Part shown: positions 1 through 32,000 of the stretch, in pieces
How the letters are laid out: each line of letters starts with the position of its first letter
Numbering within the stretch: position 1 is the stretch's first letter
Origin: Bdellovibrionales bacterium
GTDB taxonomy: Bacteria; Bdellovibrionota; Bdellovibrionia; Bdellovibrionales; UBA1609
Length of the DNA: 32,000 nucleotides
Assembly: GCA_965247685.1 (NCBI GenBank)
Contig: OZ252021.1
Coordinates: forward strand, 360,001 to 392,000
Direction: 5' to 3'
Translations under genes and position numbers: made by a program
Notes under the pieces: generated by a model
The model's database searches: none
Seen by the model: only the letters and a program-made list of their open reading frames with translations
Told to the model about the DNA's origin: nothing

Positions 1-1
1 A

Positions 2-412
2 GAACAAGAAAGAAATTGGCATCTCATTGATGCTAAGAATATGGTGCTGGGACGTTTAGCTGTTCAGGTTGCTCGACTTCTTCGTGGCAAGCACAAATTA
101 GACTGGGCTCCCTACAAAGATAACGGAGACTTTGTGATACTCATTAATGCTGATCATATTTATCTTTCTGGAAATAAATGGGCGAATAAATCTTATTACT
201 CTCATTCTCGATATGTGGGATCTTTAAAAGAGAAAAAAGCTTCTCATCTTTCTCCAGAGCTTCTTATTAAAAAAACGGTAACTGGTATGCTTCCAAAAAA
301 TAAATTAAGAGATCGTATGATGAAAAAACTAAAAGTTTATTCTCAAAGTGAACATCCTCATTCCGCTCAAAATCCGCAGGTCTACTCTTTAAAGGATTCA
401 TCTCGTGACTAA
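2..412 (+). CDS. rplM: 50S ribosomal protein L13 (5' end lies upstream of the window)
   Basis: In-frame translation from nt 2 reads EQERNWHLIDAKNMVLGRLAVQVARLLRGKHK, the conserved L13 N-terminal core. The C-terminus has HPHSAQNPQ. The ORF-track Met at 41 is internal. The stop (410-412) overlaps the rpsI GTG start. Confidence 0.93.
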   Translation, partial: EQERNWHLIDAKNMVLGRLAVQVARLLRGKHKLDWAPYKDNGDFVILINADHIYLSGNKWANKSYYSHSRYVGSLKEKKASHLSPELLIKKTVTGMLPKNKLRDRMMKKLKVYSQSEHPHSAQNPQVYSLKDSSRD

Positions 413-794
413 ATCATTGTATAGCACAGGTCGCAGAAAAACCTCTTCTGCTCGTGTATTTTTAAAACCAGGTAAAGGTCTGATGCAGATCAATAAAAAA
501 CCTGTTAACAAATATTTTCCTTATCTACAGCAGCAAAAGACTGTTCAAGCTCCTCTTAAACTCACTCAAACTTCTCAAGAAGTAGATGTAAAAATTACAG
601 TGAAAGGAGGAGGTATTACTGGACAATGCGAAGCTATTCGACATGGCTTATCTCGAGCTTTGATTGAGTACTCTGCTTCTCATAGAGAAATTTTGAAAAA
701 AAATGGATTCCTCACTCGTGATCCTAGAAGTGTGGAAAGAAAAAAATACGGGCGGCATAAGGCTCGAAAAAGCACACAATTTTCTAAACGATAA
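405..794 (+). CDS. rpsI: 30S ribosomal protein S9
   Basis: GTG start at 405 overlapping the rplM stop. YSTGRRKTSSARVFLKPGKG near the N-terminus and KARKSTQFSKR at the C-terminus are classic S9 signatures. Canonical rplM-rpsI gene order. Confidence 0.95.
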   Translation: MTKSLYSTGRRKTSSARVFLKPGKGLMQINKKPVNKYFPYLQQQKTVQAPLKLTQTSQEVDVKITVKGGGITGQCEAIRHGLSRALIEYSASHREILKKNGFLTRDPRSVERKKYGRHKARKSTQFSKR

Positions 795-840
795 TTCCAA
801 ATTATTCTACTCCGACATAGGAGCGATATACATAAGCATC

Positions 841-2082
841 TTATTCGCCGATAGAGGATAGGTCGTTTCTTGAAGACTCTTTTTCATAATAATAACGAAG
901 ATTCACATTAGACCCTTCAGGTAAAACTTGAGAAAAAGAAATAGAGTTTTCTTTTTTGTTTTTAGTCCATTCTGTCTCTATAATATTTCCAGACTTATCG
1001 GTTACCTCAACATCGATGGACACTGTATTAGAAGAATAAGGGGGAAATGCTAAAAATATCTCATTCACGCCTCTAAGCAACTGATTAGAAATCTTTCTAA
1101 AAGCTGGAGAATAATCCTCAGCACAGATATCTATGTTCATTCCTTGAGTTTGAGTCACCAATTGATTGAGCTCTGTTGAATAACCTGTATCCCAAGTGTC
1201 TTGCTTATTTAGACAACTTTGACTTTGAATAGATACGCCATACACAACCATTTCCTTATCTGTTTTACGAACACCAAAATTATCTGAAAATTGACGAAGA
1301 ACATCTTGTGTTGTTGTTGCATTTTCCTGATCCTCTTTTCTTTCAGCTTCTTCTGTCACAACAAAAAAGACTAATTGAGAGTTATCTCTAAAAACTCCAG
1401 ACTGAGAATGCCTTTCAATTACTGACTGCATAACTCTTAAAGGCTGCTCATGACTGCCTTGACAATAAGGAGGCCAGAGACAAGGATTCACATCATCTCT
1501 TTCTATAGTTTGATAAAAAACATGTTCATACAAAGGAACAGTAGAATCTAAAAATTTACGATTCAGAATTTTTTTATTTAACTGAAGGGGCATAAATCTC
1601 CCAAACTTAGGCTCCTCACCCTCATAGTCTTGCCAAACAGCAGACTGAGGAAACTCTTGATAGCCCTCTGGACAATAGAACTTCCATTCACCAGGTGATA
1701 CCATTTTTTTTCTAAGCTTGTCAGGAGTACAATAATACGTATGATCTCCATGATCTGCTGTAGTAAAATATATACGCCAATCTAAGTGACGAATAGAAGA
1801 AATTAGGGATTGGAAACCTGAGCTGATTTTTGAAAAATTATCTGCCGTAGATGGAGAAACATCTAAAATAAATACAATATCTACAGGAGAAAAAGTCCAA
1901 TTTTCTACTTTATATTCTTCAGTAAACTTGAATAAACATCTAGATTCTTCTACATAATCACAATTCTCAGAGAGCACTATAGGTTTAGAGTTTGGAGGCT
2001 TAATATAAGAAAACTGCACTGTCTCCAAGTTACAACTTAAAAGAAAAAATAAAAGAATATAAAACAAATATTTTTCAAACAT
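841..2082 (-). CDS. vWA-like (DxSxS MIDAS-type motif) lipoprotein, paralog A; function unknown
   Basis: Start moved to the internal Met (ATG at 2082): MFEKYLFYILLFFLLSC gives a signal peptide plus an L-L-S-C lipobox. VDIVFILDVSPS resembles a vWA MIDAS motif. Shares FTTADHGDH, PPYCQGSHEQPLR and TTEEAERKEDQENATTT-like blocks with the ORF at 2782-3870. Confidence 0.7.
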   Translation of the reverse strand: MFEKYLFYILLFFLLSCNLETVQFSYIKPPNSKPIVLSENCDYVEESRCLFKFTEEYKVENWTFSPVDIVFILDVSPSTADNFSKISSGFQSLISSIRHLDWRIYFTTADHGDHTYYCTPDKLRKKMVSPGEWKFYCPEGYQEFPQSAVWQDYEGEEPKFGRFMPLQLNKKILNRKFLDSTVPLYEHVFYQTIERDDVNPCLWPPYCQGSHEQPLRVMQSVIERHSQSGVFRDNSQLVFFVVTEEAERKEDQENATTTQDVLRQFSDNFGVRKTDKEMVVYGVSIQSQSCLNKQDTWDTGYSTELNQLVTQTQGMNIDICAEDYSPAFRKISNQLLRGVNEIFLAFPPYSSNTVSIDVEVTDKSGNIIETEWTKNKKENSISFSQVLPEGSNVNLRYYYEKESSRNDLSSIGE

Positions 2083-2263
2083 AAAAACCTTAACTTCTAT
2101 AGACTCTAATTTTAAGTAAGTATATATTAGAGTTTTATAATTTGCGATAAACTGCTCTATAATAGAGGGCAATTAATATTTTAAACAGCTTTTTTTTTGC
2201 AATGTGAAAAATTTACATTACATGTTTAATTTTTCAGTGATTTTTTCATTTTCAAAAGATAAA

Positions 2264-2475
2264 TTCTCAAATCCTCATTCTTATAGATATTTTCCAAATC
2301 TTCATTTTTCTCAAATCTTCATTCTTCTCAAATCTTCATTCTTCTCAAATCTTCATTCTTCTCAAATCTTCATTCTTCTCAAATCTTCATTTTTCTCAAA
2401 TCTTCATTCTTATAGATATTTTCCAAATCTTCATTTTTCTCAAATCTTCATTCTTATAGATATTTTCCAAATCTT
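2264..2475. repeat. Compound tandem repeat array: 17-bp unit A (ttctcaaatcttcattc) and 27-bp unit B (ttatagatattttccaaatcttcattt) in order A-B-A6-B-A-B(partial)
   Basis: Read directly. A units at 2264, 2308, 2325, 2342, 2359, 2376, 2393 and 2437. B units at 2281, 2410 and 2454. Both units contain the core caaatcttcatt. The array lies 180-390 bp upstream of the 841-2082 gene start (minus strand). Confidence 0.95.
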
Positions 2476-2781
2476 TCAAAAAAATTTAACCAGCCAGCTC
2501 TGAAACAATCATTTTAATGATTAAAGCAAACAGCCCCTTCCTTTTGCAAGTAAAGATCAAATCAAGTCATAATGAATCATTTTTATTAGGCAGTTGGGGG
2601 CTCAAACATTCATTGGGTGTGCTTTTATCCTGTGTTGCACAGTCCCTCAACTTCCTTCTCCAAAACCACTAATGAGTGACCTCATCCTATTCATAAAATT
2701 AAGAATGATGAAAGAGGTTTTCTTTATTGATCATTTTATATTATACAAAACAACCACTTATGATTGTTTGAGTGTGTGAAG

Positions 2782-3870
2782 TTATTTTATGCGATACTTG
2801 ATAGATACCGTCGTCCCTTCTTTAAGAGCAGGGGTGAAGACCACTTTACGTCCTTGGACTTCCCACCGAGCATTCTGCACAGGATCTATGGCTATTTCAA
2901 CAGAACCCTTTTCAGGAGTCCCTCTTTTTAAGCTCACATGGTTTCCTAAAATGCGACTTCTAATGATTTTTGAAATGCTGGCCAAGGATATACTATAATC
3001 ACTTTCACAAATACTCACATTGTGACCTTGAGTAATTTCGGCTAATCGTTTGACATATTCTCCGTATGCCACCTTGTTTCTTCTCTTTTGGTTTTTGTAA
3101 CACTGTTCATCTTGAATTAAAATTCCAAACCCGTACAAACTTTTATCCGGAAAATTAGAATTAAAAGATCGAAGGACTTCCTTTGCAGTGGTTGCATTTT
3201 TTTTATCTTCATCCCTTTCATCTTCATTGGTGATCACAATAGCTACAACATTATCAGAAGTAAAAAAATTCTGGTTTTCTCTAATCTCCATGGATGATTT
3301 TAAAGCTCTTAAAGGCTGCTCGTGATCTCCTTGGCAAAATGGAGCTAAAGAACATGTATTTTTACTGTTAATAGTTAGAGTGTCATAAAAAATAGTATCT
3401 AAAAATTCATCATTCTTGTGTAAAACAGTATCTTTCAGCAGTTTTCCTCTATACTCTAGTTTCATCAAACGACCAAAGTGAGGCTGATCACCAGAGTAAT
3501 CATCTGCGTTCTGTTCTCCTACTCTGCCTTTTCTTTTGATATGATCTCCATGATCCGCAGTCGTAAAAGCTATCTTCCATTTAAAATCTTTAATATGAGA
3601 TAAAAACGATTTCATAGAAGAGCCAAGCTTCTCTAAGTTTTTCTTCATTGAAGTTGAAACATCAAGAACAAACACTATATCGACCTCAGTTTCGGAGGCT
3701 TCCATAGTAAAGTTCTCCATCGCTATACAGTCTGCACCGCTACATTCATTATCTACCATTGAAGATTGTCGAGATAAAGACTCCAACTTGTCTTGAGGGA
3801 TCTGGGAAAACTCCAGTCCAGCAGAACAATGGAGAAGAAAGAAAATAGTGAGTAAATAAGTATGCCTCAT
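2782..3870 (-). CDS. vWA-like lipoprotein, paralog B; function unknown
   Basis: Start moved to the internal Met (ATG at 3870): MRHTYLLTIFFLLHCSAG is a signal peptide with a Cys. VDIVFVLDVSTSM, FTTADHGDH, APFCQGDHEQPLR and ITNEDERDEDKKNATTA blocks are colinear with paralog A. Confidence 0.7.
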   Translation of the reverse strand: MRHTYLLTIFFLLHCSAGLEFSQIPQDKLESLSRQSSMVDNECSGADCIAMENFTMEASETEVDIVFVLDVSTSMKKNLEKLGSSMKSFLSHIKDFKWKIAFTTADHGDHIKRKGRVGEQNADDYSGDQPHFGRLMKLEYRGKLLKDTVLHKNDEFLDTIFYDTLTINSKNTCSLAPFCQGDHEQPLRALKSSMEIRENQNFFTSDNVVAIVITNEDERDEDKKNATTAKEVLRSFNSNFPDKSLYGFGILIQDEQCYKNQKRRNKVAYGEYVKRLAEITQGHNVSICESDYSISLASISKIIRSRILGNHVSLKRGTPEKGSVEIAIDPVQNARWEVQGRKVVFTPALKEGTTVSIKYRIK

Positions 3871-3960
3871 GCTCTTTTTAACGGAATATCGACCTGAACT
3901 ATTGAGCAGTTCCATAAAAATTAGACTTATAGAGGGCAACAAGGGTGAGAAATTGGACGC

Positions 3961-4959
3961 TTATTTCTTTCTTTGGTAACGATCCACGACTTTTTCATGG
4001 TCTTTTAAGTTTTTAGAAAAAACATGAGTCCCATCATTACGACTCACAAAGTAAAAATAATCTGTTTTTTCTGGATTAAAAACAGCTCTTATAGCCTCTC
4101 GTCCCGGGTTAGCAATAGGACCTTTTGGAAAACGTTTCACAGTGTATGTGTTATAGGGAGTGCTTCTTCGAATATCTTTTCTTCGAATATTAACAGGCAT
4201 CACACCAGTTTCCTTCAACATACCATATAAAATAGTGGGATCGCTTTGTAGTTTCATGCCAACTTCGAGGCGATTCAAAAAAACGGAGGCAATACGAGGT
4301 CTTTCCCAATCCACTCCTGTTTCTTTTTCTATAACACTAGCTAAAATCACTACCTCATGTCGTGTTAAATGGGAATCGTAAGCACGGCTCAATTGATCAT
4401 AATGAGTTAAAAATTCTTGTACCATTATATTAATCAATTGTTTTTCAGAAATTTGTCGAGTCAACTTATATGTGTTGGGGTAAAGATACCCCTCTAAACT
4501 ATCCAGTTTTTGATTTAATAAAGAAAAAATAAAATCTTCATTTTGACAAAGTTCTAAAAATTTTTTCTTATTTAGTTTTAAGGGTGACTTTGCAATCAGG
4601 TTAGATATTTCAAACATGTTGATACCCTCTGGAAAGGTCAGATCATAAGTGATTACTTTTCCTTTAGATAGATGGGTAAAAATATCCAATGCTGATTGAT
4701 GAGGAGACAAAGAATACTCTCCAGCTTTAAACACAGTCCATTTCATAAACCATTGATAAGGGAAAAAGTAATAAATCAAACCTTGATTTTTGAGTTTTTG
4801 AATCGTGTGAAAATTAGACATTCCAGAGGGAATACTCACAATTTGAATCTTTGCATCTTGCAGGAAAAAAGAAGGTGGTGCAAAAAAAGCAAAAACACAC
4901 AAAAATAAACCTATGGCATGTAAGATACAAAATTGAATTAATCTTTTTTTTATCATCAT
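3961..4959 (-). CDS. mltG: Endolytic murein transglycosylase MltG (YceG-like)
   Basis: N-terminal TM helix. Conserved YceG/MltG C-terminal block STPYNTYTVKRFPKGPIANPGREAIRAVFNPEKTDYFYFVS. Length (332 aa) is typical. Confidence 0.85.
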   Translation of the reverse strand: MMIKKRLIQFCILHAIGLFLCVFAFFAPPSFFLQDAKIQIVSIPSGMSNFHTIQKLKNQGLIYYFFPYQWFMKWTVFKAGEYSLSPHQSALDIFTHLSKGKVITYDLTFPEGINMFEISNLIAKSPLKLNKKKFLELCQNEDFIFSLLNQKLDSLEGYLYPNTYKLTRQISEKQLINIMVQEFLTHYDQLSRAYDSHLTRHEVVILASVIEKETGVDWERPRIASVFLNRLEVGMKLQSDPTILYGMLKETGVMPVNIRRKDIRRSTPYNTYTVKRFPKGPIANPGREAIRAVFNPEKTDYFYFVSRNDGTHVFSKNLKDHEKVVDRYQRKK

Positions 4960-5012
4960 ATTAACGACCTTTCTAAGGCTTTGAATCTTTTGAGATAACG
5001 GTCAAGAGATTT

Positions 5013-5828
5013 TCAAGTTTTCCGAACATTTAATATCTCTCGAAGTCCATCCCCCAAAAGGTGAAAACCTAAAATCAATAAAAACAAACAAATGCCAGGA
5101 AAAAAACTTAAGTGAGGAGCTTCGACCAAAGAAAGTCTTCCTGCACGTAACAAAGTTCCCCAAGTGGGAATGTCGGGACTTATTCCAATACCCAAAAAAC
5201 TCAAGCCTGATTCCGTCAATATCACCCCCGCTAGGGTGAGAGTCACTTGGACTGTTAAAATGGGGAAAATATTAGGCCATATATGCTTGATCATTTTCCT
5301 TAAAAAGGAAGCTCCTAAAGTGTGAACGCTTAACACAAATTCTTTTTGTTTGAGATGCATGACCTCACCACGAACAAGCCGCGCATAAGAAGCCCATGTC
5401 GTCAAACTCATCACCATGATCAAACTGAAGATGGATGAACCTAAGACTGCCATTAAGGACATAGCTAATAAAAAATTTGGAAAAGCATAAACCATATCCA
5501 CAATTCTCATTAAAACTACATCTAATGTGTTGCCAAAGTAACCAGATAAAGATCCCACTGTTAGACCTATAAAAAGGCTGATCAAAACAACACTTAATGA
5601 AACTACAAAACTCACTCGAGAACCCGTAAGGACTTGACGAAAAACGTCTCTTCCATATTCATCTAATCCGAAAAGGTGATGCCAACTAGGAGTTTCAAAA
5701 CTACGAGATAAATCCATAGTTTCCACAGTTGGAAAAAATAGAGAAGCAATGGAAATACTCATCAGCATAAAGACCAAAAAAAGTCCTACATTCAATTTCC
5801 AAGACTTGTGAATCACATCAAAAAACAT
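5013..5828 (-). CDS. Peptide/nickel-family ABC transporter permease (DppC/OppC-like)
   Basis: Multi-TM protein of 271 aa with the BPD-transporter loop region (SYARLVRGEVMHLKQKEFV). Immediately follows the DppB/OppB-like permease. Confidence 0.8.
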   Translation of the reverse strand: MFFDVIHKSWKLNVGLFLVFMLMSISIASLFFPTVETMDLSRSFETPSWHHLFGLDEYGRDVFRQVLTGSRVSFVVSLSVVLISLFIGLTVGSLSGYFGNTLDVVLMRIVDMVYAFPNFLLAMSLMAVLGSSIFSLIMVMSLTTWASYARLVRGEVMHLKQKEFVLSVHTLGASFLRKMIKHIWPNIFPILTVQVTLTLAGVILTESGLSFLGIGISPDIPTWGTLLRAGRLSLVEAPHLSFFPGICLFLLILGFHLLGDGLREILNVRKT

Positions 5829-5829
5829 T

Positions 5830-6750
5830 TTATGACCTCATTTTTGGATTAATAATAAAGTAAGTGACATCTGCTAAAATATTTACAACTAAATAAATTA
5901 AAGTAATCACAAGAACACACGCCTGTATTACAGGATAATCTCTCCTGGAGATAGATTGAAAAAATAATAACCCTAAACCCGGCCAATCGAAAATAATTTC
6001 AACAATGACCACCCCTGAGAGTAAAGCAGCAAATTGGAGACTTATGATAGTCACAAGTGGAACTAAAGAAGGTTTAAAAGCATGTTTAAAATAAATTTTT
6101 AGAAAACCAAGCCCTTTAGAACGAGCTGTTCGAATATAGTCTTGATGAATAATTTCTAATAAGGAAGCCCGACTCATTTGGCAAAGTGCTGAGCCAAGAG
6201 GAAGAGATAAGCTTACAGAAGGAAGGATATAATGACTCCAATCATTTTGTTCACTCACCGGAAGTAAAGGCCAATAAATCGCAAAAACCCATATCAACAA
6301 TGGAGCAACAAAAAAAATAGGAAGGGAAAAACCACAAACACTCACTAATGAACTCCATCGATCGAGTAGTGAATTGCGGTAGATGGCACTGAAAACACCC
6401 AAAGGAACTCCCCATAAAATAGAAAGCAGTAAAGAACTCAAAGTGAGCCAAAGAGTTGGTAAAAAAGCAGTTTGAATATGCTCAAACACTGGTCTTTGAT
6501 CGTAAATAGAAGCTCCTAAATCCAGAAGAAACACTTTTTGAATATATTGAATGTATTGCTTCCATAACGGTTGATCGAGCCCCATTTGTTTTCTTAATTG
6601 TTGGTAATCTATAGAGGAAGCCTGTTCGCCTAAGATGAGATCCACTGGATCTCCAGGAACTAAATGAATAAGAATGAAACTAAAGCTGACTAAACCAACA
6701 ATAGCAATAAAGCTAAAAATCAATCGGCGAAATACTTTACGATAACTCAT
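5830..6750 (-). CDS. Peptide/nickel-family ABC transporter permease (DppB/OppB-like)
   Basis: The N-terminus (RRLIFSFIAIVGLVSFSFILIHLVPGDPVDLILGE) is the typical DppB/OppB opening. QDYIRTARSKGL is the EAA-loop region. 306 aa. The start overlaps the nagZ stop in an ATGA. Confidence 0.82.
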   Translation of the reverse strand: MSYRKVFRRLIFSFIAIVGLVSFSFILIHLVPGDPVDLILGEQASSIDYQQLRKQMGLDQPLWKQYIQYIQKVFLLDLGASIYDQRPVFEHIQTAFLPTLWLTLSSLLLSILWGVPLGVFSAIYRNSLLDRWSSLVSVCGFSLPIFFVAPLLIWVFAIYWPLLPVSEQNDWSHYILPSVSLSLPLGSALCQMSRASLLEIIHQDYIRTARSKGLGFLKIYFKHAFKPSLVPLVTIISLQFAALLSGVVIVEIIFDWPGLGLLFFQSISRRDYPVIQACVLVITLIYLVVNILADVTYFIINPKMRS

Positions 6751-7790
6751 TGGTTCTTTCCTGACATTTTACTGTTCATTCTTTTAAACCACAAATCTCT
6801 TTTAGGAGTGAGGCGAGGAGAAGGAGAGGTAAGATACATGAAATGCTTCTTTTTAAAATTTTTAATTTCTTTTTGACGATTCTCAAGCCAAGGACACTTT
6901 TTATGACTTTTTAAATAAGAAAGCACCTTTTTTGTCATCTCTAGACTTTGTCCTGAAATAAACATATGCACCCCCGCCTTCAAAGACTGCTCCATCCAAT
7001 CCGCACTCACATCATTTCTCACAGCAGCCATCTCTAAATCATCAGAAACAATAAGACCTTTAAATCCTAAATAATTTTTTAATAAATCTTGCACAATAAA
7101 AGGAGAAAGGGGAGCAATTCTTTGACTATCTAACGAAGGATATAGAATGTGAGCGAGCATGATACTGGAAACTTGAGAACTGATGAGTGAGCGAAAAGGA
7201 AAGATCGATTCTAAAAGAATACGGTTGAAGCTTCTTAAATCCCGAGGCAAAACAAGGTGAGAGTCTTTAGATGTTCCCCCATGCCCTGGAAAGTGTTTTC
7301 CACAAGTGAGCACTTGGGCTCGATGTGCCCCTTGGATCACAGATTTTCCAACTTGTCCTACCTTAAAAGGACTCCTTGAAAAGGTTCGACCTTTAAGCAC
7401 CTCACTGTCAAAAACCGGCACATCTACACAAGGACTCCAATTCATATTGATGCCAATATGTTTTAATTCATGATGCAAATAGAAGCTTGTTTGTTCAATA
7501 TCCCATAAATCCAAAGAAGCAAGAACGCTTGGGTTTGGCCAAGGATAAAATTCTTTTAAATGCTTCAACCGATCGACCACGCCACCTTCTCGGTCAATAG
7601 AAATAATTAAAGGTGAGGAAATTTTAAGAGTTTTTAATTCCTTAATCAATTCTTTAATAGATAGATAAGAGGAGCAGTTTCTTTTAAAAAGAATTATTCC
7701 CCCAATATTTTCTTGCTCTATGATTTTTTTTTCTTCCAGGGTTAAACTCTCCCCTTTTAAACCCATGATAATAAAAGATCCAAAACTCAT
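6747..7790 (-). CDS. nagZ: Beta-N-acetylhexosaminidase (GH3, NagZ-like)
   Basis: GH3 signature KHFPGHGGTSKDSH, IISIDREGG and VSDDLEMAA. The size of about 347 aa is typical of NagZ. Confidence 0.82.
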   Translation of the reverse strand: MSFGSFIIMGLKGESLTLEEKKIIEQENIGGIILFKRNCSSYLSIKELIKELKTLKISSPLIISIDREGGVVDRLKHLKEFYPWPNPSVLASLDLWDIEQTSFYLHHELKHIGINMNWSPCVDVPVFDSEVLKGRTFSRSPFKVGQVGKSVIQGAHRAQVLTCGKHFPGHGGTSKDSHLVLPRDLRSFNRILLESIFPFRSLISSQVSSIMLAHILYPSLDSQRIAPLSPFIVQDLLKNYLGFKGLIVSDDLEMAAVRNDVSADWMEQSLKAGVHMFISGQSLEMTKKVLSYLKSHKKCPWLENRQKEIKNFKKKHFMYLTSPSPRLTPKRDLWFKRMNSKMSGKNQ

Positions 7791-8026
7791 ATTATTCCTT
7801 TCGAATATTAGATTTGTTTTTAGCAGTTTATCTTCTCTTTTAATTTTTATATAAATTAAAATCGTTTAATAACGCAACATGTTTAATAAAAATCACTAAA
7901 TAAAGACTCTCAATTTTAAAATTATCCAACTGTGAATTGAACAGCTTATTTTTCTTTATTATAAATCAACGTAATCTATTTCAGTTTTTAATAAGTTTGA
8001 ATTCTGTTTCTTTTTTGGAGGTTATA

Positions 8027-8542
8027 ATGAAATGGACACTGTTGTTATTTTCATCCGTCGCATTTCTCATCAGTTGTCAAACTGCACCTCAACTCACTTC
8101 CAATCAGAGAAGAGTGATACAAACCAAACATTTTGTTGCTGCCTCTTATGAGAATGTTTTTCGATCTTTTAAAACTGTATTGCAAGATGAAGGATATATC
8201 ATCATGAACCAAGATAAAGATGGAGGATTAATTGTTGCAGAAGCCACTGAAACAATCCCTTTTTCAAATCATACGCTTGCTTCTAAAACGATGAACCATC
8301 CTTTTATGTTAAAGACTACACCTCCTCAACAAACCCCGGCAGTCAAAACTTTATTAGCCTCTATCAACTTAGAGTCTGTTTCGAAAGATTTAGTAGAAGC
8401 TCGAATAGTGCTAAGAGAAAAAGATATATATGTGAATGGAATGAGAACAGGACGGGAAATTATTAATCCTCGACAATACAGAAACCTCTTTGTTCAAGTG
8501 TTACGGCAAATTGAGTACAGAAAAGCTTTAGGACATCTGTAA
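8027..8542 (+). CDS. Putative lipoprotein, function unknown
   Basis: Start moved to ATG 8027, preceded by GGAGG (8018-8022). MKWTLLLFSSVAFLISC gives a signal peptide plus a lipobox-like L-I-S-C. Confidence 0.6.
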   Translation: MKWTLLLFSSVAFLISCQTAPQLTSNQRRVIQTKHFVAASYENVFRSFKTVLQDEGYIIMNQDKDGGLIVAEATETIPFSNHTLASKTMNHPFMLKTTPPQQTPAVKTLLASINLESVSKDLVEARIVLREKDIYVNGMRTGREIINPRQYRNLFVQVLRQIEYRKALGHL

Positions 8543-8562
8543 GTTAATCTTTCGAAAAAAAT

Positions 8563-8651
8563 TGGTGCGCCTGGAGTGACTTGAACACTCATGTTTAAAA
8601 GAAAACACCAGGCCCTCAACCTGGCCTGTCTACCAATTCCAGCACAGGCGC
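8563..8651 (-). tRNA. tRNA-Leu (anticodon GAG), type II with long variable arm, encoded CCA
   Basis: The reverse complement folds by hand. Acceptor GCGCCTG/CAGGCGC. D stem CTG/CAG. Anticodon stem CCAGG/CCTGG with loop TTGAGGG. Variable arm TGTTT/AAACA. T stem GAGTG/CACTC with loop TTCAAGT. 3' ACCA. Confidence 0.9.
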
Positions 8652-8738
8652 AATTTCGAAAAAGTTATCATAAAATCGTGAAGTACACAAAAACTGTTCA
8701 TGATTTTTTGATACTGTTGTTTAAAAAATTATTTTTGG

Positions 8739-9974
8739 CTACATAGTTTTAAGTTTGAAATCTACTTTACGGCTGTACCATCCAGCTTTTCCAGAGGGAT
8801 ACTGTTGCTTTGCTAAAATTCTTACCGCTTCATTGTCTAAATCAGAGTCCCCAGAAGACTTGAGCATCTGAACTTTATTGACTAAACCATCATCATTGAT
8901 AAAATACAGCAAAGATACTGAGCCTTCTTTTTCCCTTAATCGAGCTCTTTCAGGATACTTTATAGCGGGACTACCTCCTAAAGGCTGAAGTTCTGTTTGA
9001 CTCATTTGAACTTCTTCTTTCTGCGAGCCTTCCTGAGAGTCACTCTTGATGATACTTCCTATTTCTTTTGGATCTGTATTAATATCTTCAAATCGTCGAT
9101 TCAATAAAATATCTTCCTCATCTTTCTGAGCAATTTGTTCATCTTGTAAGTCTTCATCTTGTAAGTCTACCTGTTCGATCTCTTTCTGAGCAATTTGTTC
9201 ATCTTGCAAGTCTTCATCTTCTAAGTATATCTGTTCATTCTTTAATTCAGAAAGCTCTTGATTTTTTATACTTTCTTGTAATAAATCATCGCCTACTTCT
9301 TTTGAGATAACAGCCTTCTGGAAAGTTGAAGACTCTTCTTCTACTAAGAGATCTTCTTCGTCATCCAGAAAAGAATCATTTGAAAAATCTAGTTGAGGTG
9401 CTTCATCTTGTGCTGCATGTAAAGAATCCGCTTTTGAATTCCATTCTGGTTCAATGGAAGGGGTGTTGATAACAGGAATATCATTTGGTAAATCCATTTC
9501 AGAATAAGAATTCTCGAAATCTACAATCTTTTCATCTTTTTTAGAGAGTTCTACATCCTCAGAAATACTCTCTAATTCCGGTTCAGATACTTCTAAAACA
9601 GGAAGATCGTTTTGTTGAGCTTGAAGCTCTGGAGCTTTCGCCTTAATTGTTGAATCATCTTGATCTTTTTGAGGTGCTTCATTTTTTTTCACCAGTTTGG
9701 GTTTTTTTGGAATAACCTTTGAACTCGTTTTAGGTACTCTTTTTATGGATTTTTTAGTATTCTTTTTTTTGAATTCTTTTTTAGGTAAAACGCGAGGTTT
9801 TCTTAAAGTACCTTCATGAGATGAAGGACTCTCCATTAGATCTTCAGACACGGCAGTCCTCAAATTACTCAAAACATCATTGAGCTCACTCTTCCACTGA
9901 GAGCCAGAGTAAATATACAATAGAGTCCCCGCTCCAATATGAATCAATAAAGAGGAAAAAATGAACTTTTTCAT
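8739..9974 (-). CDS. TonB-family energy transducer with long acidic/basic repetitive linker
   Basis: N-terminal TM helix, a K/P-rich segment and an acidic repeat region. C-terminal TonB domain-like block (PAIKYPERARLREKEGSVSLLYFINDDGLVNKVQMLKSSGDSDLDNEAV). Confidence 0.75.
   Translation of the reverse strand: MKKFIFSSLLIHIGAGTLLYIYSGSQWKSELNDVLSNLRTAVSEDLMESPSSHEGTLRKPRVLPKKEFKKKNTKKSIKRVPKTSSKVIPKKPKLVKKNEAPQKDQDDSTIKAKAPELQAQQNDLPVLEVSEPELESISEDVELSKKDEKIVDFENSYSEMDLPNDIPVINTPSIEPEWNSKADSLHAAQDEAPQLDFSNDSFLDDEEDLLVEEESSTFQKAVISKEVGDDLLQESIKNQELSELKNEQIYLEDEDLQDEQIAQKEIEQVDLQDEDLQDEQIAQKDEEDILLNRRFEDINTDPKEIGSIIKSDSQEGSQKEEVQMSQTELQPLGGSPAIKYPERARLREKEGSVSLLYFINDDGLVNKVQMLKSSGDSDLDNEAVRILAKQQYPSGKAGWYSRKVDFKLKTM
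9121..9240. repeat. Two tandem 60-bp units inside the TonB-family gene
   Basis: 9121-9180 and 9181-9240 are near-identical (tctttctgagcaatttgttcatcttg[t/c]aagtcttcatctt...). They encode the duplicated DEDLQDEQIAQK segment. Confidence 0.9.
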
Positions 9975-10211
9975 AATTTTCTATTCGGACAAAATAAGCT
10001 TCTTCTTGAGCTTTTGGATAAAAATATCGCTTTAAATTGCTTAAAAACTTTACTCTAAGGCTAAGCTATAGCAGAGCAGGATTTTTTATACCTCATTGAA
10101 CTTAAAAAATTATTAATTTATAACCATTTGTTCTCAATTAATATGAAATATTTACAAAAAATATTTTTCATTTCATTTTTTCTAGTTTTTAATGATAGTT
10201 CAGTGATTGTA

Positions 10212-12188
10212 ATGACAAAAAAATATTTAAAAAATAAATTTATCTTGGTTTTATTGCTTTCTGTTCTTATCGGATGTAGTGAAGACAATATAACCAACCT
10301 CTCCTCCGTAAAACCTCCTAGCTTGCCTTTATCAGAACCTTTTATTGCCACAGGAGAAGCTCAATTAATATCTACTCTCACTGGAGAAAAACAACGTGCC
10401 ACTCCTCTTAACGGCCTTGTAGATAACATTGAAAAGTCGACTTTTTATATTAATGATTATATTGAATTTGAAAAAATCTCAGAAAAATCAGAAGATATCC
10501 AGTTTCATATTTCCACACAATGTATTGAATCTGAAAATCAAAATAGATTTACAAAAACTATGGTAACACCTTTTAAAGAGAGAATTTATCTCATTGAAAT
10601 GCTTCCAGAAAAAATATTTTCTTACGGCAATCATTGGTGGCTCAGTCAAAAAACAAAAAGCCCAACTTGTAATTTTCATTTTAAAGCAACTAATAAATCA
10701 GGAAATATCCATTATTTCGAACTCCCTCACTTACCTATAGCACTTTTCGAACACAGCTGGAATTTAAGTTTAATAGATAAAAGTGAACCTATGATCGCCG
10801 GCATGGAGGCTTCTAAAAGTTTCCCTGTATTGCTTATGGAGAAAATAAATAACTATAAATTAGTCTCTCACATTTCATCTGAAATTAAACAACTCAAGCT
10901 GATTTGTGATCGATCTAAAGATATAGATTTCAATGTTAATAACCAACAACAATATGATTTATGGGGCTTACAAGGATGGTCTCAAATTTCTTTTGATGAT
11001 TCAGTTTCTAAACCTTGCCGTTTTTTGAGCTTAAATAAAGATCAACAAATAGTGGGTGTTTCTCAAACTTTCCCACTTATATCTTCAATTCCCCGTGATA
11101 CTTTTTCTATAAGAACAGTCGATTTATCTGGGGTGGTACCAAGTAACATAAAAGAATTAAAAAATGAGAGCAGATTTCCTAGTCGCCAGAGACAATTCTT
11201 GAATCGAGAACAACTGTATTTTGAGCTTATCAATATCTTACCTCTAAATTCTCCATACATTGATGTTTTAGGTTTAGAAATAGTAAACAGTGGAAAGGAT
11301 TCCCTTTATCTCATGTTACCTAAATTTTATATGGAGTTAGATTCAAAGATGTTTTTCAGCGGGATAACTCATACAGCACGACCAAACAAAAACCTGAATA
11401 TGAATAATCCTCCTTTATATAAGAAAAAACTGAAGTACTTTATTAATCAAGAAAAACAAGATTTTTTTGTGATGACCCAATTCATAACCAATAACAGACT
11501 CGAAAACCAAAAACCTCGAATTGTAAGCGATCGACTAAGCGAAGGAAGCCAAGTAATCTATGGATATGATCAACCTGAGCCTTATGTTCTAGTGACAGTC
11601 CAACCTCAATCACAGATCACTCTTGCTTTTAGCTTAGTGCTCACCAGCGACTATTGTACCCATGATGGCAAAAATAAACTCTCCAAAGATTTTGTGGGGA
11701 TAATTTTGGAAGGTGAACATTTACCCATTTATCGCGTACTTAATAACAATGATTTCGAATTAGCCTCTCAAACAATTATTCAACAGTATAATTGGGAGGA
11801 AAATAATAAGGGAAAAAGATCTAATAAATTCATGTGGGAGCTTTGGAATAAAACACCTAATGACTCTTTGGATAAAAATTATTCAGGCTATTATTATAAA
11901 AACACTTGTGAAGCAGCTGAAAATAATTACTTTGCGGAAGACGTCATAAAGGATAAACCCTCTTGGTATATCTACTTCGATAGATCTAAGAAAAACAACC
12001 TAACCGTACAATGGGAGAGATCTGATAAATCCTTAAATGAAACTGTAGATCAATTTTTCATTACAGAGAAAAATTCGAGAAGAATAGAGGCAGAAAATCT
12101 TGCAGAAAGAAGAAGACAAGAACAGAATGAATATATACCAATCATTCGATATCAGGGTTCTAGTAGAAGTAGAAGACACGAGCCTTAG
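10212..12188 (+). CDS. Large putative lipoprotein, function unknown
   Basis: Start moved to ATG 10212: MTKKYLKNKFILVLLLSVLIGC gives a signal peptide plus an L-I-G-C lipobox. Long uninterrupted ORF. No recognisable motif. Confidence 0.6.
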   Translation: MTKKYLKNKFILVLLLSVLIGCSEDNITNLSSVKPPSLPLSEPFIATGEAQLISTLTGEKQRATPLNGLVDNIEKSTFYINDYIEFEKISEKSEDIQFHISTQCIESENQNRFTKTMVTPFKERIYLIEMLPEKIFSYGNHWWLSQKTKSPTCNFHFKATNKSGNIHYFELPHLPIALFEHSWNLSLIDKSEPMIAGMEASKSFPVLLMEKINNYKLVSHISSEIKQLKLICDRSKDIDFNVNNQQQYDLWGLQGWSQISFDDSVSKPCRFLSLNKDQQIVGVSQTFPLISSIPRDTFSIRTVDLSGVVPSNIKELKNESRFPSRQRQFLNREQLYFELINILPLNSPYIDVLGLEIVNSGKDSLYLMLPKFYMELDSKMFFSGITHTARPNKNLNMNNPPLYKKKLKYFINQEKQDFFVMTQFITNNRLENQKPRIVSDRLSEGSQVIYGYDQPEPYVLVTVQPQSQITLAFSLVLTSDYCTHDGKNKLSKDFVGIILEGEHLPIYRVLNNNDFELASQTIIQQYNWEENNKGKRSNKFMWELWNKTPNDSLDKNYSGYYYKNTCEAAENNYFAEDVIKDKPSWYIYFDRSKKNNLTVQWERSDKSLNETVDQFFITEKNSRRIEAENLAERRRQEQNEYIPIIRYQGSSRSRRHEP

Positions 12189-12193
12189 AAAAA

Positions 12194-13795
12194 TCAAAGC
12201 CCCCAAGCTATTCCATCACCACGAGAATCAAAAGCTCCTCTTAAAATATGATCCTCTCCTTTTTGAATACCATAAACTTTGCCAAGATGAGATTTCTCTT
12301 CTACCGTGTGTTTTTTTGCTTTAAGAGCTCGTATCAACTCAGGACTAAAACGATTTTTTTCCAAAAAAGTTTTTCGAGGTAAAAACTGATGGTGAACTCT
12401 TGGAAACTGTACAGCTTGATCAATACTTAATTTATTCACTAAAGTACGATAAAGAACCTGCAATACGCCTGTAATAATACGAGGTCCGCCGCTTCCTCCT
12501 AAAGCTAAAACAGTTTGATTTTTCTTCTTCACAATGGTTGGAGATGTAGAGCTGAGTGGACGTTTTCCTGCCTCTACTTTATTCCCTTGCCCTTGAATAA
12601 GACCATAAGCATTTGGTTGATGGATACGAGTTGTGAAATCATCTAACTGATTATTCAACACAATACCATATTGGGAAGTCACCACCTTAGAACCGTATTG
12701 CAAATTCAAAGTTAAGGTCATGCTGACTGTACGACCCTCTTTATCCATAACAATAAGATGAGTTGTTTCTTTTAAAGGGTCGAGTTGATACACCTTTTCT
12801 AAAGAAATAGAATCTTTCATCTGTTTGAGATATGAAGTGGATAAGAGTTGATCAACAGGCACTTTATGAAACTGAGGATCTGCAATTAAAGTGCGTATAC
12901 GAAAAGATCGTGACATAATTTCAGCCAGTAGGTGTAACTCATTATGACTGAGCATCTTGTATTTTTTAAGTTTCATTTTCTCTATGAGGGAAAGAGCCGA
13001 AGCAATAATAATACCCCCTGAGCTTGGAGGAGGCATACTGTACACCGTATATTCCATAAAATCTTTTTTTATGGGTTGCAACCAACGAACTTGATAGTTT
13101 TTGAGATCTTCAAGAGTGAGTTCCCCACCATAGCGAGCCACTGTGCTTGTAATATCTTGAGCAATTTTCCCTTTGTAAAATCCCTTTACATTATGCTTTT
13201 TTATTCTTTTCAAAGCACGGGCAATATTTTTTTGTTGAATCATCTCCCCTACCTGATAAGGTTTTCCTTTATTGAAAAATTGAGACATTCCATATTCTAA
13301 ATCAGAAATTTTCCTCGTTATTTGAGCCCACTCTGTTCCTACAACGTACCCATCTTGAGCAAGTGTAATAGCATCTGCAAATAAAGTCTTCCAAGAAAGT
13401 TTACCGTACTTTTGATGTAAGCTCCACATTCCAGCAACAAATCCAGGTACACCAACAGCGCTTCCTCCTTTAACGGAGCTTCGATTTTTTTCTTTATAAT
13501 AAAGAGGATGCATCACTTGAGGAGCTATTTCTCTAAAATCTAAAGCTTCCACTGTTTTTCCCATATCTACTAATGCAAAACCTCCTGCACCTAAAGACAC
13601 ATAATATGGAGTCACTACAGCAAGTGTAAAAGCAGAGGCTATAGCCACATCCACAACATTGCCTCCTCTTTGATGCACTCTTTGAGCAACTTGTTGAAGA
13701 TAGGAGGAGGGACCGACTATGGATAAATGGCGGCTTTCAAAAGGTAAAGAGTAGGAAAAAAAAGGAACAAGAAGAACAAGAATGATTTTTTTCAT
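12194..13795 (-). CDS. ggt: Gamma-glutamyltranspeptidase
   Basis: Signal peptide. Autoprocessing/catalytic Thr context KETTHLIVMDKEG. GGSGGPRIITGVLQV block. 533 aa. Confidence 0.88.
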   Translation of the reverse strand: MKKIILVLLVPFFSYSLPFESRHLSIVGPSSYLQQVAQRVHQRGGNVVDVAIASAFTLAVVTPYYVSLGAGGFALVDMGKTVEALDFREIAPQVMHPLYYKEKNRSSVKGGSAVGVPGFVAGMWSLHQKYGKLSWKTLFADAITLAQDGYVVGTEWAQITRKISDLEYGMSQFFNKGKPYQVGEMIQQKNIARALKRIKKHNVKGFYKGKIAQDITSTVARYGGELTLEDLKNYQVRWLQPIKKDFMEYTVYSMPPPSSGGIIIASALSLIEKMKLKKYKMLSHNELHLLAEIMSRSFRIRTLIADPQFHKVPVDQLLSTSYLKQMKDSISLEKVYQLDPLKETTHLIVMDKEGRTVSMTLTLNLQYGSKVVTSQYGIVLNNQLDDFTTRIHQPNAYGLIQGQGNKVEAGKRPLSSTSPTIVKKKNQTVLALGGSGGPRIITGVLQVLYRTLVNKLSIDQAVQFPRVHHQFLPRKTFLEKNRFSPELIRALKAKKHTVEEKSHLGKVYGIQKGEDHILRGAFDSRGDGIAWGL

Positions 13796-13881
13796 ATGCG
13801 AATCCCTCCTTAAGAGACTTAACTAAAGAGTCGTTTTATTTTTTAATCAACTATAAAGTAATAAATTTTTCGAATCAATGA

Positions 13882-13922
13882 CTTAAAATAAAAGAGGACT
13901 TCAATCTAAGTTGAAACCCTCT
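13882..13922 (-). terminator. Possible rho-independent terminator after hsp20
   Basis: Imperfect inverted repeat agaggacttcaa (13893-13904) / ttgaaaccctct (13911-13922). A T-rich tract follows on the minus strand. There are two mismatches in the stem. Confidence 0.4.
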
Positions 13923-13954
13923 CGTCTTAATACCTTGGTTTTTTCACAGCCTTT

Positions 13955-14392
13955 TTAGTGATTTTTTTTAGTTAGCTGTTTATTTACTTTATCTAAAAAA
14001 CTTGTAGAAGTTGAAGAATGTACAGGAATTTCCTTAACCTGAGCTGTTTTAGTTTTAGGCAGAATAACATCCATCACTCCATTTTCCACATTTGCTTCAA
14101 TTTCAGATACATCCACATGAGACGGAATCGCAAAGGAAACATTAACACTTCGGTAATTCCTTTCTTGATCTTTTGCATATTCTTCAGAAGAAGTAATCGA
14201 CAAATTTTGTCCTTGCGTCTTTAATCGAATGCTTTTTGGATCCACACCCGGTACATCAAGACTAATATGATAGTAAGAGTTTTTTTCCTCAACCTTATGA
14301 AGAAATCCATTGTCCATCATAGGAAACATAGAATTTGTGAAAAAATGAGGAATCGCAGATTCCATATCTTCAAACCATTTTTTTGATATCAT
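13955..14392 (-). CDS. Small heat-shock protein (Hsp20/alpha-crystallin family)
   Basis: 145 aa. Alpha-crystallin domain pattern (YHISLDVPGVDPKSIRLKTQGQNLSI ... FAIPSHVDVSEIEANVENGVMDVILPK). Confidence 0.85.
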   Translation of the reverse strand: MISKKWFEDMESAIPHFFTNSMFPMMDNGFLHKVEEKNSYYHISLDVPGVDPKSIRLKTQGQNLSITSSEEYAKDQERNYRSVNVSFAIPSHVDVSEIEANVENGVMDVILPKTKTAQVKEIPVHSSTSTSFLDKVNKQLTKKNH

Positions 14393-14624
14393 ATATTTAC
14401 TCCTTTTTAAATTGATTTTTTACCTTCACTGATAAAGATGGGATGGTTTTTTCTGCTGTCAAGTGGCATAAAATTAAAAATGAATTGGAGAGAAGGGTTT
14501 CCTATAATTTAGAGAAATTTTAGAAAATAAGATAGAAAGCAAATAATTTAACATCTTTATCATTAATTCTTGTACGTGCATTATATTGCTAGTAGTTTAT
14601 ATTGAAATCTTGTAAAACAGATTT

Positions 14625-15986
14625 ATGAAAAACTTCACTTTACTACTCTTTCTATTTATTATCTTCTATATTCCTCACTCCTTTGGAGTGACAAATTGTG
14701 AGGCAAGTCTTCTTAAAATTCCTGAACAAAAAATCCCGAATCCTAGTGAAGACCCTTTTTTCTTAGGACTAGAAGAAGCTTATAAGATGCTCGATCTTGG
14801 AAAAAAAATTAGAGAAAGAAAAGATCAAGCCCGTACCACTCACATTGAAGAGTTTGTGCCACAGATATCCTTACATTACGAGTATTTTAAAAACGCAATG
14901 CAAATAGAAATGTTTTTACAAGAGATAAATAACATAAGACTCTTTCAACAATTATATGATAAAAAACTAAGTACATTGGATTTTTTGTATCAAGAAGCTA
15001 TAAAGAAAGCTCAAAATAAAAAACTGACCTACCATTATTGGTTGCTCTGGAATATTCGATTAGCAAAATTAGCAAGTATTACAAATCATGAAATTATAGA
15101 AGAGTTAAAAGATGAGTATCATTTATATAACAGCGCAATAAATGAGCAAACCAAAGTGTATAAGGAAAGTATTTATAAATCGAATGCTCAAAAACCTCAT
15201 ATTCAAGAGAAAAAGATCGAAATTCTAGAACTATTAAAAAGAGAAGCTTTAAGTAAAGTTCAAGACAACCAATTTAACGGCTCGTATTGGAACTATTATA
15301 AGTACCTTTGCAGAAAACTTATTCACACAGATGACATAAGAATAATAGACGAAATTGGAGAAAGATATTCAAAGTATCACAAATACTCTCGAAGAAAAAA
15401 AGCTACTGATTTTATAACTAAGATATCTAAAAGCATTGATCATTTTCCTCAGCTTATTATTCTACCTACAACAAAAAATTTAGGAATCATAGCTCTTAAT
15501 GTGTTTACGAATGGAGTCGCCCCTTTAGGGTTAGGATATCTCAACTCACTTGTGGATGGAAACAGGATCACTCCCTTCGATTTTATGAGTCATGATTTAA
15601 ACCACCACCATGTTAAAAAATTTGGATACCCTACATCTATTTTAAAATGGGAAGATGATTTGATTACTAGGGAAGAGTTTCATAAAACTTTTTTTGAGGT
15701 CACTCAAGATTACCCTATTAAAAAATATAAACAGGCTCATCTTGCTTATTTTCTTCTGGAGCATGAAAGTGACATTGTTTTCAAAGATCCAAAATATCTT
15801 TCTCAACAGCTTCAAACCCCTGCGATCTTGAAAAGATTTGAAAACAAAGACGATTTAGGACTCTATTTGCCAGCAAAAATAGATCGAAAATCTATAAAAG
15901 CATTAACTGCTTACCTGTCTAATGTAGCCCATACTTACACTGAAGCGGTAAATCAAGCTTTAGAAAAAATTAATCATAATCCATAA
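14625..15986 (+). CDS. Secreted protein of unknown function with His-cluster (SHDLNHHH)
   Basis: Signal-peptide-like N-terminus (MKNFTLLLFLFIIFYIPHSFGV). Long ORF. No family recognised by eye. Confidence 0.55.
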   Translation: MKNFTLLLFLFIIFYIPHSFGVTNCEASLLKIPEQKIPNPSEDPFFLGLEEAYKMLDLGKKIRERKDQARTTHIEEFVPQISLHYEYFKNAMQIEMFLQEINNIRLFQQLYDKKLSTLDFLYQEAIKKAQNKKLTYHYWLLWNIRLAKLASITNHEIIEELKDEYHLYNSAINEQTKVYKESIYKSNAQKPHIQEKKIEILELLKREALSKVQDNQFNGSYWNYYKYLCRKLIHTDDIRIIDEIGERYSKYHKYSRRKKATDFITKISKSIDHFPQLIILPTTKNLGIIALNVFTNGVAPLGLGYLNSLVDGNRITPFDFMSHDLNHHHVKKFGYPTSILKWEDDLITREEFHKTFFEVTQDYPIKKYKQAHLAYFLLEHESDIVFKDPKYLSQQLQTPAILKRFENKDDLGLYLPAKIDRKSIKALTAYLSNVAHTYTEAVNQALEKINHNP

Positions 15987-16304
15987 ACAGATATAAAAAC
16001 GAACGACGAAAACAGAGTCCTTATTCCTTAATAAATATTGAAATATTAATAAAAAGATTCTGATTAATATCTTTTACATATTTCACCACTCACTTCATTA
16101 GTACACATAGAAAGACTTAATTTACATCTCTATGTAAATTATTCATAACATATGAATGTTATTTAGGGAAAAAAGAGTGTGTTCTATTTTAGAATTTGTT
16201 TATAAAAACAAACAGTGTAATTTTTATTCTTATCTCTATTAATAAAATAGAGAATACTATATAATGCTTGTTTAATTACTTTTGTACGAAAAAGAGTTTT
16301 CATC

Positions 16305-17438
16305 ATGGCTATTACCAAAAGATACTATATAAAAAAGAAGAAAAAGGTGATATTTTATCAAGCTGAGTATTTTTCAAAAGGAGTACGTATAGCTTCCAGA
16401 TCTTTTTCAAAAAAGAAAAATGCTCAATTATGGCTAAAAGAATTTAAAGAAAATACTTATTCAGTTACAACTTTTAACAAAGACATTACTTTTAAAAACT
16501 GTGTGGATCAGTTCTTTGTGGATGCTAAAACAAGGCTGACTCCTTCTACCTTTAAGAATTATTCTTGCCAAGCTCGTTATCTTTATCATAGCCCTCTCAG
16601 ATCGATTAAAATATCTGATTTAAAAGGTATATACATTGCTCAATGGCTTTTATGGATGAGAAATCAAACTACATCCCGTAACAAAAAAAGAAAGAATTTT
16701 TTTGCAGAGTTAAAACTCCTAAGCAGTATTTTAAATTGGTATAAAAATTATGTGAACGAAGATTTCAATATTCCTATTACTAGAAAGCATAAGAAGATGT
16801 GTGTTTATAAAATGGTTACTCCAAGACCCATGAACTACTTTATAAAACCTAGTGACTGTAGAAACTGGGTGAAATGGCTTAAACGAAATAAGGAGCCGGT
16901 TTATTGGAAGCTCGTCTTATTTATGCTCTCTACTGGAGTTCGGGTAGGTGAGGCTTGCGGGATTAAGTGGAGTGATATTGATTTTGAGCAAGGGATTTCA
17001 AGGTTGACACAAAAAGTGAAATGGGATGTTTCAAGCAGGAAACCTTTTATAGAAGATGTTTTTAAAACTCCAGCTGAAAGGATTCTTATCATTCCAAAAC
17101 CTTTAAGCGCTGTCTTATTAAGGATGAAAGAAATATCGAAAACAGAGCTTATTTTTGTGAACAAAAAAAATGAAATGCTTAAATACACTACCATACAATC
17201 CAACTTTAATGCTGGATTTATTGCATTAGGGCTTCCTTGGAGATCGACTCACATTTGCCGACATACTTTTGCAACCATGGCTTTGATGGGGACAAAGAAT
17301 TTATCTGCTGTGCAAGCAATCCTTGGTCATACAGAACCTAAGACAACACAACGATATGCAAAGATTGTGTCACTGCTCAACTCAAATATTGGAGAGAAAA
17401 CTTTTGATCTACTATTTAAAAGCAAATTATTGGAGTAA
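16305..17438 (+). CDS. Tyrosine recombinase / phage-type integrase
   Basis: C-terminal catalytic region: GVRVGEACGIKWSDI (Arg I), HICRHTFAT (H-x-x-R) and LGHTEPKTTQRYAK (His and nucleophilic Tyr). The N-terminal SAM-like region is typical of integrases. Confidence 0.88.
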   Translation: MAITKRYYIKKKKKVIFYQAEYFSKGVRIASRSFSKKKNAQLWLKEFKENTYSVTTFNKDITFKNCVDQFFVDAKTRLTPSTFKNYSCQARYLYHSPLRSIKISDLKGIYIAQWLLWMRNQTTSRNKKRKNFFAELKLLSSILNWYKNYVNEDFNIPITRKHKKMCVYKMVTPRPMNYFIKPSDCRNWVKWLKRNKEPVYWKLVLFMLSTGVRVGEACGIKWSDIDFEQGISRLTQKVKWDVSSRKPFIEDVFKTPAERILIIPKPLSAVLLRMKEISKTELIFVNKKNEMLKYTTIQSNFNAGFIALGLPWRSTHICRHTFATMALMGTKNLSAVQAILGHTEPKTTQRYAKIVSLLNSNIGEKTFDLLFKSKLLE

Positions 17439-17912
17439 GTATTTTTATTTATCTATCTATTAAGGCTGTTATATTTTTTCCCATAGATCCTCGTAAAACC
17501 CTCGTAAAATCCTCGTAAAAAAAGTTCAAAACTCATCATAAAACATAAAAATCACTCTTTAAACCCTTGAAAATACACATTCAAGAACCTTTTTTCTTCT
17601 AAGAAGTAAGTGCTAAAAATAGTGCTTATTTTTTTGGGGTTTTTTGTAGGGTCAAGATGCATAAACGTCAAAAATCAACTTTTTTAAATATATACAATTA
17701 AGGAGAAAAAATTATGAAAAATTTAATAAAAAATAAACGAGGGTTTTCACTCGTTGAGCTAATGGTTGTTGTGGCTATCATGGGAACATTGGCCGCAATT
17801 GCAATTCCTGCGTACAATGAATATAGGAAGTCAGCAAAGAAGACTGCTTATAAGTCAGACTTACTATCGCTGCATAGAGGTTGGCTCGCTTTCGGTGTTG
17901 AGCTGGATTCTT
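17410..17912. repeat. Copy 1 of ~500-bp direct repeat (last 29 nt of integrase gene + intergenic/promoter region + first ~200 nt of pilin gene)
   Basis: Near-identical to 19068-19558. Differences are scattered point changes plus one extra 11-bp cctcgtaaaa unit in copy 1. Confidence 0.9.
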
Positions 17913-18436
17913 TTTGTGAAAGAGAAACGACACCTAATCACGTCTCACTTACAAATGTTGGAATGGCGTCACTTGCTAGTAGTAAACTTTATGGAGCTAG
18001 GGGTCTGTGTGAAGACCCAGGTACAATAGTACCTACTTGTACTTGCTCAGGACAAGTTACTAGCACTACTTGCAGTGGTCACATGACTGTTGGTCCCCCT
18101 CCAGTTAATTGTAACTGTGCTTGGGATGCTACAGCAGGAAGAGGCCCTGGTAAACATAACCTTATAGGTTTTAGTGCAGCAGGTGCTACTTGTCTTGATC
18201 CAAGAAGCAATTCGATAGTGGATACTGATGATGTACTAATAAGAGGAGAAGAGGGTGGGGCACAAACTGTATTAGATATCGACTGTGAGTTAAATATAAC
18301 CACTTATAGAATGGGAGTTGCTGGTCATATCTCTGGTGATCAATATTATGGAGCATCTGTAAATCATAACGGTGTTTTAGTAGATCAAGACGGAGACACA
18401 GCTGCTATTTTTAAACAAGGTGGAGTTTGTTCTTAA
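17714..18436 (+). CDS. Type IV pilin-like protein (N-terminal prepilin cleavage/methylation motif), large Cys-rich C-terminal domain
   Basis: [34 protein letters not shown] is a class III signal peptide with Gly-1, Phe+1 and Glu+5. Strong SD (AAGGAG) 8 nt upstream. 10 Cys residues in the C-terminal 175 aa. Confidence 0.88.
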   Translation: MKNLIKNKRGFSLVELMVVVAIMGTLAAIAIPAYNEYRKSAKKTAYKSDLLSLHRGWLAFGVELDSFCERETTPNHVSLTNVGMASLASSKLYGARGLCEDPGTIVPTCTCSGQVTSTTCSGHMTVGPPPVNCNCAWDATAGRGPGKHNLIGFSAAGATCLDPRSNSIVDTDDVLIRGEEGGAQTVLDIDCELNITTYRMGVAGHISGDQYYGASVNHNGVLVDQDGDTAAIFKQGGVCS

Positions 18437-18457
18437 TACTCTAATTGTTCAATCTTT

Positions 18458-18498
18458 GGAGACGGTTTAGGTATTTCCTTTGCCGTCTCCTTTTTTTT
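18458..18498 (+). terminator. Rho-independent terminator after pilin 1
   Basis: ggagacgg (18458-18465) pairs with ccgtctcc (18483-18490), followed by T8. Confidence 0.85.
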
Positions 18499-18511
18499 AT
18501 AAGGATATAAT

Positions 18512-18769
18512 ATGACAAAAGCGGATCGACTTATTTTTCTTTTCAGTTTTGGTATTCTTATTGCAAGTGTCATCTATATCATTAGTAATAATCATAAACA
18601 AAGTGTTTCAAGAAACAATGCATGGATAGAAGAAAGAGAAAGGAATGTATCTGATACATTTGACATAAGTGTTTGGAAAACTTATCACGAACGAGAAATG
18701 GCTTTACTAAGTGAAATCCTCATAGAATTAAGAAGACGAAACGAAGCTCTTTCTACTAAAACTTTATAA
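18512..18769 (+). CDS. 85-aa single-pass membrane protein, copy A; function unknown
   Basis: SD-like AAGGA 6 nt upstream. One TM helix (LIFLFSFGILIASVIYII) plus a charged helical tail. About 90% identical to the ORF at 22098-22355, with conservation of the reading frame. Confidence 0.6.
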   Translation: MTKADRLIFLFSFGILIASVIYIISNNHKQSVSRNNAWIEERERNVSDTFDISVWKTYHEREMALLSEILIELRRRNEALSTKTL

Positions 18770-18927
18770 AAATTATTTATATCTCTAAAAAAATCTAAGT
18801 GATACATCAAAACAAGATTATTTTGAGCACCCACATGTCCTTGCTGGGCTGCCTTTTCAATGGATCCATTTTGAGCAAGTGAAAAACTTTGAAATATTAA
18901 TAAAAAGGTTATAATTAATTTTTTCAT
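18685..18927 (-). pseudogene. Probable truncated Sel1-repeat protein fragment
   Basis: MKKLIITFLLIFQSFSLAQ signal peptide followed by a single Sel1-like unit (AAQQGHVGAQNNLVLMY). The ORF then runs antisense into the 85-aa gene and loses similarity. Confidence 0.3.
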
Positions 18928-19067
18928 ACTAAGTTTTATCTTAAAATAAATGTTACTCATAATTATTTACAATATGTTTTATATTTAAAAATACCAATCT
19001 TTTCCCCTTTTATAAAACTCCGACTTAATTCTTTCTATTTTAACAAACATAACAATTATTTTTTCCT

Positions 19068-19558
19068 TACTATTTAAAAGCAAATTATTGGAGTAAGAAT
19101 TTTTATTTATCTATCTATCAAGGTTGTTATATTTTTCCCGTAGATCCTCGTAAAATCCTCGTAAAATAAGTTCAAAATTCATCATAAAACATAAAAATCA
19201 CTTTTTAAACCCCTGCAAATACACATTCAAGAACCTTTTTTCTTCTAAGAAGTAAGTGCTAAAAATAGTGCTTATTTTTTTGGGGTTTTTTGTAGGGTCA
19301 AGGTGCATAAACGTCAAAAATCAACTTTTTTAAATATATACAATTAAGGAGAAAAAATTATGAAAAATTTAATAAAAAATAAACGAGGGTTTTCACTCAT
19401 TGAGCTAATGGTCGTTGTGGCTATCATGGGAACATTGGCGGCGATTGCAATTCCTGCATACAATGAATATAGGAAGTCAGCAAAGAAGACTGCTTATAAG
19501 TCAGACTTACTATCGCTGCATAGAGGTTGGCTCGCTTTCGGTGTTGAGCTGGATTCTT
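19068..19558. repeat. Copy 2 of the ~500-bp direct repeat
   Basis: Carries the last 29 nt of the integrase reading frame (tactatttaaaagcaaattattggagtaag) without any integrase gene upstream. Followed by the same promoter region and pilin 5' end. Confidence 0.9.
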
Positions 19559-19847
19559 ATTGTGCAAGAGAGACTAAACCACGAGAGGCTACATTATCTA
19601 ACGTAGGAATGGTATCTCTCTTTTCTAGTAAACTTTATGGCAATCAAGGATCAGCAGCAGACGCCAATTGTAATGTTGGTGTCCAGGGCCTTCCGCTTGT
19701 GTATTGGGGATTACTACATATAGAATGGGAGTTGCAGGACATATATCTGGTGACCAGTATGTAGGAATAAATGTAGTACAAACTGGTATTTTGGATGAAA
19801 ATGATAGTGCTGCTGCTACAGCCTCACTTAGTGATGCTTGTACTTAA
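19360..19847 (+). pseudogene. Type IV pilin paralog interrupted by a frameshift (or sequencing error)
   Basis: The first 66 aa are almost identical to pilin 1. Frame 1 stops at 19764. The conserved C-terminal motif [17 protein letters not shown](V/Y)G is found in another frame (open 19674-19847, ending DACT-stop). The shift must lie between 19674 and about 19712. Confidence 0.7.
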
Positions 19848-19876
19848 TACTTTGATTGTCTAATTTTAAGAAGAGA

Positions 19877-19912
19877 AGGACGGCTTGGATTTTCTTGCCG
19901 TCCTTTTTTTTA
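19877..19912 (+). terminator. Rho-independent terminator after pilin 2
   Basis: aggacggc (19877-19884) pairs with gccgtcct (19897-19904), followed by T8. Confidence 0.8.
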
Positions 19913-19964
19913 TGATTACTATGAATAGAATCAATGTTATTCTTGCTTTTAACAAAAAAGTAAG

Positions 19965-21791
19965 ATGAAATTTATAAAATATAATATTTCTCCTTTAATT
20001 ACAGTTATCCTTCTATCCTTATTATTTTGCGGACACAGGTGTTTTGACATTTTCGTTAATAGGAGGCAGATACTTCAATCTTCTTTAGATGTTGTTCATC
20101 CTTTAGCTTTAATGTTTCTTGCAGATACTTTTTTCTTTTTCATATGGAATATACCATTTTTTATAACCTACCTACTTTGTGAGCATCTTAAAAAAGATGT
20201 AAATTTTTCTAAAAGGAATATTTTATTTATTTTTCTTAATCTTCCAGTGTTTCTTTTATTTCTAATTGATGCTCAAACATTATCCGTAAGAGAACAAGTC
20301 TTTAATTTAGAAATGATAAAAACTGTTCAAATCGAACAATTATTTAGTATTTTTGTTTTTATTAAAGATTATTGGTGGGTTTTAGCAGCGCTGTTACTCC
20401 CGTCCATTTATTTTGTCGGTAGAGTCTATACCTCTTTACTGAAAAAGAAAATCTTTTCTAAGATTGGTTTTATTTTTTTAATAAGCTTTATTGCATTTAG
20501 CTTCACAGCTTATAAACCTAGTTTTTACAAATATCTTTCTCTTGAAGATTACCATACAAGTATTTTATCCACTGATTTATGGTACAATGGAATGGCCTAT
20601 AGAATGCTTCTTTTAGTGAATAAAAGGTTTGATCCACGATACTGTAACACTAGTTTTTTTAGCTCCTTAAGTATACCCTCGAACTTTTATAAAAAGAGTT
20701 TATCTTCATCTCAATTAAGAAAAGATAAAAACGCCATTATTATTGTTATCGAAAGCTTTAATTACAAATATATAAAACCAGATATTACCCCGTTTCTTTA
20801 TAATCTCACTCAAAAAGGTCTTTACAATGAAAAGCATATCACTAATTCTTCTTCAACTGGAGATGCTATCAAATCTATTCTAGGTAGTAAATTTAACAAG
20901 CTTGTTAAATTATCTTTATACGAAGATCCTTTATTTAACATATTTAAAAAAAATAACTATAAAACTTTCTTTTTCTTTGGAGGTAAAAAAAATACTTATA
21001 CTTTTGATAAGATGGCAGAGAGATACGGTATTAGTTATTTTTTTTCAAAAGAAAATTATGTAAATGCAATTAAAGATAAAAGTCACATAGACAGTCAAGG
21101 AGATGTTTTTGATGATAAATTCTTTCCTTATTCTGCTGAAAAGCTAAAAAAGGAAAAGAGTCCCTTTTTTGCAATTATGCTTACTAATAACCCTCACTTT
21201 CCTTTTGATTGCCCTAAAAATAGTTCTGATTTCACTGAGGAGAAAAGGTATACGGAATGCTTAAGGTATATTGATAAAACTTTAGAATCTTTTGTAAAAG
21301 CATTAGAGGATACAAATACTTTATTTGCTATCACAGGGGATCACATAACTAGAATACAAATGGATCAAGTTTACTATTTTGATAAATATAGAGTTCCTTT
21401 AATTTTTTACTCAAAGAATGAAAATCTAAGTTTATATGAAAATGACCTAACATCACATATGGATATTTTACCAAGTGTAATTGATTTTTTAAATTTATCT
21501 GAAGATTTCTCTCCTATACAGAATTCAATTTTTGATTCTATTAAAAATAAAATTTTTAATTATTCTTACCACAACAAATTCCTACTAGCTGAGGAAGATT
21601 ATGTGGTAGAGTACTCTTGCTTTTCAAATAAGTTTAATTTGTTCAATATAAATAGTTACAAAATAGATGGTATGAATGAAGCTATAAAAAAATCTGTTTT
21701 AAAAGAACGATATGTAAACAATCTTAAAACCTTTATCCAATACAGCTTTCAGGGTTTAGGAAATAGATCGCCATCTTCAGAAACAGATTGA
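19965..21791 (+). CDS. LtaS/OpgB-type membrane-anchored sulfatase-superfamily (phospho-substituent transferase-like) enzyme
   Basis: About 5 N-terminal TM helices followed by an alkaline-phosphatase/sulfatase-type domain: NAIIIVIESFNYKYI (metal/nucleophile region) and FAITGDHITR (GDH motif). Confidence 0.7.
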   Translation: MKFIKYNISPLITVILLSLLFCGHRCFDIFVNRRQILQSSLDVVHPLALMFLADTFFFFIWNIPFFITYLLCEHLKKDVNFSKRNILFIFLNLPVFLLFLIDAQTLSVREQVFNLEMIKTVQIEQLFSIFVFIKDYWWVLAALLLPSIYFVGRVYTSLLKKKIFSKIGFIFLISFIAFSFTAYKPSFYKYLSLEDYHTSILSTDLWYNGMAYRMLLLVNKRFDPRYCNTSFFSSLSIPSNFYKKSLSSSQLRKDKNAIIIVIESFNYKYIKPDITPFLYNLTQKGLYNEKHITNSSSTGDAIKSILGSKFNKLVKLSLYEDPLFNIFKKNNYKTFFFFGGKKNTYTFDKMAERYGISYFFSKENYVNAIKDKSHIDSQGDVFDDKFFPYSAEKLKKEKSPFFAIMLTNNPHFPFDCPKNSSDFTEEKRYTECLRYIDKTLESFVKALEDTNTLFAITGDHITRIQMDQVYYFDKYRVPLIFYSKNENLSLYENDLTSHMDILPSVIDFLNLSEDFSPIQNSIFDSIKNKIFNYSYHNKFLLAEEDYVVEYSCFSNKFNLFNINSYKIDGMNEAIKKSVLKERYVNNLKTFIQYSFQGLGNRSPSSETD

Positions 21792-21802
21792 TACTTCTTT
21801 AA

Positions 21803-21835
21803 AACGAAAGTTCTCCCTTTTTTTTGTCTTTTCAA
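21803..21835. repeat. 33-bp repeat T33a (right half of terminator hairpin + T-run + gtcttttcaa)
   Basis: aacgaaagttctccc-T8-gtcttttcaa matches 23968-23999 (T7 there). Here the left hairpin arm is missing. Confidence 0.85.
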
Positions 21836-21885
21836 CAATGATTATTTTATAACTCAAGTCTCAACGCATTATTTATAAAACTAGA

Positions 21886-21951
21886 ATGGAAAATATTTAA
21901 TGTTTTGAATCTAATAATATTGTATCAAAACAAATCATAATCCCTATAAAA
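21886..21951. repeat. 66-bp repeat R66a
   Basis: atggaaaatatttaatgttttgaatctaataatattgtatcaaaacaaatcataatccctataaaa matches 26717-26782 at 64/66 positions. Confidence 0.92.
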
Positions 21952-22039
21952 CACGGTTTTTCTTTTCAAGAGACAGCTTGTGAAATAGAATTCTTATTTC
22001 AATTAAAGAAAGTGGTTTCATGGCAATAACTACTTGTTT

Positions 22040-22386
22040 AATCTCTGGAAATGGTTTAGTATTTCCTTTACTGCCTCCTTTTTTATAAGGATATAATATG
22101 ACAAAAGCTGATCGACTTATTTTTCTTTTAAGTTTTGGTATTCTTATTGCAAGTGTCATCTATATCATTAGCAATAATCATAGAGAAAACGTTTCAAGAA
22201 ACAATGCATGGATAGAAGAAAGAAACAAGAATGTATCTGATACATTTGACATACGTGTTTGGAAAACTTACCACGAACGAGAGATGGCTTTACTAAGTGA
22301 AATTCTCATAGAATTAAGAAAACGAAACGAAGCTCTTTCTACTAAAACTTTATAAAAAGTATTCATATCTCTAAAAAAATCTAGCT
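22040..22386. repeat. Copy 2 of the ~350-bp repeat carrying the 85-aa ORF
   Basis: See 18451-18800. Confidence 0.85.
22098..22355 (+). CDS. 85-aa single-pass membrane protein, copy B
   Basis: Paralog of 18512-18769. The differences are mostly conservative (KQSVS/RENVS, RERNV/RNKNV). Same SD context. Confidence 0.6.
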   Translation: MTKADRLIFLLSFGILIASVIYIISNNHRENVSRNNAWIEERNKNVSDTFDIRVWKTYHEREMALLSEILIELRKRNEALSTKTL

Positions 22387-22442
22387 GATTTATGTATTAT
22401 CTTTAAGGGTAATAACGGAAGAAAACTGACCCTTTCCTCATA

Positions 22443-22490
22443 TTAAAAGCCTACATTCAATATGGTTTTCATGGATTGGAGGAACAGTAA
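22443..22490 (+). pseudogene. Remnant of the 3' end of a second LtaS-like gene
   Basis: Translation LKAYIQYGFHGLEEQ-stop aligns with the C-terminus of the 19965-21791 product (LKTFIQYSFQGLGNR...). A stop codon lies just upstream (22413), so only a fragment remains. Confidence 0.35.
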
Positions 22491-22645
22491 CCCTGAATTA
22501 GAAAGCTTTAGCACCACTATATGTTATTTTTATTAAACTTTTCTATTGTTTGTGCATAAGCTAAATGCCCCTGCATTTTTTCTTTATTTTTCAGAGAGAC
22601 ATAAAAAATAAACTTATCACTTACAGCTAGTCCCTTTTTGTACTT

Positions 22646-23680
22646 TTAAATCGATGAAATTTCATCTAAAAACAATTGTATATCTTTCTTAGTTTTTTGA
22701 TCATGAAAATCAATATTTTCCTTTTTTAAACAGTAATCAGAGGTGAAAAAGGATATTCGACCAATGTTGTCAAAATTTAATTTTATACGAGATTTTGCTA
22801 TTTTTGAATATTTCTTAATAGACAAGTCCCAAAGATAGTAAGAGATTTTAAATCGATCTAAAGTTACTTCATAAGAATCCATAGTAAAACATTGAACTGG
22901 TCCACCTCCACGAAATGCGCTTCCAAACAACGAAAGAAATATCATTTCAGAATCCATTCTATCAGCTTGAAGTTTCATCCTTGCATTTCCACTATTTAGA
23001 ATACCATTAACTATGTCCGTTCTGCGATCGGACTTCATACTAGACATAGCTTTCCTAATTTTCCAAGAATTACTCCATATTTGAAAAAATGGAGGAACAA
23101 ATTGATAAGTATTCACCATTCCACACATATTCCTATCAATAGATTCAGATAAATCTTTTTTGAATGAATCAGATTTTTCTCCAAAACATCCAAACCTAGT
23201 AAAATCGTAGCACAGAAATCTATTTATCATTAAAATATCCAAGACTGAATTACTATTTAAAGTATGTTTATATTCAGGCTCTAAAAGAGTATATAAGTTT
23301 TTATATGCTACCGTCTTATTTATATTTTGTTTCTTTGATTTAATTCTTTTTGATAAAAATTCGTTAAACCCTTCTTTAGTTATTTTTTCTTTAAGTCGTT
23401 TAGTGTAAATATCAAGGGCTGTATCAAAGAAACTCACAGAATCATCAGCTGACTTTAGTGATTTATCTATGTTTTTATATATCGATTCTTTTAATTCTTT
23501 ATCTATACCGAATTCTTTATCAATCTGATGTTGAGAAATCCCATAAAATTCTATCGTTGATGCTATAGATATAGCCATCTTTTTATCTTTCATGTGAGGG
23601 AATATATGTTTATAAAAATTGGGGGTTTTAGTACCAAATATCTTTCCCATTATGCTATTATCTAAATAAATCTTTTCCAA
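22646..23680 (-). CDS. Hypothetical 344-aa cytoplasmic protein (orphan gene in defence island)
   Basis: Long ORF with no TM helix and no signal peptide. No motif confidently recognised. The N-terminal KIYLDNSIMGKIF weakly resembles the first strand of PIN-like domains. Confidence 0.6.
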   Translation of the reverse strand: MEKIYLDNSIMGKIFGTKTPNFYKHIFPHMKDKKMAISIASTIEFYGISQHQIDKEFGIDKELKESIYKNIDKSLKSADDSVSFFDTALDIYTKRLKEKITKEGFNEFLSKRIKSKKQNINKTVAYKNLYTLLEPEYKHTLNSNSVLDILMINRFLCYDFTRFGCFGEKSDSFKKDLSESIDRNMCGMVNTYQFVPPFFQIWSNSWKIRKAMSSMKSDRRTDIVNGILNSGNARMKLQADRMDSEMIFLSLFGSAFRGGGPVQCFTMDSYEVTLDRFKISYYLWDLSIKKYSKIAKSRIKLNFDNIGRISFFTSDYCLKKENIDFHDQKTKKDIQLFLDEISSI

Positions 23681-23838
23681 TTAATACTCCTTAAAAACCA
23701 ATAGAAACCATCAAGCAATTATCCCATTCCTAACAACCACACGTCTGACACTGGTAATATGCCATTTTCCACCCGTCCTTATTGGGACATTGTCAGCGTT
23801 TAAAGTATCTGTTTTCTTTCCTCATATCTCACTTACAA

Positions 23839-23866
23839 TTGACATAATTTAATTATAATATACAAT
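23839..23866 (+). promoter_or_regulatory. Near-consensus sigma70-type promoter (TTGACA-16 nt-TACAAT)
   Basis: ttgaca at 23839-23844, a 16-nt AT-rich spacer, and tacaat at 23861-23866. Confidence 0.5.
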
Positions 23867-23872
23867 TTAGTA

Positions 23873-23989
23873 ACGATCAATCGGATGTAAATGAAACTTG
23901 TACTTAATTGATAAATTTGAAACTGTGGTTTGTTTAGATGCTACCACAGTATAAGATCAAAAGGGAGAACGAAAGTTCTCCCTTTTTTT
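23873..23989 (+). ncRNA. Candidate ~115-nt small RNA or terminated leader upstream of the CBASS operon
   Basis: Bounded by the promoter above and a strong terminator. Contains an internal perfect 8-bp hairpin (actgtggt 23922-23929 / accacagt 23943-23950). The only ORF inside it is 6 codons long. Confidence 0.3.
23963..23989 (+). terminator. Rho-independent terminator
   Basis: gggagaac-gaaa-gttctccc followed by T7. No plus-strand CDS precedes it. Confidence 0.8.
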
Positions 23990-23999
23990 GTCTTTTCAA
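23968..23999. repeat. 32-bp repeat T33b
   Basis: Matches 21803-21835. Confidence 0.85.
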
Positions 24000-24045
24000 T
24001 TGTGTGGAATATTATTGCAATCACCACTCCTGCCTTCTTTTTCCT

Positions 24046-24073
24046 TTGACTTTTATATAATTTATGTTATAAT
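24046..24073 (+). promoter_or_regulatory. Putative sigma70-type promoter of the CBASS operon (TTGACT-16 nt-TATAAT)
   Basis: ttgact at 24046-24051 and tataat at 24068-24073, about 50 nt upstream of the capV-like GTG start. Confidence 0.5.
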
Positions 24074-24124
24074 AAGTCATAATAAAAAAATATATTCATT
24101 TTAAGAGATTTTTTAAAGGACCAT

Positions 24125-25090
24125 GTGAAAATACAATCGAGTAACTCAACTATAAACAATAAAGAAAACCAGAAACCTTTCAAAATTCTTGCTCTAGACG
24201 GAGGCGGGGTGCGTGGAATCTTACCCGCTCAAATATTGGCACTTATAGAAGAAAAACTTAATATCAGCATATACGAAAATTTTGACCTTATTGTCGGAAC
24301 GAGTACAGGAAGCATTATTGCTGGAGCCATATCAACTAAATACCCATTATCTAAGTTAACAAAAAAATACGCACAATTTGCTCCTAAAATTTTCAAGAAG
24401 TCTCTTTTTAGGCATGGATTCTTTAAATCAAAATATAGCTCAAAGCCTTTAGAAAATTTTTTAAAAGAAGTGTTTGAGGAAAGAAAACTAGGAAATTTGG
24501 AAAAACCTCTAATTATTAACGCAACAAATGTAAGCACTGGAAATGTTATTATTTTCAAATCAAAATACCAAGAAGAAATGAGAAACGGGGAAGATTATAC
24601 TAGAGACAAAAAAATACCTCTGTTTAAGGCTATATTAGCTTCGTGTTCTGCTCCAATTTATTTTAATCCTGTAAATATAGATGGTTCTCTTATTTCTGAT
24701 GGTGGTCTTTGGGCAAACAATCCTTCACTTGTAGGCTATACGGATGCAATCAGAAATTTCAACGCAAAAAATATAAGAATTTTTTCTTTAGGCACAGGAA
24801 AAACTTCAATATCCAATGATTCCTCAAAATGGGGCTGGGGGAAATGTAGTGGATGGGGAGGTGTTAAATTAGTAGACCTTGTAATGTCTTGTCAAACAAC
24901 ATTCCCCTCAAATATACTTAACCTCATTAACAAGGAGAACACTCTAAGAATTAATCCAAGTATTGATGATTGCCCACTTGATGATTATGAGAAAATACCT
25001 AGTTTAAGCGCATTAGCACAGCAAGAATTTAACAATCGAAATATCGAAATCAAAAACTTTTTAACATTAGGAGGTAAAAGTGGAACATGA
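24125..25090 (+). CDS. capV: Patatin-like phospholipase (CBASS effector, CapV-like)
   Basis: LALDGGGVRG (oxyanion GGGxRG), GTSTG (GxSxG nucleophile) and SDGGLWANNP (catalytic Asp-Gly). GTG start with AAGGA upstream. The 3' end overlaps the next gene by 11 nt. Confidence 0.85.
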   Translation: MKIQSSNSTINNKENQKPFKILALDGGGVRGILPAQILALIEEKLNISIYENFDLIVGTSTGSIIAGAISTKYPLSKLTKKYAQFAPKIFKKSLFRHGFFKSKYSSKPLENFLKEVFEERKLGNLEKPLIINATNVSTGNVIIFKSKYQEEMRNGEDYTRDKKIPLFKAILASCSAPIYFNPVNIDGSLISDGGLWANNPSLVGYTDAIRNFNAKNIRIFSLGTGKTSISNDSSKWGWGKCSGWGGVKLVDLVMSCQTTFPSNILNLINKENTLRINPSIDDCPLDDYEKIPSLSALAQQEFNNRNIEIKNFLTLGGKSGT

Positions 25091-26042
25091 ACTGTTTTTC
25101 AAAGATTTTTTAAAAGATGAGGTTAATTTAAATAAAACCAGAATAGACACTCTAGAAGAAAGAAAAGAATCTATTACAAATTATCTGAACACAAATCTTA
25201 GTGGCTACAAAAAATTTAGTGAGCAAGGCTCCTATGCACATAAAACTATTATCAAACCCGTTGATACTAACGATAGCTTTGATGTTGATATTTTAGTTTA
25301 TATAAAGAATGATGATTTCACTCCAAAGGATTTTAAAGAAGACTATGTGGATACAATTTATCAGGTTTTTAAAGGAAATGATAATTATGTAGATAAAATT
25401 ACAAAGAACACTCGTTGTGTAACTATTAAATATGCTGGAGATTTTCATTTAGATATTGTTCCCTGCGTTGAAAAGGATAGTACTTACTATATATGTAATA
25501 GAAACAATAAAGAGTATGAAAAAACTGATGGTGATGGATACAAACAATGGCTGATTGGAAAAAATGAAATTACTGGAAATAATAATTTAAGAAAGGTAAC
25601 TCGTATTTTAAAATTTTTAAGAGATTATAAAAATACATTTTCAGTCAAATCCATACTACTCACTACAATTTTAGGTAATCAAGTTGGTAATGCTGAAAAT
25701 TTTTCTAATTTCCCAACAGCCTTGAAAGAGATTTCTAATAGACTAAATGATTTTCTTCAACAAAACGAAAATATGCCTATAATTGCAAACCCAGTCCTCC
25801 CTGAAGAAGACTTTAACAGACATTGGGATCAGATAAAATATAAAAATTTTAGGGAAAAGTTTAATTCTTATAATGAGAAGATTAATAAAGCATTTAAGGA
25901 AACAAAAAATAATGAAAGCGTAAAAAAATGGAGAGAAATATTTGGAGATACATTTGGAAGACTCATAGAAGGACCTAAAGAACCAAATAAATTATATAAT
26001 AAGACAATAGTGGCAACTAAACCATACTCCGAAAAGTTATAA
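25080..26042 (+). CDS. SMODS-type nucleotidyltransferase (CD-NTase, cGAS/DncV-like)
   Basis: Pol-beta NTase signature GSYAHKTIIKP...FDVDILVY plus the third acidic residue in FHLDIVPC. GTG start preceded by GGAGG. Positioned directly after the patatin gene, as in capV-dncV operons. Confidence 0.8.
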   Translation: MEHELFFKDFLKDEVNLNKTRIDTLEERKESITNYLNTNLSGYKKFSEQGSYAHKTIIKPVDTNDSFDVDILVYIKNDDFTPKDFKEDYVDTIYQVFKGNDNYVDKITKNTRCVTIKYAGDFHLDIVPCVEKDSTYYICNRNNKEYEKTDGDGYKQWLIGKNEITGNNNLRKVTRILKFLRDYKNTFSVKSILLTTILGNQVGNAENFSNFPTALKEISNRLNDFLQQNENMPIIANPVLPEEDFNRHWDQIKYKNFREKFNSYNEKINKAFKETKNNESVKKWREIFGDTFGRLIEGPKEPNKLYNKTIVATKPYSEKL

Positions 26043-26046
26043 TTAT

Positions 26047-26676
26047 TTGATTGATTTTGCTGAAAAAGAATTCAATGAAATAAAAGAATATTTTCCTAAT
26101 TCTTCTTATGATTCAGTCAAAAATAGAATTGATATTTCACTTACTATGCCTCCTCGGTACTATAAAGAAAGTAATCTTTCTGAATGGGAGATAAAGCTTT
26201 GTAATAAAAATCAAACAGGTTGGTTTGATGGTGAGTATTTGATTACAATTGATTTAAATAGTCAGAAAGTTTTTGAACTTTCGGAAAAGATAAAGAGTTT
26301 AGCAAAACAACTAGGTAAAACATTTTTTGATTTACATGTAAATTCAGATGGAAGTTGCTGTCTAGGAATAGATATAGAGAATAAAAAAATGACTCTAACT
26401 GCATTTATTTTTGAAAAAGTTTTTCCTTATTTTTCATGGCAAGCTTATTATGCCAAGTATAAAAGAATTCCTCCTTGTGGAGAGTTCTCTCACGGCGATG
26501 CTGGCAAGCAAGAGGCAATTCAAGACTATGAAAAAACCATGACATCTGTAGATAAATTTGGTCGAAATAAACCCTGTCTTTGTAAAAGTGGGAAAAAATA
26601 TAAGAAATGTTGTTTCCTTTCTGATGAAAAAAAGAAATCTTATTTAAGGGAATTCGAAAAAAACAATAACCTGTGA
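26047..26676 (+). CDS. E2 (UBC)-like protein with C-terminal SEC-C zinc-binding motif (Cap2-short-like)
   Basis: LHVNSDGSCCLGIDI resembles the UBC active site (H-P-N-x(3-4)-G-x-I-C-L-D-I). It is preceded by an N-terminal helix and strand-like segments. The C-terminus CLCKSGKKYKKCC is a SEC-C motif. TTG start 5 nt after the CD-NTase stop. Confidence 0.5.
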   Translation: MIDFAEKEFNEIKEYFPNSSYDSVKNRIDISLTMPPRYYKESNLSEWEIKLCNKNQTGWFDGEYLITIDLNSQKVFELSEKIKSLAKQLGKTFFDLHVNSDGSCCLGIDIENKKMTLTAFIFEKVFPYFSWQAYYAKYKRIPPCGEFSHGDAGKQEAIQDYEKTMTSVDKFGRNKPCLCKSGKKYKKCCFLSDEKKKSYLREFEKNNNL

Positions 26677-26716
26677 GATTGTAAGTAGAGGAGGCTCTAG
26701 AGAAAATATAGAAATG

Positions 26717-26782
26717 ATGGAAAATATTTAATATTTTGAATCTAAGAATATTGTATCAAAACAAATCATAATCCCTATAAAA
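26717..26782. repeat. 66-bp repeat R66b
   Basis: Matches 21886-21951 at 64/66 positions. Lies 40 nt after the stop of the E2-like gene. Confidence 0.92.
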
Positions 26783-26828
26783 TTTTAAAGACTCTCATGG
26801 TGTAAGAAATAATGTATTTGCTATCTTT

Positions 26829-27341
26829 ATGCATGAGGGTGAGCTTTCTTCCTCTTCTGTAAATAGCTTAATTTCGGACATTAAATCATTGGACAAAAAA
26901 ACAGACCATGAATTTGATTTATTATTAGATACTATTCTTATAACACAACAAAAAATATTAGCTACTGAAAACATCATGAGAGAATTAAACATATTACACA
27001 GAGCTGTTACTAAAAAAGAAGCTATTTATCAGTCACAATATATCTCAAACAATCTTGGTAATTATCCAAAATTATATCCTATAGAAATAGCACCTTTATT
27101 TGATTCAACTAGATACTTTCTAATCGAGATTAGCCTATTGTTTGACCACGCATATAAATCAAAGCAGTTGATTGAAAGTATTTATGAAAAGCTTAAATTT
27201 AAAAAGGAAGATAGAACATACATACAACCTGAGGTAAGAAAAAAATATGATGCGATTTTAGAAGAAACAAAAAAAAATAATTCAAATCCAAACCAAAAAA
27301 TATTTGATACGGTTATAAATAACAATAAAAAGACCACTTAG
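26829..27341 (+). CDS. Hypothetical 170-aa helical protein
   Basis: ORF only. No TM helix and no recognisable motif. Lies between the two defence operons. Confidence 0.45.
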   Translation: MHEGELSSSSVNSLISDIKSLDKKTDHEFDLLLDTILITQQKILATENIMRELNILHRAVTKKEAIYQSQYISNNLGNYPKLYPIEIAPLFDSTRYFLIEISLLFDHAYKSKQLIESIYEKLKFKKEDRTYIQPEVRKKYDAILEETKKNNSNPNQKIFDTVINNNKKTT

Positions 27342-27579
27342 ATTAAAACTTTCAAGATTAATATTTGGAGGATTTTTAGTTTTAGAAGAGAAGATTTGAA
27401 TATTAAAGCTGTAAAACCCTTCATTAGTTGATTACAGAGCAATTATGAAGGCAAACAACTCAAAACACACAGTTCTAAATTCGTTCACTCTCCCCCGTCA
27501 TTCTTTTAAAAGTCCTACTAGAGATATTTGTATCTATAAAATTAAAGTTTTTAAGACTTTAGTCCGACAATTGTAGAAT

Positions 27580-28812
27580 ATGTCTGTAGATACCTTACTG
27601 AATATACTTCTACCTGCTAGTTGGTTTGATTGGATCTTCTTTGGTTCTATCTTTGTACTATTTTTTTTGTCTATAGCAAATATTATTTCCATAAACCCAA
27701 ATGTTTTAGTAACAATAGGTATTCTTGGAACTTTTCTTGGTATAGCCACAGGGCTTAATGATTTCAACACTTCAGATATTAGCGCTAGTATTCCTCAATT
27801 ACTAAAAGGATTGAAACTTTCTTTTAAGACAAGCCTTTGGGGAATAATTTTTAGTTTAATTTTAAAAACTATCAATAGTTTTTTATCAACTACAGAGGAT
27901 ACATCAGATACACCAAAGAATATTCAAAATATGCTTTTTCAGATAAATAAAGGGTTATCTGATTTAAGAATAGATATTCATCATTCTTACAATGAGAAGT
28001 TAAGAATCGGCAATAAACAACACACAGAATTTCTTTCTGAATTCAGAAATTTTACAAAAACTATGGCCAAACAAAATTCCAAAGCATTGATCGAAGCTTT
28101 AAATGAAATCATTACAGATTTTAATAAAAATTTAACTGAACAATTTGGAGAAAATTTTAAACAATTAAATACAGCAGTTCATAAGCTAGTAGATTGGCAA
28201 GAAAATTATAAAACTCATATTGAAACTTTACAGAACAAAATGGACTTAGCTCATGAATCTATTTTAAAAACGGAAGAAGTTCTAAAACAAATTGCTCTAC
28301 ATATAAAAGAAATTCCTGAATATTTATCTCAATTCAAAGATATGTTGACCGCACTAAAAAGAACAACTGAGGAGCAGAAAGTTTATTTAACAGGAATAAA
28401 AGAATTAAAGGATCAAGCTATTCAATCTTTCCCTATAGTTGAAGAGAATATTAAAAAAATAACAACAGATTTTTCTGAAATTGCCGAAGAATTTAGTAAT
28501 AAAACAAAAGTAAATTTAAACTCTCAAAAGAAAACTTTTTCATCATTAGAAAAAGGATTTAGTGACTTACAAATTTCTTCCGAAGAGTTAAACAATCAAA
28601 TGCAATCTACTATGAAGGGCATCTTAGGAAAAATGTCTAATGAAATTAATAATAAGATAGAAGAATTCGATCAAAAAATGCAAGAAGAGTTAAGAAGAGT
28701 TATAGAAACAATGGGAAAGCACCTTGCTTCAATAAATGAAAAAGTTGCTAAAGATTACACTCCTATAATTAATCATCTACAAAAAATCCTAGAAGGAGTG
28801 AGCCCTCGTTGA
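27580..28812 (+). CDS. zorA: MotA/ExbB/TolQ-family channel protein with ~290-aa coiled-coil tail (ZorA-like, compact)
   Basis: Three TM helices. GILGTFLGIATGL and FKTSLWGIIFSLILK resemble the two conserved MotA/ExbB channel helices. The remainder is K/E/Q/L-rich with heptad character. An in-frame stop lies 2 codons upstream, so ATG 27580 is the only available start. Confidence 0.7.
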   Translation: MSVDTLLNILLPASWFDWIFFGSIFVLFFLSIANIISINPNVLVTIGILGTFLGIATGLNDFNTSDISASIPQLLKGLKLSFKTSLWGIIFSLILKTINSFLSTTEDTSDTPKNIQNMLFQINKGLSDLRIDIHHSYNEKLRIGNKQHTEFLSEFRNFTKTMAKQNSKALIEALNEIITDFNKNLTEQFGENFKQLNTAVHKLVDWQENYKTHIETLQNKMDLAHESILKTEEVLKQIALHIKEIPEYLSQFKDMLTALKRTTEEQKVYLTGIKELKDQAIQSFPIVEENIKKITTDFSEIAEEFSNKTKVNLNSQKKTFSSLEKGFSDLQISSEELNNQMQSTMKGILGKMSNEINNKIEEFDQKMQEELRRVIETMGKHLASINEKVAKDYTPIINHLQKILEGVSPR

Positions 28813-29510
28813 GTTCTTTAAAAGATATTATTGGTTCTAAAGCAGAAGATGAATCTCAATGGATTTCCATATCAGATTTCATGACTGCTTTAATGGTTAT
28901 TTTTCTGTTTATTGCAGTCATTTATATGAGAGAAGTGAATGGGATAATTAGTTCTTATAGAGATTCTAGAAATGCGATCTATAAAAATTTAAAGAAAGAA
29001 TTTGGAAGTGATTTAAAAAAATGGAAAGCTGAACTTATTAGAGAATCCTTAACTATTCGTTTTGTTGCACCAGAAATATTTTTCGATCCTGCTAAATCAA
29101 CAATCAAACCAGCATTTAAAATTATACTAAATAATTTTTGCCCCAGATATTTTAAGACTATTTATCAATCTAAAAAAGATATTGAGGAAATTAGGATAGA
29201 GGGTCACACATCTATAGAGTGGTTCAACTTTCCAAAAAACATAGCTTACTTTAAAAACATGGAATTATCTCAAAATAGAACACGATCTGTTTTACAATAT
29301 TGTTTCAATTTAGTAAAAAATTCAAACCAAAACAAAGAATGGATTAGAAAACATCTTACAGCTAATGGTCTTTCTTCAAGTAAGCCTTTAAAAAAATGTA
29401 ATCAACTCGCATGTCATAGAAGGGTTGAGTTTCGTGTGCAAGTCAAAGCAGAATCAGTGCTGAATAAAATATCAAATTTTGGAATGAAAAAAAATCGAAG
29501 GTTTAGATGA
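28809..29510 (+). CDS. zorB: MotB/OmpA-family stator-like protein (ZorB-like)
   Basis: QWISISDFMTALMVIFLFIAV is a MotB-type TM helix with the conserved Asp. OmpA-like C-terminus: RIEGHTS, LSQNRTRSVLQY, GLSSSKPL and RRVEFRV. The TTG start overlaps the upstream TGA. Confidence 0.75.
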   Translation: MSSLKDIIGSKAEDESQWISISDFMTALMVIFLFIAVIYMREVNGIISSYRDSRNAIYKNLKKEFGSDLKKWKAELIRESLTIRFVAPEIFFDPAKSTIKPAFKIILNNFCPRYFKTIYQSKKDIEEIRIEGHTSIEWFNFPKNIAYFKNMELSQNRTRSVLQYCFNLVKNSNQNKEWIRKHLTANGLSSSKPLKKCNQLACHRRVEFRVQVKAESVLNKISNFGMKKNRRFR

Positions 29511-30364
29511 AAATTGAAGTGGATTTTAAGGGTTTAATTAGATTAAAACAAAAAATAAATGCTTCCGAAACCAGTTGGAATTTGGATGATTCTCACCCAT
29601 TGAGTGCTTTGTCTTTGTACGAAGGTGAAGAAGTTAGTTCTTTAAACGAGATTGAAATTTATTGTGACTTACTTACTAATAAGAAAGGAGAGCAAATCAT
29701 ACTTTATATCAAAGATTCCAGAATATCGGAGGAAAAAGTTTCAGAACCAGAAAGGGCTCCAAAATTTCATATAGCAGATTGTCGTACACTTGAGGAAATG
29801 AGAGAAAATAATCGTTCTGCAAGATACGTTACTACAACCAGAGCTACAGGAACATTTCTTGTGGATGCGACAAATCCTGACACGCAAGAAGTTATAAAAG
29901 ATTTAGAAAGGCCTTTACATGTATGCAAAAATTGTCTGACAAAATTAGGTTGGAACGGCTATGATCCTGAAAATCCCAAGAAGCAAAGAAATCTTATAGT
30001 TAATGAGTTTTCAATAATTGATTTTCTCGCCACTTACAGCACTTTCTTTAAGGAAAAACCAAATCAGAGTGATATTACGACAAAGACAGGTGGTTATGTT
30101 AAAAATTGGCCAGAGATAGCCAATAGACATAAAGAGAGAACAGATTGGAAGTGTGAGAAGTGTGAAGTTAATCTAAGCACTAAAAAAGAGTATCTTCATT
30201 GTCATCATAAAAATGGTGTTATACAGGAAAATACCAGCTCAAATTTGGAAGCTTTATGTTTTGAATGTCATGCTAATAAGCCTTATCATGGCCAACTTAA
30301 AGCTATCTTAAACAAACAGCCTGAAATCAAAAAGGAAATAGACAATCTAAGAAAGAGAACTTGA
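29507..30364 (+). CDS. zorE: HNH endonuclease-domain protein (ZorE-like)
   Basis: C-terminal CEKCEVNL...LHCHHKNGV...SNLEALCFECHANK is an HNH motif with CxxC...CxxC zinc knuckles. ATGA overlap with the upstream gene. Confidence 0.7.
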   Translation: MKIEVDFKGLIRLKQKINASETSWNLDDSHPLSALSLYEGEEVSSLNEIEIYCDLLTNKKGEQIILYIKDSRISEEKVSEPERAPKFHIADCRTLEEMRENNRSARYVTTTRATGTFLVDATNPDTQEVIKDLERPLHVCKNCLTKLGWNGYDPENPKKQRNLIVNEFSIIDFLATYSTFFKEKPNQSDITTKTGGYVKNWPEIANRHKERTDWKCEKCEVNLSTKKEYLHCHHKNGVIQENTSSNLEALCFECHANKPYHGQLKAILNKQPEIKKEIDNLRKRT

Positions 30365-30373
30365 ACAATTGGA

Positions 30374-30404
30374 AATGAGTTTAAGTACGAAACTCATTTT
30401 AATT
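30374..30404 (+). terminator. Probable terminator after the HNH gene
   Basis: aatgagttt (30374-30382) pairs with aaactcatt (30390-30398) and runs into ttttaatt. Confidence 0.55.
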
Positions 30405-30569
30405 CAGATAAACCAAGTGATTTTATCAAGACCTATCAATTCCAAGCTGTTTAAGATAGGTATTTTCCAAATTGAAACATAAAACTCAGGAACACACTCC
30501 ACCTTCTTGGATACGAAGGTTTTTAATGAAAAATCGATTATAATTAGGTTTTAGGGCAAAAAAACAAGC

Positions 30570-30602
30570 CCAACTAGTAAAAAAATGAGATTTTTAATAG
30601 TT
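30570..30602. repeat. 33-bp direct repeat, copy 1 (upstream of fic)
   Basis: ccaactagtaaaaaaatgagatttttaatagtt is identical to 30642-30674. Confidence 0.92.
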
Positions 30603-30641
30603 AAGACCTTGCAATTATACAAAACTATCAGTTAACCTTAT

Positions 30642-30674
30642 CCAACTAGTAAAAAAATGAGATTTTTAATAGTT
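30642..30674. repeat. 33-bp direct repeat, copy 2 (ends 13 nt before the fic start codon)
   Basis: Identical to 30570-30602. The copies start 72 bp apart. Confidence 0.92.
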
Positions 30675-30687
30675 GAGGGTGTGAAAA

Positions 30688-31830
30688 ATGAATAAAAACA
30701 AACAAACAGGTCGTTTTATTCCGAAATTGAATGGAGACAGCTATGAAGCTTTTATCCCAAACCCTCTTCCTCTTTCTGCTCCTTTTCGAATGGAACAGTT
30801 TTATACATTGCTTGAGAAAGCAAACACATCTCTAGGAAGACTAGATGGAATTACAACGGTTCTTCCAAGTTTTAGAAGATTATCTAATATATTTATGAAA
30901 AAGGAAGCCACTCTTTCTTCTAAGATAGAAGGTACACAATCAACTTTATCTGACTTTTTAATTTTTGAAACAAAAGAAGATCAAACAAAATCAGAAGATA
31001 ACATAGAAATTCAAAACTATATTTTAGCTATGGAACATGGTTTGCATAAAATAACAAAACTACCTGTGTCTCGTAGACTGATTTGTGAAATTCATAAAAT
31101 ACTTCTTTCAAGTGGTCGAGGAAGTGATAAAACTCCTGGCGAGTTTCGTAAAACACAAAATTGGATAGGGGGATCTCGCCCAGAAAACGCTATTTTTATC
31201 CCACCACCCCCTGAAAACCTTGATGAATGTTTTAGTGATTTTGAGAAATTTTTAAATAATAAAAACGTGCAAATGCCCACTCTTATCAAAGTTGCTTTAG
31301 CACACGTTCAGTTTGAAACTCTACACCCTTTTTCGGATGGAAACGGAAGAGTAGGAAGACTTCTAATTACTTTCATGCTTTGTTTAAGTGGTCTTTTAAA
31401 AGAACCTTTATTATATCTCAGTTTATATTTTCATAAGCATAGAACAGAGTATTACAATCTACTACAATCTGTTAGAGAAAAAGGAGATTGGGAAGCTTGG
31501 GTTCATTTCTTTCTGACAGGGATTATAGAAACTGCTAAACAAATTCAAGATACATCTCATCAAATTATTAATACATTCAAAGAAGATGAAAAAAGAATAA
31601 AGGGTGAGTGTACGGCTGGGGTTATTAAGGCCTATGGTTGTTTTAAAACATATCCTATTGCTTCGGTTAAAAAAGTGCAGGAAGAATCTTCCTCATCCTA
31701 TCAAACTACTTTAAAATCGTTAAAAACTTTGGAAAAACTTGGATTAGTTAAAGAAATAACAGGTCGACATCATAACAAAATTTTTATTTATAAGAGTTAC
31801 ATAAACATCCTTGAAAGAGGACTCAATTAA
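30688..31830 (+). CDS. fic: Fic-family protein (AMPylase-type) with N-terminal inhibitory helix and C-terminal wHTH-like region
   Basis: Fic motif HPFSDGNGRVGR (HxFx[DE]GNGRxxR). N-terminal SSKIEG fits the [ST]xxxE[GN] inhibitory motif. The length and layout are typical of Fic_N + Fic proteins. Confidence 0.88.
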   Translation: MNKNKQTGRFIPKLNGDSYEAFIPNPLPLSAPFRMEQFYTLLEKANTSLGRLDGITTVLPSFRRLSNIFMKKEATLSSKIEGTQSTLSDFLIFETKEDQTKSEDNIEIQNYILAMEHGLHKITKLPVSRRLICEIHKILLSSGRGSDKTPGEFRKTQNWIGGSRPENAIFIPPPPENLDECFSDFEKFLNNKNVQMPTLIKVALAHVQFETLHPFSDGNGRVGRLLITFMLCLSGLLKEPLLYLSLYFHKHRTEYYNLLQSVREKGDWEAWVHFFLTGIIETAKQIQDTSHQIINTFKEDEKRIKGECTAGVIKAYGCFKTYPIASVKKVQEESSSSYQTTLKSLKTLEKLGLVKEITGRHHNKIFIYKSYINILERGLN

Positions 31831-31896
31831 TTATGTTATAGACTTGGCCGAAATGAACCATTTTAAAAGCTTCCTAGTTGTTACCTAACAATATCT

Positions 31897-32000
31897 TTAT
31901 TTTTGGATTTTAAATTGACTGGCTAATCTTTGTGCTTCTGCAATTTGATCCTTCGTCATTTGATTCTTTAGTGTATTCAACAATTGATCTATCGCCTTTT
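31897..32000 (-). CDS. 3' end of a gene running into the window from the right; Sel1-repeat-like C-terminus (partial)
   Basis: The reverse-strand frame reads KAIDQLLNTLKNQMTKDQIAEAQRLASQFKIQK-stop (stop at 31897-31899). This resembles the common Sel1-repeat protein ending (...QIAEAQ+LA...). Confidence 0.35.
   Translation of the reverse strand, partial: KAIDQLLNTLKNQMTKDQIAEAQRLASQFKIQK

Follow-up and report, generated by a model that had tools for sequence, protein, structure and literature searches.

Within the 32,000-nt stretch of Bdellovibrionales DNA analysed here (the window), three closely packed genes occupy the + strand and encode a capV-like patatin phospholipase effector (321 aa, 24125–25090), a CD-NTase cyclase (320 aa, 25080–26042) and a 209-aa E2-like (Cap2-short) protein that bears a SEC-C zinc motif at its C-terminus (26047–26676). 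The patatin gene begins with a GTG codon preceded by AAAGGA, and the third gene begins with TTG. An ORF check reproduced the gene boundaries of a first-pass annotation, including the 11-nt overlap between the first two genes and the 4-nt gap between the second and third, and every motif that it had listed for the three proteins was located at verified coordinates. No E1 or JAB/Cap3 gene was detected by Pfam and PADLOC among the neighbouring ORFs on either side, which bears out the description of the operon as lacking both, and the two are likewise absent from related loci. Zorya II and SoFic accompany the operon in a defence island, a combination (CBASS, Zorya II, SoFic) judged to be standard.

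Upstream of the operon, a terminator-like hairpin with a 12-bp stem and a T run (23959–23986, + strand) closes the intergenic region ahead of a promoter-like sequence, TTGACT-16-TATAAT (24046–24073, + strand), located approximately 52 nt 5’ of the patatin start codon. The promoter claimed previously is present at this site, with 11 of 12 consensus matches and an extended TG before the −10 element, but it is a consensus match only. Because the 23 promoter-like sites observed in this AT-rich region do not exceed the 21.2 found in shuffles, its function as the operon promoter is plausible but unproven. An Rfam scan of the upstream intergenic region returned nothing beyond sub-threshold terminator-like matches.

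The patatin possesses the motifs GGGVRG (aa 26–31), GTSTG (aa 58–62), which holds the catalytic Ser, and DGG (aa 192–194), which holds the catalytic Asp. Family scores were 1.9e-29 with Pfam and 3e-85 with the PADLOC phospholipase effector model, and the protein clears the NCBIfam CBASS_lipase equivalog cut-off (222 bits against 200). A CBASS effector gene is therefore present in the same operon as the cyclase gene and overlaps it by 11 nt.

The active site of the cyclase, consisting of G50-S51, D68/D70 and D125, is intact and falls within the motifs QGS (49–51), FDVD (67–70) and HLD (123–125). Across 78 homologues G50, S51, D70 and D125 were invariant and D68 was at least 90% conserved. Family searches matched the protein to SMODS (1.9e-34) and to the PADLOC cyclase model (3.5e-117). 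An AF2 model (pLDDT 91) matched CdnC, CdnB, CdnD and CdnG in Foldseek at 1e-15 to 1e-13, with the best structural overlap to CdnD (TM-score 0.80), and the top 50 matches were CD-NTases without exception. An intact GS...DxD...D active site is thus combined with a CD-NTase fold, as is expected of a CBASS cyclase. The first-pass annotation had set its CD-NTase call against a non-signalling MNT/KNTase nucleotidyltransferase of a toxin–antitoxin pair, which would mean that the operon is not CBASS. The call survives, as the HMM scores and the composition of the Foldseek matches rule out this identity for gene 2; the adjoining patatin, which clears a CBASS lipase equivalog cut-off, also speaks against it, nothing came to light in its favour, and it is left with a negligible probability.

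By sequence, the nearest cyclases are BcCdnD (1.6e-16, the closest solved structure), EcCdnC (1.5e-11) and SmCdnG (3.8e-8), and the structural ranking by Foldseek is CdnC, CdnB, CdnD and then CdnG. With CdnG behind CdnC and CdnD in both sequence and structure comparisons, the cyclase is not CdnG-like. The reference for E2-only systems is the Serratia marcescens E2-CBASS, SmCdnG–SmE2 (Yan et al., bioRxiv 10.1101/2022.05.25.493364; Xiao et al., mLife 2026, PMC12948482; PDB 8hsb, 8yjy, 9kkb). As clade G cyclases make up 74% of E2-CBASS, clade G is a typical rather than a defining trait.

In the AF2 model the last helix of the cyclase ends at residue 288 and the folded core near residue 296. Residues 297–320 form a disordered tail that has no secondary structure, with pLDDT values under 50 from residue 301 to the end. 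A C-terminal helix and three-stranded sheet, the ubiquitin-like motif described as conserved and as required for the E2 to dock in E2-CBASS (PMC12948482), is absent from this model. The tail instead carries the conserved island A-T-K-P-Y-S (aa 312–317, 26013–26030, + strand), in which A312 and P315 are each at least 90% conserved and S317 is the proposed residue for both processing and conjugation. The island is followed by the tripeptide EKL and the stop codon (26031–26042, + strand), a putative removable propeptide. In 96 tails the residue following [K/R]-P-[Y/W/F/H] was Ala in 79, Gly in 8, Ser in 7, and Leu and Cys in one each, and beyond this small residue the tails run for 0–11 unconserved residues, with one homologue stopping exactly at ...SHA. 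The sub-family island is therefore A-T-K-P-Y-[Ala/Gly/Ser], of which KPY-S317-EKL is the window version. A conserved small residue near the cyclase C-terminus is thus found in modified form, since the residue is Ser or Ala and not Gly. The unusual end that had been remarked on previously (...KPYSEKL, no Gly/Ala tail) is real but is not an oddity, being a trait of the sub-family. By analogy with SmCdnG, we propose that it represents a conserved small-residue processing site with a short removable tail.

Natural fusions of cyclase to E2 were found in 21 of the 120 closest cyclase relatives, 20 of them with SEC-C, and join the cyclase to the E2-SEC-C protein just past the tail motif. One such fusion, P0044, shares 61% identity with the window cyclase, and its residues 332–524 align with the window E2 at 41% identity (E = 7e-43), and the junction lies approximately nine residues past KPYA.

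The third protein matched 11 PADLOC E2 models (best 3.7e-18), several of which cover its core (residues 35–164) alone without the SEC-C motif. The E2 active-site loop, H97-V-N-S-D-G-S-C-C105-L (26335–26364, + strand), aligns with HPNINSNGSICL of human UBE2D2, whose sequence was verified against PDB 1ur6, and a second conserved His lies in E-F-S-H149-G (26482–26496, + strand) and corresponds to H152 of SmE2. Two alignments, of 29 and 63 sequences, showed H97 and C105 to be invariant and H149 to be at least 90% conserved. The protein therefore presents as an E2 homologue with a conserved catalytic Cys. Alignment by hhalign paired the HVNSDGSCCL loop and its flanking strands with UBE2D2 (P = 1e-3, probability ~20%), a score reached by 0 of 300 shuffles, and the AF2 strands and helix are in the same register as this alignment. 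A Foldseek search of the E2 model (pLDDT 88) against the PDB gave no match at E < 0.001, and SmE2 was not among the best 50 listed. Nor was SmE2 reached by PDB sequence and profile searches with the E2, the family profiles and two short SEC-C-less relatives; these gave one weak UBC match (2h2y, E = 0.57). It is profile comparison that points to a UBC fold for the third protein.

A Pfam scan of the third protein at E up to 10 detected SEC-C only, with no UQ_con or Prok-E2, and NCBIfam likewise detected SEC-C alone. Together with the Foldseek result and the low hhalign probability, this could be taken to mean that the protein is not an E2 homologue but an adaptor with SEC-C and a different fold, which co-occurs with the cyclase and, for example, tethers it to a cellular partner. 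We consider this highly improbable, given the E2 models that match the core without SEC-C, the invariant His and Cys of the HxN..G.xCL loop with AF2 elements in register, and the existence of relatives entirely lacking SEC-C, found at ~1e-28, that match these E2 models as well.

The SEC-C zinc knuckle, C177-x-C179-x8-C188-C189 (26575–26613, + strand), has the sequence CLCKSGKKYKKCC (aa 177–189) and is followed by a Lys-rich helix (aa 190–206). The match to PF02810 (6e-7, 29.7 bits) exceeds the Pfam gathering score of 20.4. All four cysteines are invariant in the E2 family alignment. The motif that had been singled out as an unusual extra is present, but it is typical of this E2 sub-family, occurring in 158 of 173 family representatives. 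In a profile scan of genome contigs with the E2 alignment the short SEC-C pattern dominated, and mostly unrelated SEC-C proteins were returned. The motif matches the C-terminal peptides of SecA and YchJ in the PDB, with which it shares the CxC-x8-CC zinc knuckle; in contrast to those proteins, in the window it is attached to an E2 core within a defence operon. In SecA the SEC-C motif binds SecB, a role not transferable to the window E2. A literature search for SEC-C combined with CBASS or SMODS turned up no paper on the two together, the matches concerning an unrelated lactococcal SEC-C system. The SEC-C motif and basic helix are a C-terminal extension specific to the sub-family, placed where SmE2 has a loop that covers the active site, and could act as a lid, a membrane tether, a partner tether or a sensor.

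The patatin–cyclase–E2/SEC-C operon recurs in unrelated genomes, namely Thiothrix unzii and several metagenome-assembled genomes, and the sub-family comprises at least ~690 cluster representatives at 50% identity, natural substrate–enzyme fusions included. The minority status of Ser at the tail site (7/96), the GTG and TTG start codons and a truncated E2 on a related contig (L085) could be read as signs that the window operon is decaying or non-functional, the Ser and the starts marking a loss of function. Such decay is very unlikely when each of the three ORFs is intact and of full length by comparison with homologues, every catalytic residue is kept, gene overlap and spacing are maintained, and the seven homologues with Ser are separate at 90% clustering.

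Taken together, the operon is probably an E2-only (type II-short) CBASS, consisting of a CapV-type patatin, an intact CD-NTase and an E2-like partner that would act as a protease and ligase. The same class had been suggested in the first-pass annotation and is supported by the CD-NTase fold, the 11 E2 HMMs, the absence of E1 and JAB, and the recurrence of the operon elsewhere. Its further suggestion that the regulatory chemistry may differ from described examples is not borne out by either of the two unusual points on which it drew, the tail site and SEC-C both being sub-family traits. The E2-only type of CBASS is already known and the E2-SEC-C sub-family is catalogued, of which the window contains one more member.

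In the Serratia system H87, C101 and H152 were established by experiment as the catalytic residues of SmE2, which trims residues, or an entire fused MBP, off the cyclase C-terminus; the conjugated residue of SmCdnG is G406, and the E407 that follows is clipped off by the E2 (Yan et al.; Xiao et al.). By analogy, the window E2 would act as a cysteine protease and ligase that recognizes the A-T-K-P-Y-S island in the disordered cyclase tail, and its processing of the tail would be needed because the tail does not end at Gly or Ala. Cleavage after Ser317 would free Glu-Lys-Leu and leave the C-terminus of the cyclase linked to Cys105 through a thioester, from which the cyclase could be transferred to a Lys of the E2, of a second cyclase or of a different target. 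The activity state of the cyclase would be set by this covalent cycle. Upon phage infection the cyclase would produce a cyclic oligonucleotide that activates the patatin lipase, with destruction of the membrane and death of the infected cell by abortive infection. Set against this explanation are the lack of a docking helix and sheet in the cyclase, the Ser at the processing site, where the site residues tested in the Serratia work did not include Ser, the lack of a positionally conserved Lys resembling K159 of SmE2, the lack of a UBC match in Foldseek and the failure of PDB sequence and profile searches to reach SmE2.

The third protein might alternatively be a tail-processing cysteine protease or chaperone only, which matures the cyclase by cleavage and releases itself from fusions with no lasting thioester or isopeptide. 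The natural fusions call for cleavage and nothing further, a positionally conserved Lys after H149, equivalent to SmE2 K159, is absent from the E2 family as an acceptor, and Foldseek did not recover the UBC fold. However, any His/Cys protease that acts on a C-terminal tail must proceed via an acyl-enzyme thioester, the sole studied E2-CBASS transfers this intermediate to Lys, and the C-terminal part of the window E2 is Lys-rich. We therefore regard an activity confined to proteolysis as unlikely, and a combined protease and ligase remains the preferred reading.

More tentatively, the E2-SEC-C sub-family could form a separate branch of E2-only CBASS with a mechanism of its own, a joint reading that we consider possible but doubtful. 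In such a branch the E2 may read a short linear tail motif (ATKPY followed by a small residue) rather than a ubiquitin-like fold, with Ala or Ser accepted in place of Gly, and may often begin fused to its substrate and cleave itself free. The zinc knuckle and basic helix may form a regulatory element, for example a lid that covers Cys105 and responds to redox state or zinc, or a tether to the membrane, the ribosome or a phage component, and this element would control the timing of cyclase release or activation.

As regards the window, these results amount largely to annotation. Among known ubiquitin-like conjugation systems E2-only CBASS is the simplest, a single protein serving as protease, E1/E2 and E3, and it has been dissected in one example only, that of Serratia. 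The generalities derived from that example, namely conservation of Gly, a ubiquitin-like dock on the cyclase and clade G, all fail for the E2-SEC-C sub-family. With at least ~690 representatives, natural fusions and the failure of these generalities, the sub-family therefore offers a compact test of the essentials of E1-independent conjugation.

Compared with full type II CBASS (CapV-DncV/CdnD-Cap2-Cap3, as in Vibrio cholerae, Enterobacter cloacae CdnD02-Cap2 and Bacillus cereus BcCdnD), the window shares the patatin CapV, the gene order and a short CD-NTase whose flexible C-terminal tail is akin to that used for ubiquitin-like conjugation; in contrast, it has neither an E1 adenylation domain nor a JAB (Cap3) peptidase, and its 209-aa third protein comprises only the E2 core and SEC-C. 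Relative to Serratia, the window cyclase is shorter (320 aa against 407), is nearest to CdnC, CdnB and CdnD instead of CdnG, and has a disordered tail with an ATKPY[A/G/S] island in place of the helix and three-stranded-sheet dock; where SmCdnG has Gly at the site, the sub-family of the window cyclase has Ala or Ser. At 209 aa against 162, the window E2 is longer and includes an extra helix as well as the zinc knuckle of SEC-C and the basic helix; it lacks a conserved equivalent of K159 and belongs to a family from which SmE2 is undetectable by sequence or Foldseek. The effector is a patatin in the window and 2TM-SAVED in Serratia. Both systems nevertheless have an E2 partner only, with no E1 or JAB, and in both the E2 possesses a catalytic His...Cys pair with a second downstream His (H97/C105/H149 mirroring H87/C101/H152). 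In each cyclase a small residue close to the C-terminus precedes a tail that is removed in Serratia and predicted to be removable in the window, and the cleavage of artificial C-terminal fusions by SmE2 is paralleled by the natural cyclase–E2 fusions among relatives of the window proteins.

The operon consists of three forward-strand genes: a patatin effector (gene 1, 24125–25090, 321 aa, GTG start), a CD-NTase cyclase (gene 2, 25080–26042, 320 aa, GTG start) and an E2-like protein bearing a SEC-C motif (gene 3, 26047–26676, 209 aa, TTG start). The tight packing described in the first-pass annotation agrees with the ORF coordinates, genes 1 and 2 overlapping by 11 nt and genes 2 and 3 being separated by 4 nt. 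The motifs it had reported were located at checked coordinates, namely GGGVRG, GTSTG and DGG in gene 1, QGS, FDVD and HLD in gene 2, and the zinc knuckle CLCKSGKKYKKCC in the third protein. The TTGACT-16-TATAAT sequence claimed upstream is present at 24046–24073 of the forward strand, with an extended TG, and is the joint best promoter match in the region, preceded by a strong forward-strand terminator hairpin with a 12-bp stem (23959–23986). Because promoter-like sites are no commoner there than in shuffled sequence (23 versus 21.2), the site is graded only as a plausible promoter of the operon. A near-consensus TTGACA-16-TACAAT at 23839–23866 lies ~95 nt before the terminator, and the pair could delimit a small transcript that precedes the CBASS promoter; against Rfam, the region matched sRNA terminators, but only below threshold.

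Gene 1 matched Pfam Patatin (1.9e-29) and the PADLOC phospholipase effector model (3e-85), and scored above the curated threshold set for NCBIfam's 'CBASS cGAMP-activated phospholipase' equivalog (222 versus 200 bits). Gene 2 matched SMODS (1.9e-34), DncV-like NTFase (1.3e-13) and a PADLOC cyclase model (3.5e-117), and reached the cut-off of none of the three NCBIfam CBASS cyclase equivalogs. The nearest solved structures by sequence are Bacillus cereus BcCdnD (9sa4, PMC13424991; 1.6e-16) and E. coli CdnC (1.5e-11), with a weaker match to SmCdnG, the Serratia marcescens E2-CBASS cyclase (3.8e-8). An AlphaFold2 model of gene 2 built from 78 homologues (pLDDT 91) was compared with known structures by Foldseek, with best scores for CdnC (1e-15), CdnB (8e-15) and CdnG (~1e-13) and a TM-score of up to 0.80 for CdnD. 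The MNT/KNTase-type nucleotidyltransferase named as the alternative in the first-pass annotation is ruled out, as the top 50 Foldseek matches are CD-NTases alone, and the CD-NTase assignment holds by both HMM and structure. The cyclase is not obviously a member of clade G. The lipase matches a 'cGAMP-activated' equivalog, whereas the nearest relatives of the cyclase produce cyclic trinucleotides.

For gene 3, sequence searches of Pfam, NCBIfam and the PDB returned the SEC-C motif alone (residues 173–189). Eleven PADLOC E2 models matched (best 3.7e-18), several of them on the core alone (residues 35–164), outside SEC-C. The AlphaFold2 model (pLDDT 88) runs from an N-terminal helix through a β-meander, a short inserted helix and a His...Cys loop to two further helices, the first of them long, then the zinc knuckle and a final basic helix. 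Foldseek of this model against the PDB gave no match at E < 0.001, and SmE2, the Serratia E2, was absent from the top 50. When the PDB was searched with the gene 3 family profile, the sole UBC match was a weak one covering the active-site loop (2h2y, E = 0.57). Aligning the profile with human UBE2D2 (sequence identical to PDB 1ur6; P ~1e-3) paired W47 with W33, YLITIDL with FFLTIHF, KVFE with KVAF and HVNSDGSCCL with HPNINSNGSICL, and these segments coincide with strands and a helix predicted independently by AlphaFold2. The score of 24.4 was reached by 0 of 300 shuffled UBE2D2 sequences (11.8 ± 2.3, maximum 22.4). Gene 3 is likely an E2 protein, with a UBC fold that profile comparison supports and Foldseek did not recover.

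Searching the complete set of 1.84 billion cluster representatives recovered 686 relatives of gene 3 at E ≤ 1e-10. Across 29 aligned homologues there is no variation at H97, C104, C105, H149 or any of the four SEC-C cysteines; in a wider set of 63, invariance is limited to H97 and C105, with H149 conserved in at least 90%. The SEC-C motif had been called unusual for an E2-like partner. It is indeed present, but 158 of the 173 relatives inspected carry CxC...C[C/H], which makes SEC-C the norm for the sub-family. Full-text searches of literature outside subscription journals found none linking SEC-C to CBASS E2 proteins. A few relatives of ~160–170 aa match the same PADLOC E2 models and resemble SmE2 in ending just past the second His. 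Separately, L085 (1036–1632) was set against L084 (4971–5633), two contigs with the same cyclase: in L085 the E2 frame departs within the SEC-C motif and stops early (...KNEKCPSNGQKSMQK), so that the zinc knuckle is lost, whether through a frameshift occurring in nature or through faulty assembly.

The order patatin, cyclase, E2/SEC-C recurs in Thiothrix unzii (L001) and in several metagenome-assembled genomes (L003, L084 and L086); one further locus has a fused cyclase-E2 (L088) and another a 2TM-SAVED gene nearby in place of patatin (L087). Neither Pfam nor PADLOC revealed an E1 or JAB gene in the window or the related loci examined. The operon is real and, given the effector, CD-NTase and E2 matches and this absence, its interpretation as an E2-only CBASS is supported. 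Divergent HTH and Peptidase_M78 pairs, described as CapH/CapP regulators (bioRxiv 10.1101/2022.04.27.489752), lie upstream of the operon in L001 (2639–3789), L087 (2891–3837) and L088 (1702–2931). No CapH/CapP-type genes occur at the window operon, so this copy would rely on its constitutive-looking promoter. Their place is taken by a divergent 344-aa ORF (22646–23680, minus strand), unrelated to those regulators and without a match in Pfam, PADLOC or PHROGs. In T. unzii, mCpol-domain and Cap15-like cyclic-nucleotide receptor genes just upstream of the CBASS operon (L001 1699–2542) are a second nucleotide-signalling defence module.

Downstream lies a complete type II Zorya system (27580–30364) whose genes overlap by 4 nt, comprising zorA2 (27580–28812; PADLOC 3.9e-74), zorB2 (28809–29510; 1.5e-77) and the HNH nuclease zorE2 (29507–30364; 7.6e-74), followed by a SoFic defence gene with Fic_N and Fic domains (30688–31830; PDLC03963, 5.5e-116). 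A Fic gene also adjoins the homologous T. unzii operon (L001 6597–7733). Between CBASS and Zorya, a 170-aa ORF (26829–27341) has no match in Pfam, PADLOC or PHROGs, and related loci do not keep it beside the operon; the interval separating it from the E2 gene revealed no terminator-like site. G+C falls from ~0.35 to ~0.28 past ~18.5 kb and stays low to the window end, which, with a tyrosine recombinase gene at 16305–17438, is consistent with acquisition of the defence genes as an island. The ORFs at 17714–18436 and 19360–19764 each have an N-terminal methylation motif of type IV pilin-like character. The named relatives of a γ-glutamyltransferase encoded at 12194–13795 (minus strand), ~50% identical to it, all belong to metagenome-assembled genomes of Bdellovibrionales or Bdellovibrionaceae, which makes an uncultured, low-G+C member of Bdellovibrionota the probable host.

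The cyclase ends in KPYSEKL, as first noted, without a terminal Gly/Ala; S317 is followed by EKL. Among the 120 closest homologues (54–66% identity), a variable Ser/Thr/Ala/Gly-rich linker follows the folded core and runs up to a conserved island, [A]-T-[K/R]-P-[Y/W/F/H], plus one small residue. In 96 tails this residue is Ala (79), Gly (8), Ser (7), Leu (1) or Cys (1), with 0–11 unconserved residues beyond, frequently x-x-Asp; one homologue has ...SHA as its very end. Across the 78 aligned sequences, conservation of A312 and P315 is 90% or higher, and in the model residues 297–320 lack secondary structure, with pLDDT <50 from residue 301 on. SmCdnG ends Y405-G406-E407, from which SmE2 removes E407, or an entire fused MBP or GFP; a G406–C101 thioester then gives way to a G406–K159 isopeptide, G406A being tolerated and G406V and G406L not, with H87 catalytic and H152 modulating bond interconversion (bioRxiv 10.1101/2022.05.25.493364; mLife 2026, PMC12948482). 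The sub-family pattern of island, small residue and short trailing residues fits that of SmCdnG and SmE2, and by this analogy S317 and EKL look like a processing site and propeptide. The KPYSEKL ending does not count against conjugation.

Natural fusions bear on the same site. Twenty-one of the 120 closest cyclase relatives are proteins of 513–560 aa, 20 of them with SEC-C. In one of these, P0044, the N-terminal region shares 61% identity with the window cyclase and residues 332–524 share 41% with residues 2–201 of the window E2 (E = 7e-43), with the junction ...PTKPYA-SHETPILPT-IEYTPAEMEK.... As the best PADLOC cyclase model has 462 positions, of which the window cyclase spans 1–300, the fused form is suggested to be in the CBASS catalogue already. 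These fusions are nature's equivalent of the cGAS-MBP constructs cleaved by SmE2 and, on that analogy, argue strongly that the E2 would act on the KPY-small-residue site. In the proposed mechanism, the E2 would bind the tail island and cleave after S317 through C105 and H97, hold the cyclase as a thioester and then pass it to a lysine; no positionally conserved Lys follows H149 in the sub-family. Infection would shift this equilibrium such that the cyclase makes its signal, which would activate the patatin lipase and so cause cell death.

The sub-family is catalogued but undescribed. Described E2-CBASS cyclases are long, 74% of them clade G, dock the E2 through a conserved C-terminal helix and three-stranded sheet, and have Gly as the sole conserved tail sequence (mLife 2026, PMC12948482). 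In contrast, the cyclase here is short, CdnB/C/D-like and without a structured docking motif, and its tail is a sequence-conserved linear island in which Ala or Ser replaces Gly, and the E2 is lengthened by an extra helix, the zinc knuckle and a helix rich in Lys. These features contradict some of the generalisations drawn from the single studied example of E2-CBASS.

Follow-up and report, generated by a model that had tools for sequence, protein, structure and literature searches.

Few relatives of the ubiquitin system are as simple as E2-only CBASS. To our knowledge, only one example has been dissected, that of Serratia, in which the E2 lacks a SEC-C motif and the cyclase carries a glycine tail. 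This system (Serratia marcescens SmCdnG-SmE2; PDB 8HSB, 8YJY and 9KKB) relies on a stand-alone UBC-fold E2 and has neither E1 nor JAB (Yan et al., bioRxiv 10.1101/2022.05.25.493364; Xiao et al., 2026, PMC12948482). SmCdnG is a clade G cyclase of 407 aa that ends in Gly-Glu and recruits the E2 through a ubiquitin-like helix and three-stranded sheet (PMC12948482); its C-terminal tail is the substrate, from which the trailing residues are removed. Both C101 and H87 of SmE2 are required for tail cleavage and linkage, and H152 tunes the conversion between isopeptide and thioester (Yan et al., bioRxiv 10.1101/2022.05.25.493364). This second histidine sits in a C-terminal loop covering the active site (bioRxiv 10.1101/2022.05.25.493364; PMC12948482), and both histidines are conserved in the E2s of E2-CBASS only, those of Cap2 E2 domains not being conserved (Yan et al., bioRxiv 10.1101/2022.05.25.493364). 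Type II CBASS with Cap2 (an E1-E2 fusion) and Cap3 (JAB), such as Enterobacter cloacae Cap2-CdnD02 (PDB 7TO3), also conjugates the cyclase C-terminus. SEC-C motifs themselves are found in the C-terminal metal-binding domain (MBD) of SecA and in YchJ/YecA (PDB 1SX1, 1TM6, 1OZB and 9L6B).

In this study, we analyzed a 32,000-nucleotide stretch of a Bdellovibrionales bacterium (contig OZ252021.1, positions 360,001 to 392,000), hereafter the window, in which a SEC-C-bearing E2 follows a cyclase. Positions are those of the window, and the three operon genes, the promoter candidate and the features within these genes are on the forward strand.

Operon layout and flanks

The operon at 24125-26676 is an intact E2-only (type II-short) CBASS composed of CapV (patatin), CD-NTase and E2, and the PADLOC Effector, Cyclase and E2 matches each fell on one of these three overlapping or abutting genes. 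First, a CapV-type patatin phospholipase effector of 321 aa is encoded at 24125..25090 (Pfam Patatin E 1.9e-29; PADLOC CBASS Effector/Phospholipase PDLC00758 E 3e-85), and its translation shows the motifs GGGVRG, GTSTGS and SDGG. Second, a 320-aa CD-NTase (SMODS cyclase) at 25080..26042, which overlaps capV by 11 nt, was identified by Pfam SMODS (E 1.9e-34), DncV-like NTFase (E 1.3e-13) and PADLOC Cyclase PDLC00793 (E 3.5e-117); the catalytic motifs QGSY, DVD and LDIV are intact in its translation. Third, the E2-CBASS regulator with the SEC-C knuckle (209 aa, 26047..26676) starts with TTG 4 nt past the CD-NTase stop. Upstream, a putative sigma-70 promoter of the operon at 24046..24073 (TTGACT-16-TATAAT, with TG) agreed with the consensus at 11 of 12 positions, which is a pattern match only.

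Like the Serratia system, the operon has an E2 that stands alone. Unlike Cap2/Cap3 type II CBASS, both the operon and its flanks are devoid of an E1 adenylation domain and a JAB peptidase, as a Pfam and PADLOC scan of 8 ORFs within 22646-30364 yielded no match to an E1 domain or to JAB/Cap3. One copy of a 66-nt direct repeat lies at 26717..26782, 41 nt past the E2 stop, and its partner copy at 21886-21951 is identical at 64 of 66 positions. The CBASS cassette ends, on its 3' side, before this repeat, which places the 170-aa ORF at 26829 outside the operon. We had considered this ORF as a fourth CBASS gene and rejected it: it lies beyond the repeat, matches no family and has no equivalent in the related operons inspected, one of which (L091) continues with a mad2-like gene. 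The intact CBASS adjoins a type II Zorya system, and the two lie in a defence island in a bacterium whose genome is small and reduced (1.28 Mb).

Fold and active site of the E2

The initial annotation had described the ORF at 26047-26676 as an E2/UBC-like active-site motif joined to a SecA-type SEC-C motif in a CBASS (SMODS) setting. The ORF is exactly there, on the forward strand, with the SMODS gene upstream, and every peptide quoted for it is present in the translation: the UBC-like loop LHVNSDGSCCLGIDIENKK (aa 96-114), the N-terminal helix FAEKEFNEIKEYF (aa 4-16; predicted helix 6-15), the beta-meander segments RIDISLTM, EWEIKLC and GEYLITIDL (on predicted strands 27-32, 47-51 and 64-69) and the C-terminal motif CLCKSGKKYKKCC (aa 177-189). 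Twelve PADLOC CBASS E2 or E1-E2 models matched the ORF, the best with E 3.7e-18 over aa 59-197, and the E1-E2 model PDLC00833 with E 3.4e-13. Local Pfam scans of the protein and of a homolog (P0020) returned SEC-C only, from a library that does not contain PF26395 'E2-CBASS'.

The UBC fold that had been expected also emerged from structure prediction. The AF2 model (pLDDT 88, pTM 0.81) has a UBC/E2-fold core at aa 1-148 (26047..26490) comprising alpha1, the beta-meander, the active-site loop and a crossover helix (117-138). VIA-align placed it closest to the Serratia CBASS E2 8hsb_B (125 aa, rmsd 3.7) with a Z of 7.5, which is in the middling range by the tool's own scale. UFC1 (7nvk, Z 6.7), the Cap2 E2 domain (7to3_A, Z 6.7), BubCD, UEV domains and canonical E2s came next, and ranks 1-12 were all UBC/UEV-type folds (E2s, UEV domains and FANCL). 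A Foldseek search of the model against the PDB gave nothing significant (8hsb_B, E 0.39). We read the ORF as the E2-type regulatory subunit of the CBASS operon, with a UBC fold that the E2 domain of Cap2 shares.

Residue conservation was counted over 174 representatives of the family. In the active-site loop D95-L-H97-V-N-S-D-G-S-C104-C105-L-G107 (26329..26367), H97 was invariant (174/174) and C105 nearly so (173/174), and D95 was kept in 153/174. The loop K139-RIPPCGEFSH149-G past the crossover helix (26461..26496) contains a further histidine, H149, that was present in 173/174, along with P143 and G145 (115/174 each). It had been suggested that the HxN...C motif would be conserved among homologs and that either cysteine of the CC pair could be catalytic. 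The His and Cys of the motif bore this out, but its Asn (N99) was found in only 51/174, and the pair is present but only C105 is universal. Because neither C104 (119/174) nor the 'HPN' Asn is conserved, C105 is, judging by family conservation, the catalytic cysteine, with H97 as its probable partner. C104 was dismissed as the catalytic residue since L, A, V or F takes its place in 55/174 relatives, and a canonical HPN motif was rejected on the scarcity of the Asn.

The remaining set, a cysteine and two flanking histidines in the chain order H97-C105-H149, matches in its order H87-C101-H152 of SmE2. Taking only order and spacing into account, H97 would correspond to H87, C105 to C101 and H149 to H152; the H-C and C-H spacings are 8 and 44 here versus 14 and 51 in SmE2. 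For this active site, the protease-like His/Cys/His set known from E2-CBASS E2s is a better comparison than the 'HPN' analogy.

The cyclase tail and the proposed chemistry

The nearest solved relatives of the window CD-NTase are BcCdnD (9sa4) and EcCdnC (6p80), and it is closer to CdnC/CdnD by both sequence and fold. It differs from SmCdnG in being shorter (320 aa vs 407 aa), in the apparent absence of the E2-recruiting helix/sheet subdomain, and in ending with ATKPYS-EKL and not with the conserved C-terminal glycine. The second difference was seen in the model of a fused homolog with 61% identity, in which no secondary structure is predicted from the end of helix 281-292 to the start of the E2 domain and no helix/sheet subdomain follows the cyclase core.

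Cyclase family models stop near residue 295, and beyond them we found a conserved C-terminal tail, V311-A-T-K-P-Y-S317 / E-K-L320 (26010..26039), as a putative E2 recognition and processing site. A relaxed motif ([KRSTQ][PLI][YWFH] plus a small residue) was present in 97/99 free-standing cyclase homologs and the strict motif in 85/99; the consensus, PTVxATKPYAxxD-COOH, shows conservation both before and after the bond that is proposed to be cut. Among the 97 motif-bearing homologs, the residue past the aromatic was Ala in 79, Gly in 9 and Ser in 7, and exactly three residues trailed in 55. The window tail is atypical in having Ser in place of the usual Ala and in missing the usual Asp at +3. 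Of 21 natural CD-NTase-E2 fusions, 20 carry KPYA in their linker as well. The fused-homolog model gave the tail block 311-330 a pLDDT of 82-84 versus <50 for linker 304-310, a difference that nearness to the E2 N-terminus may by itself explain.

At every E2-SEC-C locus inspected for this purpose, comprising seven in other genomes (L082, L083, L084 and L094-L097) and a Haliscomenobacter plasmid, the upstream gene ends in [KD]P[YW] followed by 1-5 residues; a TIR-like protein and a pair on a Bacteroidota plasmid are among these cases. Recognition appears to be tail-based, because cyclases without a ubiquitin-like subdomain and unrelated E2 partners share only the KP[YW] tail.

We favor, with a probability of about three in four, an E2-only CBASS regulator that works as a cysteine-protease-like transpeptidase on the cyclase tail, free of E1 and ATP, with recognition through the tail and docking through SEC-C. 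By homology with SmCdnG-SmE2, the E2 would most likely act without E1 or ATP. H97 would assist C105 in attacking the tail of the CD-NTase past S317 of ...ATKPY-S317, so that EKL is freed; we infer this cleavage position by likening it to G406/E407 of SmCdnG. The cyclase would then stay bound to the E2 through a thioester before its transfer to a lysine (as an isopeptide, possibly in cyclase chains), and H149 would modulate the interchange of the two bonds. Such priming might set how easily the nucleotide signal is made, and the signal would turn on CapV, causing the infected cell to die. For a covalent cyclase-E2 adduct and ATP-independent tail cleavage, the natural fusions and a tail motif conserved to either side of the proposed cut are indirect support.

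The SEC-C knuckle: family and possible roles

The knuckle occupies aa 173-189 (RNKPCLCKSGKKYKKCC; 26563..26613), with predicted ligands C177, C179, C188 and C189. Pfam SEC-C (PF02810) scored 29.7 bits against a gathering cut-off of 20.4 (E 6e-7), and a PDB sequence search with the E2 protein matched SecA and YchJ SEC-C chains only. SmE2 is smaller (~160 aa vs 209 aa here) and has no SEC-C; accordingly, a family profile that recovered every SEC-C chain in the PDB missed 8hsb_B. The four ligands were kept in 161/174, 160/174, 159/174 and 138/174 (C or H) of the relatives, respectively, the fourth being Cys in 95 and His in 43. These observations suggest a predicted Cys4 metal knuckle that is a family-wide module.

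The initial annotation had regarded E2 plus SEC-C as an undescribed architecture, a view we do not share: about 91% of the 174 representatives carry the knuckle, the alignments to the PADLOC E2 profiles run on across it, atlas clusters contain both PF02810 and PF26395 'E2-CBASS', and RefSeq already annotates E2-SEC-C-type proteins beside nucleotidyltransferases. Going by the sequences, most members of a large E2 subfamily that is already catalogued have this combination, and it is not a novel fusion. At least 33 natural single-chain CD-NTase-E2-SEC-C fusions were found, which ties the cyclase and the E2 together functionally. The subclass occurs in at least three phyla, namely the Bdellovibrio-like one studied here, the Bacteroidota (on a plasmid) and the Pseudomonadota (in Thiothrix), as well as in many metagenome bins. 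The enzymes encoded upstream are unrelated: besides CD-NTases that match different cyclase models, there is a TIR protein. Our phylum-wide survey found the E2 in 5/401 genomes, too few for statistics on SEC-C versus tail type, and a contig scan with the SEC-C peptide as a pattern retrieved 80 loci, none with an E2 core and mostly with unrelated SEC-C proteins (SecA and small SEC-C ORFs). A literature search found neither SEC-C nor SecA joined to CBASS, CD-NTase or SMODS, although an earlier description is possible, and it found no biochemistry on any SEC-C-bearing E2.

With regard to function, the E2 knuckle shares with SecA and YchJ/YecA the CxCxSGx8C[CH] pattern and the Ser-Gly and Lys-Tyr-Lys signature, and it aligned to the SecA MBD and YchJ with E values of 2.5e-4 to 5e-4 as a single sequence; with the profile of the family, the values were as low as 8.5e-8. 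This closeness, together with the retention of the generic SEC-C residues S181, G182, K184, Y185 and K186 in the family, as expected for a generic SEC-C partner, would agree with a targeting module that docks the E2 and its tethered cyclase on the ribosome, SecB or acidic lipids and thereby places or gates CBASS signalling, which is close to the suggestion of the initial annotation that SEC-C could target or gate the E2. CapV, as the effector, works at the membrane, and bioRxiv 10.1101/613315 reports that the SecA MBD binds SecB and ribosomes and holds Zn or Fe. However, whichever enzyme lies upstream, the knuckle is strictly accompanied by a KP[YW] tail on it, which suggests a partner within the system. 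Fused cyclase-E2 forms retain the knuckle, and our literature search found nothing tying any CBASS to ribosomes or SecB. We consider targeting unlikely. The setting of the knuckle also differs from that in SecA: in the E2 it has a helix on either side, near the C-terminus, and does not end a flexible tail, and a link to the Sec pathway is not evident for the E2 here.

Small Cys4 knuckles often stabilise helical hairpins. In the confident AF2 model the knuckle lies between helices 150-164 and 190-206, which pack as a hairpin, and it could be a structural staple of this hairpin (in place of canonical E2 alpha3/alpha4) with no binding or regulatory role. Degenerate knuckles (CPCSCGKRLGKC in L097 and CFCGKLRKLIECC in P0025), in which the cysteines are kept and the SEC-C lysines and aromatic lost, are in line with such a role. 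On the other hand, the non-ligand residues S181 (141/174), K184 (134/174), Y/F185 (125/174) and K/R186 (144/174) are conserved well past the needs of a staple, and this explanation also has a low probability.

The knuckle is lysine-rich (K180, K183, K184, K186 and K187), as much so as the C-terminal SEC-C-type motif of YchJ, which has been reported to switch reversibly by disulfide formation and to bind DNA through its lysine cluster (Cys138/140/149/150 and Lys144/145/147/148; PMC13377102). By analogy, metal loss or oxidation at the Cys4 site, or nucleic-acid binding by the lysine cluster, might free or activate the E2-cyclase pair upon infection, with phage-induced changes in redox state, metal availability or nucleic-acid content as the cues. 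This sensor switch is very unlikely in our opinion: the argument is purely an analogy with one protein, the N-terminal SEC-C motif of YchJ is an ordinary Zn site, and the Cys/His alternation of the fourth ligand fits a structural metal site. A broader version, which we rate as quite improbable, holds that the knuckle is the missing infection sensor (metal- or redox-labile, or binding nucleic acid or ribosomes), restraining the E2-cyclase pair until a cue brought about by the phage releases it, and that the KP[YW]-small-x-x-Asp tail and the knuckled E2 form a portable 'plug-and-socket' regulator for unrelated enzymes such as CD-NTases and TIR proteins. Under the transpeptidase reading that we prefer, the basic knuckle and the hairpin would instead be part of a docking platform for the tail or for its acidic trailing peptide.

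For the window itself, the outcome is mainly one of annotation. The window protein represents a sister subclass to the Serratia system, with a short cyclase, a KPY-small-residue tail bearing a proposed leaving peptide of three residues, and an E2 that carries the predicted metal knuckle. If the knuckle and the tail are a self-contained recognition pair, this would explain how one regulator could be moved between different immune signalling enzymes and would provide a compact tag-and-ligase pair to study.

Assignment of the E2 protein and its active site

The E2-SEC-C protein (26047..26676, plus strand) is encoded by an uninterrupted frame of 209 codons with a TTG start 4 nt past the preceding gene's stop, a start made credible by homologs whose N-termini align with it (MI.YS..E...). 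All peptides quoted in the initial annotation, which read the product as an E2/UBC-like motif plus a SEC-C zinc motif, were found in this translation. The C-terminal SEC-C motif was borne out: PF02810 was the sole Pfam domain (aa 173-189, 29.7 bits with the cut-off at 20.4, E 6e-7), and the only PDB relatives by sequence were the metal-binding knuckles of SecA and YchJ. Twelve PADLOC CBASS 'E2' or 'E1-E2' models also matched the protein, the best of which (PDLC00872, E 3.7e-18, aa 59-197) aligned across the SEC-C region.

A confident AlphaFold2 model built from 29 homologs (pLDDT 88, pTM 0.81) comprised, in order, a helix, a beta-meander, the active-site loop and a long crossover helix (117-138), followed by loop 139-149, helix 150-164, the knuckle (173-189) and helix 190-206; the previously quoted N-terminal peptide fell on a predicted helix and the three quoted strand peptides on predicted strands. 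Foldseek against the PDB returned nothing significant for this model (8hsb_B at E 0.39). In an exhaustive VIA-align comparison with 48,161 chains, the Serratia marcescens CBASS E2 (SmE2, 8hsb_B) came first (Z 7.5, where the tool grades 7-8 as middling; 125 residues, rmsd 3.7), followed by UFC1, the Cap2 E2 domain (7to3_A, Z 6.7), BubCD, UEV domains and canonical E2s. Rows 1-12 were UBC/UEV-type folds throughout, in agreement with the UBC fold proposed initially. Because the top structural matches were uniform and the PADLOC profile matches independent, the E2 assignment is safe.

A word-indexed search identified 29 relatives, almost all with SEC-C, and a profile run exhaustively against 1.84 billion cluster representatives matched 76 clusters at E<=1e-30. 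Among 174 sequences aligned to the family profile, H97 was invariant (174/174), H149 was present in 173 and D95 in 153. Either of two adjacent cysteines had been considered potentially catalytic; since C105 was kept in 173 sequences and C104 in 119, conservation identifies C105 as the catalytic residue. C104, replaced elsewhere by L, A, V or F, was ruled out. The 'HPN' element did not hold as a family feature, with N99 found in only 51/174. In SmE2, C101 and H87 are needed to cleave the cyclase tail independently of ATP and to form the covalent linkage, H152 tunes isopeptide/thioester conversion, and both histidines are conserved in E2-CBASS E2s only (Yan et al., bioRxiv 10.1101/2022.05.25.493364). 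The same His...Cys...His pattern occurs in the E2-SEC-C family, and H97 and H149 would correspond to H87 and H152, respectively, judged from order and spacing rather than superposition.

With regard to the knuckle, C177, C179 and C188 were present in 161, 160 and 159 of the 174 sequences, and position 189 held Cys in 95 and His in 43. A regular-expression count found the SEC-C ligands in 158 sequences (~91%), and most of those without the full set look truncated or degenerate. The combination of E2 and SEC-C, initially regarded as undescribed, is thus the norm in this E2 family and not a new fusion.

The CBASS operon and its surroundings

The E2 gene is preceded by a CD-NTase gene (25080..26042; SMODS E 1.9e-34, PADLOC Cyclase E 3.5e-117), which has an 11-nt overlap with the patatin phospholipase gene upstream of it (24125..25090; PADLOC CBASS Effector E 3e-85). 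Both translations showed the expected catalytic motifs, and a candidate sigma-70-like promoter with a good pattern match lies at 24046-24073. Pfam and PADLOC scans detected neither an E1 domain nor a JAB gene among the operon's genes, which assigns it to the E2-only (type II-short) type of CBASS. This type is already catalogued in PADLOC models and in the 'E2-CBASS' class of Yan et al. and Xiao et al. (2026, PMC12948482).

A 66-nt direct repeat (21886-21951 and 26717-26782, 64/66 identical) flanks a 4.8-kb stretch ending just past the E2 gene. Its second copy, 41 nt past the E2 stop, bounds the CBASS cassette, and the pair may mark insertion of the cassette into a defence island. A terminator-like hairpin (23959-23986) has one copy only within the window. 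Neither the 344-aa ORF divergent from the operon (22646-23680, minus strand) nor the 170-aa ORF outside the repeat-bounded cassette (26829-27341, plus strand) matched Pfam or PADLOC. The latter is followed by an ordinary, intact type II Zorya system (27580-30364, plus strand) comprising ZorA2, ZorB2 and ZorE2 with HNH (PADLOC E 3.9e-74, 1.5e-77 and 7.6e-74 for ZorA, ZorB and ZorE). The defence genes are flanked by a tyrosine recombinase/integrase upstream (16305-17438, plus strand, E 4e-25) and a Fic adenylyltransferase downstream (30688-31830, plus strand, E 3.9e-50), an arrangement that fits a mobile defence island. The host genome consists of one contig of 1.28 Mb with ~32% GC.

Two further observations were made. 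Weak matches to a Bdellovibrio-type MIDAS adhesin family suggest that the host may be a Bdellovibrio-like bacterium with a small genome. Genome G033, from the same family as the window genome, contained 32 matches at E<=0.001 (e.g. G033:C2:239826-239936), mostly in scattered ~170-aa open frames with a SEC-C motif and near-equal E-values (3.4e-9 to 4.5e-9), which suggests a gene family that is mobile or has expanded to many copies.

The cyclase tail and its putative processing

The window cyclase, which ends in ...IVATKPYSEKL, had 1,742 relatives at E<=1e-10, of which the best 120 were 54-66% identical and included 21 cyclase-E2-SEC-C fusions. Among the 99 free-standing homologs drawn from these 120, [KR][PL][YWF] occurred within the last 16 residues in 85, and a slightly relaxed pattern in 97, with the consensus P-T-V-x-A-T-K-P-Y-A-x-x-D-COOH. 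In these 97, the aromatic residue was followed by a small one (Ala 79, Gly 9, Ser 7), the trailing residues numbered exactly three in 55 and the last residue was Asp in 66. In addition, 13 family-profile matches of 528-607 aa ended in an E2-SEC-C unit; two of three scanned (P0032 and P0064) carried a DncV-like nucleotidyltransferase domain N-terminally and SEC-C C-terminally, and fusion linkers hold a conserved ...ATKPYA.... These natural fusions independently support a joint function of the cyclase and the knuckled E2 as a single unit.

Because both sides of one bond are conserved and the fusions carry a whole E2 after it, the ATKPY-small bond shows the pattern expected of a processing site. 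SmE2 removes E407, or fused MBP/GFP, after G406 of its partner cyclase SmCdnG (Yan et al., bioRxiv 10.1101/2022.05.25.493364). By analogy, and given the conserved bond, the window cyclase would be cut after S317 with loss of EKL.

A KP-aromatic-type tail was found on the upstream gene in every E2-SEC-C locus open to inspection: on cyclases ending in ATKPYAN (L082/L091), IKPWS (L084/L093), PKPYGKGN (L095), TDPWSC (L096) and NKPWRSEK (L097), on a protein without a cyclase match (SKPWRAWW, L094) and on a 162-aa TIR-like protein (SKPWSY, L083/L092). On a plasmid of Haliscomenobacter hydrossis (Bacteroidota), RefSeq annotates such a pair (L098; NC_015512.1, pHALHY02, 2598-4432): a 'nucleotidyltransferase' ending in VKPWCRS, then a SEC-C protein that likewise shows the motifs H...CL, GEYGHG and CxC...CH. 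The plasmid's incomplete gene table shows no effector gene flanking the pair.

At L092 (6970-9256, minus strand; genome G053, from the window genome's order), a 228-aa E2-SEC-C homolog (PADLOC E2 E 4.7e-24) is preceded not by a CD-NTase but by the TIR-like gene (ThsB-like E 2.2e-14, C-terminus ...PSKPWSY), with a 143-aa ORF without assignment and a second TIR-like gene further upstream. Here, a Thoeris-type signalling enzyme seems to have taken on the CBASS E2 and its tail. A Thoeris survey reports Gly tails on TIRs associated with Cap2/Cap3, and its main text mentions no SEC-C or E2-like protein.

Contrast with the Serratia system and the role of SEC-C

SmCdnG is a 407-aa clade G enzyme that ends in Gly-Glu and recruits SmE2 via three interfaces through a C-terminal helix and three-stranded sheet, whereas the window cyclase has 320 aa, ends in ATKPYSEKL and is nearest among solved structures to BcCdnD (9sa4) and EcCdnC (6p80). 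The AlphaFold2 model of P0189, a natural fusion (61% identical; pLDDT 93, pTM 0.67), contained no structured element from the end of the final cyclase helix (281-292) up to the E2 domain; its linker 304-310 had pLDDT <50 and the tail block 311-330 had 82-84. Likewise, SmE2 has ~160 aa without SEC-C, whereas the window E2 has 209 aa with it, and the family profile, which finds every PDB SEC-C chain, did not retrieve 8hsb_B. Thus, in the SEC-C subclass a short tail replaces the body-to-body recruitment interface and the E2 gains a knuckled helical hairpin. This exchange suggests that the hairpin and knuckle help to dock the tail or the cyclase.

Other roles can be considered. SEC-C could dock the E2 to a cellular partner, as in SecA, whose metal-binding domain is described as binding SecB and ribosomes and possibly holding iron (bioRxiv 10.1101/613315). 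It could also be a sensor switch: YchJ reportedly has a redox switch in its C-terminal SEC-C-type motif, whose lysine cluster binds DNA (PMC13377102). Alternatively, the knuckle may merely stabilise the C-terminal hairpin, but the strong conservation of non-ligand SEC-C residues argues against this. Since the knuckle is strictly coupled to the tail, a role within the system is favoured.

PF02810 and PF26395 'E2-CBASS' occur together in ESM Atlas clusters, RefSeq labels such proteins only 'SEC-C metal-binding domain-containing protein', and no discussion of SEC-C in CBASS was found in the open literature searched. The initial observation was correct, and the E2-SEC-C protein is an ordinary member of a known, mechanistically unstudied subclass.

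What the first reader, a model, noticed from the sequence alone, without database searches (positions are those of the whole stretch)
27580..30364. Translationally coupled MotA-like / MotB-like / HNH nuclease operon: compact Zorya-II-like system
Seen in sequence: (1) A 410-aa protein with three TM helices carrying MotA/ExbB-like channel motifs (GILGTFLGIATGL; FKTSLWGIIFSLI), followed by a heptad-rich tail of about 290 aa. (2) A 233-aa protein with a MotB-type TM helix including the invariant Asp (SDFMTALMV) and an OmpA-like peptidoglycan-binding domain (IEGHTS...NRTRSV...RRVEFRV). (3) A 285-aa protein ending in a zinc-knuckle HNH (CEKCE...HCHHKNG...CFECH). Start and stop codons overlap at both junctions (TTGA at 28809-28812, ATGA at 29507-29510), implying fixed stoichiometry. 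Established knowledge: type II Zorya is defined as ZorA (MotA-like), ZorB (MotB-like) and ZorE (HNH). Inference: this is a Zorya-II-type membrane-anchored, ion-driven phage sensor coupled to a nuclease. The MotA-like subunit appears short, which would imply a much shorter intracellular tail than the well-studied type I ZorA. There is also no Shine-Dalgarno sequence before the first gene. It may therefore be a divergent or minimal subtype rather than canonical Zorya II. I cannot measure similarity to known ZorA/B/E without a search.
Basis: partly seen in the sequence, partly recalled or inferred. Interest (0 to 1): 0.8.

Follow-up and report, generated by a model that had tools for sequence, protein, structure and literature searches.

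The report
Ordinary type II Zorya defence operon
These three overlapping genes are an intact but sequence-divergent copy of the known type II Zorya anti-phage system (a membrane ion-driven sensor, ZorA and ZorB, plus the ZorE DNA-nicking enzyme), and the "short" ZorA is normal for this family, so the finding is correct but ordinary.

Summary
Three same-strand ORFs lie at 27580-28812 (410 aa), 28809-29510 (233 aa) and 29507-30364 (285 aa), with 4-bp overlaps at both junctions.

All three match type II Zorya profiles over their full length: PADLOC ZorA2 3.9e-74, ZorB2 1.5e-77, ZorE2 7.6e-74. The closest solved structure is the Sulfuricurvum kujiense type II ZorAB complex, PDB 8VVI (ZorA 2e-37, ZorB 1.9e-42).

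In 73 of 80 related genomic loci, relatives of ZorA are followed by ZorB and ZorE in the same order. The functional residues are kept: ZorB Asp23, ZorA Ser85, and in ZorE two Cys/His clusters plus the HNH His/Asn residues.

The "compact/minimal subtype" idea fails:
- The best PADLOC ZorA2 profile is 420 positions long.
- The solved S. kujiense ZorA is 378 aa.
- In 72 complete loci ZorA has a median of 472 aa and a minimum of 349 aa, so 410 aa is the 14th percentile.
- ZorB and ZorE sit at the family medians, and a 4-bp overlap is the most common junction.
- A missing Shine-Dalgarno is unremarkable, since 9 of 24 genes in the window lack one.

The operon sits in a low-GC defence island after an integrase, between a CBASS trio and a SoFic gene. 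The host is probably an uncultured Oligoflexia/Bdellovibrionota-like bacterium. The nearest relatives are 49% identical or less, so this is a new, divergent member of a known system.

The parts
27580..28812 (+). zorA (type II), 410 aa: membrane core with three helices plus a long helical cytoplasmic tail
   Evidence: PADLOC ZorA2 PDLC00637 E=3.9e-74, residues 24-404 aligned to profile positions 26-413 of 420. NCBIfam best hit is ZorA2. PDB 8VVI type II ZorA E=2e-37. 1412 homologues found.
27622..27885 (+). ZorA membrane core (residues 15-102), carrying the MotA/ExbB-like channel motifs with conserved G47, F52, G54, F82, S85 and G88
   Evidence: AF2 helices at 15-34, 40-60 and 67-102. Hydropathy analysis. 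Weak Pfam MotA_ExbB match at residues 44-104. Residues are 99-100% conserved in 73 sequences.
27892..28809 (+). ZorA cytoplasmic tail (residues ~105-410), all alpha-helical, including the near-invariant motif EQFGENFKxLNxAV..WQ at residues 187-207
   Evidence: AF2 secondary structure. Weak matches to SMC, apolipoprotein and MCP-signalling helical families. Conservation. The tail is required for defence in the E. coli type II system (PMC11890865).
28809..29510 (+). zorB (type II), 233 aa: N-terminal TM helix with Asp23 plus a periplasmic OmpA-like peptidoglycan-binding domain
   Evidence: PADLOC ZorB2 PDLC00641 E=1.5e-77, residues 10-223 aligned to profile positions 9-235 of 238. PDB 8VVI ZorB E=1.9e-42. 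Pfam OmpA 34.0 bits, above the 27.2 cutoff.
28875..28877 (+). Codon of ZorB Asp23, the ion-coupling aspartate
   Evidence: In the 8VVI alignment this residue falls in the chain's WISLSDMM segment (chain residues 12 onward); by my count that Asp is D21, the critical type II aspartate of PMC11890865. It is conserved in 97% of 73 ZorB sequences.
29079..29432 (+). ZorB OmpA-like peptidoglycan-binding domain (residues ~91-208)
   Evidence: Pfam OmpA match at residues 91-200. Conserved E131-G-H-T-S135, N150, L153-S-Q155, R157 and R205-V-x-F208.
29507..30364 (+). zorE, 285 aa: N-terminal domain plus a C-terminal zinc-braced HNH nuclease
   Evidence: PADLOC ZorE2 PDLC00645 E=7.6e-74 and PDLC00642 E=9.5e-69 (residues 32-282 aligned to profile positions 40-277 of 283). 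NCBIfam ZorE E=8.8e-58. All 25 columns that are >=90% conserved in relatives are kept.
30152..30289 (+). ZorE HNH core (residues 216-261): C216, C219, H233, H234, N246, C251, C254, H255, H261
   Evidence: These residues are 92-96% conserved across 73 ZorE sequences. Pfam HNH gives a weak match at residues 216-258 (14.1 bits, below the 21.4 cutoff).
27342..27579 (+). 238-bp intergenic region upstream of zorA, presumed to hold the operon's promoter (not identified)
   Evidence: Inference from gene layout only. Promoter-like matches in the region are fewer than expected by chance (10 found against 20.7 expected).
30501..30530 (+). Terminator-like stem-loop with a T-run, 137 nt after the zorE stop (tentative operon end)
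   Evidence: Consensus scan. Three sites were found against 1.3 expected, so this is weak evidence.

Best explanation
This is an intact three-gene type II Zorya anti-phage operon, zorA-zorB-zorE.

Shown here: each protein is a full-length member of the corresponding type II Zorya family, the gene order is the family's conserved order, and the residues known or predicted to be functional are present.

Inferred from published work on homologues (PMC11890865, PMC11946911, PMC13192584):
- Five ZorA subunits surround two ZorB N-terminal helices in the inner membrane, forming a 5:2 ion-driven rotary motor.
- The ZorB OmpA-like domains sense or bind peptidoglycan that is disturbed at the site of phage entry.
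- This opens ion flow past ZorB Asp23 and the ZorA Ser/Thr ring.
- The signal passes down the bundled ZorA helical tails.
- The soluble HNH nickase ZorE is recruited or concentrated locally. It then nicks DNA, either phage DNA or, at a cost to the cell, host DNA.

The 4-bp overlaps fit translational coupling of the three genes.
For: - PADLOC: ZorA2 3.9e-74, ZorB2 1.5e-77, ZorE2 7.6e-74, each covering nearly the whole protein and profile.
- NCBIfam: the best hit for each protein is the type II Zorya model.
- Closest solved structures: type II ZorA and ZorB of S. kujiense, 8VVI, at 2e-37 and 1.9e-42. The ZorB Asp falls in the chain's WISLSDMM segment, which holds the catalytic aspartate.
- Synteny: 73 of 80 loci encoding ZorA relatives carry ZorB and ZorE downstream in the same order and on the same strand. 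Five of the seven exceptions are cut off by contig ends, and two carry truncated ZorE remnants.
- Residues: the query keeps 41 of 43 (ZorA), 44 of 47 (ZorB) and 25 of 25 (ZorE) columns that are >=90% conserved. All five differences are substitutions away from the named functional residues.
- Sizes and junctions are typical of the family.
- Context: the operon lies between a CBASS trio and SoFic, downstream of an integrase, in a low-GC island.
Against: - Scores are far below NCBIfam's curated equivalog cutoffs: 173.7 against 700, 172.1 against 400, and 195.8 against 600.
- Pfam MotA_ExbB, MotB_plug and HNH matches are below gathering thresholds.
- The nearest non-self ZorA is only 39% identical by BLASTP, so function is inferred across a large sequence distance.
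- There is no experimental evidence for this locus or for any close relative.
- The mechanism by which ZorAB activates ZorE is still a model in the literature.
- No promoter was identified.
Confidence: 0.93

Rival explanations
1. It is a distinct 'minimal' or new Zorya subtype. Its shortened ZorA tail would imply a different signalling reach or mechanism from canonical type II.
For: At 410 aa, ZorA lies in the lower part of the family range (14th percentile). Lengths of the best 120 homologues look bimodal, at about 420-440 and 460-480 aa. The sequences are divergent, and NCBIfam equivalog cutoffs are not reached.
Against: - The best PADLOC ZorA2 profile is 420 positions long and aligns end to end with the protein.
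- The solved type II ZorA is 378 aa.
- Relatives of 349-412 aa occur with the same ZorB and ZorE partners.
- ZorB and ZorE are at family-median lengths, and all conserved tail motifs are present.
- Tail lengths per Zorya type have already been surveyed (PMC11946911).
Confidence: 0.04
2. It is a decayed or non-functional Zorya II remnant that merely retains open reading frames.
For: Decayed versions exist: L079 and L080 have ZorAB followed by truncated ZorE fragments without the HNH domain. No promoter or SD was recognised before zorA.
Against: All three ORFs are full length relative to the profiles. All functional residues and nearly all conserved columns are retained. Coupled start/stop overlaps are preserved.
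Confidence: 0.02
3. It is a non-defence 5:2 motor (a flagellar stator MotAB, ExbBD or TolQR type) that happens to lie next to an HNH nuclease gene.
For: There is weak Pfam MotA_ExbB and MotB_plug similarity, and an OmpA domain. NCBIfam gives weak MotB/MotS matches at 1e-5 to 6e-4.
Against: - ZorA2 and ZorB2 profiles score about 250 bits, against about 19-25 bits for the Mot/Exb models.
- ZorA carries a 300-aa helical tail that stators lack.
- No flagellar, Ton or Tol genes are nearby.
- The HNH partner is conserved in 73 of 80 loci.
Confidence: 0.01

Closest known systems
Type II Zorya of Sulfuricurvum kujiense DSM 16994 (ZorA5B2 cryo-EM structure, PDB 8VVI; PMC11890865)
   Same: ZorA is a similarly short protein (378 aa against 410 aa) and aligns over residues 24-404. 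ZorB aligns over residues 14-215, including the segment that holds the ion-coupling Asp and the OmpA-like domain.
   Different: Sequence similarity is only moderate (phmmer E 2e-37 and 1.9e-42). The hosts belong to different lineages. No structure or assay exists for the present proteins.
Type II Zorya of E. coli ATCC 8739 / EDL933 (functionally tested; PMC11890865, PMC13192584)
   Same: Same three-gene architecture, and the same domain logic: a tail-bearing ZorA, a PG-binding ZorB and an HNH ZorE. The published mechanism is the template for the inference made here.
   Different: E. coli ZorA II is 550 aa. The long ZorE profiles are 358 (NCBIfam) and 375 (PADLOC) positions, and the query aligns only to positions 1-257 and 1-275 of them. 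The preprint describes an extra C-terminal nuclease-like region in Druantia-III-associated ZorE. The query ends 24 residues after the last conserved His, as do about 60 of 73 relatives. No Druantia III genes were seen in the window.
Type I Zorya (ZorABCD; E. coli 8QYD, Shewanella 8VVN)
   Same: The 5:2 motor core motifs are shared, and so is a related tail motif: FGENFKQLN here against FGQQFTNLN in EcZorA.
   Different: Type I ZorA is about 700 aa with a roughly 70 nm tail. Type I uses ZorC and ZorD, which are absent here. PADLOC ZorA1 scores 51 bits or less, against 248 bits for ZorA2.
Flagellar stator MotAB and the ExbBD/TolQR 5:2 motors
   Same: Ion-driven 5:2 membrane motor architecture, with an Asp in the B-subunit TM helix and an OmpA-like PG anchor.
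   Different: These motors have no long cytoplasmic tail, no nuclease partner, and a different genomic context. The Pfam and NCBIfam matches to them are sub-threshold.

Membership tests
Zorya type II (ZorA2-ZorB2-ZorE) | ZorA: a MotA/ExbB-like membrane protein with a long C-terminal helical tail that matches ZorA2 profiles | tested here: met
   PADLOC PDLC00637 3.9e-74, near full length. PDB 8VVI ZorA 2e-37. Three N-terminal helices plus an all-helical tail in the AF2 model.
Zorya type II (ZorA2-ZorB2-ZorE) | ZorB: a MotB-like TM helix with the conserved ion-coupling Asp, plus an OmpA-like peptidoglycan-binding domain | tested here: met
   PADLOC PDLC00641 1.5e-77. 8VVI ZorB 1.9e-42, with D23 in the segment aligned to the chain's WISLSDMM, where the paper places the critical D21. 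Pfam OmpA is above its cutoff. D23 is conserved in 97% of relatives.
Zorya type II (ZorA2-ZorB2-ZorE) | ZorE: a soluble protein with an HNH nuclease domain | tested here: met
   PADLOC ZorE2 7.6e-74 and 9.5e-69. NCBIfam ZorE 8.8e-58. H233, H234, N246, H255 and two Cys/His clusters are conserved. Caveat: the generic Pfam HNH model scores only 14.1 bits against a 21.4 cutoff, and there is no PDB sequence match.
Zorya type II (ZorA2-ZorB2-ZorE) | Contiguous same-strand gene order zorA-zorB-zorE | tested here: met
   4-bp overlaps at both junctions. The same order occurs in 73 of 80 related loci, and a -4 overlap is the most common junction.
Zorya type II (ZorA2-ZorB2-ZorE) | No type I (ZorC/ZorD) or type III (ZorF/ZorG) accessory genes attached | tested here: met
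   The flanking ORFs are a CBASS effector, cyclase and E2, an unknown 170-aa ORF and SoFic. None of them gave a Zor hit.
Zorya type II (ZorA2-ZorB2-ZorE) | Scores reach NCBIfam's curated equivalog cutoffs. This is a naming threshold tuned to close relatives of the reference proteins. | tested here: not met
   173.7 against 700 (ZorA2), 172.1 against 400 (ZorB2) and 195.8 against 600 (ZorE). This reflects divergence: BLASTP identity to the nearest non-self ZorA is 39%, and tblastn segment identities across the 80 loci are 26-42% (ZorA), 35-49% (ZorB) and 25-46% (ZorE). It does not reflect a different architecture.
Zorya type II (ZorA2-ZorB2-ZorE) | Anti-phage activity that depends on ion flow, the ZorA tail, ZorB PG binding and ZorE nuclease; ZorA5:ZorB2 stoichiometry | not testable with these tools
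   Known only for the E. coli and S. kujiense homologues (PMC11890865).
Flagellar stator MotAB / ExbBD / TolQR | Pfam MotA_ExbB and MotB_plug matches above gathering score, no long tail, and a flagellar, Ton or Tol gene context | tested here: not met
   MotA_ExbB 18.9 bits against a 22.9 cutoff, and MotB_plug 14.5 against 24. A 300-aa tail is present. The context is a defence island.
Zorya type I | A ZorA of about 700 aa together with ZorC and ZorD | tested here: not met
   ZorA1 profiles score 51 bits or less. No ZorC or ZorD genes are present.

The most novel reading that the evidence does not exclude
ZorA2 lengths among relatives look bimodal, at about 420-440 and 460-480 aa, with a tail down to about 350 aa. 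This locus belongs to the short group and sits in a probably Oligoflexia/Bdellovibrionota-like host. It is not excluded that tail length is tuned to cell geometry or to how ZorE is recruited. In that case short-tail systems would form a functionally distinct sub-class rather than neutral length variation.
Probability: 0.06. Interest if true: 0.35.

Novelty: new member of a known kind. Interest (0 to 1): 0.12.

Why it matters
It matters little beyond annotation. The locus extends type II Zorya to a poorly sampled, low-GC lineage: every window protein tested is a singleton at 90% identity. It also gives a divergent sequence (49% identity or less to relatives) that keeps the family's invariant residues, which helps define what is essential. 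Examples are the ZorA tail motif EQFGENFKxLN..WQ and the two Cys/His clusters of ZorE. The surrounding CBASS-Zorya-SoFic island after an integrase is a textbook defence island. Any standard defence-finder would call this system automatically.

Tried and rejected
- The look-up of encoding contigs for ZorA found no record, and the source genome is not among the GTDB species representatives (no 100% hit). The host could therefore only be placed tentatively, through ribosomal protein S9. Its nearest relatives are 85% identical, unnamed MAG proteins, and the only named near hit (64% identity) is from Oligoflexia/Bdellovibrio.
- The PDB sequence search for ZorE found nothing.
- The AF2 monomer model of ZorA is low confidence (pLDDT 65, pTM 0.27). 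I used only its secondary structure and ran no fold search, since the matches would be meaningless.
- The promoter scan gave fewer sites than shuffled sequence, so no promoter is claimed.
- tBLASTn of the neighbouring genes (170-aa ORF, 344-aa ORF, CBASS genes, SoFic) against the 80 Zorya loci gave no hits. None of them is part of the Zorya module.
- The 66-nt repeat flanking the CBASS block has no third copy after zorE, so it does not delimit the Zorya cassette.
- I considered and rejected three readings: a flagellar/Ton/Tol motor, type I or III Zorya, and a decayed remnant (see rival explanations).
Full report
**Observation.** The ORF list and the raw sequence confirm three + strand ORFs at 27580-28812 (ATG, 410 aa), 28809-29510 (TTG, 233 aa) and 29507-30364 (ATG, 285 aa). 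The start/stop overlaps are TTGA at 28809-28812 and ATGA at 29507-29510. Every quoted motif is present. Hydropathy analysis and an AF2 monomer model (pLDDT 65, pTM 0.27, so only its secondary structure is used) give ORF1 three N-terminal helices (15-34, 40-60, 67-102). An entirely helical tail follows, from about residue 105 to 406. ORF2 has a single hydrophobic helix that carries Asp23. ORF3 has no hydrophobic segment.

**Identity.** Against PADLOC-DB, the three proteins match ZorA2 (PDLC00637, 3.9e-74, residues 24-404 on profile positions 26-413 of 420) and ZorB2 (PDLC00641, 1.5e-77, residues 10-223 on positions 9-235 of 238). ORF3 matches ZorE2 (PDLC00645, 7.6e-74; PDLC00642, 9.5e-69, residues 32-282 on positions 40-277 of 283). 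Type I and type III ZorA profiles score 51 bits or less.

NCBIfam's best hit for each protein is the type II Zorya model, at 5.5e-51, 1.7e-50 and 8.8e-58. All three are far below the curated equivalog cutoffs. Generic Pfam models are weak: MotA_ExbB, MotB_plug and HNH fall below threshold, and only OmpA is above it.

The closest solved structure is the Sulfuricurvum kujiense type II ZorA5B2 complex, 8VVI. ZorA matches at 2e-37 over residues 24-404 and ZorB at 1.9e-42 over residues 14-215. Query D23 falls in the segment aligned to the chain's WISLSDMM, where the paper that reports the structure places the critical type II aspartate D21 (PMC11890865). ZorE has no PDB sequence relative.

**Relatives and synteny.** ZorA has 1412 homologues at E<=1e-5, and the nearest non-self sequence is 39% identical. 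A scan of GTDB species-representative genomes with a 23-sequence ZorA alignment found 375 relatives in many phyla. Of the 80 loci kept, 73 have ZorB and ZorE relatives directly downstream in the same order and on the same strand. tBLASTn segment identities to the query are 35-49% for ZorB and 25-46% for ZorE. Five exceptions are cut off by contig ends. Two (L079, L080) carry truncated ZorE remnants that lack the HNH domain. None of the window's neighbouring genes recurs in those loci, so the three-gene module stands alone.

**Is it 'compact' or 'minimal'?** No.
- In 72 complete loci, ZorA has a median of 472 aa, a 10th percentile of 396 and a minimum of 349. The query's 410 aa is the 14th percentile.
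- ZorB has a median of 235 aa (query 233), and ZorE a median of 284 aa (query 285).
- Among the 120 best database homologues there are full-length peers of 408-412 aa.
- The structurally solved type II ZorA is 378 aa, with the tail at residues 100-378. The paper states that type II complexes are substantially smaller than type I and that sizes are conserved within each family.
- Tail lengths per Zorya type were already surveyed in PMC11946911.
- The 4-bp overlap is the most common junction in the family: 18 of 72 for A/B and 31 of 72 for B/E.
- The absent SD before zorA is shared with 9 of 24 genes in this window, while zorB and zorE have SD-like sequences.
- ZorE ends 24 residues after its last conserved His, as do about 60 of 73 relatives. 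Only about 10 carry the 100-220-aa C-terminal extension. That extension is described for Druantia-III-associated ZorE (PMC13192584).

**Integrity.** The query keeps 41 of 43, 44 of 47 and 25 of 25 of the columns that are >=90% conserved in ZorA, ZorB and ZorE. All five differences are substitutions away from the named functional residues. The conserved residues are:
- ZorA: G47, F52, G54, F82, S85 and G88 in the membrane core, plus a near-invariant tail motif at E187-Q207.
- ZorB: W18, D23, the E131-GHTS-135 stretch, N150, L153-SQ-155, R157 and R205.
- ZorE: H88/C92/C140/C143 and C216/C219/C251/C254 (two putative Zn sites, as in the AF3 model of PMC13192584), plus H233, H234, N246, H255 and H261.

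**Mechanism (inferred from homologues, not shown here).** ZorA5B2 forms an inner-membrane ion-driven motor. The ZorB peptidoglycan-binding domains respond to cell-wall perturbation at phage entry. Ion flow past the ZorB Asp drives rotation or a conformational change that travels along the bundled ZorA tails. ZorE, a Mg/Mn-dependent nickase, is recruited and concentrated there, and it damages phage DNA and, at some cost, host DNA (PMC11890865; PMC11946911; PMC13192584). How ZorAB activates ZorE is still unresolved in the literature.

**Context.** The left 15 kb of the window is housekeeping sequence at about 35% GC: rplM/rpsI, a peptide ABC permease and gamma-glutamyltransferase. After a tyrosine integrase (16305-17438), GC falls to 27-30%. 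Directly upstream of Zorya lies a CBASS trio:
- patatin effector, 3e-85;
- CD-NTase cyclase, 3.5e-117;
- E2-like protein with a SEC-C motif, 3.7e-18.

Downstream lies SoFic (5.5e-116). This is a typical defence island.

All six tested window proteins are singletons at 90% identity, from one 1.28-Mb NCBI/ENA contig. For ribosomal protein S9, the nearest relatives are unnamed MAG proteins (85% identical). The only named near hit is from Oligoflexia/Bdellovibrio, at 64%. The host assignment is therefore tentative.

**Verdict.** The finding is real and its main interpretation is correct. It is a canonical, intact, sequence-divergent type II Zorya operon that existing tools would call automatically. 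The features proposed as unusual are all typical of the family. It is a new member of a known kind, of low interest.

Noticed in passing
window 24125-26676 (+): A CBASS-like operon sits immediately upstream of Zorya. It comprises a patatin phospholipase effector (24125-25090), a CD-NTase/SMODS cyclase (25080-26042, overlapping the patatin gene by 11 nt), and a 209-aa E2-like protein with a C-terminal SEC-C motif (26047-26676).
   Followed up: partly
window 30688-31830 (+): A SoFic-type Fic-domain defence protein (PADLOC SoFic 5.5e-116; Pfam Fic_N + Fic) lies directly downstream of zorE. It is preceded by a 36-nt direct repeat (30570-30605 and 30642-30677, 97% identical).
   Followed up: partly
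window 16305-17438 and 16000-32000: A tyrosine integrase marks the left side of a low-GC (27-30% against about 35%) island that holds the defence genes. No adjacent tRNA was found (the only tRNA, Leu-GAG, is at 8563-8651). The island's right end lies beyond the window.
   Followed up: partly
window 21886-21951 and 26717-26782: A 66-nt direct repeat (97% identical; no other copy in the window, none expected by chance) brackets the block made of the unknown 344-aa ORF and the CBASS trio. It may be a cassette boundary or an att-like scar.
   Followed up: partly
window 18493-18792 and 22079-22378; 21803-21835 and 23968-23999: There are further long intergenic direct repeats within the island (300 nt at 94% identity, and about 33 nt at 95-100%). 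They suggest a mosaic of cassettes that share spacer sequences.
   Followed up: no
window 17410-17799 and 19068-19445: Two type IV pilin-like genes (17714-18436, 240 aa; 19360-19764, 134 aa) have near-identical upstream regions and N-terminal halves (94-97% at the DNA level), but their C-termini diverge. This could be a pilin variation cassette, or a truncated paralogue.
   Followed up: no
window 26829-27341 (+) and 22646-23680 (-): Two ORFs (170 aa and 344 aa) inside the defence island have no PADLOC or Pfam match and no counterpart in 80 Zorya II loci. Their function is unknown, and they could be orphan defence or accessory genes.
   Followed up: partly
window 28138-28200 (ZorA residues 187-207): The most conserved stretch of the whole ZorA2 family is not in the membrane core but in the tail: EQFGENFKxLNxAV..L..WQ, at about 100% in 73 sequences. 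A related FGQQFTNLN motif is seen in E. coli type I ZorA. It may be a tail-assembly or effector-docking element.
   Followed up: partly
L079 7822-8388; L080 5495-5782: Two related loci carry intact ZorA and ZorB followed by truncated ZorE fragments (188 aa with only the N-terminal domain, and 95 aa). These are naturally decayed Zorya II systems.
   Followed up: partly
window 2204-2503 (+): This 99-aa 'ORF' is made of repeated peptide units (SNLHSSQIFILLKSSFF / SYRYFPNLHFSQIFIL). It most likely reflects a tandem DNA repeat in an intergenic region between two paralogous VWA-like lipoprotein genes (841-2172 and 2782-3942).
   Followed up: no
window 405-794 (rpsI) and the whole window: All six window proteins tested are singletons at 90% identity. 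The closest S9 relatives are unnamed MAG proteins (85% identical), and the only named near hit is from Oligoflexia/Bdellovibrio (64%). The source is probably an under-sampled Bdellovibrionota-like lineage.
   Followed up: partly
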